64,000 nt of DNA, from the NCBI GenBank assembly GCA_965645245.1, contig OZ287074.1, forward strand, positions 2,294,001 through 2,358,000. Direction: 5' to 3'. Position 1 is the first letter of the stretch; each line of letters starts with the position of its first letter. Below the pieces are notes generated by a model. It did no database searches. It saw only the letters and a list, made by a program, of their open reading frames with translations, and had not been told where the DNA came from. The position numbers and the translations under genes are program-made. Source of the stretch: Massalongia carnosa (Eukaryota). This document shows, in pieces, positions 1 to 64,000 of this stretch.

Positions 1-699
1 GGGTAGGCACGCGCCGCTCATAACAAAATAACTGCTCAAATAAAAAAACGACACACAGTTGCATGGCAGGCCTCGTGGAGATCATATCAGGAACGCACAC
101 CCGTTCCCACCCCGGCACAATCAGGTTCACTCTCCAAAAAACGCATCAAATTGCACGAAACTCTAGCCAAAGCGGAGAGCGCGCTAGCAATTCAGATACG
201 CTCAGAAAAGATAGGCCTAGCCGCCTTCCTACATAGACACCGAGTCCCAGACGTCTCGTCCCCGAACTGCTCATGTGGCTGGCACAAACAGACTGCAAAA
301 CATGTGATCATGTTTTGCAAACTCAACGACAACAGAAAAACTCTGCTAAATATGATAGGCACAAACAACTATCGATTAATCACTGAGTCATCTAAAGCAA
401 TGAATTAGTCACAAAGTGGCTAATGAAGACAGGTTTGTTGTCACAATTTTCGCTGACAGCATAGCATCTATACTGCTAACAGTAGGCATGCTTTGTTTCA
501 TTTTTCATACTTGTCTTAGGTCAAAGGTTTTTTCATGGAGCACACGGCTGGGACCCGGAGGGTCCTCTGCCGGACACAGGATTGCATGGTTTTTCTTCCT
601 CAAAAGGTTTTCCATGTACTATAAAACTAGATAGACTCGCCCGCATGGGCCGGCCTTCGGCCGGTACCACATCCGAATAAGAATAATCATCATCATCAT
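1..699 (+). mobile_element. 3' end of a Tad1-like LINE (non-LTR retrotransposon), family A; runs off the left window edge
   Basis: ORF 151-408 has the LINE ORF2 C-terminal Cys/His motif (CSCGWHKQTAKHVIMFC), like the other LINE copies in the window. Conserved 3' motif CCCGCATGGGCCGGCCTTCGGCCGGT at 640-665 and a (CAT)n tail at ~686-699. Confidence 0.85.
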
Positions 700-707
700 G
701 AATCGCT

Positions 708-3700
708 TTAAGACTCCAATGATAAACTCTCCATCTGCCACCCATTGAGAAGCTCAAGCGAAGACTCTGTATCAGGATGTTGAGGACCCAATTTGTGTCT
801 TCGTAGCTGAAAACATTCCTTTAGCAGTGAGAGAGCCTCATCATTGCGGCCTTGAAACTTCCACGTGAATGCAAGGTTGCTCATGCTAGTCAGCGTGTCT
901 GGATGCTCCACCCCTAGCACCCTCTTTCTCGTCGTCATCACTTGCATCTGCAGCTCTTCGGCCTCCGTCCATCGTCCTTGATTCCTGTACGTCAACGCAA
1001 GATTGTTCATGCTAGTCTGCGTGGAAGGATGCTCCGCCCCTAGCACCCTCGCACCCGTCTCCATCACTTGCACCTGCAGCTCTTCGGCCTCCGTCCATCG
1101 TCCTTGATTCGTGTACGTCGACGCAAGATTGTTCATGCTAATCAGCGTGGAAGGATACTCCGTCCCTAGCACCCTCGCACTCGTCTCCATCACTAGCACC
1201 TGCAGCTCTTCGGCCCCCGTCCATCGTCCTTGATTCCAATATGTCAACGCAAGATTGGCCATGTTAGTCAGCGTGTCTGGATGCTCCGCTCCTAGCACCC
1301 TCGCACTCGTCTCCATCACTTGCACCTGCAGCTCTTCGGCCTCCGTCCATCGTCCTTGATTCCTGTACGTCAACGCAAGATTGTTCATGCTAGTCTGCGT
1401 GGAAGGATGCTCCGCCCCTAGCACCCTCGCACTCGTCTCCATCACTTGCACCTGCAGCTCTTCGGCCTCCGTCCATCGTCCTTGATTCCTGTACGTCGAC
1501 GCAAGATTGTTCATGCTAATCAGCGTGGAAGGATACTCCGCCCCTAGCACCCTCGCACTCGTCTCCATCACTTGCACCTGCAGCTCTTCGGCCTCCGTCC
1601 ATCGTCCTTGATTCCAATACGTCAACGCAAGATTGGCCATGCTAGTCAGCGTGTCTGGATGCTCCGCCCCTAGCATCCTCTTTCTCGTCGTCATCACTTG
1701 CACCTTCAACTCTTCGGCCTCTGTCCATCGTCCTTGATTCCAATACGTCGACGCAAGATTGGCCATGCTAGTCAGCGTGGAAGGATGCTCCGCCCCTAGC
1801 ACCCTCGCACTCGTCTCCATCACATGCACCTGCAGCTCTTCGGCCTCCGTCCATCGTCCTTGATTCGTGTACGTCGACGCAAGATTGGCCGTCCTAGTCA
1901 GCGTGGAAGGATGCTCCGCCCCTAGCACCCTCGCACTCGTCTCCATCACTTGCACCTCCAGCTTTTCGGCCTCCGTCCATCGTCCTTGATTCCTGTACGT
2001 CGACGCAAGATTGGTCATGCTAGTCAGCGTGGAAGGATGCTCCGCCCCTAGCACCCTCTTTCTCGTCTCCATCACTTGCACCTCCAGCTCTTCGGCCTCC
2101 GTCCATCGTCCTTGATTCGAATACGTCGACGCAAGATTGGCCATGCTAGTCAGCCTGGAAGGATGCTCCGCCCCTAGCACCCTCTTTCTCGTCGTCATCA
2201 CTTGCACCTGCAGCTCTTCGGCCTCCGTCCATCGCCCTTGATTCCAATACGTCGACGCAAGATTGGCCATGCTAGTCAGCGTGGAAGGATGCTCCGCCCC
2301 TAGCACCCTCGCACTCGTCTCCATCACATGCACCTGCAGCTCTTCGGCCTCCGTCCATCGTCCTTGATTCGTGTACGTCGACGCAAGATTGGCCATGCTA
2401 GTTAGCGTGACTGGATGCTCCGCCCCTAGCACCCTCTTTCTCGTCGTCATCACTTGCACCTCCAGCTCTTCGGCCTTCGTCCATCGTCCTTGATTCCTGT
2501 ACGTCGACGCAAGATTGGCCATGCTAGTCAGCGTGGAAGGATGCTCCGCCCCTAGCACCCTCGCACTCGTCTCCAGCACTTGCACCTGTAGCTCTTCGGC
2601 CTCCGTCCATCGTCCTTGATTCCAATATGTCAACGCAAGATTGGCCATGCTAGTCAGCGTGGAAGGATGCTCCGCCCCTAGCACCCTCGCACTCATCTTC
2701 ATCACTTGCACCTGCAGCTCTTCGGCCTCCGTCCATCGTCCTTGATTCGTGTACGTCGACGCAAGATTGGCCATGCTAGTCAGCGTGTCTGGATGCTCCG
2801 CCCCTAAAACCCTCGCACTCGTCTCCATCACTTGCACCTGCAGCTCTTCGGCCTCCGTCCATCGTCCTTGATTAGAATACGTTAACGCAAGATTGGCCAT
2901 GCTAGTCAGCGTGGAAGGATGCTCCGCCCCTAGCACCCTCTTTCTCGTCTCCATCACTTGCACCTGCAGCTCTTCGGCCTCTGTCCATCGTCCTTGATTC
3001 CAATGCGTCAACGCAAGATTGGCCATCCTAGTCAGCGTGGAAGGATGCTCCGCCCCTAGCACCCTCGCACTCATCTCCATCACTTGCACCTCCAGCTTTT
3101 CGGCCTTCGTCCATCGTCCTTGATTCCTGTACGTCGACGCAAGATTGGCCATGCTAGTGAGCGTGGAAGGATGCTCCGCCCCTAGCACCCTCGCACTCGT
3201 CTCCATCACTTGCACCTCCAGCTTTTCGGCCTCCGTCCATCGTCCTTGATTCCTGTACGTCGACGCAAGATTGGCCATGCTAGTCAGCGTGGAAGGATGC
3301 TCCGCCCCTAGCACCCTCTTTCTCGTCTCCATCACTTGCACCTGCAGCTCTTCGGCCTCCGTCCATCGTCCTTGATTCCTGTACGTCGACGCAAGATTGT
3401 TCATGCTAGTCAGCGTAGAAGGATGCTCCGCCCCTAGCACCCTCGCACTCGTCGTCATCACTTGCACCTCCAGCTCTTCGGCCTTCGTCCATCGTCCTTG
3501 TTCCTTGTATGCCAAGGCTAGCATAGCCATACTATTCAATGTCTCTTCATCCTCTAGACCAAGCACTTTTTGCCTGGTTCTTGTTGCTTTTAGGGCCATT
3601 GTCGCTGCTTCAGCGTAACTCCCTTTCGCCCACGCATACCATGCAGCGTGATATAGTATCAAGGCCCAATCTTGTAATGAGCTTGCGACAGCTGGCTCCT

Positions 3701-5326
3701 GCGCTACTGCCGACTTTGCGTGAGGAAAAAGCGCTTGACACTTTGTCCAATTCTCGTAATCTCCCGTCGGAAGTACTGTACTAAGATTCTTGATGTATTG
3801 CTGCTTCCATCTTTCGAGCTGATTGGATGCTTCTAGCCACTTTCTGATCGCTAGCTGCACTAGCCCGTGCATCTCGAAGGTGGTTTCATTCATGCTGATG
3901 GTGATGAACGAGAAGTTTCTCAAGACAAGTATGTCGGCTTCAAACTCGTCGACACTGGAATCGGATACGGTATCCTTATCGCTATCGTCTTCGTGGTCAT
4001 CATCTTCGTCATTTCCAGCATTTTCTCCCGTATTTTCATTTCCTGCCTCGTTTTGTGTCTTGAGTAAAGCCTCAGGAATTCCCTGTCGATCGAAAAAGCT
4101 CATAAGCGACAGCAGATTAGCTGCCGAAGGCTTGATCTGATGAATATTATCAAACGATATTTGCCAGGTTATAATGATTGAATTTTTAGCCTCCAGGTCC
4201 CTGCGAAGATGTCCCGCTTCGTGATTCAACAGACTGGTCTTTCTTTTATCATTTTTATAGAACTCTTTTATGTACTGTCGAACAGAATATCTTGGTACTC
4301 TTTGTCGAATGTATGCGGCCGCTTGAACGATGGCAAGCGGCATGAATTCGAGTGCTGCTGCTAGCTCAGCAGTATCATCTCTGTCCCTCTGTTCTCCCAG
4401 CTTCTTTTCAAGGAGCGCTAGCGCATGTGTATCGTCCATCGGCTCAACCGCTATTATGTCGCTTTCTTCTGCTAGCCGCAATGCCACGCTTTTAGTCCGG
4501 GAGGTGATGAGAATCGAGCCGTTTCGACTCTGAGGTAGATATGCTAACAGTGATTGCGTGAGCCCGCTTCTAATGCCGCCATCCTGCGCCTTCTGGCCTG
4601 TAGCATGAGTTTCGAAAAGCACAGTAGCTTCGTCGGCATTGTCGAGGACCAGAGCCCACTTTCCGTTCTTCTCGTCGCGTAACCACTTGTCAACTAGCCG
4701 GAATATGTCCGCCTTTGGGTCCTCCCTGCCACGAATCTTGACTTGCTCTGCAACATCCCGATAACCTTGCTCGATACGGGCTGCATTACTAGCGTGTATC
4801 CAGAACACCCACGTCGTCGGCAACTGCTCTCTGATTCGATAGCAGTACTCGATGGCAAGCTGCGACTTTCTTTGCGAAAGTAAGCTATTAGAACTAGTCT
4901 GAGGCCCTTTGGCTTACCCAACGCCGCCTAAGCCGACAAGCGCTACCCTTGATGCTGGCGCCGAGCACTTTTCGTGGATCTGATCAAGTAGTGTTCCGCG
5001 ATCGACGAAATCAGGGTCGCGGCGGAAAGGAACAGCAGATGATGAGCTTGGTGGGGTATCGGGTCTTTCTACAAACGCAGAATGCTATCAGCCTCGGCTC
5101 ACAGGACGCTATATCATTGCGAATGGCGACTTGCCTGGACATTGAACAATATTGTTTGTCTGAGAGCCTAATCAGGATTTAGCATAAGATCAATATCGAT
5201 GTGAACAGGACGCAAACCAATCACTTTCGCATAGCCTGAGACGTCACCGATCACAGCGCCTTGGTTGCCAGAAATCGTGCCAAAATCCTTCGCGCCTGTA
5301 GAGACTGCTGGCGTGTTACCGGCCAT
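708..5326 (-). CDS. Fungal NLR (STAND) protein: short N-terminal putative amyloid motif, NB-ARC domain, 21 highly conserved 42-aa TPR repeats
   Basis: Manual splicing gives exons 5326-5218, 5167-5135, 5068-4918 and 4869-708; intron 2 is GC-AG. Spliced start: MAGNTPAVSTGAKDFGTISGNQGAVIGDVSGYAKVIGSQTNNIVQCPERPDTPP. Walker A is GLGGVGKS, Walker B is LVLDNAD, with ITSR and PLAI motifs, followed by LGAEHPSTLTSMANLASTYxNQGRW repeats. No internal stops seen. Confidence 0.9.
870..3520 (-). repeat. 126-bp tandem repeat array encoding 21 TPR units with high internal conservation
   Basis: QGRWT recurs 21 times at 42-aa spacing; the nucleotide units are near-identical. Confidence 0.95.
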
Positions 5327-5663
5327 TGCTGCGTCGGAAGATTGTAGACATTAGAGCTCAGGGATGTATTGAATAAGACTGAAACCCTATCTTTACCGTC
5401 CTCGGGACCGCACCTAGGCTCGGTCAGAAACTCGACGCCCAAGACTTTCCAAAAGCACGGTTCATCTATATAAATACAGGCACGGACTCGCCGATGGAAG
5501 GCCGCCATCATGCGGGCACGGGATAGATGACTGGCTGATAGAGCCAAGGCTATGCACGTGCTCAAGCGCCTGGTCTGCGGAGTACAATTATCTCGCATCA
5601 GTTATAGTGCTAAGTTTGAAGTACAAGGGTACGACTCCTCTGTGTTGCGATGACAACGCCAGC
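5327..5663. promoter_or_regulatory. Putative bidirectional promoter between the NLR and the SesB-like gene
   Basis: 337-bp head-to-head intergenic region with a TATA-like CTATATAAATA at ~5466-5476. Confidence 0.45.
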
Positions 5664-6924
5664 ATGGCCGAACCGTACGGATTAGGCGATCCCCTCTTTG
5701 ATTCTCCAGACGCGAATATAGAGTACGCACCAGATGTCTCGTCCGGGTTGCTTGGTACTGACCATACAGCATTGTCTTCGTCCACGGGCTCCGCGGTGAC
5801 AGAGTGAAAACCTGGACATGGGAGGGTCGCGATAGATCGCTGTTGTGGCCGCAAGATCTCTTACCTCAAGCCTGCCCAACAACTCGCATCCTTTCTTTTG
5901 GGTACAACGCGGACTTTGCTCACTTCTATCCGTTTGTTGGGCCGAAATTCATCCCGGAGCATTTAGCTATTGATGATCACGCAACTGCAATGTTCCAGAG
6001 CCTAATCGGTCTTCTCGAGAAAACGAAAACTGTAGGAATTGGCGCACCCCTTGTCTTTCCACCGGAAATACGCTAATATGATGTCTATGTCCAGGCTGAA
6101 CGTCCGATTATTTTCGTCTCGCACAGTCTAGGGGGTCTCGTTTGCGCCAATGCGTTGTCAAGGCACAATGGTACCGACATGGCTAGCACTAACCTCTTGG
6201 AGAGAACGATTGGAGTCGTCTTCCTTGGGACGCCCTTTGAAGGATCGTCAAAAGCAAAATGGGGAAGCAGGGCTCTACAGATACTGGGCTGGATAAGCAC
6301 CACGCATAAGCAGGATATAAAGGATCTTGAAGAGCGTTCGGCAAAGCTCATCAGCGTTAACGAGGCCTTTCAGAAATTCCTGAAAGCACGGGATCGTTCA
6401 GAATCAAGAGAGTTTGTGGAAGTAGCTTGTTTCTTTGAACAGTATGCTATGTATAAGGGAGGGACGAAGATGGGATTATCGTTCCCAAGGAATCGGCTTG
6501 CCTGCCTGGTATCGATCCACAGTCGATCCAGGCGAACCATGTTGATATGTGCAAGTTTGAGGATGAAGACCGAGAGGGATACAAGAGAATTTCACAAAAG
6601 TTGGTTCAATGGATATCGGATCTTGATAGTCGATCCAAGGGGTCTGGAGAGGATCGCCAGGTCTGACATCTCTTTCGCGCGCTTGAAATCAGCTGAAACC
6701 CAACAGAAACATTCGGTTCGTATGGGCGATATTAACTTTAGGGACAAAATCGATAACAATCGAGGTGTGATTATGGGTCATGCAAATAGTACGGCCACAG
6801 AAGGGGTTAAGATAACTGGGAGTAGTATCACTGTAAGGATTACCTATCCTTTCGATAGCGATGTACAAGCTGACAGAACACAAAGAATACTTATCATGCC
6901 ATTAACCCAAAAGGGTCTGTGTAG
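5664..6924 (+). pseudogene. SesB-like alpha/beta-hydrolase (lipase fold) with C-terminal putative amyloid motif; one frameshift
   Basis: Exons 5664-5722, 5770-6031, 6095-6660, 6707-6832 and 6886-6924. Motifs: DIVFVHGLRG, WPQDLLP, RILSFGY, nucleophile elbow SHSLGG, FLGTPF, CFFE and IVPKESACL...NHVDMCKF. The last block is out of frame by one base at ~6476 (real lesion or sequencing error). Confidence 0.8.
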
Positions 6925-7522
6925 ACCGAGGGATAGGCAATGGCGGAACTACTAGTCAACATTGCGGAGTCATTCCAGGACATTATTCAAGAACATGAAA
7001 TAATCAATTGACTTTTTGACGTCTTTCAAAACAATGTTTTTTTGCGCAGTCATCAGCTTCGGGTGAAGGTTGACTCCTTGTGAGACGTGAAGAGTGCGTA
7101 TGGCGATAGTAGCAGACTTCAAATATGCCGCAGCTAGAGGGTGCCTCTTAGAAGAGAATGCTTATCCAGCTTATGTCCAATCTCTGAATCCTTCCCTTAC
7201 TTCCGTAAGCACTTCCGAACAAAATCCTAACAGGATCTTGAATCATTATTGAATGAATAAGCTTCTTACTTCAAGGAGCTACGTAGATGCAATGACGGGG
7301 ATTTGCAAAGACGTGTACAATCAGTGGTAACGCCTGTCGAGTACGCTGAAATTGAAATGCGATTGAGCATCATAATCGACGACAAAGCCAAAGATGAGAC
7401 GAACAACTACAATACATCAAGTCCTGACAACTATTCCTATCATCATCATTATGACAGGTCGGTATGTTGACCGTATTGAGGTTCTGCCTTAAGATTCCAA
7501 AGCGTTTGAGCAAGGACTGAGG

Positions 7523-7849
7523 CTAGCGGGAAAAAAGCGCGCGATAGTGTTCATAGACGAAGCTGCCATTTCGGACATGTCTGAAAAGCGTAGATAACTC
7601 AGAAGCTAGATCTCCCTTTCCAGTTTTTGAATGAAGAGTAAGGGCTACGTCTGAACCCTGCAAAGCGTACAGAAGCCTTGACGTTGCCTTTTGAAGTCCT
7701 TGGTCGGAGCCAACAGCTCCATCGTAAGAGATCACACCTGGCTTATAAGACTGCTCCGCCTTCCGAAGTGCATCTTGTAGATGATCTAGGGAGTGATCCA
7801 AATGATGCTCCAGGATGATGGTGCGATCTTCTTGCGAAAGGTTGACCAT
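7523..7849 (-). pseudogene. Isolated N-terminal fragment resembling FunK1-type (fungal-type) protein kinases
   Basis: MVNLSQEDRTII..LDHSLDHLQDALRKAEQSY...YEHYRAL resembles FunK1 N-termini as recalled; no kinase domain follows. Confidence 0.4.
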
Positions 7850-8255
7850 CTCGACACAGGTAGCGCCAGCCCGAGTCGAATCGTGAATCTGCTGTCTCAC
7901 TGCAAGACTCTAGCAGAAACTGGCCAGAAGAGGTCTCATTCAATTCGTGTTAGTCTCATCGCAAAATAGATGGCACAGTTTTGCAATATCCCAAGAGGTG
8001 GTTTGCCTTGAAGGTAAAAGTACTGGCTGTGCGAATGTGGGGGCCGGAAAACAGAAAGCGCGTTAGACTTTTCCGAGTGACTGGTGGAACCAGCCGAGGC
8101 TTACTTTTGCCAAGACAGTCAGTCAGTACGGTGGTGCGGAAGATCTGGTTTAACCACGAGGCATGTCGAATGAAAAGAAGAGAAAGAAGAATATAATGAT
8201 GCTGGGTTGACATAAGAGAGGGTTGCAGAATAACTGGTAAAAAGTTAGGATGGTA

Positions 8256-10826
8256 ATCGTCGGCTCGCTTACCTCCGGGATCCGACTTGAAAAAATGTCG
8301 ACTGCATTTTAGTCGGGGAAAGCGGTTGCATCCCGGAAAGCGGTTGCATCCTCCCAAATTCAAATTTCTTCATCTTTTTGATCATTGACCAACAACCACA
8401 TTGATTAAAAATCAGCCGATACCGTACATAGCTTGAAAATCATTTCTCCGACCCAACTGATTATCAATTCAAATCCTTTCCTTTCGAATCAATCCCCCGA
8501 ACCAATCTCCCATTTCGAATCATGGATAACGACGCCTCCCTTGTCTCCACTCTCAACCCCATGGAAAGATTGAAAAAGGCGAAGGAATTTCTGACAAATC
8601 ATCCCAAAGAAAGTAAAACGACTGCAGCTAGAATCTACAATATCAACGTCAAAACTTTGACGTCTTCCATTCGTCGACCAGAAGGGAGGAAAATTGGAGG
8701 ACAAAATCAGATACTGAGGGAGCATGAGGCAAGGTCAATTACTGGCTTTATTAAGTCCTTATTGATTCATGGAATTCTTCCTACACATCAGATGGTTTTC
8801 AAGGCTATTGTAAGTCTGAAAAAGGCCTATAACCCCCTCGAGGTAGGCCCGTCAAGAAGATGGTTTCGGAGCTGGTGGAAATGTAACAAACTTCATAAAA
8901 TAAAGACAAAACCACTAGCAATGATTCGTTATAAAGCTGCCCAAGAATCAGATGTGATGGAATGGTTTGAAAGGTATAGAGAGGTGTTGAAAGAGTTGAA
9001 AATTCGAAAAAGTCGGAACATTTTGAACTTTGATGAAGCTGGTTTTCGGGTTGGATGCATGAGGGGTCAGGAAATCATTGTTCCTGAGGAAATCAAACAA
9101 TTCTACGCCGTCAGCCCGAAAAATCGCAGATCTGCGACAGTTATTGAGACTATCAATGCTGCCGGCGACTATCCCCCCCCTCCAATGATCATCGTACAGG
9201 GTCATGACATCATGGCCACATGGTTTTCGGAAGGTGTGCCCGAGGGCACGTATGTCGTGCCCTCGAACAGTGGTTTTACATCTGATAAGATAGCAATTGA
9301 ATATTTGAAGCATCTTATCAAACATACAAATGCAGGACCTGATGCGGAATGGCAATTATTGCTGATGGATAATCATGGCAGTCATACAACCCCTGAGTTT
9401 TCACTTTTGGCCAATGAGAATCGCATTCGACCCTTTCCCTTTATACCACATTTAACACATTGCATGCAACCATTGGATGTGGGCGTATTTCAGCCTTATA
9501 AGCATTGGCATTGCAAAGCTATTGAGGAAGTCGTTGCGTCGTCATTTGTCGAGTATTCTCTGTCTCAATTTATACAGGACTTGACCAAAATCAGAAATCA
9601 TACATTCAAGACTTCTACGATTCGGCATGCATTTGAAAAGTCGGGAATGTGGCCGATTGATCCAAAGGCATGCATTCGTGAGCTGAAAAATTTCAATCCC
9701 AATGATCCCAATGATTCATTAAATAGTCTGAATACGAATAATGAGCCCTCATTACCTCTACCCCCACCTCGTCAAATCCAACCGACAAAAGTAGCTGACA
9801 TTGAGTATGGTTTAAATCAATGGGGACCGAAAATCAGAAAATCCATGCAATGGAGTGATCCCGCTCGGGCTGAGGAATGGGACTCATTTGTAGACAATAC
9901 AAATGAAGTTGTTTCGAATACGATTATCGATGGCATGGAGCTGGAAATGCATCGAGAATCAAGAAGAAGTCAGTTAAATAACAGACGAATGTCTCGTAAA
10001 CGTCTGAGACCAGAAACCGGGAGATTGGGAATCACAACGGAAGATGCAAAGCAGGCTATAGCCATCAGACTACAACAGGATCAAGAGGCTGAGGAGAAAC
10101 GAGCGAATAATAGCTTCATGAAGCTATGGCGAATAGAAAGAGACGAAATGCATGTCAAGGGATTGGCTGCTCGAAAAACAGAAAGAGATCGAGTCAAACA
10201 GCTGAAAGAAATGCAGAAAATACTCGGTCCCATTCCAATTGAGATGTATGAGAAGATTCCTGACCCCGAGGCATTATGGAAGGCCACGAATGAGGTATGG
10301 ATAGCTGAGGAAGCGAAGAAGGAAATTAGAAAGAATCCGCGTGACAATGTCAATGAGGAAGATGTCACATTTATCGTAGATAGCACTAGTCATGGAGATA
10401 ATTCAATCCTTCCAGATCTTCTAGAAGGAGAAACATGGCTACGAGATGAGTTCGTATCTTTCGATTTGGAAGAATCATTGAAAGAATTCGATTTAGAAGC
10501 ATCTTTTCAACCAGGAGATGCGAATAATTGGTAGAATGCGGGGTATGCGGGGTATGCGGAGTAAGCGGAGAATCACGAGGGTCAGGGGGTCAGGGGGGTC
10601 AAGGGAAATGATTTTGACGACGGTGATGATGACGGCGATGATTTTCAAGCTATGTACGGTAGCGACTGATTTTTAATCAATGTGGTTGTTGGTCAATGAT
10701 CAAAAAGATGAAGAAATTTGAATTTGAGGGGATGCAACCGCTTTCCGGGATGCAACCGCTTTCCCCGACTAAAATGCGAGTCGACATTTTTTCAAGTCGG
10801 ATCCCGGAGGTAAGCGAGCCGACGAT
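8256..10826 (+). mobile_element. Complete Fot1/pogo-like DNA transposon with long (~190 bp) TIRs and TA target duplication
   Basis: TIRs at 8256-~8443 and ~10638-10826 are near-perfect inverted copies. TA at 8254-8255 and 10827-10828. Central transposase ORF. Confidence 0.93.
8522..10534 (+). CDS. Fot1/pogo-family DDE transposase, 670 aa, uninterrupted
   Basis: N-terminal HTH region; catalytic motifs NFDEAGF, LLMDNHGSH and MQPLDVGVF. Confidence 0.92.
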   Translation: MDNDASLVSTLNPMERLKKAKEFLTNHPKESKTTAARIYNINVKTLTSSIRRPEGRKIGGQNQILREHEARSITGFIKSLLIHGILPTHQMVFKAIVSLKKAYNPLEVGPSRRWFRSWWKCNKLHKIKTKPLAMIRYKAAQESDVMEWFERYREVLKELKIRKSRNILNFDEAGFRVGCMRGQEIIVPEEIKQFYAVSPKNRRSATVIETINAAGDYPPPPMIIVQGHDIMATWFSEGVPEGTYVVPSNSGFTSDKIAIEYLKHLIKHTNAGPDAEWQLLLMDNHGSHTTPEFSLLANENRIRPFPFIPHLTHCMQPLDVGVFQPYKHWHCKAIEEVVASSFVEYSLSQFIQDLTKIRNHTFKTSTIRHAFEKSGMWPIDPKACIRELKNFNPNDPNDSLNSLNTNNEPSLPLPPPRQIQPTKVADIEYGLNQWGPKIRKSMQWSDPARAEEWDSFVDNTNEVVSNTIIDGMELEMHRESRRSQLNNRRMSRKRLRPETGRLGITTEDAKQAIAIRLQQDQEAEEKRANNSFMKLWRIERDEMHVKGLAARKTERDRVKQLKEMQKILGPIPIEMYEKIPDPEALWKATNEVWIAEEAKKEIRKNPRDNVNEEDVTFIVDSTSHGDNSILPDLLEGETWLRDEFVSFDLEESLKEFDLEASFQPGDANNW

Positions 10827-10836
10827 TAGCCCAGCG

Positions 10837-10927
10837 TTGCCCAGTGCCTCAGACGTGCCCGGCTAAGCCCCTTCGGGTTAGCCTTAGAGAACGTTAAGCC
10901 TTCGGGTTAACAGGCTGACTACGCAGC
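10837..10927 (+). mobile_element. Orphan terminal repeat related to the AcademH-like element at 27227-33254
   Basis: TTGCCCAGTGCCTCAGACGTGC..GGCTAAGCCCCTTCGGGTTAGCC..GCTGACTACGCA aligns with the TIR starting at 27227. No partner end found in the window. Confidence 0.7.
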
Positions 10928-13300
10928 AAAATCGCAGCCACGTTTGTCAGCTGGTACGTATAAATTAATTTCACTGTAACTGCATCCTGCTTTCTCACAC
11001 TCAATGACTTTCTCATCAATCTCCGACTTTATCATGTCGGCTCTCACAGGTGAGGATAATGCTGAAAAGAACAATAGGTCAATCCCTCTCACCGCCGAGG
11101 AATTCCTTCACTGAATTGCGCAAAGGGAAAACGGTCAGCTGAAGCACGAGGATTTAACCTTTCTTCTTCATGTGCGAGAATATACTCGTGCATAGAACAT
11201 TCTCGGAGATCAGCGACATTCCTTGCACGGATACGCATTTGATAAGCTTCGGTGAATTGCGCTCTGATGTTTCCGATATTCATGAATACTGCTAACGATA
11301 TGTAGCTACGATTACGACTCCATGACGCAGCAACTACAAATCATGTCGATCAGTTTAGAACATGAGTCCTTTGTTGCCAAGATTATGGCCATCATCAACG
11401 AGCGATTACAATCATCGGCTCAGTCGGAGCTGCAGAAGATGTTCACATCAAAGATCGAAGTATTGAATAGCGCACCGTTCCATTATACCAAAGTAAAGGA
11501 CCCCTGCTATCAATTAGAAGAGCCCTTAATATCTTTCAATTCTCTTCTCTCCAGGAATCTACGCTCGCAAAGTCTGCGCTTCTTCAATGACTATGTCACC
11601 AAACGCGCTTGCGAGGAGGTGAGTTTGTCTAAATGGTCGATTCATATGATATTCTGATTTAACAAGGCCTTCCGACATTCCGACGACGTCGTTGGTCTAG
11701 GAGAAGGCTTAGATTTCGTGCTTTCTCACTTCGCTCCAAGGTTCATCTTGAAAGATTACACACAAAAGGATTATCGTATCTTATCATCGACACAAATACA
11801 TATTTCCTTGCGGGAAATACATCAGATCATCATGAAAGTGCGAAGAACTTCTTATGTCGACAGTACAATACTCTGCAGTGGATTTGCGAAGCATGGAAAA
11901 TATCGACGATGATGTAAAACAACGACGGAATTGTTGAAGAGATGCGAATGATTAAAAGAAATTACTTGAGATTGTATGCGAACGAGTGTTAAGATCAAGA
12001 AAGAGTTTCATGTATTTTAGCGAGAATTAGAATAAAAGCAGACTTTGTCAAGACGACATCTTTTCAAACCATGCAGTGATAACCTGTTTCAGGCAAGAGA
12101 ATGCGCGATAAGATAGGACATTTAACTATAGACTCATCGTCGAATTGAGCTAGAATCCGGCTCGGGCACTCAACCTAAGAAGGGCGTGCTTGCCCATTAC
12201 CCACCAACAGGACGTGCCTACTACGACTTTGCTTTCCACGCAATCCAACCTCCAATCCACGACTGTCGCAAGCAATTTTCATCGACCGTGAACAGCTCTG
12301 CCGCAGCTGGCCGCGCAGAGCAGCTCCCCCCAAAATTCTCTCGACCGAGAAACCCCTTAACCCAGTCGCCTCGTCCTGAGAAGCAGAAGTACAAGTTTCT
12401 TTACATACCTAATTAACTTCAAATCACTGCGTCAATTTGACTTCTATTTTCTCTCATGTAAACAAAGTCTTTGAAATTGGAACTTTGCAGTCAATTCCTC
12501 AGGAGCCGAGTGCGCAGGTGTGTCGTTGCAAGAATTGGGCCGTTCAAGAGCTTCTAATGGGAAATATTGCTATGATCATGTTTCGTTCCTTTTTCTGCAA
12601 GCTTAATTAAATCTTTTCAAGCTTAGATTCTCGTTGTGTCAGAAAGCCTCATGTGCTCCCCTCTTCATGAATGGAGGCATACCTAAGCTCACGAAGTTGC
12701 GTCTGTTCGAAAAAGTCTCAACATAAGCAGATTAAGCTTGAACATAGCATCAGGATTTTGACTTCTCGTCAACATAAGAACATAAGACAAAAATGATGAT
12801 TAACGACCTGTAATCGTAGAGGTCTTGGGCGGCGGCGTTGATGAATGTGGGAAGAATTTTATTCGCCATCGTAGTGACTGAAAGACCCGAATGCCAATTA
12901 TCATCATGTTTTGGATTTGGTGTTTTGGTCCAAACTTAGGATCGTTGAGGAATTGAATGGGATGCACGTTCTTGCAATAACAATAGGAGTGCACGGACGA
13001 GAAATTCAAGAAAAGGTGAACAGCTTTGTGATGAATTTCGGAGAAGATGATAACGGACATCTGCGTAATCGATACAGATGAAAAGTGATGGTCAGGATCT
13101 TTCAACGATCATCATGGCCTCAGTCTTCTAAATAAGTTCCATTGCGAAATGGACTTCAGCTTGCTTTCTCACTCAACAACTTCACGAAATCTCAAGCAAT
13201 GGATCTTCTGCCACTCTGAAATCTTGCATAAAGCAATAACATAGCCATACGAAAATACTGAACCACATACCACATACCTACACCACCTACAAACACAAAC

Positions 13301-13728
13301 ATGTCCTTTCTTCTGCTCCTTCCGCGCCGCGCTCTAGGCACCACGAGCCCGCGCCTTTGCGCCGCGCTAGCTCGCCGCTAACTACCACAGTTCATCGCTG
13401 CTGCGGATGCCCCTACAAGGATGACCAAGACCAAAACTCGCTGAAGCCCAAGTCGACCGAGGGTAGCAAGTTCGGTACGGATCAGGGCGCCGCCGAGACG
13501 GACGCGGCGTTTGAACCGTCCAATACACGCCCTGAGGAGGAGAAAGAAGCTGCGGGCAATGAGAACAAAGGTAACCCGCTGGCTGTGAGCGGTGCTAACC
13601 AGAAGAAGTCCGTTCCGCTGGGTGATAAGGGCGGTCCGACTATGAAGGGCACGACGAAGAATGAGGGGGATGAGAAGGCTAGTGGTGGTGGTAGTCCGGA
13701 GAAGAAGGGAAAGCCACCTGCGATCTAG
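13301..13728 (+). pseudogene. Small hydrophilic fungal hypothetical protein, apparently frameshifted near the N-terminus
   Basis: ATG at 13301 in a good context (CACAAACATG) reaches a stop at ~13379. The conserved-looking body PYKDDQD..SLKPKSTEGSK..DAAFEPSNTRPEEE is in another frame. Confidence 0.45.
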
Positions 13729-13999
13729 AGATGCTGCCGAAAGGTGATGGGAGAAAAATTCATTGAGGAAAACGGAAGCTTTGCATTAGTCTGCATTTTC
13801 GGTAACCGAAGTTATGGAGTAACTCAAGTTTATCGCGAGGTGAAATAAAAGTCTCGAATCCTGCCCCTGATCACGCCACTGAACGCCGTTGCTCATCTGT
13901 GGCCGTGTGTATGCTCTTCGATACGCTAGTCCTACCAAGTTCAGTCGTATAGCATGCCTGAATCCTTATCTTCCCCCTTCTCTTGTACGGGCTTGCCCT

Positions 14000-14610
14000 T
14001 TTGGTCCTATATCTTCTTTATCCTGTCCGACGTATCCTCGCATCTAGGATTATACTTTGTTAAATGCGTTCAGCATATCGGCCAGGTTCCTTTCAGCTGC
14101 AGCCAATGTCCCACGCACTGAACTTGTGATTTTGAAGGCACTGCAGCTCGACCATAAGGGGGTATAGATCGTTCAAGAACTTCTCGGTGCATATGGGACA
14201 CGCGTTATCTGGTTTTGGGCTCTTCTTCGGTATCCACTCCAGCACGTTTAAGAATTCCTGTGAAACTCCCTTCATATCCTTCGGCGGGTTGAAGATGTCG
14301 CTGTTCAGAGATTCTATGAGAGATATAAGGAAGTCCTTGTTGGCAGTCTCAGGTGCATCTCGAGCGAGGGTTTTAAACTGGACATGTACGAGGCGAAAGC
14401 GATATTTGGTACGGTAAGCGGATTGTTGCGCTGAGCTGACTCATTTGAAGAGAAGGAATCATTGCTGACTTGATGGCGCAGGGAGTTGAAGCTGAATATG
14501 ACGATCTACCTTCGGCGACGCGGCGCCGGTTCGATCTTGATGCCGTGCTCGACTGAGTGATGCTGTTAGCTTCTGCTTCAAGGTGGACATGGAGAGTGGG
14601 ATGACCAAAC
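14000..14610 (-). pseudogene. Degenerate RING-H2 finger protein gene
   Basis: KGVSQEFL..CPICTEKFLNDLYPLMVELQC..NHKF gives the first half of a RING-H2 domain; the second half is eroded and upstream exons contain stops. Confidence 0.55.
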
Positions 14611-15089
14611 TTAGTGTTGGGTCGTCATGCTAGAATTGTGTCTTGAAAGGCGATGAGATGTTGGCATTAGTACTTCCTGCAGGAGCGATAATTCTGGGGA
14701 GAATGAGGTCGAGAGAATGGAACTTTCAAAGGTGAGCTTTGAGGAAGCAACCCTACTGACGTGAGCTTTTCAGGCACAAGCTGCTGACGCGGGACCTTGG
14801 GTTATACAGGCTTAGTCCCAATAGTTCTAGCTCAGCCCTGCAGGCTGTCATGACTGTTATAAGCAGTCACCTTCTTAGTGATTTCAGCATTATGCCGTCA
14901 ACTGTTCATGTAACATACAGATCCAACGAAAACGCCAAATCCCTTCAATCACCCCGGTTTTTGCTCAAACCGCGCTGTAGCAGCAAATGCAACGACCGGT
15001 CCCTTCTCCATGCGTGCTAAAGATGTAATTGTCTATGATCATCTGTGTCCCATGTCGAACTGATGCTGAGGGATTCGACTCTACTTCTG

Positions 15090-15560
15090 TAGCAGATGAT
15101 GGTGAGATTTCTTGATACTCATCTATGCCGAGAGCCGACAGCTTCCCAAGTTGATGGCATCAATGGCTCGGGTTGTCTCCGGCCCCGTACGTCTGAGGCT
15201 ACAGCTATCGATCTGCTCAAACCAACGATCTGTGAGCGCATCTTTGATGGAAATGCGTTTCACCGGATCTGGATGTATTATTCGCAAGGCTAAGCTTTTT
15301 AGCAATGGATTTTTGAGATTGACAAACACCGGATCACAGTTGGGGAGCTCGAAGCCCGATGATGAGTCCGTCGGGATACGTGACCGTGAACTTCTCACAG
15401 CAAAACTGGCTAGGTCTCAGGCCGAATGAAAGATTAGGCACGGGTTACCAGCCTACCTAATGATTATCTCTTGATTCACAGTCAAAATAATTCCAAGAGA
15501 TATCCTTATAACTTTGGCCTCTGAGGCTTAAAGTTCAGGTGTATTGACTCGATCGGATTG
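15090..15560 (-). pseudogene. Degenerate protein kinase C-lobe fragment
   Basis: IHLNFKP (catalytic-loop-like) and LALRIIHPDPVKRISIKDALTDRWF (subdomain XI-like), interrupted by stops. Confidence 0.45.
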
Positions 15561-15882
15561 ATTCATCAGGACCGTAAGACATGAGCTTCTTGATATCAGA
15601 GTTGATCTTGGATTCACTCGTTTGAAGAGGTCCTTGTCGCTTCCCGAGATCTCAGTACTATTTAAGACCGAGTTCTTTCAATTCGATTCATCCTCGTTCT
15701 TTTCTTTCTCGTCTTCGATAACGCTTTCTGGCGCATCTTCATTCCGGCCTTCACTTTGTCTGCAGCCGCAGGAGCCTTATTGAGCGAGGTCTCATTTTCA
15801 AGAAGCCGTTGAAAGGCAACTCTCGATTTGACTTTCTTCTGCAGTCGCTTTAAGCTCTATCTCGGCGTTTCTAGGTTCTTGT

Positions 15883-16215
15883 TGTAATGTGCAAAGTCAC
15901 CCGGCTGATGCCTAGTAAAGTGTTCAGAGTCACATAGTACCGCATTGGGATTAGTGCGTTGGTAAGAACATTAGGCAACACATAACGACCTCGAGAAGCA
16001 CCGCAAAACTTCTATGAACATTCCCATCGAGTCATAAATTGGATATGAGTCAATCACCAATCTTAGATTTCTAGGAAGCAGGAAGGTGAGTCATAGGGAG
16101 AACGGTTTTCGGCATGTTTTTCTATCTATATAAACACGGTCCTTAGATAGGTAGATAGAAACATCAATCGTTTCAAAAGTGAGCTTTTTACTATGCCAGC
16201 AGAGCTTCTATTACA
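15883..16215. mobile_element. Possible solo LTR
   Basis: TGTAAT...ATTACA inverted termini and an internal TATA-like box, but flanks (CTTGT / ATAGT) are not a clean TSD. Confidence 0.35.
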
Positions 16216-16379
16216 ATAGTTCTTGAAAGAAAAGTCGAGAGATCGACCTTGAAGGATCTGATTGTCTCATCGCTTCTATTCTAAAATTTCAGCTATATTG
16301 ACAATCGCAGTTAAAATTTCTTGTTTCTTAAACTTGACAGTAATTCGGCAATGTAATTATTGAGAAGAGCGTCACTTAT

Positions 16380-16917
16380 CGAGGTGCTTAGGGACAGTCC
16401 CCCCCCGACCGTCCCCCCCCTGTGTAAATCTTTGCTAGTAAACAGCCATTTCAATGCTTATCCAGGGTGCGTACAAGCTAGCATATTAAACTCTTTTCGG
16501 TTTAAATCGTATGACGTGTTATTGCTACTAATATTTCCCCTACTCGGTCTGATAAAGCATACCCTCACCCTCACCCTCAGCCTCAGCCTCACTTACCATT
16601 TGCCCTTGCCCTTGTCCTAACCCTTTGCCCTCCCTAAATCTTCCCTTCCACTATGCTATACCTCATATTATATATTTTACTACTCCTCATCGCGATGGAG
16701 TTCGATCCCACTTCTTTGGATGCACGGAAGCAACATGCCATTGCCCTTCTACCCCTACCTCACCTCCTCCCTCCGCAAGAGAATGAGTTATTTTCGTCTT
16801 GGGAGGAGGCAAAGTCTCGTCTTCAAGTCTATGCCTTCACCCAAGGCTTCGCGTTGGTCACAGAAACTCACGATAAGAAAAACCATTTAATCGTAATAGA
16901 CTGCACACGCCACCGAG
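16380..16917 (+). mobile_element. 5' fragment of a Mutator-like (MULE) transposon
   Basis: TIR-like GGGACAGTCCCCCCC..GTCCCCCCC, then MEFDP..FSSWEEAKSRLQVYAFTQGFALV..IDCTRH (FAR1-like DNA-binding start), cut off at ~16917. Confidence 0.6.
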
Positions 16918-18797
16918 AAGACTCGGGAAGTCCCCCACTGTCCCCCAGCGAAAATCATTCCAAATTAGGACTAGCTACAAGCCACCTTCCCATACTAAAT
17001 ATGTGCACGTCCACCGTCTCTCCGCAAGCTTCCTATAGCTGATTTAGCTTAGCCCCGCATTCTGAAAAATCCTCATCTACTACTATTACTACTACTCCTA
17101 CCACTCATTGCGATGATCTCAATTCCGAAAATGCATCACTCAATTGCGAAACATCATCCTTTCTAGGCTTCATAGTCTTAGCAACCTTTCTTGCAGCTGC
17201 GTTTTTCCTCTCCTCAGCCCTTGCTTGTTTGGCCGCTTGGTCGGCCCTCTGCTGAGACTCCAACTCCAACTGAGCCTTCGGTTTTTTGGCTACCACACCC
17301 CGTGACCCTCGTGTTGTTGTTGCAGACGATGTGGATGGTAGCTGGCTAGCGCGGATGATTTTTTGACTGAGGCTATAAAGGGAAGGAGCTTTTGGAAAGG
17401 GAACCGTTTGGGAAAGAGCCTTTTGGCTATGTTTAGCCAGCACTTCATCAATATCTTCAAATGAATCGGAAGAAGATGCCGGGGATGGAGGGATAAAATC
17501 ATCATTCTCATTCAGAGAGAGTGGAGGATCGGGGGTAGGCTGAGTTGCTATATATTGCAGGTCATCGTCGTCAGATACGATGATAGCATCTCCGGAATCT
17601 ATACCGAATATTACCCGCGCTACATCGATCGATTTGCTGATATCGTGGGTTTTTTATCATCAATCATACCCTTGTCTTCACCGCCTGCCCGCAATTCATC
17701 CTCATGCCTTCTTCTCCTCCCTTCTTCAATCGAGTCCTTACGTTTAGCAGTAGCACGTCGCTGCTTAGCTTCATCTGCCTCAGCTGTGTTAAATGGCAAG
17801 GTTACCATCGGTTAGATGGTCAGACTACCACTAACATAGGCATCCATCGTGAGCCTCGGGAGGTGCCTTGCAAAGTGCCAAAAAAAAGCAGATATGGGAG
17901 TCAAGGTCTGATCGTCAGGGTGCCTAAACAAGCAAATATGGGGAGACAAGGTCTGACCGTTTAGGCTCCTAGATGTGACTGTTTTGTGACTGCTATATAA
18001 AGCAGACAAATAGCCCACATAGATAATCACCTTCAATGACAATCATGCTACTATACCTACAAAGTGAATTTATATTTCATAAGCTGCCTCACGGCCAGTG
18101 TAAGCCCGCCGGCGACTCCCACTCTTTTTATACATGAGGTTGTCATTCGGTCGGATCTCGTCGGGGAAAGTTGTAGGGATAAGTGGCCTCGCCAGCTCCT
18201 TATCCTGCCATTTTCTATTGAAAATAGCAGTGAATTTGGCGAATTCACGGGCGTATCCCTCCCTTCTATGCACATTTTCTATTGATTTATGAATATCAGT
18301 AGATTGATGTGCGGCCGCATGCAGCAAATCAACACCCCCGCGACGAAATGTATTCCCAGTATTATTGTCAACTGCCTTCTCGATCTCCTCTTCCGGCTCA
18401 GATTCTTGTCTTTGTTGAGCATTCCCCCCCTCATCCGCCTCCTCATCCTGCTCTTCTGTGGTCTTCCTGTGAGCTGCTCTCCGAAACATCTCAGCGAAAT
18501 TTATGGTGGGGTCGAAAACCATGCTCCACGAGACCACAGGAGGCGGGCCATCGAAAAACCAGCGGGGATGAATGAGGGAGATAGGTATGGGGATAACATC
18601 AATGACGCAACGATACAATCATACATACAATCCTCACCGGTTGGTTCGATTAATGCAGTCCCTTCAACTCTAAAAGAAACCTGTTGATTGAAATCTTCGG
18701 CTAAAAGTTTAGCTGCATCCAACTCTCTAGATATGAGGTCAATAGCATGATGAGTTATTAAACCTATAAGGTCTTTGAACGCACTTCTATCCATCGA
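16918..18797 (-). mobile_element. 3' half of a MULE transposon in the opposite orientation
   Basis: Terminal GGGAAGTCCCCCACTGTCCCCC resembles the 16390 terminus. Minus-strand frames give FKDLIGLITHHAIDLI...C..DC...PIPISLIHPRW, typical of MULE transposase C-termini. Confidence 0.55.
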
Positions 18798-21562
18798 AAT
18801 CTCGTGGCGAAAAACAGATGGGTCCAGGCCCTTTACGTTTGACGATCATGTGCAGATGTGGTCCGACACCGACTGGGACCTGAGGCAGTTAAAACATCGC
18901 CATTCTCGCACCACCTCTGCTGCCAATGCCAGCAATCCTCCGACCACTAGACGAGGAAACGCACCTACCACGACTAGCACCTCCAACATGACCACACGCA
19001 TCACCCCGGCCGTCACCACACCTGCTGCCCTGTCGCCGCTGCCGGCGGCGATCCCATGGATCTGAGTTCAGTAATGGCCGCCGTTCGAGGCCATAAGTTG
19101 ACGGATCTAGGAGTCCGTAAGATCTGTGATGACTGGAAGCTATGCTTCTACTGTCGACGTCAACATCCGGGTACCATTGGTGACTGCCCGAATCGAAAGA
19201 CAACCGCGGTTCGCTCTCTTGTCCTATATGAGGGATCATCAAATGCACAATCAACGCCGATATCAACGTCACAGATATCGAAGGTCCAGGAGGTGGAAAA
19301 AGCTTAGTCTCTGCGCATATTCGCGCGCAGAGACAACCAGATTTCTTGATTTCTTCTTGCCTGCTGTCCACATCGTTTACACCGCCGCTCATGTCTAGCA
19401 ATCGTTTTTCGGCGGCTTCTGCTCTTACTCTTTTGAAACTGATGAGACATTTAGAGATAGTCATATGATTATCTCTTGTATATTACGTCATTTTCAAATC
19501 AGAATAAAAGCTTTGATTCTTGTGGACAGTAGTGCATCTGGATATTCCTTTATTGATCAAGATTTCGCGCGTTTTCATAACTTCCCCTTACACCAATTGA
19601 AATATCCTAGACGACTTTCCGGCTTCGATGGCCAGCCAGCATTGACTAGCAACATAGCTCACATCGCCGAAGTTACCATGGACCTAAATGGGCATGTAGA
19701 AAAGCTCTTTCTTTATGTAACAGGATTAAGACATTACCCCATTGTTTTGGGCCACCCATGGCTTCGCAGACACGGAGTCATTAAAAACTTTTCCAACAAC
19801 ACCTTGTCCCTATCGTCCCCCTTTTGCCTTGCACACTGCTGCCCTTCACCTGTAATGGTGCAATCAGCCACCACGAAAGAAGAAGAATTCTTTATGCCTG
19901 CCGAAAGTCAGAAGGTATGGCAATCAGAAGAAACAGCTCTGCAGACCAATCAACCCGAGCTCTCCATCTTTGAATATCAAAAAGAAGATGGCCCAAGCCG
20001 AATACTCACCGCCATTCAGAGAGGCACAACTCCGAAAATCAGACCACGATCACAAAGCTATGTACGTGTCAGACCCCAATCAGTTCGGACACTCAGTCCA
20101 ATCCAGAAACCCAATCAGACTCAGATATCCAGCTCAGTTCAGACAATCAACTCAACTCAGACATTCTGCAGCAATTCGTCACAAATTTGCGAAGTCAGCG
20201 CAGTAACTTTCGATCGCCTTGCTAGAAAGAAAAATCACGAGATATTTAGTATCTCACTTCATGAAATCGATCGCTTTTTAGGAATAAAAGCACCTCCCAG
20301 TCCCAGTCCCAGTCCCAGTCCCAGTCATTCCGACCCTAGCTCATCCATTAGCCAAATAGCGATGCAGGCCTTTCCACCATTGAATCCGAAGGCCTGCCCT
20401 AGCCATAAGGATATGCATATGACCATCTGCAAAATGAATAAGGAGCTAACCTTAGAAACATTCGTAACTCAAGAAGAGCTTGAAGCCATTCGGGAACGAA
20501 GGAACGTTGACCCGAGCACCATCTTACCGCAACAATATCACGAATTCCTAGACGTTTTTTCTAGAAAAGAACACGAAGTGCTTCCAGAGCGCCGACCCTA
20601 CGACCATGCCATCAATTTGAAAGATGACTTCCAACCTCCAAATCAAGCGTTATAAGGCATGAGCCGCGACGAAATAGAAGAACTCCGTCGGTATTTAGAC
20701 GATAATTTGGCCAAGGGGTTCATTCGTGCCAGCCGTTCGCATGCGGCGTCTCCTGTCATGTTCGTGAAAAAGCCCGGAGGGGGCCTTCGCTTCTGTGTTG
20801 ATTACAGAGGCCTGAATGCCGTCACTATCAAGAATAAATATCCGTTGCCATTGATAGCCGAGACCTTGAATCGTTTGTCCAGAGCTAAAATATTTACTAA
20901 ATTAGATATAATAGCAGCCTTTAATCGCCTACGCATAAAGGAAGGCGACGAAGAACTCACCGCATTCCGCACAAGATTTGGTCTATTTGAGTACCTGGTA
21001 ATGCCTTTCGGGTTGTGTAATAGACCCGCCTCTTTTCAGCACTTTATCAACGATACTCTGCGACAGTATCTGGACGACTTTTGCACCGCATATTTGGATG
21101 ACATTTTGATATAAAGTGACGTTGAATCAGAGCACGAGATTCACATCAAAAGAATTCTGATCAAACTGCGTGAGGCAGGCCTTCAAGCAGACATCACTAA
21201 ATGCGCATTCCATATGAAAGAAGTTTCATATCTAGGTCTAATCGTGACCACAGAGGGGATAAAAATGGACCCTGCCAAAGTCGAAACTGTTATTAACTGG
21301 CCCACTCCCAAAACGTGAAAGACGTACAGAGCTTCTTAGGGTTTGCGAACTTCTACAGACGATTCAATCTGAGGTTTAGCATGATTGCTGGCCCATTAAC
21401 CAACCTCACACGAAAAGACGTGAAATTTTTATGGACTGATAAATGTCAGCAAGCTTTCGACACTATGAAGAGGACCTTCACCTCAGACGTAGTCTTATTG
21501 CACTTCGATCCAGACAAGCCAATTATAGTGGAGACAGACGCCTCTGATTATATATCCGCCGG
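18798..21562 (+). mobile_element. Truncated, degenerate Ty3/Gypsy internal region (gag end, protease, RT, start of RNase H)
   Basis: PMDL and CFYC knuckle in gag; protease [35 protein letters not shown] and YLDDILI; RNase [10 protein letters not shown]. Internal stops and frameshifts; integrase and LTRs missing. Confidence 0.9.
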
Positions 21563-23900
21563 AATTCGAACTTCGAAAATTTCTGCACTCATATCTGCAT
21601 GCATTCCATTCGTCATTGCATGCACATTAACCAATCAGCTATCAATATGAATCTTGCCCCTCCCACCCACATGCTGAACGAAACATATGGATCGCTCAAT
21701 CTTCTTCTTGTCGCCATGCAAAAACACGCAGGCCCTGAGGGATATGCTGCCTGCCAGCTTCGCACCAAAAAGTGTGCGACCACTGGATTGATAGAGACAT
21801 GTTATATTTCTTGCGACCGAGGACGAAAGGACCGTCAGCCTCGAGGACAGAAACGCTTACATAGAACCTCCAGGACCATTGACTGTCCTTTCTCTGTAGT
21901 GGTCAAGTCTAAAGACGATGAATGGATAGCTCGCGATATTCGAAATCCAGGCCACAATCACTCTGCTACCGTAGAAGGCTCTCATCTATCGCTCAGAAAA
22001 CTTGCTATCAACCCAGCTATAGCTGATGAAATTGTGCGCGCAACGAAGGTGCAAATGAAACCGAGTCAAATCCTTTCGTCTCTTCGGCTCGGTCAGACTG
22101 ACGATATAAATGACAATAATCCTCTTTTCAAGCGACAAGATATTTACAATGCGAAGGCGGAAATTCGACACAAGGCACTAGGACGACTGACTCCCATTCA
22201 GGCGTTGATGCAGGAGTTAAATCGGCCTCATTGGTATGTACGGAGAAGATGCAATGTTTTACATACTAAATTGCAGTAGGAATTCGTTTTATCTCAAAGA
22301 CAATCTCGATCGCATAACACATCTTTATTTCAGCAAAGATTACTGTCAAAGCACCCTGATGACCAACCCCGACGTGTTAATCATGGACTGCACCTATAAA
22401 ACCAACAGATACAAATTACCATTGATATCAACAATGGGAACAACGGCCCTAAACACCACATTTTTTGTGGGGTTTTCCTTTCTTCGTCAAGAACGTAAAG
22501 AGGACTATGTTTGGTTTCTTCAACAATTAAAAACCCTTATCGAATGTTGAATATTTCCTATCCAAAGGTAGTAGTCACCGATCGAGAATTGGCCTCATGG
22601 CCGCTATTACAGTGTGTTTCCTGACACACGTCATTTGTTATACTTGTGGCATATTCACAGGAATGTTCAGGAGCATTGGAAACCTGTTTTTAGACATAGT
22701 GCTCATTCCGACGATGACTGGATGGCCTTCGAAAGCATGTGGCATGCGGTGGTTTGTTCAAAGACTGAAGAGGAATATGAGGTCAATTGGGACGCTCTGA
22801 ATGATGCTTATTCACATGATCATTCAGCGGAAGTGCAGTATCTGGTAGACACATGGCTAGCCCCATATAAACGAAAATTCGTCAAGGCATTCGTCGACAA
22901 AGTTCTTCATTTCGACAATATTGCTACCTCTAGGGTGGAGGGGGGCCATTTTGTCTTGAAACATCAGTTGGGATTTTCTACCGGTGATCTCAAAACGGTG
23001 TTTGACAAGATTGATTTGTTACTAAAGAATCAGCATCAAGAGTACGTGAAACACTAGATGAGGCTAAAATGCGCTTTGCTACCCGACTACGAAACCTCTT
23101 TACAGCGATGTAAGGGCTTATATCACGCCTTTTGCATTGTTGAAGGTGCATAGTCAGTACGAACGTCTTTTGGATCAAACGACCCCTCTTTCATTATGTA
23201 CCGGTGCATTTCGAGCAACAATGGGGCTACCATGTGCTCATGAAATCCAGGAAAGTTGATAAACTGAAGGAAATAGCCCTGAAAACGTACTAATTCTATT
23301 GCAATTAGGTTCGACTTTCTGGCCCGGCCCCCAATGTGCTTCAGCGCGACGACATTCACATCAAATGGTGTTTTCAGCGCCCCCTTGATCGGGCTCATTA
23401 TCGCCACGAATCACCACCTCCAAATGTCATCGATCCTTTGCTATTGGTGCGCGACCCCGAGGTAGTAGCCCGACCCCGAGGGCGTCCGTCAATCGCGATG
23501 CGTTTACAATCGGAAAGAGCTCAACGGGAGGCTGATAACTCTACCCAACGGGAGTTATCAGGGTTCGAACATGTCGAGGAGGTGTTGAATGGGCCTCCGA
23601 GGCGAGGGCGGGGGCGAGGGCGGGGTCGAGGTCGAGGACGAGGGCGAGGGCGAGGGCGAGGCCGGGGCAGAGGGCAGTCACAAGGTGAAGGGGTGGCCTC
23701 CTGTGAAGCTATTCAATCGATTGAAGTAGATGGAGTGGGTTTGCTCCAGGCCTTTCAAATGTAAACACGAAATGAAGCCCAATTCAATGAAACAATCATC
23801 GAGAAAGCATCAAACGACTGTCTAAAACACACCTGAATTCATCAAATCGAGCCTGTTTTCTCCAGTTATTACTGCGCCCGAGGGAAATTTATACCCGATT
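21563..23900 (+). mobile_element. Degenerate MULE transposase gene; boundaries approximate
   Basis: FAR1-like domain (CDRG..CPF..GHNH), probable intron ~22234-22279, MULE core LIMDCTYKTNRYKLPL, VVTDRE, LWHIHRN and TSRVEGGH, plus a C-terminal (GR)n tract. Several frameshifts. Confidence 0.85.
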
Positions 23901-24105
23901 TGGTTAGCTTACTTGGGGGTGTTAATGTAGTGTTGTCCCGGTATTGATTCCCTTATTTTAACAGCAAAGAAGATCCCATGATTACGTTTATTGATGATCG
24001 AACTCTAATTTGATGACTTATAATGACGAATTTTCGACAATAAACCTGTTTAGAAGACACAATTAAATTAAAAGAACGCACCAGCTTGTTGGAGGCTAGT
24101 GAAGT

Positions 24106-24458
24106 TGTCACCGTGACGGACGGCACCAGGCATGTAAGCGGGATAGGGCTGGACGCTAGCAGGGAGGTGAAAAACTCTTCACCTCCTCCATCCCCTTATC
24201 TCTTCTCTCTTTCCTCATCAACACTCATCAAAAATTGTGTTTCGCTGTTTCTCCCATCCGCCCTCTCCTACACAGTCTGTCGCTTAGAAAGATGGAGTAT
24301 GTCTTGACCCCAAGGTTAGCATCCACAGCGTCCATGGACCCCGTAGCCTACCTGTTGCGGCTCCGTACCCGGCGCGGACGGCGCACGAACGGTGTCATGC
24401 CACACCCTAGGGTCAGGACTTTGCCCAAACACTAGAATAGTGCGTTTCACTAGCGACA
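24106..24458. mobile_element. Possible solo LTR
   Basis: TGTCA...CGACA termini and LTR-like length; no clear TSD. Confidence 0.4.
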
Positions 24459-25295
24459 ATTAAAGCGTCATAAAACTGATTAATAATTTCGTATTACACT
24501 TCAGAATTAAAAATATCAACATTCAATATTACTTCATACGAAATGAGTGTCATGGAATTACCTCGCACCCTCCCACGTTTCCTGATCGGGTTAGTATTTA
24601 ACAGGCTCTCTTGCCGTGAAACCTGCCCTGCATGTTGAATAGAACCGTGGCCCGTTATTCCAAACTATCCTGAAACCTCACCCCATATGTTCAGACGTTC
24701 TTTCGCTGCCTTTAGTGCACTCCCAAACTCCTATATCCCGAATCCAATCTCAACGTCTCCACTATCCAAGCCTACGACTGGGATTGCCCAGCAGAGAGAG
24801 ATTGCTTCGGCATGGAGAAAGACGGAACAGGTCAAAGCGATCATGGTTAGGAAATTAGAACAGGAACAGAGATGAGGGCAAGTCAAGAATAGGGGAGTTG
24901 GAAGCCATGGCTATAAAACCTATGTGGTTTCTCAGGTGTTTGGAGCTCTTCGTCGGACGTCTTGTATATGTTGAAACTTGAGACGGTTGATTGTTCTATA
25001 GAGGGAGAAGAGCGGCTAATATACATTCAGCTGACTAAGCATAGAAACTTCCAGAACTAGGGCAGTGCAATTCAACACTCCCTCTCACTGCCATAGGTCT
25101 TATTCGCCTCGCTGAAGCTATCCCGGCGTCGATGACAGTCTGCTCCCTCTGATGCTTTAGTTCCTGATGTAGCTCCCTCTGAACCCGAATCCCATTCTTG
25201 ACTTATTATTGCCCTTGACAGCCTCATTAAAACCGGCCTAACCACCTTTCACACGTGGGTGGAAATCGGAAAGAGTGCTGTGGGATTGGTCTGTT

Positions 25296-25715
25296 GCCTA
25301 CCCGTGCGTAGGTCTTTCGTTGCCTACCCGTGCGTAGGACTTCCGTTGCCTACCCGTGCGTAGGTCTTTCGTTGCCTGCGGTCGTTGCAGGACTTTCGTT
25401 GCCTGCGGTTGCGCAGGTCTTTCAGTGCCTGCGGTCGTTGCGGGACTTTCGTTGCCTGCGGTCGTTGCAGGTCTTTCGTTGCCTGCGGTCGTTGCAGGAC
25501 TTTCGTTGCCTGCACTCGTTGCAGGACTTTCGTTGCCTGCGGTCATTGCAGGTCTTTCGTTGCCTGCGGTCGTTGCAGGTCTTTCGTTGCCTGCGGTCGT
25601 TGCAGGACTTTCGTTGCCTGCGGTCGTGCAGGTCTTTCAGTGCCTGCGGTTGTTGCAGGACTTTCGTTGCCTGTGGTCGTGCAGGTCTTTCAGTGCCTGC
25701 AGCGCAGCAGGTCTT
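25296..25715. repeat. Minisatellite, mostly 27-bp units (TGCAGGACTTTCGTTGCCTGCGGTCGT), inside the mini LTR element
   Basis: Directly visible tandem units; it explains the overlapping low-complexity ORFs in several frames. Confidence 0.9.
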
Positions 25716-25843
25716 CCGTTACAACATGAGCATTGCACTCATGAGGGAACCGCCGTAGGTTATTTAAAGCGCAAAGCCGGGCTCATAACCTGTTGAAACT
25801 TGAGACGGTTGATTTTTCTATAGAGGGAGAAGAGCGGCTAATA

Positions 25844-27181
25844 CAGTACTAGGTCAAAAGTTTCCGACAGCCCCACTATCAACTTTTTACCCCCCCACTG
25901 CTTTGAATTATCAACCATCACGTTGTTATTTTGATGTCTTGAAACTTCCTACGATGATTACATACATTATAGCAAGCACATTGGGCTGAGAAATATATTT
26001 TTAATATTTCGTATAACATCCTTTTGACTGGATGCAAGCTTCAATCCTCCTTTTCATGCTGTCTACTAAACTCTTCATCATTTCCTCATTTATCAAGGCC
26101 CATGATTCTTCCAAAGCTTTCCAAAGTACCTCGCGGACCCTATCATCACTACCAGTCACCGAGTCGATGTCCGGATTGACCTGATAGACGAGCTTTTTGA
26201 GCACGTACCAAACGTACTCGATGGGTTTCAAATCAGGAGAATAAGGGGGCCAATCGATGACTGTTATACCGTTTTCATCGAACCATTTCTTCACCTTTTT
26301 GGCAGTGTGAATGGGGGCATTATCCTGCATGAAAATGAGACCTGGTTCCCAAATTCAAAGCAGATTATCGTTCAATAATTCCAAATATGAATTCGCGGAG
26401 TACCCCCTCTTCTTTGCCTCGAAATCACGGGCCAATTTGTAGATATCCGACCTTCCCCCCCCCCAAAAAGCCCCCCATACCATGACCTTGACCTCTTTAC
26501 CTTTGCCGTACGGTTGTATCATAGGTTTTTTCCATTTTTCGTCCGGAAATCTGAACACCCATTGACGCTGTTTGCCCGACCCCTTTTCCACCGAGCACTC
26601 GTCTGACCATATAATTTTTGACCACTGCTCAAAAGTCCACTCACGCCGAAGCAAGCACCAGTCCAGTCTCTTCTTTGCCACCTCGGGCGTCAATAAAGGC
26701 CGCTTTTTAGCCAGCCAGTTCGTTAGACCATAGTCTTTGAGCGTCCGATAGAGAGTGGATCGACTACATTGCACCCCAACCTCCGTACGCAGCTGTGCGT
26801 AGGTGATGCGTGGATTGATTCGTGCAAGTTTGATAATACGTCTTCGGTCGCGGTCCGAGAATATTCTAGGCCGACCGGATCGCGATTTAGACTTTTCGTT
26901 GTTGCGTTCTGAGTGCTTTTGAAGAGTGTAAATGACGGTGGTTCGAGGCACATTTAATGTCTTTGCAATTTCGGCCGATGCATGCCCCAAATCCTGGGCT
27001 CCAATAATCATACCTCTTTGACATTGATTCAATTCGATATTACGAAGATTATTACCAGAAATTGAAGTCAACGGAGTGCGTGGCATGGTGAAATGATGAG
27101 GTCAAAGTTGATGGGTTGGTAGGTTAAAACGCGAAATCACGAAAATCGCGGGTAGTATCGGAAACTTTTGACACGGGACTG
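25844..27181 (-). mobile_element. Tc1/impala-like DNA transposon, near-intact (one lesion between ORFs 26355-27086 and 26001-26330)
   Basis: Imperfect ~26-bp TIRs starting CAGT, TA TSD, motifs IWSDECS, QDNAPIH and WPPYSPDLKPIE. Confidence 0.92.
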
Positions 27182-27775
27182 TATACATTCAGCTGACTAA
27201 GCATAGAAACTTCCAGAACTAGGGCATTGCCTCAGTACCTCAGACGTGCGTGGCTCTATGAGCCGGCTAAGCCCCTCCGGGTTAGCCTATTTTCGCTAAG
27301 CCCCTTCGGGTTAGCGTCGCTAATTCCCTTCGGGTTAGCGGCCCTTTAGCTGACTACGCATGTTACGGGCGGCACGTCTGAGCGCAAAACTCTGTATTTT
27401 TGTCAGATCCGGCTTATTTTGGTGCGCGCTCATACAAATTTTTGGCTTAACCTCAAAAATCATCAAGAATCAAGTTGACGGCGGAATCAACAACGCGCAA
27501 CGACATTTCATAAATTATGTAATAATAGAAATGATGCTTTGATATACATTTCTATCGATTAATCAATATTTTAATTACATATCGATGCAAAATTGAGTCG
27601 CAATATCGATCTCGCGACGAGGACTCGACTTTGAGTCGAAATTTCGACACCACCACAGCAGACTCAACGGGTCACTAGCTCCAGTTTTTCATTGTCGGCG
27701 CTTCTGATCATTAATCTGATCCTCCGAGCGTTGTTTTCGAAAGCCTAAAATCGTTGAATGTGATGAACTTGCTTG

Positions 27776-30017
27776 ATGTGCGTTTTGCGGGCTAAGAATT
27801 CAACTCGCGAATCGTCGAATATCGCTCGCGAACACATCGAAATAGACGATCCTATAGCGTCGATAACTCGCGAGCAGGTGACGACCGTGATTTTAAGTAA
27901 ATTCGGCTTTTATCCAAAGAATGAGCAAGTTGACGCTATCATGACTTTAGCACAAGATCAAAAGGATCTGATATTTATCGCCAAGACTGGATTTGGAAAG
28001 AGTATTATCTTTCAAGCTATGCCATTAATGTTCTCTTGTCTTAAGATCGCTTTAATTATCATGCCTCTCAAGACCTTAGAAGCTCAACAGTGCAAGAAAT
28101 TGAGCGTCATCGAGGGATGCAAGCCTTTCGTGTTATACGGTGATAGTAATAATTCTTCCAATTTAAAGTTAATTCGTGAAAACAATTATACGCATGGTGT
28201 GTATTCAAATTATGATTGAGATAAATACAAAAACTTACTCGTTAATATGAATAGTTTTTACTAGCCCAGAGATAGCGACGTCAAAGCTGTTTAATCAGGA
28301 GGTTCTGAGGCATCCAAGTTTCTTCTTGAATTTATGTCTTTTAGCTCTTGATGAGATGCATCTTGTATCCGAATGGCGAGATTTCCGGCCCGAATACTTC
28401 AATCTCGGTGTGCTTCGTACACGATTACCAGATGGTATTCCTTTTCTGGGTGCGTCTGCAACGCTGGATCCAAGAACCCTAGAGAGCGTTAAAGATCGCT
28501 GTGGCTTTGATAACGAAAGTACTGTTATTCAAACAGCGCTTGATCGTCCAGAGATATACATACAGACAAGCAGTCTACAGCGGCCTATGAACAGCATGAT
28601 CGATCTTCAACATCTTTTACCAACACGGGCTGAGAGTCCTTTTGATATTCCGAAAACGATTATCTTCATGGATTCAATTTCATCTATCAAAAAGGCGTGT
28701 GCGCTAATGAAAGTATGGATGAATCAATTGTCCTATCCAATTGAGGCTGCTAGTTGGGTCGCGCCTTTCTTTTCCGACATGGCCACCCAAGACAAAGAAA
28801 GGATTGCGGCTCGCTTCGAAATGCCCTCGAATCAATGTAAATTTCCTCGAATCCTGATCGCAACGGATGCATACGGGCTTGGTATTGATAATCCAGACGT
28901 TATGAGAGTTACGCAATGGCTGCTACCCTCGTCAATGGCGAAGCTATACCAACGTTTAGGTCGTGCTTTGCGTTGCGGTCGAGGACAGGCGCATTTTACT
29001 CTTTTGCATCCTTCTTGGTGCATGGGTCCAAGAAGCGGATCAAAAATGGACGAACAGGACGGATATGACGCGGGAATCGAGATTGAATCCAAGGCCAGTA
29101 AACGCCGCATCAATCAAAAGGATGCTGATCGGCGACGAGATATGCCACCGGGTCTTTGGGAGATAATAAATGTGCCTTCAGATGGTTGCGTTCGAGGTAT
29201 TGGCTTGAATTTCTTCAATGATAAAGTGTATCCAACGTCGGCCTATGTTAAGCCGCAACCTTGCTGTTCAATTTGCGATCCAAGTTTTCAGACATCAACA
29301 GCCGCCAATGAGATGTTAAATAGAACGGCCGAGCGTGACTCGTCTAGGCGGCCTTGGTTCACCGTTAAACTTCGAGAATGGAGGGAGGCCAAGGCGCAGG
29401 AAAAGTTCCCAAATTCACATATGCGATACTTCCCATCATTGATAATGCCCGATGAGGTACTGAATTCTTTGACCACTTGGGCGGATCAGATTGTGGACGA
29501 GCCCACCATGCGGCGATGGATTGGTAACACATGGACTGGTATTAGGCCCTACGGCGCCGAGCTTTTAGAAATTTTAAAGCGGGGTCAAGCAATGAGATTA
29601 GACGAGGGAGACATGTTCGAGGAATGGAAACGACACAACGACATAAAGAGAAAACGATTACCCAGCCTAACATGCAACTCCGCCAGTATTGAATTTGAGG
29701 AACGGAGGAAAAACTGGATGATCAAACAAGGATATATGTCGAGAAAGGTTTTTAAAAAGCGAAATGCGGTCAAGAAGAAAGTCTCGAAGGAAAGCGAGAG
29801 TACGGAGCCATTGGGCGAGAATCCTGCGCCTAATCACAATATCTCCGATGCGGCGCTCGTTGTTGACAATGTTGATGCTCTTAAATCATCGATGAAGGCA
29901 TCAAAGACCAAAAAAGCGCCTCGAGATCCTATGGAAGCGTTGTCGCTGAATATACCCATGGCCCTTCCTCCGACACGATCTAGACAAGAAAGAAAGTGCC
30001 CCGTCCGCTACCTCTGA
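27776..30017 (+). CDS. RecQ-like SF2 DNA helicase (transposon-encoded), one intron at ~28198-28254
   Basis: Motif I AKTGFGKS, II DEMH, III SAT, V ATDAYGLGIDNPDV, VI QRLGRALR, and Zn ligands C..CCSIC. Splicing restores THVFTSPE in frame. Confidence 0.88.
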
Positions 30018-30076
30018 CTCTGTAAAGCCGCGCGGCGCGGATTTACATGACTAGGCTATCTCGTGGTATCGATGAT

Positions 30077-32755
30077 TTAATCAAAAAACATACCGCCGGA
30101 TATCTCGAGACGGGCCATTGAAATGACAGGGCTGTCGGGGACCTGCTTTGTTTCATTGACAAAATCGGGCTCGGCTTCATACTTACCCTCAAGGTCGTCT
30201 GTTGAAATTTCTTTTGAAATTTCTTCGGAAAGATACTGCTGATTGTATTTTAATACATTTTCTCCAAGTTTCTTCAATCCCTCAACATAAAGATTAGCTG
30301 TTGGATTAGTTGAAAATCGATCATAGCTTCTTTTACAGAGTGATTTATGCGCTAGTGCCGTAGCCATGCCCCACACATCCTCTGCGGCCGATTTTGCTGG
30401 ATGCCTTGAAGAGTTGACTCTTCCAAAGTAAAACTCAACGATTTCTTTGAGCTTCATAAGATATGGACCGTTGAGTGCCCAGTTCTCGAGCAAGGTGTCA
30501 CTATACTTTGAAAAATAAGATCGCTCGTGCTGGAACGTCTTGAGGTTATTGTTTAGTATCTCTAAAAGCCGATCAGTCTCAAAACTCGACTCTTCGTCAC
30601 CGCGTAAATTGATAAGACTATTCATTAAAATACTTTCCTGTAGCCTTATGGTCGCTGCGGAAGAATCAATCGCATGAAGGGTGTATAGAAGAGCTTGCGC
30701 ATATTTCGGGGTGCCAGCTACGCTTGCCTGAAAGATCACCGTTGCGTGGCGCAATGCGTGACGAAGTAGTCCAATATCCGCATATTTGATTGCGTATCGA
30801 AGTGTTAGATACGATTCAACGTGATCACAGAAGTTCTGATGATTCTGAAATTGTTGATCAAGCGTTGGAGGAAGCATATCTATTGACGTTGAGGGTAATT
30901 CCGCGTGAAGTTTGCGAGATATCCTGCCCAACATATTCATCCAGGTGCCATCCTGCCCGCAAGTCTGCGCTGTGAGCCACGAAATAGTTGCTTCGATTCG
31001 CTGCGGAGCATATCCATCCTTTCGTAAAAACCTAATCCACGTCCCAACGATTCTAGCTTGATAGCTCTGAATGATCAGATCCTCTAAGGCCTGGAAATCG
31101 TTCGGCTGCACGACACGAGCGCGGCCCCACCGATCGGCGGCATATTGAAGAGTCGAAGGATCAACCGGCTGGGCCTCTCCCCAATGTATTTTATGAATAA
31201 GCTGCAGCATGTTAAAGCGAAGATGCCATAACCCTAATCCCGGTAAAATCCAGTCGAACCGATCGAAAGATTGCTCCGATATCCCACGACGTAATTCCTT
31301 GACAGATTGCATTCTCGACCATGTCTTGAGGTCACCATAGATAAGCCGAATGACGCTCGCAAACGTCGAGTCATCCTCCTTGAACTTGAACTGTCGCACA
31401 AATATATCCTCCAATATTTGAATATTATTAGATGTTGTGCTCTCATCCTTCATGACTGGTTTGATAGGAATGTAATTGGTCTTGTATTTTTTCATCTTAT
31501 TCAGCACGGGCATTGCAGTCGACCAAGGAAGTTGAACGTCGCCGATCTCTGGGCCATAAAGCGCTCGAATCGCTGACTCTAGATGATGAAGACGAATCTA
31601 GGTACGCGGTGCATTAGCGATTGAGCGCGGTATATACACCTCGTCCTGTATTGAACTCACCTGCATCTCGAGATCACCAGTCTCCAGCTTTCGCGCAATT
31701 CTTTCAGCTGATAAAAGATGCGTGGCGGGGCGCCACATATCCTGCCTCAAAGCGCCGGCATCGAATCCTTGCCCCTGGAAAATTAGAGCGGTAGTGATTG
31801 ATCTGACGTCTCTATTATCCCCCGTGCGCTCTCCTCGTTTACCTTCTGCGAAGTCAAAGTTATCGTATGTCAAGATCATGTTTGAGCCTTGTCCTAGCAT
31901 CTGAACCTTTCGTTCGGCCTCCTTAATCAAGGACAACATGCGCCGCTGCAGGGTAGTATATGACATCGTCAGGTCAAAATGACAGAGTGTATCTAGAACT
32001 CGCCGCCTCGCCCCACCTTGATAAATATAAAGGCCTAAGACGGACTGAATATTGGTCGCCTTATTTGGTCGCAATTTGTGACAAAGCATTGCCAATATAA
32101 CGGTGTGCCGGCCGCTGGGAGAATCCAACGTCACATCGAGAGGTTCCTGCGGGCGAGCCTCGCGACAAACACTATCAATTAGCTCAAGCCATCGTGGCGC
32201 CAACTGCTTGGCGGCAGATGCAGCAAGTTTAATAGCCTCCAAGGTCCCAAACTCGACTGTCGCAGAGGGCGGCTGGAAAGGGCCAAAGGCTGCGTGATCT
32301 GCCAAAGCTTTGATTTCTTCACGAAGCACATCCGCGGCCCAAACCCATCCTCTCTCGCGAAGGATAGTGGATATTCTACCAGGCCCAATGAGGCTTGAAA
32401 AGTCTTCTTGCCGCACAATATCGACATAGACAAAATCGAAGAGCTGGCCTTGCGCCTTTCGCATACTATGACGGGCTCGATTCTTACAAAGTGTTGATAA
32501 AAAATCTTTTACCGACCAATTTAGAGAGCTCAGAAATTTAAGCACCTCAACCAGCTTGTCGTAATCTGATATGCGCCGGCGGTGGCGTTTCGCGCCTCCA
32601 TTTTTTTCAGGTAAGGCAGGAGGGGAGGAGGAAGAGGGTGAGCTATCATTACTGCCTGACGGCGATGGGTGGGGCCGCTTGAGCGCACCGGCGGGAGTCA
32701 AGGGACTTGTCCGTAGGTCGGTAAGTGGCGAGGAGGGGCCCCCGACAAGAGCCAT
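30077..32755 (-). CDS. Putative Academ-type transposase, intron 31661-31598; the true start may be further upstream
   Basis: A GTGAGT..GCTAAT..TAG intron joins the 385-aa and 478-aa ORFs in frame. Candidate catalytic motifs YDNFD, YGDLKT, GLWHLRFN and DRLLEILN. Confidence 0.75.
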
Positions 32756-34400
32756 GGCTTTCGTCAGATAGCTTCAATCTAGATAAATCATACAATACCA
32801 TTGATTGGCCGTCGTTATTCATATCATCATGATCTTTGTAACTCAATGTAATCGCGCTACATGAAAATAATCAGTTCATCAACCTCAAAATTGAGCGAAA
32901 GCGAACAATTTATCACTTAATCGACTTTCACATCGCTTTTCTTAGCCTGACAGTAGTTATAACACATGATTATCGAGTCATCCATCTTGAGAGGTGCGTT
33001 TTTGGTATAAAATACAGTCTCTGGTAAACTAATACGACCCTAATCATTGTATTAAATCCATAAAAGGAATGGTTGCACTGCTAAAATTTTTATTACGCGG
33101 ATCTGGCCGTAATTTTGAGTTTTGCGCTCAGACGTGCTATCGCACTGATGTTAGTCAGCAGCGACGCTAACCCGAAGGGGCTTAGCGAAAATAGGCTAAC
33201 CCGGAGGGGCTTAGCCGGCTCATTGAGCCACGCACGTCTGAGGTACTGAGGCAACTAGGGCAGTGCAATCCAACAGTATACTATCCCTAGACCTAGCTTT
33301 CTAATAGTAACTCTTGTATATCTCCGTATATCTTCCTATCTGGACCTTGTCCGTGACAATGATATATTAGAAAAATATCAATTTCATTTATGTTTCGATC
33401 GTAGTCATGATTGCAGATGAATTGACAAAACTTCTCACGCTGTGGAGAGGTGGAGTGGACCTCTACTAGATGTCTAGATGACAGGTATGATGACTGTAAT
33501 CGTCGGCCTCGCTTAGCTGCCTCCATACGAGGTGTAACACCTCTAGTCGGGGAAAGCGGTCTGCGTAGGCAAGCGATCTGCGTAGTTTCAATTTCAGGAT
33601 TTGTCCAAATTCACCCATTTTACAACCTATTATGCAGCTTTTTGCACCACTTCTCGACCGCAACCTAAGACCGTTAACTTTTATTATTCATACCATAGAT
33701 AGATATTAACTGCACATCCTAACTACTCATTGATTAACCGGGATATTCACCTTTATTCAATCGCGACCGCATCAGTTGCATGCCTCCTATTTCGTCAATC
33801 ACTCTCTCCCTATTTCATCAACCGCTCCCCACCTCAATCATGAATAGCAGCAGCGTCATGAAAAAGAACCTTATTAAAACCAGTGATTCTATTTCAACGC
33901 GCGTGCAAAATGCTAAGCAGTTTTTATTAGAAACCCCCAAGGAGAGCATCGTTTGCGCTGCTCGAATCTTCAACCTCGCCGAGACCACTCTTTACAGTTC
34001 GATTGAACGTGAAAAGACGCCGCCGAAGAAATTGGAGGGCAGAACAAAATACTGGAGGAGCATCAGGTCAGAGCCATTCACGAATTCATTCGATCTCTGG
34101 TTGCGTATGGCATTCAACCTACTCATAAAGGTGTTTTTGCTGCTATTAAGACTCTGAAACGTGCTCAAGATGCCGAATTCAATAGTCCAAGTCCTCGGTG
34201 GTTTAGGCAATGGTGGAAAGACAATGGCCTGCACAAGATAAAGACCAAGCCCGCTGGCAGTTGTTCGATATACTGAGGCTCAGGAGTCAGATGTAAGATC
34301 ATGGTTTAATCGATATCAGCGGGTTCTTGCAGAATTGGGGATAACTCGTTCACAAGATATCTAGAACTTTGATGAAGAAGGATTTCGAGTTGGGTGTATG

Positions 34401-34563
34401 TGTAGAAGTATGAGGTTATTCATTGTTGTTATATTAATGATTCTATGACTCTACTTCTAAGGACTAAAATCATCCTAGTCCAGGATGCATGCCGCATACC
34501 GGAATAGGTCTACTGTTACACGTGACCATAATAATTTCTAGCGCCATAGGTTGGTATCCAACA
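34401..34563. mobile_element. 163-bp solo LTR inserted in the Fot1 transposase
   Basis: TG...CA termini with perfect GTATG TSD (34396-34400, 34564-34568). Confidence 0.85.
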
Positions 34564-36427
34564 GTATGAAGGGTCATGAAATTCTAGTTCCATCAGATAT
34601 TAAGGAGTACTATTCGATCAGTCCAGAAAATCGCAAATCTCTCACCATAATCGAAAGCATCAACGCCGCCGGTCATCAACCACCCCCCCCCCCCCGTTTT
34701 AATCATGCAAGGTCGTAGAATAATGCAGAACTGGTTCCAAGAAGGGCTGCCCACGGGGACTCTGATTCAAGTATCAGAAAGTGGGTTCATCACCGATAAA
34801 ATAGCCATTGAATTTTTGAAGCATTTCATTGCGAATACAAACTCGGGGCCTACAAAGCAGTGGAAATTGATGCTCATGGATAATCATGGGACTCATTGCA
34901 CCCCTGAGTTTATAAAGCTTGCCAATGAAAACCACATTCGCCCTCTCCCCCTGATACCACGTCTGACTCATTGAATGCAACCCCTTGATATGGGTGTATT
35001 TCAACCCTATAAGCACTGGCATGATAAGGCTATCCAAGATGTCCTTGCAGAGTTCAACACCGAGTATTCGTTGACTCGGTTTTGTCAAGACCTTACCAAA
35101 ATACGAGACAACACTTTCACAAGCTCTAACATTCGATCTACTTTTAGAAAGGCCGAAATGTGGCCTATCAGTAGGGGGTTATGCATTAAACAGCTTAAAA
35201 AATTCGCCGCCCCAGGGGTTGAAAGGCCCGTTCGAATGCTGCGGGGTGAGCAGGCGATGCGGGGCCACCTGCCAGGTCAGAAGCGCGCGAATGAGGATCC
35301 CCCCCTTCCAGTGTTGCCCGCACGAATTCAACCTCAAACCTTCGATGATGTTGAAAAGGGGCTGATTGATTGGTTGCTATAAATTTAGAGTATTACGCAG
35401 TGGAGTGATGATAATCGGCCAAACGAGTTTGAACAGTTTGTTGATAGTGCGAAGCAGATTGTTGCAAAATCAAATTTCACCGACTTCGAACAAAAAGTTA
35501 TCCGCAAAAGAAAAATGATGAATTGCTACACAAAGCAACCTCTCGCAAGAGGATAAGATCTACCTACGGAGGCGTCAGGACTCATAAAGGAGGACGCAGA
35601 ACGAGTCATTGCCGAAAAGCAAGAAAAAGAAAAACGAGAGGAAAGAAGAAAGGAGCACAACAATTACATGAGAATATGGCGAATGGAACGTAATGCTATA
35701 CACATCAAGGGAGTTGCTGCGCGAAAAGATGAAAGAGTTCGGCAAAAGCAAGTCACGGAGCTCGACAGGCAATGCGTCATCATTCCTATTGATAAGCTGA
35801 CTCCCATTGAAGATCCCGAAGCAGAATGGAAGAAGACAAACTCTATTTGGAAGATGGAGGAGGCGAGGAAGGAGGCGGCAAAAAAGAAGAAAGGGCGGAC
35901 TGCAGATGAGACAGTTGAAGTTAGGGATGAGATGGAATTCATCACGGATACTATAGGTGATGATAGTATACGAGTTATAAAAGATGATTCTATTCGCGAG
36001 CAGACAAACTTTATAGCTTTTGATGAGAATAATAAGAATAATGAGGGTGTTAAGGATGAGAATGATTAAGGTGATGAGGGTGATGAGGATGAGCAGTTTA
36101 ACTTTTATCGGGGGGGCTATCGTCAGACAAGGAGTTACTATTAGAACGCGCAATTGATATATATCTACTTATTAATAATATTTGCGATTTTGTTTATGAT
36201 TTATTAAAGAATAATATATTAGAATTTCGGCTACACCATCGGTCCTCCTCCTTCTACAACATCGGTCCTTACCGTGGGGTGACCGTCAAACATATAGATT
36301 TGCTCCTATCTCTTCGCATCAAAACAATGCTAATTTAACGCGTTTACACGCGTCGCAGACGTACGGTAGAGGATACGAAGGCCAACCGCCGGGGGGTAGA
36401 ATGCACGCATCCCTGTACCATGCTTCT

Positions 36428-37169
36428 AAGGGTTCAAGTCCCTTCATGCAGTCATCAGCTGGAAGAAGATATGGACCAAAGGAGCCGCATCATCCCCCAC
36501 CCGGGCACAGTCGACACGCGTTCTAGCTCCTGAGAGTTCAAGTCTCCCCATGCAGTCATCAGCTGGGATCAACAGAACGCATAAAGGCACCGGGGCGAAT
36601 GTTGTCACCTCAAGAAAACTCCATCTCGGAGCAGAATAACAATATACCATTTATTATGCCCTGCCTGTTAAATAAAATCGAGGAAAACACAGAGTCACAA
36701 AACACATAGTCATCAATCACACGTTGTACAAAGCACACAGTCACAAAGCACACAGTCACAAAGCACACAGTCACAAACATACAGTCACAAACACACAGTC
36801 ACAAAACACACAGTCACAAAACACACGGTCACAAAACACACAGTCACAAATCAATAACACGTCCCTGTGAAAGGAGTTCTGCGGGGGCTCGTTAAGACAG
36901 ATCTGCACCCCGTTAATATCGGAGTACATATTTTTAGAGGTTCAAGTCCTTTCTAGCAGTCATCAGCTGAAAATAATGTGTTTTGACACGGCATGGTGCC
37001 GATTTGACACGGGTAGACCTCGATGGATCACAAAAAGAATGAAAAGAGTTCAACGGAACTTCGTTAATATTGTTCTCGAAGACCTCGTTAATAAGATTTT
37101 CATAGACCTCGTTAACAACGTTCGGTCATACTCTTAAAGGTTCAAGTCCTTTCATGCAGTCATCGGCTG
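36428..37169. repeat. Four dispersed copies of a 33-34-nt hairpin motif (stem-TTCAAGT-stem-[CAT/CTA]GCAGTCATC[A/G]GCTG)
   Basis: Copies at 36428-36461, 36532-36564, 36936-36969 and 37136-37169, with invariant loop and varying, mostly paired stems. Confidence 0.85.
36730..36850. repeat. 14-15-bp tandem repeat (CACACAGTCACAAA)
   Basis: About 8 units directly visible. Confidence 0.9.
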
Positions 37170-37700
37170 AGAGCTAAAGACGTACGACACGGGTCAGCTA
37201 TGTCTATCACACGGGTCTCCTTCGTCTACAACACGGAGCCCTCCGGCTGAAAGAAATAAAACATATAGACACATAGTGTAGGGTCACACCCTACACGATA
37301 CAAGGGATTTGAGTTATGAAAACCATCCGATTGATGGCTACCGTGAGCAACACGGCCCGAACCGGAGTCCTACCGGGGATGGTGGAGGCAACCTAATTAT
37401 CAAATAAGACACCCTTGGGACAAGAAGAGGGCAATATACGAGGAACCCATTAATTGATAACAGTCTAGGCCCTGAGCTAATAGACGAATTTCAAACGAGC
37501 ACCCCTCCGAGTTGTCCTCGACTAGTTTTGGTTAGTAGGGACGGAAATTCGATACTATACTGCCTGGTCAGGAGCATAGTGGTCGAAATCCCTGTGAGAC
37601 ATTGTCGGTTCATAAACGGGAGACCTTTATGAATAACGCGAAGTGGGCATAAAAACCCGTGAGGCGTGGTATGCAATGGCGGCCACCGTACGGAGACCGT

Positions 37701-40085
37701 TGTGAAGGGATAAACTGGGTGGTGGCGAACGATAGAAGGATGAAACAAACAAACAAATGACCGAATCAACAGAGCCTCACTGCATCGATGAATTAATCGT
37801 CATGCCCATCAATGGCCGACTAGCTGTATGAATGAAAGTGTCTATGATAGCTGTATGTGTTGATAGCAGTATGATCCGAAGATGGATATCCCGAAAGATG
37901 AGAAGGAAAGTTTGAGAAAAAGACTCATATAACCGGAACGCCAAGACGCCAGCACCCGACCACATGACCAATCACCTGACTCATCACCTCACTTGCCACC
38001 GACCCGGTGGAGTTCCACTCCACCCCTCTACATAGGTCCCCGGTTGACATAGGTGTCGTCCCATGACACCGAGTCTAGACTTCGCTCCCCCGCATTTCTC
38101 CTTTCAGCTAGTCCATTAGACGTTCTTGTCTGTTCTAGCTCATGACCGCTGTGTCGAATCCCCAAGCATGATTGACCTCAACACCTGTCAATTTGCTAAC
38201 GTTATTCATGACACTAGCAATTTGTTTCCAGCCCTCAGGAGTTGAAACATATCGTACAAACCTCTTCTGATTGGCCGAGCAGTCCTGCTCTGACTGCTTG
38301 TAGTTAGCTCGTAGGTGAGGTGGTACGTACGCACCCGTCTGTCGCGGTTGGTCAGGGCCCATAAGCAAAGGTCCGAATACGCTGCGTTGAGGTATCGGGG
38401 TCGGAGATGTTGTTGACTGCTGATTTAACAGGCCGGGCCTGTTAAATGGAGTGGAGCTACTTTGTTCCGGCCATGATCTCTGCTGTTGCTGTTGCCGACG
38501 GTCCACTCTTGCCTGCCTGGCGCGTTCCGACTGCCATGGCCCCGATGGGAGCGGAGCAGCTGTCCGACGAAGAGGGGGCGTGGGCCCGGAAGTCTTGCTC
38601 GGTGGTGCTCTGCTTGCTAGTCGTCCGCTTGGTGAATGGGTCACACGGTTGGCTGAAACAGAGGCTTCAGAGCGGGGTGGAGGAGATGGGCTAGCTGAAC
38701 CACGTGTATCATGAGCCTTGTCACGATCGGTCTGCATGCGACGTTGAAGCACCTGATTCTTAAGTTCTAGCAAAATCTTTGCTCCCTCGTCCGTTTCTAG
38801 CATAAATTTTGCCAAGAGCGGGTCTAAATGCATCAGGGCTTCATTGACCGACATCTCCGTCATTCGGCTTATCGGAGTAACTAGCGCCATGGCCTTGATT
38901 AGAAGATAATCAAGCATCAGCGAGAATATTACGGTGTCGACAGCGGGCGAAGACGAAGCTGATTGATCAGAAGATGATGAATCAGGCATGATGATCGGTG
39001 CAGGCATGGCAGAATTGGTGGCTGGAACGGTGACAGGTGAATCAATAGGCTGAGCACCAGAAGTCTCACAGACGTCAGGGTTGATGTCGGTCATCCGGTC
39101 CTCTTCGGCCCGCGCTAGTGCAGTACCTAAATCAGAGTCTGAATACGAATATGCCATTTTTGGCCTTTCCAGCTCAGACGTAGAAGACTCGGTGATTGAC
39201 ACGGTGTCATGTGGCTCGGTCACAGGCTCGGTCGGCGGCGGACTAGTGGTGGGTGGTGTCATGGACGCTGCTTGGCAGTTGTTCAACCATTCCTCCATGT
39301 TCGCAACAGATATGATAGGTGCCACTAAGGCACACGAGTCGGATGATGACGTTGCTGCCCTGTTCGCGGTCGCAGCCGCACTTGCCCAGCAGCAGAAGGT
39401 GATGCACGAGGTGACGGCCGTCAGTGCAGCAAGGATGAGGATAAGCCAGTCCCAGGAATGTACATCTGGTTGGCAGGTCGTCGGTGATAGAATGGTGGTG
39501 GTGGTGGTGGTCGCGGTGATTAAAAGGGAAAGATGAATTGGGGCCATCGTGTGCTCGGCCCAGTGCTCAATTTTATACACTCTGTCGCGTACTCGGTCTC
39601 GGTCGCAGTCTCAGTGCTCGTGCTCGTGTCTCGTGTCTCGTGCCTCGTGTTCAGTGCTCAATTTCTAGCCTCGTGCTCGTGCTTAAGAGGTTAATGATGT
39701 TCAAATGTTCTTGCTCAGGTCCTACTACTTCCGATCGCACCGTGGTCGCCAAATGTGAAGGGATAAACTGGGTGGTGGCGAACGATAGAAGGATGAAACA
39801 AACAAACAAATGACCGAATCAACAGAGCCTCACTGCATCGATGAATTAATCGTCATGCCCATCAATGGCCGACTAGCTGTATGAATGAAAGTGTCTATGA
39901 TAGCTGTATGTGTTGATAGCAGTATGATCCGAAGATGGATATCCCGAAAGATGAGAAGGAAAGTTTGAGAAAAAGACTCATATAACCGGAACGCCAAGAC
40001 GCCAGCACCCGACCACATGACCAATCACCTGACTCATCACCTCACTTGCCACCGACCCGGTGGAGTTCCACTCCACCCCTCTACA
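37701..40085 (-). mobile_element. Young non-autonomous LTR element with 332-bp LTRs and a single orphan ORF
   Basis: LTRs at 37701-38032 and 39754-40085 (TG...CA) look identical. 4-bp TSD CCGT. PBS-like TGGCGACCAC next to the 5' LTR on the minus strand. Confidence 0.88.
38135..39580 (-). CDS. Hypothetical 481-aa protein: N-terminal hydrophobic/TM segment, S/T/P-rich linker, helical core, R/Q/P-rich region
   Basis: Long uninterrupted ORF filling the LTR element interior; no RT, protease, integrase or CCHC motif recognised. Confidence 0.6.
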   Translation of the reverse strand: MYKIEHWAEHTMAPIHLSLLITATTTTTTILSPTTCQPDVHSWDWLILILAALTAVTSCITFCCWASAAATANRAATSSSDSCALVAPIISVANMEEWLNNCQAASMTPPTTSPPPTEPVTEPHDTVSITESSTSELERPKMAYSYSDSDLGTALARAEEDRMTDINPDVCETSGAQPIDSPVTVPATNSAMPAPIIMPDSSSSDQSASSSPAVDTVIFSLMLDYLLIKAMALVTPISRMTEMSVNEALMHLDPLLAKFMLETDEGAKILLELKNQVLQRRMQTDRDKAHDTRGSASPSPPPRSEASVSANRVTHSPSGRLASRAPPSKTSGPTPPLRRTAAPLPSGPWQSERARQARVDRRQQQQQRSWPEQSSSTPFNRPGLLNQQSTTSPTPIPQRSVFGPLLMGPDQPRQTGAYVPPHLRANYKQSEQDCSANQKRFVRYVSTPEGWKQIASVMNNVSKLTGVEVNHAWGFDTAVMS

Positions 40086-40401
40086 CCGTCTGCATTGCCC
40101 GAGAGGACAGTATGCGCATGTTGGTGTATATAGAGCAGGGAATGTCTATCTTGCTCGTAACGAGACCCCATCGGTTCGCCAGCGCATGGGCTACGGCTAG
40201 ACTCGCCCTTGATATATGCTTAAGGAGTAAACTGGGTTTGACCTGGGCGAAAGGGACGTCGTTCACCCCAATTGAAGAATTCATCAATAGTATTGGGCCG
40301 TAAAACGCACCAGTGAGATGAACGAAAACTGGGATAGAGACTTCACGAAGGAGATGTCAACTCTATTTTATCATTCCTAGTCAGGTCACATCGAACACAG
40401 C

Positions 40402-41234
40402 AGAGAAAACACCGGGAACTCGTAAACGAGAATGGGTAACAAAGATGACGAAAGACGCACCGAAAACAGTTAAACTGGATCAACCCTCTCCCCCTCCCTG
40501 GACAACGATCGACGAGGCACAGAAGAGACAACGCACAGCGCAAGTAACGACGCAGAACCAACGAGACGGGATAATAAAGAAGCACTTTGAGAATCAGTGG
40601 ATCAACAAGTGGAAAGCATATCAAGCAAAACACACGTTATATCCCACGATCGCACAACAGGCGCCTATACACAGGAAAAGGCTTAACGCACACAAGTTAC
40701 TAGACAAAGCGCAAAGCTCACTAGCAACACAGATAAGAACGGAAAAAATCGGATTGGCCAACTTTCTATATCGGCGCAAGGTCCCAGGTGTGAACTCGGC
40801 GGCATGTCCCTGCGGAAGCCTCTTACAAACAGCCAAACATGTAATCATGTTCTGCAGACTGCACGAACACAGAACGCACATGCTACGAACGGCAGGCTCG
40901 TCAGACTACCGCAAGCTAATCACCGAACCCAAAGCTCTCAAAGTAGTAACCGCGTGGCTCATGCGCACAGGTATTTTAACACAGTATTCCATTGCCACGC
41001 AACTGCTTGAACAGCAGCCGGGCAGTCTCTCTTCAGTTTGAAAAACAGGTATCGCAGATTTTCGAGATACAGGAATCAATCCGCGGGAGCGGCGAACCCC
41101 CGATGAAGCGGATACGCAGGAGTAGTTTTTCACCTTTGGGTTTTCTACTTTTTACATAGCTTATATAGCATCTCCCGCATGGGCCGGCCTTCGGCCGGTG
41201 ACACAACGGCGTAAGAATAATCAAAGCAAATCAA
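40402..41234 (+). mobile_element. 5'-truncated Tad1-like LINE (family B)
   Basis: 12-bp TSD ATCGAACACAGC (40390-40401, 41235-41246) and (TCAAA)n-like tail. Sequence matches the 3' end of the copy at 60912-64000. Confidence 0.92.
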
Positions 41235-41246
41235 ATCGAACACAGC

Positions 41247-44200
41247 GGCCGAAACGATGGAAATCTATGAGGGACACAAAATCCCTCTCTATATTGCAGT
41301 ATAATGTCAGAAATGACAGAGTGAGTACTATGATACCTCTCTTAGCAGACACAAAAACCCAGGACTATGATATTATTGCAATACAGGAACCGTGGCGCAA
41401 TCCATCCGCCCCCACATCGCTTAGTTCTCATCAAAGCGGCTTTCACCTCCTATACTGCCCAGGAGGTGACGCCAGAGTGTGCTTTTATGTCAACGACCTA
41501 ATAGACACTGACAGCTGGGAGGTGGAATTCACCTCGGCCGACATGTGCACTTTGAAAATAAAGACCTACACCGAAGGCGTTATGGAAACAATTCACATTC
41601 CATAATGTGTATAACCCCTCTCCCGCTTCCTATTCATCCACTGACAGTCCCACGACCTTACCGGCGGCTCGGAGCATGCTTACCGCCGATGCGCATCACA
41701 TACTACTTGGAGATTTCAACCTGCATCATCCCTTTTGGAATGGTCCCTCAAGACCCACACAACACGCTGCTGCTGATCAATTACTAGAAGTAATCGATGA
41801 TCATAATCTTTCGTTGACACTGCCGAAAGGCACCGTAACATGGGAAGCAAGAAACACGTCTAGCACGATAGAATTGGTTTTCATGTCAGAATACCTAGTC
41901 GAAAGACTCGAACACTGCATGTCCAGACCAGAATTGAATCAATCGTCCGATCACGTGCCGATATCAACCCGCATCCTACTCGGAAGCGAGCCGCAACCGA
42001 AAATCAAACGCAGAGCATGGAAACTTCTAAACCTGGAAAAATTAAGTGAGGCCGAACGACACGCCCCTATACCGGAGTCTCCCCGTACCACTGCCGAGAT
42101 TGATGCGTACACGGAATCGATTCAAAAATTTCTACAAAATGTCATCAACGAAGCAGTTCCATGGGCAAAATCTAGCGAATATGCTAAGCCATTCTGGACA
42201 GAAGAATGCAGCATTGCCACCAAAGCCACACGGAAACTACGCCGCATATGGTCCAGCACGTTAGACCTAACGGACTGGTCTAACTATATGAAATCCAATG
42301 ATAAAAAACAGAAAATCATTCAAAAGGCAAAGAGAACAAACTTTCGTCAAGAAATCAATAAGGCCACCGAAACGCCTCAGGGACTATGGCGGCTATCGAA
42401 ATGGGCAAAAGACAAAAGTCATCAATCTAGAGAAATATCTAAAATGCCGATGCTAAAATTCAATGACCAAGTAGCAGACACGTTTGACCAAAAAGCCGAA
42501 ATGCTGAAAGGTGTCTTCTTTCCCGCACCACCACCGGCCGACCTAAGCGACATAGAAGGATCCTTCTATCCTACATCGCCGCACTGCCCAATAATCATCA
42601 CCAAGTCAGAAGTATCGACGGCCCTGAGTCGGCTCGAGTCCGATAAGACACCGGGCCCAGACGGCATATCTAACAGAATACTCAAAGCATGCAGCGAAAT
42701 ACTTGTCGAACTACTAACACCTCTGTTTCAGGCGTGCGTCACACACTCGTACCACCCGCGGGCCTTTAAAATGGCCAACACAATAGCGCTGAAAAAAATA
42801 GGCAAAGGAGACTATATCACGCCGAAAGCCTACCGACCAATTGCACTGCTCAACACGCTCAGTAAAGTTATGGAATCCATAATTGGATCGAAAATAACCT
42901 GTCTGGCGGAAAAACACCGGCTCCTACCCGATACACAGATGGGAGCAAGGAAGGGCAGATCCACAGAGTCAGCACTGGAACTGCTAACTGAACAGGTTCA
43001 CACGATTTGGGGACAGGGAAAAGACAAAGTTGCCACACTGCTAAGCATGGACGTCGCCGGCGCGTTCGATACGGTATCACATCAACGACTAACGCACAAC
43101 CTACGGAAAAGAAAAATTCCAAAATGGATCACCGACTGGTTAAACAGCTTTCTGAGCGATCGAAGCACCACTTTAGCAATAAATCGAAAAGTCACTGGGC
43201 GGTTTGCGGTAAGAACGGGTATCCCGCAGGGCTCTCCCCTGTCATCCATTCTTTACCTATTTTACAATGCAGATCTATTGGAAATATGTGATCGACCAGG
43301 CAAAAACACAAGTGCCATAGGATTCGTAGACGACGCAAACATTTTTGCATATGGAAAAAGCACCGAGGAAAACTGCAAAACTCTAGAGGCAATACACAGA
43401 CAATGTGAGACGTGGGCTTCCCGGCACGGGTCCATATTCGCTCCGACGAAGTACGAACTCATACACTTGTCCAGAATCCCAAAAGATTCAACATGACTGC
43501 AACCATCAATATTGCTAGCACCGAAATTGAACCTAAAACGGACATCAGAGTATTGGGCCTACAAATCGACACCAAATTGAAATGGGGACCGCACGTTCGC
43601 AAAACGCAAGAGAAAATGGTCAAACAATCCATGGCATTGACAAAATTTTCTACATAAACCTGGGGTGCCACCTTCGCCAAGGCAAGGCAGGTTTACAGTG
43701 CCGTGGTGCGTCCGGCCATGCCATATGGGTCAACCGTATGGCACATGCCTAAAGAAGTCAAAAAGTCAAAAACGTCAACGAGCAAGCTCTCCGTCATGCA
43801 AAACAATTGCCTTCGCACCATAGCCGGTGCCTTTAAAGCCACTCCCATCTTAGTACTAGAAGCAGAGACATTCATAGCGCCCATAGACACGCATCTCGAC
43901 ATGCTACAAGCACAGGCAAGGTACCGGCTCCGAGCCGGAGGCCAATTGAAGATCATCTCCTCCGCATGCAACAAAATAGCTGACAAACTTCGAGGCAAAG
44001 CAGGTCGCAAACGACTTCAAAAGCCCACCCCGGGAGAGCTGAAACACATCTGGGCCAAAAGCCTACTGATCGACTCAAAAATAGTTCAACCACCAAAGGC
44101 ACACCAACCATGGTTCGAAGTCTACCCGGCGTGGCACCGCGAAGCTACCGTTGCGGCAACGGCCCGACACAAACAGATGCAAACAATCAAAGCACGACAA

Positions 44201-44868
44201 ATGAAGGTCTGGAACGACTCGTAGTGTGCATATCAAAATCACGTCATCGAACCCTCCATAGCACAATCAGTCTCACTGAGCAAAAAACGGCTGAAAATAC
44301 ACACGCAGCTAAAAAAGGAAGAAAGCGCTCTAACAACTCAAATCCGCACTGGCAAGATCGGGTTAGCTGACTTCCTCTACAAGCGACGGGTGCCCTCCGT
44401 CACCTCACCGGCCTGCTCATGTGGCTGGCACAGACAAACTCCAGAACATGTAATCATGTTCTGCAGACTTATTGACAATAGAGAACAGATGTTTCGCGCC
44501 GCCGGCACGAGCGACTATCAGCAGCTGACCAAATCATCAAAAACTCTGAAGATACTAACTGCTTGGCTAATGAAAACAGGCTTATTGAATCAATTCTCAC
44601 AAGCATCAACATTATTGTAAAATCAACAATAGTTGAACCTTTCTTTCTTTCTTCTCTTTTCACAAGGCATTACAGTTTCCACACGTCTTTTGCACTGCGT
44701 CTCCCGCCCGACGTCGACACGTAGTCACATCGGACGGGTAGCAAGGGACATGGTTTTTACACCTGTGAAAGGTTTTCCATGTAACATAACTTAGATAGCT
44801 TTGCCCGCATGGGCCGGCCTACGGCCGGTGTCATATCGGAGTATGAATACATCATCATCATCATCATC
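41247..44868 (+). mobile_element. Tad1-like LINE (family C): ORF2 (APE endonuclease, RT, Cys/His motif) with frameshifts and stops, plus 3' UTR
   Basis: LQYNV, IAIQEPW, LGDFNLHH, SSDH, YRPIALL, GIPQGSPLS, FVDD and CSCG..HVIMFC. Confidence 0.92.
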
Positions 44869-44993
44869 AATAATATTTGCAAATGAGGTTGGAACTAAAG
44901 CAAATAGAGGTTGCAAATCATGATGAGACGGCGTCGCAAATAAGTTGTAAATAGGTGATAAAACTGGTGAAATTGGAAAAAATATAAAGCATT

Positions 44994-45360
44994 TGTCACG
45001 GAATCGCTTCGCACCCTCCCGCTTGTCCTGATCGGGTTAGTATTTAACAGGGCCCATTGCTCAATCCGTATCCATTCTCCACGTCTCCACTATCCAGTCT
45101 TATGACTGAGAGTGCTTCAGCACAGATAAAGGCGGGATAGGTCATAGCAATCATGTTAAGGAAATTAGTATAGGATCAGAGATAGGGCAAGTCGAGAATA
45201 GGAGAGTTGAAAGCCATGGCTATAAAGTCTATGTGGTTTCCCAGGTGTTTAGAGCTCTTCATCGGACGTCTTGTGTATTATTCTCAACTTCTAGTTTTAG
45301 CATATCTAGATATCCGTTCTGCGAGATAGAGTCTTGTGTCTCTCCAGCCCTCCCCTGACA
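44994..45360. mobile_element. Solo LTR
   Basis: TGTCA...TGACA termini with perfect GCATT TSD. Confidence 0.88.
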
Positions 45361-45689
45361 GCATTCCCTGTTAATAAATGAGAAGTTAGGATGTTCAGTT
45401 GATATCTATTGTATGAATAATAATAGCTAATGGTCGTAGGTTGCGGTCGAGAAGTGTCGCAAAAAGCTGCAAAATAGGTGGTAAACTGAAATTGAAACTA
45501 CGCAGACCGCTTTCCCCGACTAGAGGTGGTACACCTCGTATGGAGGCAGCTAAGCAAGGCCGACGACTACGCGATATCGGGAAATCGGAGGACCCGTGAA
45601 TTGGTCAAATAGTCGAATAATAGGCTACATTAGACAATTAGCCGAAATGTTCTAGGTACTGCGGATTGCGCCCATGTTTTTTTATTTAT

Positions 45690-48600
45690 TGTTAACCGAT
45701 TAGACCACACTAATTGGTAGGTGGCCTGCCAGTATCACCACTAATAGAAGTGTCACTCGGTTAGCAAGTGTTGCACTTAGTGAATGGCTGGCTACCGAGT
45801 ACACATAAAGGTAATGGGATAAGATAAAATAGATATTTAGCTAGAGATGATTTCTATCATCAACAATCATCCTAAATAAACAAGATCAATTTATCAAATC
45901 CAAAACGAGTCTCTTTAGAACGTAAAACCTACCTAAAAAATAAGCTGGAAAGCTTACGCATATCTAAGCGATAACCAGCTTGATAGTCATGAGCCCGGCA
46001 TCGCATCCCTCGTTCTAAAGAGCTTACAGTCGACCAAAGCAAGGCAGATAAATCGAGAAGATACCAAAACGGGCAAGATCAAAATTCCCTGCATCTAAAC
46101 TCGCATATCTACATCACCTCGCATAAAAAATTAAAAGCCAATCATGAGCTCCACACGGAAGATAGTGCTCGGTAAACCAGCAGATTGGGATACCTGGTTC
46201 TCATTCGTTCGGACTCGGGCAACAAATAGTGGGATCTGGAACCTAGTAAACCCAGAGACTACACCAAAGCCTTTAGATGTTCTACCGCCAATCAAACCGG
46301 TATTCATCCTACCAATAGATCCAAGCACATACGACCCAGCAGCCTATGAAGTCTTCAAAGTACAAACACATATCTACAAACTGCAGTTGGGGGAGTATGA
46401 AAAACAGCAAAAGGCGTACGCTGATCTTATCACGTTTATTCAAGAGACGGTGACAGTTCCGAACGCAACCTATATTCAAAAAGTAGATGCTCATCCATGG
46501 AACCTCCTTCGAGCCTTGAAAGAACGGTTGGCACCAAGCGACGAGGCTCGCTCGATCGAGATAGAGAACAAATATCACAAGCTTTGCAAAGGACCTGGCA
46601 AGCAAGATATGGAAACATGGATTGAAGAATGGCAGACGGTGTATGCCGAGGGAAAAGCATACGGAATCAGTGAAGTCTCAGGAACACAACCTATTCGTGA
46701 TTTCATTATGGCTATTCTCACCAAAGACGCTGCGTTTGCTAACACTTATCTGATTGGTTTATAGAATCGGAGAGAAGAAGAATTCTACGAAATAGTGGAG
46801 GAATTTCGCAGTTATATTCGAATGCATCAAACGCAAAAGATCGATCAAAACACGCATTCAGCCTTTGCATCCGAGAAAAAGAAGGAAGGACAAGGGCAAG
46901 GAGCGACATTCAATGGGCAAAAAACACCCCATCTATGTCTTTGCGGGATGATTCACTGGTATAACAACTGCTACTATCTAGTACCAGAGAAACGATCCTC
47001 AAACTGGTCTCCAAACCCTGCCACCCAAGCTCAAGTTAATGAGAAGATGAAAGATCCACAAACAAAAGCTAGGGTGGAAAGACTTCTTCAACGTTCCAAG
47101 CAAATGGATTTAAAAAAGGATAGAAACAATAAAAAGGCTACTGAGGAGAAGGAGCTCGGAATGTTTAAAACGATAAAAACCGCATCATCCTTCTCAGCAG
47201 ATAGCTACACGATCAGAGATTCATGGATATTGGATAACGGGTCTAACAGCCACGTGTGCAATAGCACCAAGAAAGAAAGATATTAATATCAACGAAACGC
47301 CGATGGAGAGTATCTTATTGCTGGCACACAACGCCTAGCAATAGAGGGCTATGGCACAATAAACATAACTGTGCCAACTCCATCCGGTCCCAAATCCATG
47401 ACTCTGTCAAACGTCGCATATGTTTCAGATTTCATGACTAATTTAGTCTCTCAAGATTTGCTCTATATCAAAGGGGTGTATTTTGATAATTGAAAACTTC
47501 ATCTTCATAGAGATGGAACTTCTATTGCTTACGTTAAACGCCACAACGGGCATTATCTCATGGAGGACAACACAGCAAAACAAGTATCAGCCTTTCCAGT
47601 TAAGAAGACGGAACTGGCTAACATCAAGACCGAAACAGCGCAGAAATGGCATCAAATCTTAGCACATGCCTCGAATGAAGCTATACAGCATCTCGAGACA
47701 TCCGCTAAGGGGGTGAAAATATCTAATGAGGAAGTTCCTAAGACAAATGAATGCGAGCCTTGTGCATTATCTAAAGCACATCGTATCGTATCTCGATCAT
47801 CGAAAAATGCAGAATCATCAAAAGAGCCTTTTTATCGCATCACATATGATCTCATGCAGCTCAACACTGCTATGAATAAAGATGAATGGGTCTCTCATTT
47901 CGCATGCCATGCAACCGATTTTAATATGATATTTACCCACGCTCACAAATCTGACGCTGCTAGGATAGTCAAAGAAGCTGTCAATATTATCGAGACTCGC
48001 TTTAAATCAAAAGTAGTTTATATTCGATCAGACGGAGAGCGTTCATTGGGAAATGAGTTCAAAGATCTGCTGATTGAGAAAGCCATTACCTATGAATCAT
48101 CAACACCCGATACCCCGGAGCAAAACGGTCACTCTGAACGAAAGGGAGGTATATTGGCCATGAAAGCTCGGGCAATGAGAATCGACGCTGGCCTACCAAT
48201 CTATCTTTGGCCAGAAATCATGCGCACCGCGGGTTATATAGCTAATCGAACACCTATGAGAAAGCATCAATGGAAAACTCCGTATGAGCTTGTCATAGGA
48301 AATCCACCCGATCTGAGTCATCTTCGCCGGTATGGGTGCAAAGCCTACACTTTAAATAAGCAAATTCCAAACAAACAAAAGCTACAAGAGCGTGCACATA
48401 TCGGTCATTGCGTGGGCTATGAAGCAAGGAATATCTTTCGGGTTTGGATACCTAGTCAACGAAAGATTATTCGCACAAGAGACTCGATGTTTGACGAAAG
48501 CACAAGCTAGGATGCTCATGATATTGATCTGTTGCTAGCAATCAAAGAACCAATGCTAGAAACAACCTACGAGCTTCATGATCTGGATCCTATCACACAA

Positions 48601-51315
48601 ATCACGGAAATAGATTCTGATGAAGGAGAAGGAGAGGGAGATCACACACAAAACATAGGGGAAAATGTTGAAAGCATGGAATCGCAAGATGGGAATGTGC
48701 AGGAATTGGTCTCTTCACAAGTGAAATAGAGAACTTACCTTCCAACACCAACCCCATCCGAATCATTCACAAAAAGCACGAAAGCAAAGAAAGCTGCTAA
48801 ACCAAAAGCATCAAAAGATATCAACTCCAGTCTCGATACGAATAATATCTTGCCTGAGGGGGTGGGAAGACGCCGCATACCCAATCAACGAAAGGAAACG
48901 TACGCAATAGTGTTAGCAGATGCTAATAACGGCGAGTTAAATTCTTATCATGCTGCATTCTCAGCCCACATCATGGCAAGTTCTTATTACATCACCAATA
49001 AAGAATCTAGCAAAGAATCTAGCAAAAATAACACGCTGATTCTAAGCACCCGGTTTCATAGAGATAGCCTACCTCCCGAACCTGACCATTATCGTCAAAT
49101 GCTAAAGCACCCGTATGCAGAAGGCTTCAAGCTAGCCATGAAGGTAGAGGTTCAGGCCCTTATTGCTAAGAATACCTGGACTGAAGTAGGACACGAAGCA
49201 GCTGTTATTGCTGGCAAAACACCGATACCAACGAGACGGGTATTCAAATATAAATTCGATGAAAAAGGCTATCTAGTCAACTACAAATCAAGATTATGCG
49301 CTAGGGGTGATCTTCAACGCACCGAGCAAGATACATTCGCAGCAACATTGGCTGCACGAATCTTTCGAGCGTTAATGGCAATCCTAGCAGCATTTGATCT
49401 CGAAACACGGCAATACGATGCGGTAAATGCATTCGCAAATAGCCCTATTGATGAACCAACCTACTGTAGGTTACCTGAAGGGTGGCCTGGGTCAGCATCT
49501 GGAGCTGTTAATATTCTACTATTGCTATTGCGAGCATTGTACGGTCTAAAGCAATCACCGGCCCTATGGTATCGGAATTTATCAGAGGCTCTTATAGAAT
49601 TGAACCTTGAACCAATCTAGGGAGTGGACTGCCTCTTTATCAGCCAGGATAGTCATATACTGCTATTCTTCTTCGTGGACGATATCGTTCTGCTTTATGA
49701 TCGGCGGTATACCGATCAAGTAGACCAGTTTCAGGATCTATTATTCCAGAAATATGAGATGCGATATTTAGGACCACTATAATGGTTTTTGGGTATTCAC
49801 ATTCAAAGAGAAGGAAGTGTTAGAAAGCTCTGGCTATCTCAGGAATCCTATATCGAAAAATTGATAGCTAAGTTCAACATTAATATAAATACCGATATCA
49901 CTAAACGAGCGAGAGACTCGCCATTACAAACAGAAGAATTAACGAAAAATCCTTCTACAGCTACACCACAGGAAATCCATTCTTATCAACAGCGAGTAGG
50001 TTCATTGAACTTTGCCGCAGTCATTACCAGGCCAGATGTAGCCCAATCAGCTTCTAAACTATCAGAATTCCTAACCAACCCATCCAAACACCATATGGAT
50101 TGCGTCAATCGTACTCTCAAATATCTGGCACATACAAAACATCTATCTATTGTGTTCAGTTCGAGAGCTAATCCACAAACCATCTTCCTAGCAAGCAGCG
50201 ATGCTTCATTTGCTGACGATACGATTACTAGATACAGCTCTCAGGGATACGCATTTAAACTCTACAACGGAATGATAGATTGGAAAGCTTCCAAACAGAG
50301 GACTATAACGACCAGCTCCATTGAAGCCGAATTACTAGCTATATCTGCAGCAGGCAAGGAGCTAATCTGGTGGACTCGGTTTTTCCAATCCATCCATCTG
50401 GAGTTGAATCATATCACTAGCATTCAATGTGATAATATGCAGACCATAAGAGCACTAACCACCAATCGATTAATTACCAAACTGAGGCATGTGGATATTC
50501 ACAAACACTGGCTAAGACAGGAGATCGCTCTCGGAAAGATAAGCATAGAATGGGTATCAACCACCAACATTCTAGCTGACGGATTAACCAAATCACTACC
50601 ACCTCAACGTCGTAAAGAGTTCGTGAGGCTACTCGGCCTCGGGGGTGCGGAGAATAACAATACTAAAGAGGTTGATAAAGATCTTCTCCATAGAGAAGAA
50701 GAAGATCTTCACCAAGGGGGTGTGTTAACCGATTAGACCACACTAATTGGTAGGTGGCCTGCTAATATCACCACTAATAGAAGTGTCACTCGGTTAGCAA
50801 GTGTTGCACTTAGTGAATGGCTGGCTACTGAGTACACACAAAGGTGATGGGATAAGATATATCAAGCTGATTATCGCTTAGATATGCGTAAGCTTTCCAG
50901 CTTATTTGTTAGGTACGTTTACGTTCTAAAAGAGACTCGTTTTAGATTTGATAAATTGATCTAGTTTATTTAGGATAGTTGTTTATGATAGAAATCATCT
51001 CTAGCTAAATATCTATTTTATCCCATCATCTTTTGTATGTACTCGGTAGCCAGCCATTCACTAAGTGCAACACTTGCTAACCGAGTGACACTTCTATTAG
51101 TGGTGATATTGGCAGGCCACCTACCAATTAGTGTGGTCTAATCGGTTAACAAGATAAAATAGATATTTAGCTAGAGATGATTTCTATCATCAACAACCAT
51201 CCTAAATAAACCAGATCAATTTATCAAATCCAAAACGAGTATCTTTAGAACGTAAAACCTACCTAAAAAATAAGCTGGAAAGCTTACGCATATCTAAGAG
51301 ATAACCAGCTTGATA
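45690..51315 (+). mobile_element. Full-length but degenerate Ty1/Copia retrotransposon
   Basis: LTRs 45690-45985 and 50723-51315 (interrupted), TTTAT TSD, PBS-like GTCATGAGCCC and PPT. Domain order gag, PR (WILDNGS), IN (HHCC, RSDGE, QNGHSER), RT (ALYGLKQS, FVDD), RNase H (SDASF, LADGLTK), with several stops. Confidence 0.93.
50860..51151 (-). mobile_element. Inverted solo LTR of the same Copia family inserted in the 3' LTR
   Basis: Reverse complement of the 45690-45985 LTR, flanked by AGATA TSD (50855-50859, 51152-51156). Confidence 0.9.
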
Positions 51316-51654
51316 TTTATTTATTCATTAAGCGTATGCATCCTTAGGATATGACGCTGTGACTGCTATTAATGTACATAAACAACAGTCAGGAAGTGGG
51401 AACCTGGCCCCCAGGGTTAAACCACTCCCTTTTATTCCATATTGAACGCAACGAGATCGTTCTTCTACCACGCGGTGCATACACCCAGATCTTCAAGCGC
51501 TAGGAATCCTATAGACCCGATGAACTAGACAGTGTATCTCCACATGTTCGACGAACATTCTCTCTCTTTAACCGTTTTGACTCAATAGATGATAGACTGG
51601 CCATGATCGAGGGCGGATTGTGGTGTCGTATAAATAAAGATGTGAAAAACATGG

Positions 51655-51850
51655 CAATTCCGAATGAATGGGCTTTTTCGATGAGGTGAGAGGCTTCCGC
51701 CTGGGGGGTTGCCATTCCGACTGAATGGGCTTTTTCGATGAGGTGAAAGGCTTCCGCCTGGGGGGTGTGGCCATTTCGACTAAATGGGCTTTTTCGATGA
51801 GGTGAAAGGCTTCCGCCTGAGGGGTGTGGCCATTCCGAATGAATGGGCTT
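51655..51850. repeat. ~58-bp tandem repeat, about 3.3 copies
   Basis: The unit TTCCGAATGAATGGGCTTTTTCGATGAGGTGA.AGGCTTCCGCCTG... recurs. Confidence 0.85.
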
Positions 51851-52754
51851 TGTATGCCTTCGAAGTGGTGAATGATTAGTAGAGAAGTTGATCATTCAAA
51901 CGGCCACTGAGGTGGGCTTTAGCGTTGGCGATGATTAGATATTGGCCACCTCTGAGGAGGTGTTGATAACCTGCACCACGTAGAGGTTTCTGACCTAGCA
52001 GGCCTGCGCCCACGTTTAACATGGGCGCTTGACGAATAGTCGAACATTTGACGTGTAAATAGTTGCTTTTTGACTATTGATTACCTTTACCTTTCTTTGT
52101 CCAATGATGATAATTGTTATATTGACTCTTTTGTGTCGTTAAAAGCATTTGAATCCAATAATTTCATTAATTAACTTTGTTGTTTTAGTAACGATTGCAA
52201 CAAATCTTGCGTATGTCAAATGCACTGCTTTTGTTTCCTTTTCGAGGGCTTGATGCCTCAACTCAGCAAAGATTATATTGATATAAACTTACTCTCTCGC
52301 TGTGACCCATCAAAAGCCTGTACCTTTTTTTCCCGTATTCGTACTCTCCAATAGCATGTTGAATTAGAGTTGCTATGAATACGATCACTTCTCCTCGAAG
52401 TGGATTGAACAAATGCGCAGTGTCGGTATTGCGTCCATAACTGCAGTCATTGTCGTTATTGAAGAATATCAGAGTAATTGCCTTTATCAAGATAGGCGCG
52501 AGAAACTGCTTTTTCGGAGCCTACTCGCGAGGTACAGTCGACTGCAAAAGGTTGGTCGCGACCCTGAATTTGGGACCACACATCAAATATTTACGCGAAA
52601 ATGGCAAAATGCCGGCAAAAATCCGAATAACTACCCTCACCGCCTACATGCCAATGAAGTCGTACTACTGGTCAGTATTGAAGCGACTTGTAGATTAGTA
52701 TATGTAGATGCCATTCCCCGTCTTTTTCCCTCTCTCCTCTGCCATTTTCCCAAA

Positions 52755-53790
52755 ATGCCCCCCCCTCTCAGTGAGGCCCTTCGTGAGACAATCACGCTTC
52801 GTTTCGTACGAGGTGACAGCAATAAGACAATTGCATCTGTCACTGGTGTTGGCATCAGACAGATTCAACGAATGAGACGTAATTGGACTCATTTTGGAGA
52901 TGTGGTTCTACCTCAATTGTCAATTGGACATCGCCCTCGTAAACTCAGTCAATTTCATGAGATTGAACTTCTGAAATATCTGGAGCAACGTCCGCATGCC
53001 TATCTGGATGAAATTTACTGGTTCATTTGGGACGAATTTCAGATCTCTGCAGATGAGACCACCGTTGGTCATGCCCTAAAAAGGCTTGGTTGGAATCGAA
53101 AGAAGGTGATCAAACAAGCAGCTCAAAGAAATCAAGGCCTTCGAGATGGATGGATGCAGAGACTCGGAGAATGGACTGCAGAGCAATTGATCTTTTTGGA
53201 CGAAAGGGCAGCTTGCTAAAGAACCGGTTATTTCCTATCTCATCTTTCATCCCATCTTCGTCATTTTTCTGACTTTCTGACTAGGTGATCGACGATACGG
53301 ATGGGCTCAGGCAGGCGTCCCTCCAATCATGATTCAGGATTTGAAAAGATCAAAGAGATGGAGCATTCTTCCTGCATTTACCGTCGATGGATATATAGCT
53401 TGGGAGGTGCATCAGGGCTCCATAACTGCCGAAATTTTCAACGACTTCGTTCGAAATCAGGTTCTTCCTCAGACGACTGCCAATGGAGGTCCTAGATCTG
53501 TTTTAGTACTAGATAATGCCAGCATTCATTGGAATCAGGAGCTTATTCAGATGTGCGAGACAGCCAACGTCACCTTGGCACGACTACCTCCTTATTCTCC
53601 AGATTTCAATCCAATTGAAACGTCGTTTGCATTGCTAAAGGCATGGATTCGGCGGAATGGAGAAATGAGTCTTTCGTACACGGAGGAGTATGGGGATTCG
53701 GACAATTTCTTCGGGATGCAGTCAAAGATCTGAGAATGGGAGACCCGGGAAATTTATTTAGATTGGCTGGCATTCAGTATCCAACCATTT
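52755..53790 (+). pseudogene. IS630/Tc1-like DDE transposase, disrupted; probable intron ~53227-53284
   Basis: HTH region, IFLDE, RRYGWA, LVLDNASIH and LPPYSPDFNPIE; in-frame stop at ~53217. Confidence 0.8.
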
Positions 53791-53813
53791 CAATCTGATT
53801 AGATACATAGTAT

Positions 53814-54289
53814 CTAATCCTCATCTTCATCTTCGGCATAATCGTATTCTAGACTATGCGTCTCATCTTCCTCAATTGTATCTCTCACTCCAGATCCTAC
53901 CTCCCCGCCCCCGTCCACCTCCCCATCCTCCATCCCCTTATCCACCCGAGTGACCGCCTGAGTGACCGCCTGAGTGGCCATTTGCGATGTCGGTAAATAG
54001 CGTTGACGCCGAGGGGGAGACGGGGGCATTTGCTGAGATATCTGTCGAGACATTTGTCGAGACATTAGCAAAGGCATTTGCCGAGACATTTCTCTTCCAA
54101 ATTTACTGACGTCTCGCGCCAGTTGAATCCCGATTCCCGGAGGAATTCCTAGTTCCTGCCAGAACGTCTGATGCTCGATGCCTTTCAAGGATTGAACGGT
54201 CATCAGATCGTACCCACCTTCCATCAATCGATCGCAGGCGTTGGTGAGCACTCCTTTCAAATGAACTGACGCAGGCTCCTCCAAATGCA
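53814..54289 (-). pseudogene. C-terminal fragment of a protein with an LGIPxG helical motif, similar to the 59294-60634 product
   Basis: YDLMTVQSL...WQELGIPPGIGIQLARDVSKF versus WSLEDLRDM...AIQLGIPDGWARAFKTDLRTF. Confidence 0.45.
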
Positions 54290-56601
54290 TTGGGACTAGT
54301 TATCGTAATAGACGCGTTAGACGAGTGCGAGCGAGATGAAGATATAAAAGTAATCCTTCAACTTCTCGCACGAACTAAGTGTCTTTGGCCGATCTCGTTA
54401 CGGGCTTTTGTAACGAGCAGACCGGAACTCCCCATTCGTCTCAGTTTCAAGCAAATGTTAGACGGAACGTATCAGGACCTAATTCTTCACGATATACCAA
54501 AAAAGACAATTGAACATGACATAACGCTCTTCTTAGAGCATGAGCTCAGGATGATAGGCGAGCAGCGCTCATTGCCCCAAGACTGGCCTAGCAAGAATCA
54601 AATCCAGGCCCTAGTTGAGATGGCCATTCCCCTGTTTATCTTCGCTGCCACGGCCTGTCGATTTATTGAAGATAAACGAGACAATCCTAAAAAGCGCTTG
54701 GAGATCATTCTTCAGTATCAAACGACAAATCAGGTCTCCAAGCTGGATAGAACGTATCTTCCAATTCTAAATAAGTTATTTGATGATAAAGACGAGGTAG
54801 ACAAAGAGAGGAGGACTAGCGAATCCCGAGAATTAGTTGGGAGTATTGTTGTTCTGGAGAGTCCACTCTCGATTGTCCCACTTGCACACCTCCTTAATAT
54901 TCCTAAAGAGGATATTAGCTGCAGGCTAGACTTACTACACTCTGTGCTCAGCATCCCTGTTGACGAGGATATGCCCATAAGGCTTCTACATTTATCTTTT
55001 CGTGACTTTCTCCTTGATACTCAAAAGCGTGGGAAGAGCCCCTTCTGGGTAGACGAGTGGGAAACGCATAAGAGGTTAGCTAGCAAGTGCCTTCAACTAA
55101 TGTCCAGTCCAAAGGGTCTAAGGCAAAACATGTGCAACTTAACGAGGCCTGGAACTCTAAGAAGCGAGCTCAATAATCAGATAATAGACAATGCTTTATC
55201 ACTAGAAGTCCGATACGCCTGCCGCTACTGGGCGCACCACTTAGAGCAGAGTAAAGGCTGTATCCGTGACGGAGACCTAGTTCACGTGTTTCTACAAAAG
55301 TACTTCCTTTACTGGCTAGAAGCTATGAGTCTTATGGGAGAGTCATCCGTAAGCATTTGTATAATTAACAACCTGCAACCGCTTACAAATGTAAAGTATT
55401 ATTAGGCCCTTTGTATTGGTTCCTATTCTTACTTGTCAATCTAGGCCGATAAAAGTGCCGCGATATCGGCTTTTCTTCACGATGGAAAGCGCTTTGCCCT
55501 GCGGAACAGATCAATACTAGAAGAGGTACCTCTACAACTCTAATCTTCAGCCTTAATCTTCGCTCCAGAGATGAGTATAACACGGAAAACATTCGACGAT
55601 CATATTCCTAAATGGATTACTAGACTACCAAAGGTACAAAAAGATTGGAATGCCTTACTGCAGGCGCTCGAGGGTCACTCGCGCTGGGTCAACGCTGTAG
55701 CCTTCTCGCCGGACGGCCAGCTGATAGCGTCTGCCTCGGGCGACAAGACGATCCGACTCTGGGACGCAGGTACAGGGTCTTGCCGCAGCACGCTCGAGGG
55801 TCACTCGGACTGGGTCAGCGCTGTAGTCTTCTCGCCGGACGGCCAGCTGATAGCGTCTGCCTCGGACGACAAGACGATCCGACTCTGGGACGCAGGTACA
55901 GGGTCTTGCCGCAGCACGCTCGAGGGTCACTCGGACTGGGTCAGCGCTGTAGCTTTCTCGCCGGACGGCCAGCTGATAGCGTCTGCCTCGGGCGACAACA
56001 CGATCTGACTCTGGGACGCAGGTACAGGGTCTTGCCACAGCACGCTCGAGGGTCACTCGAACTGGGTCAGGGCTGTAGCTTTCTCGCCGGACGGCCAGCT
56101 GATAGCGTCTGCCTCGGACGACAAGACAATCCGGCTCTGGAACGCAGGTACAGGGTCTTGTCGCAGCACGCTCGAGAGTCACTCGGACTGGGTCAGCGCT
56201 GTAGCTTTCTCGCCGGACGGCCAGCTGATAGCGTCTGCCTCGGGCGACAACACGATCCGACTCTGGGACGCAGGTACAGGGTCTTGCCGCAGCACGCTCG
56301 AGGGTCACTCGAACTGGGTCAACGCTGTAGCCTTCTCGCCAGATGGTTCACATCTAAAGACTGATAGAGGGCAAATCTCCATTCCTTTATCTCTCCATAG
56401 TGCTTCATTCCGTCAGGAAAAAGAGCTATGTTCTGTCTTTGTTGAAGATCAATGGATAGCTTTTAAAGAACAACGTTTTCTTTGGCTTCCATCCGACTAT
56501 CGACCGATGCGTTCAGCTATTTACGGGAACTTTATCTGCTTGGGACATGTATCTGGTCATCTTACCTTTCTCGAGTTTAATTTTGAAAGTATGCCTCCAT
56601 A
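54290..56601 (+). pseudogene. 5'-truncated NACHT-WD40 (HET-E/NWD-like) NLR pseudogene
   Basis: Begins at Walker B (LVIVIDALDEC); TSRPE, LFIFAAT, LHLSFRDFL and YACRYW follow. Intron ~55391-55444, stops at ~55541 and 56006, about five near-identical 126-bp WD40 repeats (55666-56345). Confidence 0.88.
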
Positions 56602-57301
56602 AAGATAGATGGGTTCTATGCACGTGAGAAAGGCCTACTATCACAAGGGGGATGACTAAGAAATAAACGACGGAGAAGAAAACGCACACATTGTGCTTTC
56701 CTCTTCTCTCAGTTTCTCATCATCATTCTTCTGAACTGATAGGCCTTTGCATCCATCCTGCATCATCCATTCTCCATCTCATTCATCCATTTGCACATCT
56801 ACAGCATCCAGTACCTTTACTAGCCAGCTCTTCTAGCCTGCTTCCTCGCTTTTGGTCGTAAACCCGTACATCCATCAACGGAAAAGTTTCGACCATTTGC
56901 CGATTTTAGTAAAATCGCGGCGTAAAGGGTGTTGGAGGAGCTTTTGAGCGGCGAAAGTACAGGAACATCAAACTTGCCGCCTCTCAACATCAGTGGATGA
57001 TGAGTACCGCGAGACATAATGTATATATAAATTGTACAGTTTCATTCGGCGATTCCGAATCTGCAGGAACTAACGTTGTCGCATTAATATGAAGTAGTAA
57101 ATCCAATAAAACAACTCGGCTTCATTGAACATGAGATCCCGCTTGCGCGCACTTCGCGGATAAGCGAGAACCCACCCAAATATCGATCCACATCATGAAA
57201 ATTCAACCTCCGAGTTTGCGATTATCATCATTGTAATAGGGTAGGCCTAGTATGCGTTCGTTGAACGTAAGACTGGCCTATGTGGCTATGTGGGATACGT
57301 A

Positions 57302-58643
57302 CAGTACTAGGCCAAAAGTCTGCGGCCCCGCACCCCACCAACATTTCAATCATTCTATTCAATCAACAATCAACCACGTCACGATTGCTGAAATGTCTTG
57401 AAACTTTACATAATGATTACATACATACTAAACAAGAATTCCCCCAAAAATTGATTTTTAATATTTAGTATACCATCCTTCCGACGCTATACACGCTTTT
57501 ATCCTCCTATTCATGCTCTCTATTAACCTCCTCATCATTTTCACATCTATCAACGTCCAGGCTTCTTCTAACGCTTTCCAAAGTACCTCACGAACAGTTT
57601 CATCACTGCCGATCACCAAATTTATGTTCGGGTTGACTTGATAGACGAGCTTTTTGAGCACATACCAAACGTGCTCGATGGGATTTAAATCAGGTGAATA
57701 GGGGGGCCAATCGATGACCTATATGCCGTTCTCATTGAACCATTCCATCACCTTTTTAGCCTTATGTATAGGTGCGTTATCCTGCATGAAAATGAGGCCC
57801 GGTTGCCAAATTCCAAGCAGATTATCGTTCAATAATTCCTTCCATATATGAGTTCGCCGAGTACCCCATCTTCTTCGCAGCCAAATCACGAGCCAATTTG
57901 TAAAGATCTAACCTGTCATCTCCCCAAAAAGCTGCCCAGACCATGATACTGACTCCTTTGCCTTTGGGGACAGGTTGTATCATCTCTTTATTCCATTTTT
58001 CTTTCGGCAATCTGAACACCCACTGACGCTGTTTTCCTGACCCCTTTTCCACCGAGCACTCATCTGACCATATAACTTTTGACCACTGCTCAAAAGTCCA
58101 CTCACGCCGCAGCAAGCACCAATCCAATCGTTTCTTGGCCACCTCAGGCGTCAATAAAGGTCGTTTTTTAGCTCCCCAGGTTGGTTAAACCATACAGTTT
58201 GAGTGCCCGATAAATAGTCGTACGACTGCAGCCGAGCCCCACTTCTAGTTTGATTTGTGCATAAGTGATTCGTGGATTGATTCGTGCATGCTTGATGATA
58301 TAACGTCGATCGCGTTCTGACAGCACTTCAGGCCGTCCAGAACGTGATTTAGATACGCCGTCGTTGCGAATTGAGTGCTTCTGAATGGTGCTCTACACGG
58401 TCGATTTAGTGAAATTAAGAGTCTTCCCAATCTCGGTCGGTGTGTGCCCCAACGCCTGGGCCCCAACAATCATACCACGTTGATATGGCGTCAATTCAGT
58501 GTTACGAGGCCGATTACCACTTATGGGGGTCAAAGAAGCACGAAGCATGGTGAAATGATGAGGTGGAAGATGGGGGTTGATGAGTTGAAAACGCGAAATC
58601 ACGAAAATTACGGGTTGGGCCGCAGACTTTTGGCACGGGACTG
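57302..58643 (-). mobile_element. Second Tc1/impala-like transposon, frameshifted
   Basis: CAGT-starting TIRs, TA TSD, transposase fragments highly similar to 25844-27181. Confidence 0.9.
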
Positions 58644-58750
58644 TACAGCCAAAACAGCCACCAAGACAATAAGGTCCCGCCTAACCCAGTTAGGCATAGT
58701 GTGGGGACTTAACTAATTATGGAGGTGTTTTCGTAGTATATAGAAATTAT

Positions 58751-60634
58751 TATGCCTCCAAATAGACGGAGTAAAAAGGGACCAGTTAACAAGTTTTGCC
58801 GCCGGCGCCAACTCGGGGGGGTCGTCGCCGCCAAGTTCCTGCTCGCCTACGAAGCTCGCCCACCCCTCTTGGTCCTAACCCTCAAACCCCGCTCCAGGGT
58901 GCACGCCGTCCCCACGAGAGCCCTCCTCCTAATCCTCCTAACCCTCCTTCTTCTCCTCCTGTCGGCGCCCGTCTTCCAGCCCCTCCATTGTTTCCTCCCT
59001 TAGATGCTCGACCTCGACCCCCCCCGGTTCCACGCCGCCCGAGTGCTCGTGACGACCATACACCGGTATTCACCATGAAAACGCCCAAGATTCCCGGCAG
59101 TACTCGCGAGCGGAAGGCGGAGCGTGTGTTATGGCGTGCACATTTGGAGAGAAGCAAGGAGGCCGCCGCGCGAGCAAGAGCGAGACGAGATAGGGAGGAT
59201 GAAGAATGGGAAGCGGAGGTCAATCAATCCGGGGAACCGGAAGCCCGACGATGACGACTGGAAGAAATAGAGGTTAATAAAGAATTAGACAAATTGACTA
59301 CATCGGACATTCAGGAAGATGAGGCCGAAGATCTAGTATCAGATCCTATGTTGACCGTTCATGCTAGACTTCGTGTCAATGGTAGAGTTATATGGACCTC
59401 ATCGCTAGGTTCTAAAAAACGAAGCGTTTTCAGTATATGGGATTTCGAACAGACATTGGAGACTGAGATTGAGAAAAGGAACGGGCATACTAAAGGATGG
59501 ACGACGACCTCCATCGTCGTCATTATTAAGGCCATTCATAGTCGGGCCAGGAATGTCCATCAAACCATTGATAATTATACTGAGATTGAATGGGAAAAGG
59601 TTCTAATTGTCATTGATGATGAATCTCGTAAATGGAAGCCAGATATCACTATTAAGATCGAAATTTCGATGGAAGAACCGAAGCAATCAAATCCCCCTGA
59701 CATATTACTAGATGCAACTGAATCATCTACTATTATTACTACACCTACCGACCGAAGGACTAGAACTCATCAATTATTAGAACGTCAACGAGATCAAGGT
59801 GAGATCCTTATTAATGCAGGTGATTTTGATAGACAGTTGGTGAATCGATGGGTTTGTCACGATGATCGATGTACGAATCAAAATAACTTCTGTTTCGTTG
59901 ATGAAGATGGGCTTCATTATGATCTTTCTCATACATTGCAAAGAGTTTGGGCTAAGGCTCTCGCTCGCGGCGACATCAGTGCTTCCCTAGATAATCCACC
60001 ACCAACATTGTATAGGTTCATACTACGACAGGGGCCGGTGGGTCTCAACTCTAGGAAGACGAGAATACAGGAAGGACGGGAGGATTCCAGAAAAGATCGC
60101 GATGAGACGAAAAGCTTCATGGGTGAAATGATGCAATTCACAAAGCAATCGATGGAAATGCGTATGCAGGAATCGATGATGGACCAAATGGAAAGAATGA
60201 GTGAAAGAATGAGTAATGTTCGTCGCCCCCCTCCCCCTCCTGTTTATTCTCAACCATCATCTTCTTCGGTCCCCGAACCCATCATCCCCCCACCCCCTGC
60301 GGCACCAAGGCCTCGCTCGAAACCGTTGACTAGGTCAAGCCCCATATGCAACCCCGAGGATGAGGAGTTTGCTATGGAGGATTTCCTCAATTGGAAAGGG
60401 GAGCCATTGCAGAGTCAAAGAGCCAAGGATAGATGGAATGGGGTTAAGGAGATTGTTCAAAACGAGATGTGGTCTTTGGAGGATTTGAGAGATATGTCAG
60501 AAACGAGCTCACATATATATAAACGGGCAATTCAACTGGGCATACCTGATGGATGGGCACGAGCATTCAAAACTGATCTCCGTACATTCAAACCGCAATG
60601 GCGACATGGAGTTGATAAGGGGGATGTGCCATAG
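58751..60634 (+). CDS. Hypothetical protein, probably transposon-associated (Pro-rich N-terminus, Cys/His cluster, LGIPDG C-terminal motif); a stop at ~59252 separates ORFs 58796-59254 and 59294-60634
   Basis: 446-aa ORF with WVCHDDRCTNQNNFCF..HY; the upstream ORF is in the same frame. Confidence 0.5.
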
Positions 60635-60911
60635 GAAGAGGTGGGAATAATTGGCTATATAGGTAGGGTTGGAAGGGTTGGAAGGATTATGCGTTTATGG
60701 ATATTCGGGGTTAATCGATATCTTTTTTCATGCTTATAATATGATGGAAACATTTGCATACATCAACACTCGTAATTCTAACAGCCGAATGGCATCACAC
60801 TATGCAAAAACACCTGTTTTTGGTGACGATGGAGCTGGAGCTATGGGCTCAAAATGGGGAACGATAAGTTGATACTGTCGCTCTGTCAGATATCTTCGAC
60901 CCTGCTTTCAA

Positions 60912-63900
60912 TTTGATTTGATTTGATTATTCTTACGCCGTTGTGTCACCGGCCGAAGGCCGGCCCATGCGGGAGATGCTATATAAGCTATGTAAAAAGT
61001 AGAAAACCCAAAGGTGAAAAACTACTCCTGCGTATCCGCTTCATCGGGGGTTCGCCGCTCCCGCGGATTGATTCCTGTATCTCGAAAATCTGCGATACCT
61101 GTTTTTCAAACTGAAGAGAGACTGCCCGGCTGCTGTTCAAGCAGTTGCGTGGCAATGGAATACTGTGTTAAAATACCTGTGCGCATGAGCCACGCGGTTA
61201 CTACTTTGAGAGCTTTGGGTTCGGTGATTAGCTTGCGGTAGTCTGACGAGCCTGCCGTTCGTAGCATGTGCGTTCTGTGTTCGTGCAGTCTGCAGAACAT
61301 GATTACATGTTTGGCTGTTTGTAAGAGGCTTCCGCAGGGACATGCCGCCGAGTTCACACCTGGGACCTTGCGCCGATATAGAAAGTTGGCCAATCCGATT
61401 TTTTCCGTTCTTATCTGTGTTGCTAGTGAGCTTTGCGCTTTGTCTAGTAACTTGTGTGCGTTAAGCCTTTTCCTGTGTATAGGCGCCTGTTGTGCGATCG
61501 TGGGATATAACGTGTGTTTTGCTTGATATGCTTTCCACTTGTTGATCCACTGATTCTCAAAGTGCTTCTTTATTATCCCGTCTCGTTGGTTCTGCGTCGT
61601 TACTTGCGCTGTGCGTTGTCTCTTCTGTGCCTCGTCGATCGTTGTCCAGGGAGGGGGAGAGGGTTGATCCAGTTTAACTGTTTTCGGTGCGTCTTTCGTC
61701 ATCTTTGTTACCCATTCTCGTTTACGAGTTCCCGGTGTTTTCTCTGCGACTCGCGATTGACCTCTTTTGCCTCTGAGTTTCACTTGAATTCTATTGCACG
61801 CCTGCTTTATAATTTTTTCCTGTTCGCTGTTCGAGATTCTGGATCTCGTTTTTGCTTGTAAGCGGTCTAGATGTTGCGTTAAGGGAGGGATGTGGGTTTC
61901 TGCCTGTAATACTTCAATTGGGGTAGCCTTGTACGCTCCGGCTATGACTCGTAAACACTTGTTTTGTATGACTTCGAGTTTGCTTCTTGATTCGACTTTG
62001 GCTTTCTTTCTTGCTTCGGCTGGCATGTGCCATGCTATCGAGCCGTGCGACATGGCGGGGCGTATCACTGCTGTGTACACGTGGCGGGCTCGTAGGAGGG
62101 TCGCCCCCCAGGTTGAGGCTGCGATTTTGGTCAGTGCCATTGTTTGTCTCGTCATTTTCTTCTGAATTTCCTTGTAATGCGCTGCCCAATCGAGTCTAGT
62201 GTCAATGTATACTCCCAGGACTCTTATCGAAGTCTTGGTCTTCAGGATCTTGCCTCTTACCGCGAAGGATGCGTCCAGGTTGAATTTCTTTGGATTCTTT
62301 GCCAGGTGTATCAGCTCGTATTTGTGTGGCGCGAATACGGAGCCGTGGCGAGCGGCCCATCGTTCGCAGTCGTTGTGTATTTTTTCCAGCGTTTTGCAAT
62401 TCTCTTCGGTGAACTTTCCGTACGCCAGTATATTAACGTCGTCTACGAAACCCATGCCCGCTGCGTTGGTACCTGGTCTATTGCAAATATCGAGTAAGTC
62501 TGCATTATAAAAGAGATATAGAATGGGAGACAAAGGAGATCCTTGCGGAATTCCTATATTCAGCTGAATGCGTTGGTTGTTCGTTGATTGATAGTGAGAG
62601 TGGTTTCTCTTTCCTTGAGGAAGCTTTCTGTCCATTTCGTGATCCATTCCGGAATTTGTCTCTTTCTCAGATTATGAATGAGCCTACGATGTGAAACCGT
62701 ATCGAAGGCGCCTGAGACGTCGATACTAAGAAGCGATGCTACTTTGTCTTTCCCTTGATTCCAGACCGTGTGTACCTGCTCCGTGAGTAGTTCGAGCGCT
62801 GTGTCCGTTGCGCGGCCTGGTCTTGCTCCCATTTGCGTGTCTGGAATTAATCTGAGTTTTTCCGTTAAATAGCTTATTTTCCTTGCTATAATGGATTCTA
62901 GCATTTTTCCAAGCGTGTTTAGGAGCGCAATGGGTCTCCACGCCTTAGGATCCGCGTAATTACTCTTTCCTGGTTTCTTCAGCGTGATGGTGTTGGCGGT
63001 TTTGAACGCTCGAGGATGATAACCCTGCTCTGCGCAGGCCTGGAACAGTGGTGTCAGCAACTTGATCAGATTTTCCGAGCATGCCTTGAGAATTCTATTT
63101 GTGATCCCGTCCGGACCGGGTGCCTTGTCTGGTTTCGACCTACGAAGCGCTGCCGCCACTTCTTCTTTCGTGATCAGGATGGGGCAGTCTGGGGTTTGCG
63201 GGTACGTGTATCCTACGATGTCGCTGAGATCTGCGTCCGGGGGTTAGGGGAAGAAAGATTTCTTTAGCATTTTCGCTTTCTCTTCGAAGGTATTGGCTAT
63301 CGTATCAGGGTCCTGGGTTGTGGCCAGGGGGGGCATTTTTGGGATTTCTCTGGGGGCGTCACTTTTGTTTTTACCCCACTTTGCTAGACGGAAGAGTCCG
63401 GATTGGGAAGTTGTGATTGTGGCTATTTGCTGTTTGAAGCAGAGATTTTTTGCTTTACCGATAATTTTTTGTTTCTTATCGTTTGCTTTAACGTAGTTTT
63501 TCCAATCCGCTAGGTTTCTTTCCGCGGTCCAGATTCTTCGTAGCCTACGAGTCTCTCTTGTTGCGTCGTCGCATTCCTTATTCCAAAAGGGTTTCGCCTC
63601 CGGGCTTGGTCTGGCCCATGGTACTGCTTTATCTACGATTTCCTTGAGGTAATCCTGGATTTCCTTGGTATATTGATCGATTTCCTCGATGCTGTGCGGC
63701 ATGCGTGGTGCGGGGGTTCTTTTCTCGATTTCTTTTACCTTGTCCATGTTTAGAAGTTTCCAGGCCCTTCGTGGGAGCTTTGTCAGGGGTTCGCAGGAGA
63801 GCCGCAGTCTCGTTGAAATCGGTATGTGATCGGAATCTTGATTCATCTCCGGGACCGTGGTGCAGTGTTCCAATCTCTCCGTTAAATCTTCTGTCATGAA

Positions 63901-64000
63901 CACCAGATCAATGGTGCTGGTCGAGTTTCTTGCTTCCCATGTAATTGTTCCTCTTGGAAGTGTGAGAGAGAGATTTTTGTTTTCTATAATGTCCAGCAGT
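60912..64000 (-). mobile_element. Tad1-like LINE (family B) ORF2, with frameshifts at ~62590 and ~63245; runs off the right window edge
   Basis: SDH, WRPIALL, GIPQGSPLS, FVDD and CPCG..HVIMFC; conserved 3' motif at 60948-60973 and (TCAAA)n tail. Confidence 0.93.

Follow-up and report, generated by a model that had tools for sequence, protein, structure and literature searches.

A head-to-head NLR and SesB-like hydrolase gene pair sharing a candidate amyloid signalling motif in Massalongia carnosa

In the 64,000-nucleotide stretch of the Massalongia carnosa genome considered here (the window), a gene for an NLR and a gene for a SesB-like alpha/beta hydrolase are transcribed away from each other, and homologous short motifs are found at the N-terminus of the NLR and at the C-terminus of the adjacent putative effector, the arrangement by which amyloid signalling pairs are generally recognised. 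By analogy with NWD2/HET-S, PNT1/SBP and HET-eN/SesB, we regard it as reasonably likely that the two genes form a fungal NLR/effector signalling module of the same kind, with an apparently undescribed motif family, and the motif is probably a new variant among the NLR-associated amyloid signalling motifs, its amyloid nature being taken from these analogues. Amyloid-templating fungal NLR/effector pairs are the best model for prion-like immune signalling and are akin to the RHIM signalling of animal necroptosis. About four to six motif families are counted for Ascomycota in those parts of the literature that were accessible.

The coordinates of both genes are collected in Table 1. The product of the NLR gene consists, behind the motif, of a linker, Walker A (GLGGVGKS), the NB-ARC and 23 TPR_10 stretches, and it therefore has the order of an NB-ARC-type P-loop NTPase followed by TPR repeats by which fungal NLRs are defined. 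Pfam models matched TPR_10 (E 0 across the 23 stretches), DUF7779 (E 2e-7) and NB-ARC (exon 4, E 4e-4; N-terminal part of the deposited Lobaria immixta model P0010, E 1.8e-3), and 1874 relatives were obtained at E<=1e-10. A Pfam scan ahead of the NB-ARC gave no domain, effector domains included; a motif of about 45 aa, spread over two small exons, stands in that place, as had been proposed in the preliminary description of this DNA.

Table 1. Positions of the two genes and their parts, counted from the first letter of the window
Feature	Position	Strand	Details
NLR gene (NB-ARC + TPR)	708..5326	-	Spliced product of 1484 aa, reading frame intact
NLR exon 1	5218..5326	-	ATG at 5326; encodes MAGNTPAVSTGAKDFGTISGNQGAVIGDVSGYAKVI+G; start codon and motif residues 1-36, 36/36 aligning with P0010 at 94% identity
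NLR intron 1	5168..5217	-	50 nt, GT..AG
NLR mini-exon 2	5135..5167	-	SQTNNIVQCP, motif end; 3' limit 5135 (GC-AG) or 5131 (GT-AG)
NLR exon 3	4918..5068	-	(E)RPDTPP linker up to Walker A GLGGVG
Tandem array encoding TPR_10 repeats	871..3505	-	126-bp unit, 20.9 copies, 91% matches
Divergent intergenic region (candidate shared promoter)	5327..5663	.	337 bp between the head-to-head genes
SesB-like alpha/beta hydrolase gene	5664..6924	+	ATG at 5664; 5 exons: 5664-5722, 5770-6031, 6095-6660, 6707-6832, 6886-6924
Hydrolase exon 4	6707..6832	+	C-terminal motif, 42 aa: KHSVRMGDINFRDKIDNNRGVIMGHANSTATEGVKITGSSIT
Hydrolase exon 5	6886..6924	+	NTYHAINPKGSV then stop; conserved aromatic motif end
Frameshift site	6475..6476	+	One T missing after 6475: GGATTATC here, GGATTTATC or equivalent in relatives

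The exon junctions of the NLR are consistent with P0010 and with Dothideomycete NLRs, and its N-terminus is 92-94% identical to that of Lobaria immixta MMC22_008330. Intron 1 is required because the unspliced frame runs into a stop at 5168-5170. For intron 2, of 66 nt, there are two in-frame placements, a GC-AG intron at 5134..5069, which gives ..QCPERPDTPP, and a GT-AG intron at 5130..5065, which gives ..QCPGKPDTPP; both lead to the same length of 1484 aa with a single terminal stop. SQTNNIV had been described as standing directly before ERPDTPP, and both peptides do lie where they were placed, but the residues QCP had been omitted. The counterpart of the mini-exon in Dothideomycete NLRs reads GSQTTNNHHYP or GTQVTNHNYSG. 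Among the public runs listed for positions 4700-7000 there was no RNA data set, and no contig of the four runs examined shows the NLR exons joined.

The hydrolase gene contains four GT-AG introns of 47, 63, 46 and 53 nt, and an intron-free relative of 354 aa (P0008, on a contig of 1325 nt) matches all four junctions residue by residue. The two-gene head-to-head layout proposed earlier was borne out, with start codons 337 bp apart and the region between them spanned by several variant contigs in public runs. SHSLGG is present and DUF676 is matched on exon 3 (Pfam, E 6e-4), as expected of a SesB-like alpha/beta hydrolase (a fold with a GxSxG nucleophile elbow, DUF676/PGAP1-like), and one relative (P0058) is named 'SesB protein' by one source. 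In the AF2 model of P0008, residues 1-289 are confident, mostly with pLDDT around 90 or above, and the best Foldseek matches to it are carboxylesterases and lipases (E 1e-7). The pLDDT falls below 50 at 294-302 and 304-354, and the motif tail is accordingly predicted by this model to be disordered and to lie outside the folded effector domain.

Exon 3 of the hydrolase is 566 nt long and the hydrolase exon is therefore out of frame. The missing T cuts the part with the Ser nucleophile off from the part with ..IVPKESA..ANHVDMCKF.., and no uninterrupted frame runs through the conserved ..ANHxxMCKF.. His region of the window hydrolase. An intron that would rescue the frame was considered and rejected, as, judged by eye, the candidate GT..AG pairs near the shift are much too short, at 16-21 nt, except for one of about 46 nt, which would delete the conserved ..FVEVACFFEQYAMYK.. 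strand. Being frameshifted, the window copy is probably dead, and it is most likely a decaying paralogue of a multi-copy family beside an intact NLR. The preliminary description of a two-gene module thus holds for the layout but probably not for a functional unit, the 1-nt frameshift having been overlooked. It is in our judgement a less probable though serious possibility that the missing T reflects misassembly of a T run and that the window hydrolase is intact and functional; contigs of four public runs from three studies were surveyed on this point. The difference is one of homopolymer length (TT as opposed to TTT), splice sites and conserved residues are kept elsewhere in the gene, and the form with a T inserted behind 6475 occurs in all four runs, at 38-53% of the summed depth (14341/38011 depth units in X1, 2664/5036 in X2, 286/658 in X3 and 71/138 in X5). 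The T-less form, however, also occurs in all four runs and accounts for roughly half of the depth there, breaks in the contigs fall between 6454 and 6485 in a manner resembling a true variant bubble, and the in-frame form may come from paralogues since the family is multi-copy; moreover, the best-covering runs may be the source sample of the window itself, which makes their independence incomplete.

The motif is built of three h-x-h-G units. Its effector form can be written as [SA]-h-x-h-G-x-h-x-[FY] ... N-x-G-V-h-h-G-[HN] ... G-h-x-h-x-G-S-x5-Y, the NLR form being the same minus 4 residues, and the core reads G-A-V-I-G in the window NLR and G-V-I-M-G in the window effector. When the two window peptides were compared by the Smith-Waterman method they scored 37, a value reached by 48 of 5000 shuffles, with 12 of 39 aligned positions identical, and the likeness within the pair was no higher than that across loci. 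As far as sequence comparison goes, the two window peptides by themselves are weakly alike, but the likeness at the family level is real. Aligned by hhalign, profiles for the NLR and effector forms gave P = 2.3e-5 and 9.3e-6, and in MAFFT alignments NLR N-termini and effector C-termini share one register over the whole motif. An HMM made from six Dothideomycete NLR N-termini placed family members in the top seven positions among 153 hydrolase tails, the best five at E 2e-4 to 2e-3; together these results bear out the earlier claim of a homologous terminal motif on both proteins. The HMM made from effector tails mixed motif-type and PP-type NLR N-termini, with the PP-type interspersed: of the 122 scored, P0161 came first (E 0.004-0.006), the window NLR 3rd or 4th, P0162 12th-17th, P0173 21st-43rd and P0010 34th-37th. 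Within the 64 kb no second copy of either motif was found by tblastn (best other E 0.19). Searches of PDB sequences, with motif profiles as well as single peptides, gave no relevant match and no solved amyloid chain at E<=10, and the ESM Atlas gave no usable match for the motif exon.

Other evidence was obtained from metagenome loci, scanned with an alignment of six hydrolase sequences. At L005 the same head-to-head layout is present and the partners are identical at 16 of 25 motif positions (64%), as compared with 20-36% motif identity between loci. In both L002 and L005 the hydrolase is partnered by a protein with an N-terminal motif followed by a helical bundle and a long disordered region; tblastn with the NB-ARC region found nothing in these loci and Pfam assigned no family to the partners, so that by sequence they are non-NLR proteins. 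Queried with the helical domain of the partner at L002, the ESM Atlas returned generic helical bundles only. At a further locus, L007, a related short tail with GGVQKG was found.

In at least four classes of Pezizomycotina the closest hydrolases retain the effector motif. By eye, it is borne by 19 of 153 hydrolase C-termini, and these 19 are the closest relatives; the sources of motif-tailed hydrolases are Daldinia, Xylaria, Podospora fimiseda, Metarhizium, Scedosporium, Zopfia, Phyllosticta, Paraphaeosphaeria, Kalmusia, Alternaria and Hymenoscyphus. The NLR form is retained in Dothideomycetes and Lobaria: it was found in 5 of the 119 closest NLRs among the matches listed (Dendryphion, two from Lindgomyces, Neocucurbitaria and Patellaria), and additionally in P0010 and a second Patellaria protein. 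For Zopfia and Paraphaeosphaeria, the listed accession numbers of NLR and hydrolase lie far apart. The module is multi-copy: positions 4700-7000 are fully covered by many variant contigs in the four public runs, and on Mb-size contigs of a close relative there are several NLR ORFs and five hydrolase-tail ORFs that differ from one another. We tentatively propose, with rather less assurance than for the module itself, a further amyloid-motif family, namely a three-unit descendant of the PP/RHIM core of about 45 aa in which the hallmark glutamine is now aliphatic, present in at least four Pezizomycotina classes on SesB-like lipases, and whose receptors would be NB-ARC/TPR NLRs as well as, in some Sordariomycete-like fungi, non-NLR proteins.

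Signalling by such a module would start from the NB-ARC/TPR receptor, whose TPR repeats are highly similar and presumably prone to reshuffling and in which the motif of about 45 aa would replace the effector domain. By analogy with described systems, a ligand would drive NLR oligomerisation, by which the N-terminal motifs would be gathered into a cross-beta nucleus; this nucleus would template the same fold on the homologous motif of the predicted disordered C-terminal tail of the divergently transcribed SesB-like lipase/esterase, and the templated tail would then cluster or activate the hydrolase. The middle motif unit may be seen to resemble the PP/RHIM core (G-h-Q-h-G), with the Q changed to V or I. 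Analogues of the templating and of the enzyme activation are described in the accessible text of PMC3321046, PMC5485727 and PMC9815663.

It is improbable, in our estimation, that the shared tail is instead a peptide for ordinary interaction or localisation, or a G-, N-, S-, T- and V-rich look-alike by composition without a link between the genes, and hence no amyloid tag. This would accord with the weak similarity of the window pair (48/5000 shuffles), with the low scores that the effector HMM gives to unrelated PP-type N-termini as well, and with motif profiles that match no solved amyloid chain at E<=10. It accords poorly with the conservation of each side at its own terminus across fungal classes, a profile-profile P of about 1e-5, the selection of family tails as top 7 of 153 by the NLR-derived HMM, the 64% identity of the L005 pair, and a tail that is predicted to be disordered and lies beyond the folded domain; the gene context is, moreover, that of all fungal amyloid signalling motifs described in the accessible part of PMC9815663.

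A similarly low probability is given to the reading in which the motif belongs, as a divergent form, to the known PP (RHIM-like) family and acts in PP signalosomes, with no separate family to be recognised. The PP consensus is printed as FxGx(x)NxGLQLxGxNxGxL in the accessible text of PMC3321046 and has a core skeleton F..N-x-G-h-X-h-G-x-x-x-G in common with the present motif, the window NLR reading F-x5-N-x-G-A-V-I-G-D-V-S-G. When hhalign was run against a PP profile made from 63 PP-type NLR N-termini, the cores were aligned in register; P was 1.6e-4 with the NLR side (over a stretch that includes the common linker), 0.009 with the effector side and 0.003 with the two sides together. G-x-Q-x-G is found near the N-terminus in 63 of the 119 closest NLRs among the matches listed, the PP-tailed hydrolases P0073 and P0155 sit in the same hydrolase family, and Q keeps the central position in a few family or look-alike tails, those of P0058 (GGVQAG), P0083 (a short tail, GGIQTG) and L007 (GGVQKG). 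On the other side, the defining central Q of the G-h-Q-h-G pseudo-palindrome is V or I in the window motif, whose length of about 45 aa, with three h-x-h-G units and thus two extra conserved ones, stands against 17-23 aa in PP. The window exons, P0008 and the N-terminus of P0010 were not matched by the Pfam model PF17046 at E<=10, and at E<=1 the model matched none of 17 family or family-like tails, compared with 2 of the 27 other hydrolases scanned alongside. A purpose-built PP HMM likewise separated PP tails (4e-8 and 2e-6) from family tails (E>=0.6, at most 3.2 bits) and placed motif-type NLRs 80th-90th of 91.

A separate, apparently undescribed family is therefore still the reading that we prefer, with the qualification that the core is PP-like. 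It had been claimed that the motif matches neither PP, sigma nor HET-s; the Pfam models for all three and the purpose-built PP HMM agree with the claim, which the PP-like core (hhalign P 0.009 to 1.6e-4) qualifies. In the same way, the suggestion of an undescribed family is consistent with the accessible supplements of the main published survey, in which no trace of the window motif was found, although the PP-like core makes it an extended PP-like variant. Identity with survey motif NLR34 was considered and set aside, its 25 listed rows in the accessible material being mostly Fusarium NACHT proteins and Tuber, plus one row each from Lomentospora and Pyrrhoderma.

A PP-like core lacking the central glutamine would make it possible to ask which residues the RHIM/PP fold really requires, and the motif would offer a natural setting in which to examine cross-seeding barriers among related motifs that coexist on closely related NLRs. 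Amyloid signalling would also be extended to lichen-forming fungi. If the non-NLR partners at the metagenome loci are real, further kinds of trigger protein would be added to those known, and amyloid templating onto lipase effectors would then go beyond NLR triggers. Since current Pfam models miss the motif, short N-termini of this type would look unannotated in surveys that rely on Pfam, and small terminal exons conceal such motifs from ORF-based annotation.

Among known systems, PUASM and GDQN resemble the present motif in having been found as NLR N-termini matched to the C-terminus of a neighbouring effector, but their patterns as printed in the accessible texts (FxGxGxQxxGxGxF, PMC9815663, and NxxxGxQYxxxGxGDQNxVSxxxxQxN, PMC12261475) misfit the window motif by inspection, and their effectors are PNP_UDP and SesA. 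The HET-s/HRAM system (NWD2/HET-S; PF11558, PF17108) has in common with it a single N-terminal copy on the NLR, a C-terminal copy on the effector, an alternating hydrophobic/polar pattern with Gly/Asn at presumed arcs, and a disordered tail. In HRAM systems, by the accessible text of PMC4518210, the effector carries two copies of a 21-aa unit that has G at position 19 and is hydrophobic at 5, 8, 10, 16 and 18, whereas the window effector has one motif of about 45 aa, in which, by inspection, placing G24 at position 19 leaves N and D at positions 5 and 8. The effectors associated with HRAM in the accessible part of PMC9815663 are HeLo or HeLo-like (motif NLR13) and PNP_UDP (HRAM3-like NLR12), and not SesB-like hydrolases. 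PF11558 and PF17108 matched none of the window exons, relatives and family tails, and an HRAM-like repeat, suspected at first sight, was rejected, the defining positions misfitting and the Pfam and PDB profile searches being blank.

Sigma (HET-eN / SesA / SesB of Nectria haematococca; PF17106) likewise pairs a SesB-type alpha/beta hydrolase effector with an NLR gene. Its motif of about 40 aa, described as a three-fold submotif repetition in the accessible parts of PMC5485727 and PMC3321046, is similar to the window motif in length and build, but its units, GxGxQFN and GGTQNINT (PMC3321046, accessible text; the peptide is in Table 2 of PMC8086366), are G/N/Q-rich, whereas the aliphatic h-x-h-G units of the window motif have almost no Q; PF17106 gave no match on window exons, relatives and family tails, and the sigma units are absent from the sequence. 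PP modules (PNT1 NLR / HELLP / SBP lipase of Chaetomium globosum; PF17046 'Ses_B') differ in that the window showed no third partner of the HeLo-like type. As here, they place an NB-ARC/TPR NLR beside a SesB-like lipase, with a short motif that is N-terminal on the receptor and C-terminal on the lipase, and the relatives nearest to the two window genes, NLRs as well as hydrolases, carry PP. Since the N-x-G-h-X-h-G core, with Q changed to V or I, resembles PP, the motif is better labelled a PP-like extended variant than an unrelated motif.

The divergent pair at the left end of the window consists of an NLR and a plus-strand five-exon gene coding for a SesB-like alpha/beta hydrolase, and this two-gene architecture is accompanied by a motif of about 45 residues common to the former's N-terminal end and the latter's C-terminal end. 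Two small exons are located upstream of the NLR P-loop exon (Walker A GLGGVGKS, weak but clear Pfam matches to NB-ARC and DUF7779), and for the second intron (66 nt) there are two in-frame placements, either giving a 1484-aa protein free of internal stops. This exon model is supported because the deposited Lobaria immixta NLR MMC22_008330 (P0010), 94% identical over exon 1, continues with ..VIASQTNNNFQYPGRPDTPP. No Pfam domain was found ahead of NB-ARC in the window exons or in the N-terminal part of P0010. TPR_10 was matched in 23 stretches of the window NLR, whose TPR part is encoded by a 126-bp tandem array. High internal repeat conservation is typical of fungal NLR sensor domains diversifying by repeat reshuffling, and the TPR array shows such conservation.

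The hydrolase (GT-AG introns of 47, 63, 46 and 53 nt; nucleophile elbow SHSLGG; weak Pfam matches to DUF676, Hydrolase_4 and Abhydrolase_6) ends in ...GEDRQ / KHSVRMGDINFRDKIDNNRGVIMGHANSTATEGVKITGSSIT / NTYHAINPKGSV, and its 354-aa relative P0008 agrees residue for residue across every exon junction. The P0008 frame lies entirely on one 1325-nt contig; it is therefore intron-free, and the contig is most likely transcript-derived. In an AlphaFold2 model of P0008 based on 34 aligned relatives, residues 1-289 are confidently folded, with carboxylesterases, lipases and thioesterases as Foldseek neighbours (E about 1e-7), and pLDDT falls below 50 in the linker and tail (294-302, 304-354), the motif-bearing tail being predicted as disordered in this relative. 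The exon models, P0010 and P0008 confirm both terminal peptides given in the preliminary description. In one contig of X3, a run labelled lichen metagenome and possibly DNA, 5722 is followed by one T and then by 5771, in precise absence of intron 1; as a sign of cDNA-like material or an intron-less paralogue this is weak, because the shorter side has just 26 letters.

Coordinates of features in the window and, where a locus is named, in metagenome loci
Feature	Position	Strand	Remarks
NLR exon 1	5326..5218	minus	begins ATG, reads MAGNTPAVSTGAKDFGTISGNQGAVIGDVSGYAKVI
NLR intron 1	after 5218	minus	50 nt, GT-AG
NLR mini-exon	from 5167	minus	(G)SQTNNIVQCP
NLR intron 2 as GC-AG	5134..5069	minus	gives ..QCPERPDTPP
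NLR intron 2 as GT-AG	5130..5065	minus	gives ..QCPGKPDTPP
NLR long open frame	708..4913	minus	NB-ARC/TPR
126-bp tandem array	871..3505		20.9 copies, 91% matches
Divergent intergenic gap, NLR to hydrolase	5327..5663		337 bp
SesB-like hydrolase exons	5664-5722, 5770-6031, 6095-6660, 6707-6832, 6886-6924	plus	
Unspliced open frame	6077-6952	plus	292-aa stop-to-stop ORF, frame of exon 3 start
Open frame downstream of hydrolase	7523-7909	minus	128 aa, no Pfam match
pogo/Fot-like transposon	about 8260-10810		inverted terminal repeats about 8280-8440 and 10640-10810
DDE_1 open frame	8432-10531		700 aa, within the transposon
Transposon-rich remainder	28251-32773, 41562-43493, 47494-50733, 61109-62671		
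Second NLR-like fragment	54248-55402	plus	
L002 motif N-termini	8872-9222; 5484-5675	minus	
L002 ORFs downstream of motif N-termini	8412-8888, 6493-8442, 5096-5566, 2561-5071		
L005 motif N-terminus	706-903	minus	
Other-tailed hydrolases	L006:3924-4934; L007:4109-4219; L008:4119-4229; L009:4093-4239	plus	

Taken by itself, the window pair offers modest evidence of similarity: its local alignment score of 37 was equalled or exceeded in 48 of 5000 shuffles, and identity extends to 12 of 39 aligned positions. The case for a shared motif therefore rests on the families. Scanning 1.84 billion representatives with P0008 (HMMER) gave 8718 matches at E<=0.001, and of the 153 tails judged by eye, those of the 150 best matches and three close relatives, 19 carry the motif, concentrated among the nearest hydrolases. 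The sources are Daldinia loculata, Xylaria bambusicola, Podospora fimiseda, Scedosporium apiospermum, Metarhizium majus (source name 'SesB protein'), Zopfia rhizophila, Phyllosticta citricarpa, P. capitalensis, Paraphaeosphaeria sporulosa, Kalmusia, Alternaria alternata and also Hymenoscyphus albidus, the effector motif being spread over Sordariomycetes, Dothideomycetes, Leotiomycetes and, with the Lobaria-like window counted, Lecanoromycetes. A search with P0010 region 1-330 gave 1874 matches at E<=1e-10, and five of the best 119 begin with the NLR-type motif (Dendryphion nanum, Lindgomyces ingoldianus with two, Neocucurbitaria cava, and Patellaria atrata in a shorter form); a second Patellaria protein also has it at the N-terminus, and MANTVPTTVTGAKEFGAISDNRGVVLGDASGYTQITGTQVTNHNYSGRPETPP is an example.

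In the MAFFT alignment, NLR N-termini and effector tails share a single register across the entire motif, the NLR form consistently being four residues shorter. Profile-profile comparison of the two gave P = 2.3e-5 (27 columns); when the tool made the alignments itself, P was 9.3e-6 over 29 columns, with a probability of 83%. An HMM derived solely from the N-termini of six Dothideomycete NLRs returned seven family members as the top seven of the 153 hydrolase tails, the best five at E 2e-4 to 2e-3; the reverse test was weak, the effector-tail HMM placing the relative P0161 first (E 0.004-0.006), the window NLR third or fourth and P0010 34th-37th of 122 N-termini, with PP-type N-termini interleaved. 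The window pair has no excess likeness specific to the pair, each side being conserved instead among its own kind. These alignments and profiles show that the two termini are homologous, and the shared terminal motif proposed from the window is borne out at family level. Three h-x-h-G units can be read in the aligned motifs (effector S-V-R-M-G-D, G-V-I-M-G-H, V-K-I-T-G-S; NLR A-V-S-T-G-A, A-V-I-G-D, K-V-I-G-S), with an aromatic residue after unit 1, Asn ahead of unit 2, an aromatic close to the end and few prolines and charges, a make-up such as would be expected for beta-arch motifs.

When JGI metagenome contigs were scanned with the hydrolase alignment, 223 stretches matched and 10 loci were confirmed, the hydrolases of five (L003, L004, L001, L002, L005; E 4e-20 to 9e-6) bearing the motif, with the L002 ORF reading identical to that of L001. 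Neighbours were readable in L002 and L005, contigs L001, L003 and L004 being too short. Upstream of the L005 hydrolase, a Met-starting ORF on the opposite strand carries the short, NLR-type form (..GVHQGPVDFGGAQNYGGVFAGNINGYNSIIG), which agrees with the tail of the hydrolase in that locus, SIGVYQGNVDLRGAINHGGVFAGNVS, at 16 of 25 positions, compared with 20-36% identity across loci; concerted evolution within a signalling pair would predict such likeness. In L002, two minus-strand genes upstream of the hydrolase have motif-like N-termini, one matched by HMM (E 0.02-0.03) and the other spotted by eye. Partners in both loci continue into a helical region, accompanied in L002 by a long proline-rich part; tblastn returned no NB-ARC in them, they have no P-loop and match no Pfam family, and Atlas gave generic helical bundles only, and these partners may be non-NLR triggers. 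The long Pro-rich region holds a conserved block of about 120 aa.

Exon 3 of the window hydrolase (566 nt) does not keep the frame: its product agrees with relatives up to ..FFEQYAMYKGGTKMG, and the following conserved stretch, ..IIVPKESACLPGIDPQSIQANHVDMCKFEDEDREGYK.., sits in a different frame, relatives carrying one extra base at the shift. In contigs from four public runs aligned to 4700..7000, a T inserted behind 6475 occurs in all four (depth units 14341/38011, 2664/5036, 286/658, 71/138) and restores the frame (..KMGFIVPKESA.. on our reading); the T-less form is present in equal measure in all four, from three studies. Run contigs end around the shift site, and many variant contigs cover the stretch, which therefore indicates a multi-copy family whose paralogues may be the source of the in-frame form. 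We consider a genuine break in the window copy fairly likely, and this effector copy is probably dead; the break would delete the C-terminal third and, once spliced, uncouple the motif. With exon 3 frameshifted and intron 3 being 46 nt long, an unspliced frame is open from exon 3 via that intron into the motif exon, and paralogue P0003 has this wrong-frame ORF called as well, so that the motif shows in ORF tracks joined to out-of-frame sequence.

A pogo/Fot-like DNA transposon lies directly downstream of the hydrolase, with an open frame between them that may be a gene fragment, and the transposon-rich remainder holds a LINE-type RT with endonuclease, a copia-type RVT_2 with SH3-like domain, a second RT fragment, a DUF6589 protein and a Helicase_C ORF. 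A second NLR-like fragment, 50 kb from the first NLR, is the end of an NPHP3_N/NACHT-type NTPase domain (E 1e-7), and the region may therefore be an NLR cluster; the transposon richness is consistent with a decaying paralogue in a fast-evolving cluster of this kind.

By analogy with NWD2/HET-S, PNT1/HELLP/SBP and HET-eN/SesA/SesB, NLR oligomerisation would nucleate folding of the N-terminal motif into a cross-beta form able to template the hydrolase tail, and templating would activate or concentrate the lipase. Both window genes are akin to PP-type modules. Of the module originally proposed, the gene layout and matching termini stand, but the exon 3 frameshift probably leaves its effector dead; the amyloid signalling interpretation is supported in part, by the layout and the homologous termini, and tempered by that probably dead copy and by a PP-like core.

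As far as its accessible text goes, the survey PMC9815663 gives 16 classes of N-terminal motif and, on the effector side, 22 motifs, comprising PP, sigma, HRAM, PUASM, one further PNP_UDP motif and a few without assignment. NLR34, the sole unassigned class given there as Ascomycota-wide, was rejected as the identity of our motif, being mostly Fusarium NACHT proteins plus Tuber. Hydrolase-paired ids in the available part of its table (PF07819_017, with Fusarium oxysporum accessions and NLR positions about 36-89, NANBNtm_023, PF14479_004, PF17111_006, PF01048_013 and PF17107_005) would be sigma- and PP-type. Neither the motif nor family-member accessions were found in the text-searchable supplements, outside which lie HMM/FASTA files, logos and some archives; later papers (PMC12258605, PMC12261475) reuse these motif sets in their accessible text. 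The literature searched held no report of lichen NLR amyloid motifs. To our knowledge the motif has no published description in these sources, and it may be in print elsewhere.

The accessible text of PMC12261475 names Pfam models for three motifs: PP has PF17046 (called Ses_B), sigma has PF17106, and HET-s has PF11558 and PF17108. They matched neither the window exons, P0008 nor the P0010 N-terminus at E<=10, and at E<=1 they missed all 17 tails of the family or resembling it; PF17046 in the same scan matched two of 27 other hydrolases (P0073, P0155). The printed definition of sigma is a threefold repetition of GxGxQFN and GGTQNINT units (PMC3321046; peptide in Table 2 of PMC8086366), neither of which occurs in the window motif. 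HRAM, a 21-residue unit that is double on the effector and has G at position 19 and hydrophobic residues at 5, 8, 10, 16 and 18 (text of PMC4518210), has defining positions that the window motif lacks, and an early impression of HET-s likeness was dropped on that account. The motif also departs from the printed patterns of PUASM (FxGxGxQxxGxGxF, PMC9815663) and GDQN (PMC12261475). Other SesB-like hydrolases in metagenome loci carry further short tails, ..IKDAVIEGVVAAKIEAPQGGGTLEITG.. and ..TTFSGPNYGGVQKGHDVSRGG.., the latter with a G-V-Q-x-G core, and the Pfam motif models gave no match on P0083 and P0114, whose tails are similar; the tail variety of this hydrolase family looks greater than the named motifs.

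PP is the nearest known motif: its printed consensus FxGx(x)NxGLQLxGxNxGxL (PMC3321046) and the window core F-x5-N-x-G-A-V-I-G-D-V-S-G have the skeleton N-x-G-h-X-h-G-x-x-x-G in common, but the window motif has V/I in place of the central Q. Exactly these columns align by hhalign with a profile made from the N-termini of 63 PP-type NLRs (NLR side P 1.6e-4, inflated by the shared linker; effector side P 0.009; both sides P 0.003), and the Q is kept in a few related tails (GGVQAG in P0058, and in P0083 and L007, whose short tails are look-alikes). A PP HMM gave E 4e-8 and 2e-6 for the two PP tails but E>=0.6 for family tails, and ranked motif-type NLRs 80-90 of 91. Because this HMM and the Pfam models fail on the family, we file the motif not as a PP member but as a candidate family of its own, longer than PP and PP-like in its core; such a glutamine-less, PP-like extended motif in lichens and many other ascomycetes would concern specialists in amyloid signalling. 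The preliminary description was right to separate the motif from PP, sigma and HET-s, and its suggestion that the family may be undescribed is supported with respect to the known motif models, qualified by a core that has the PP-like skeleton.
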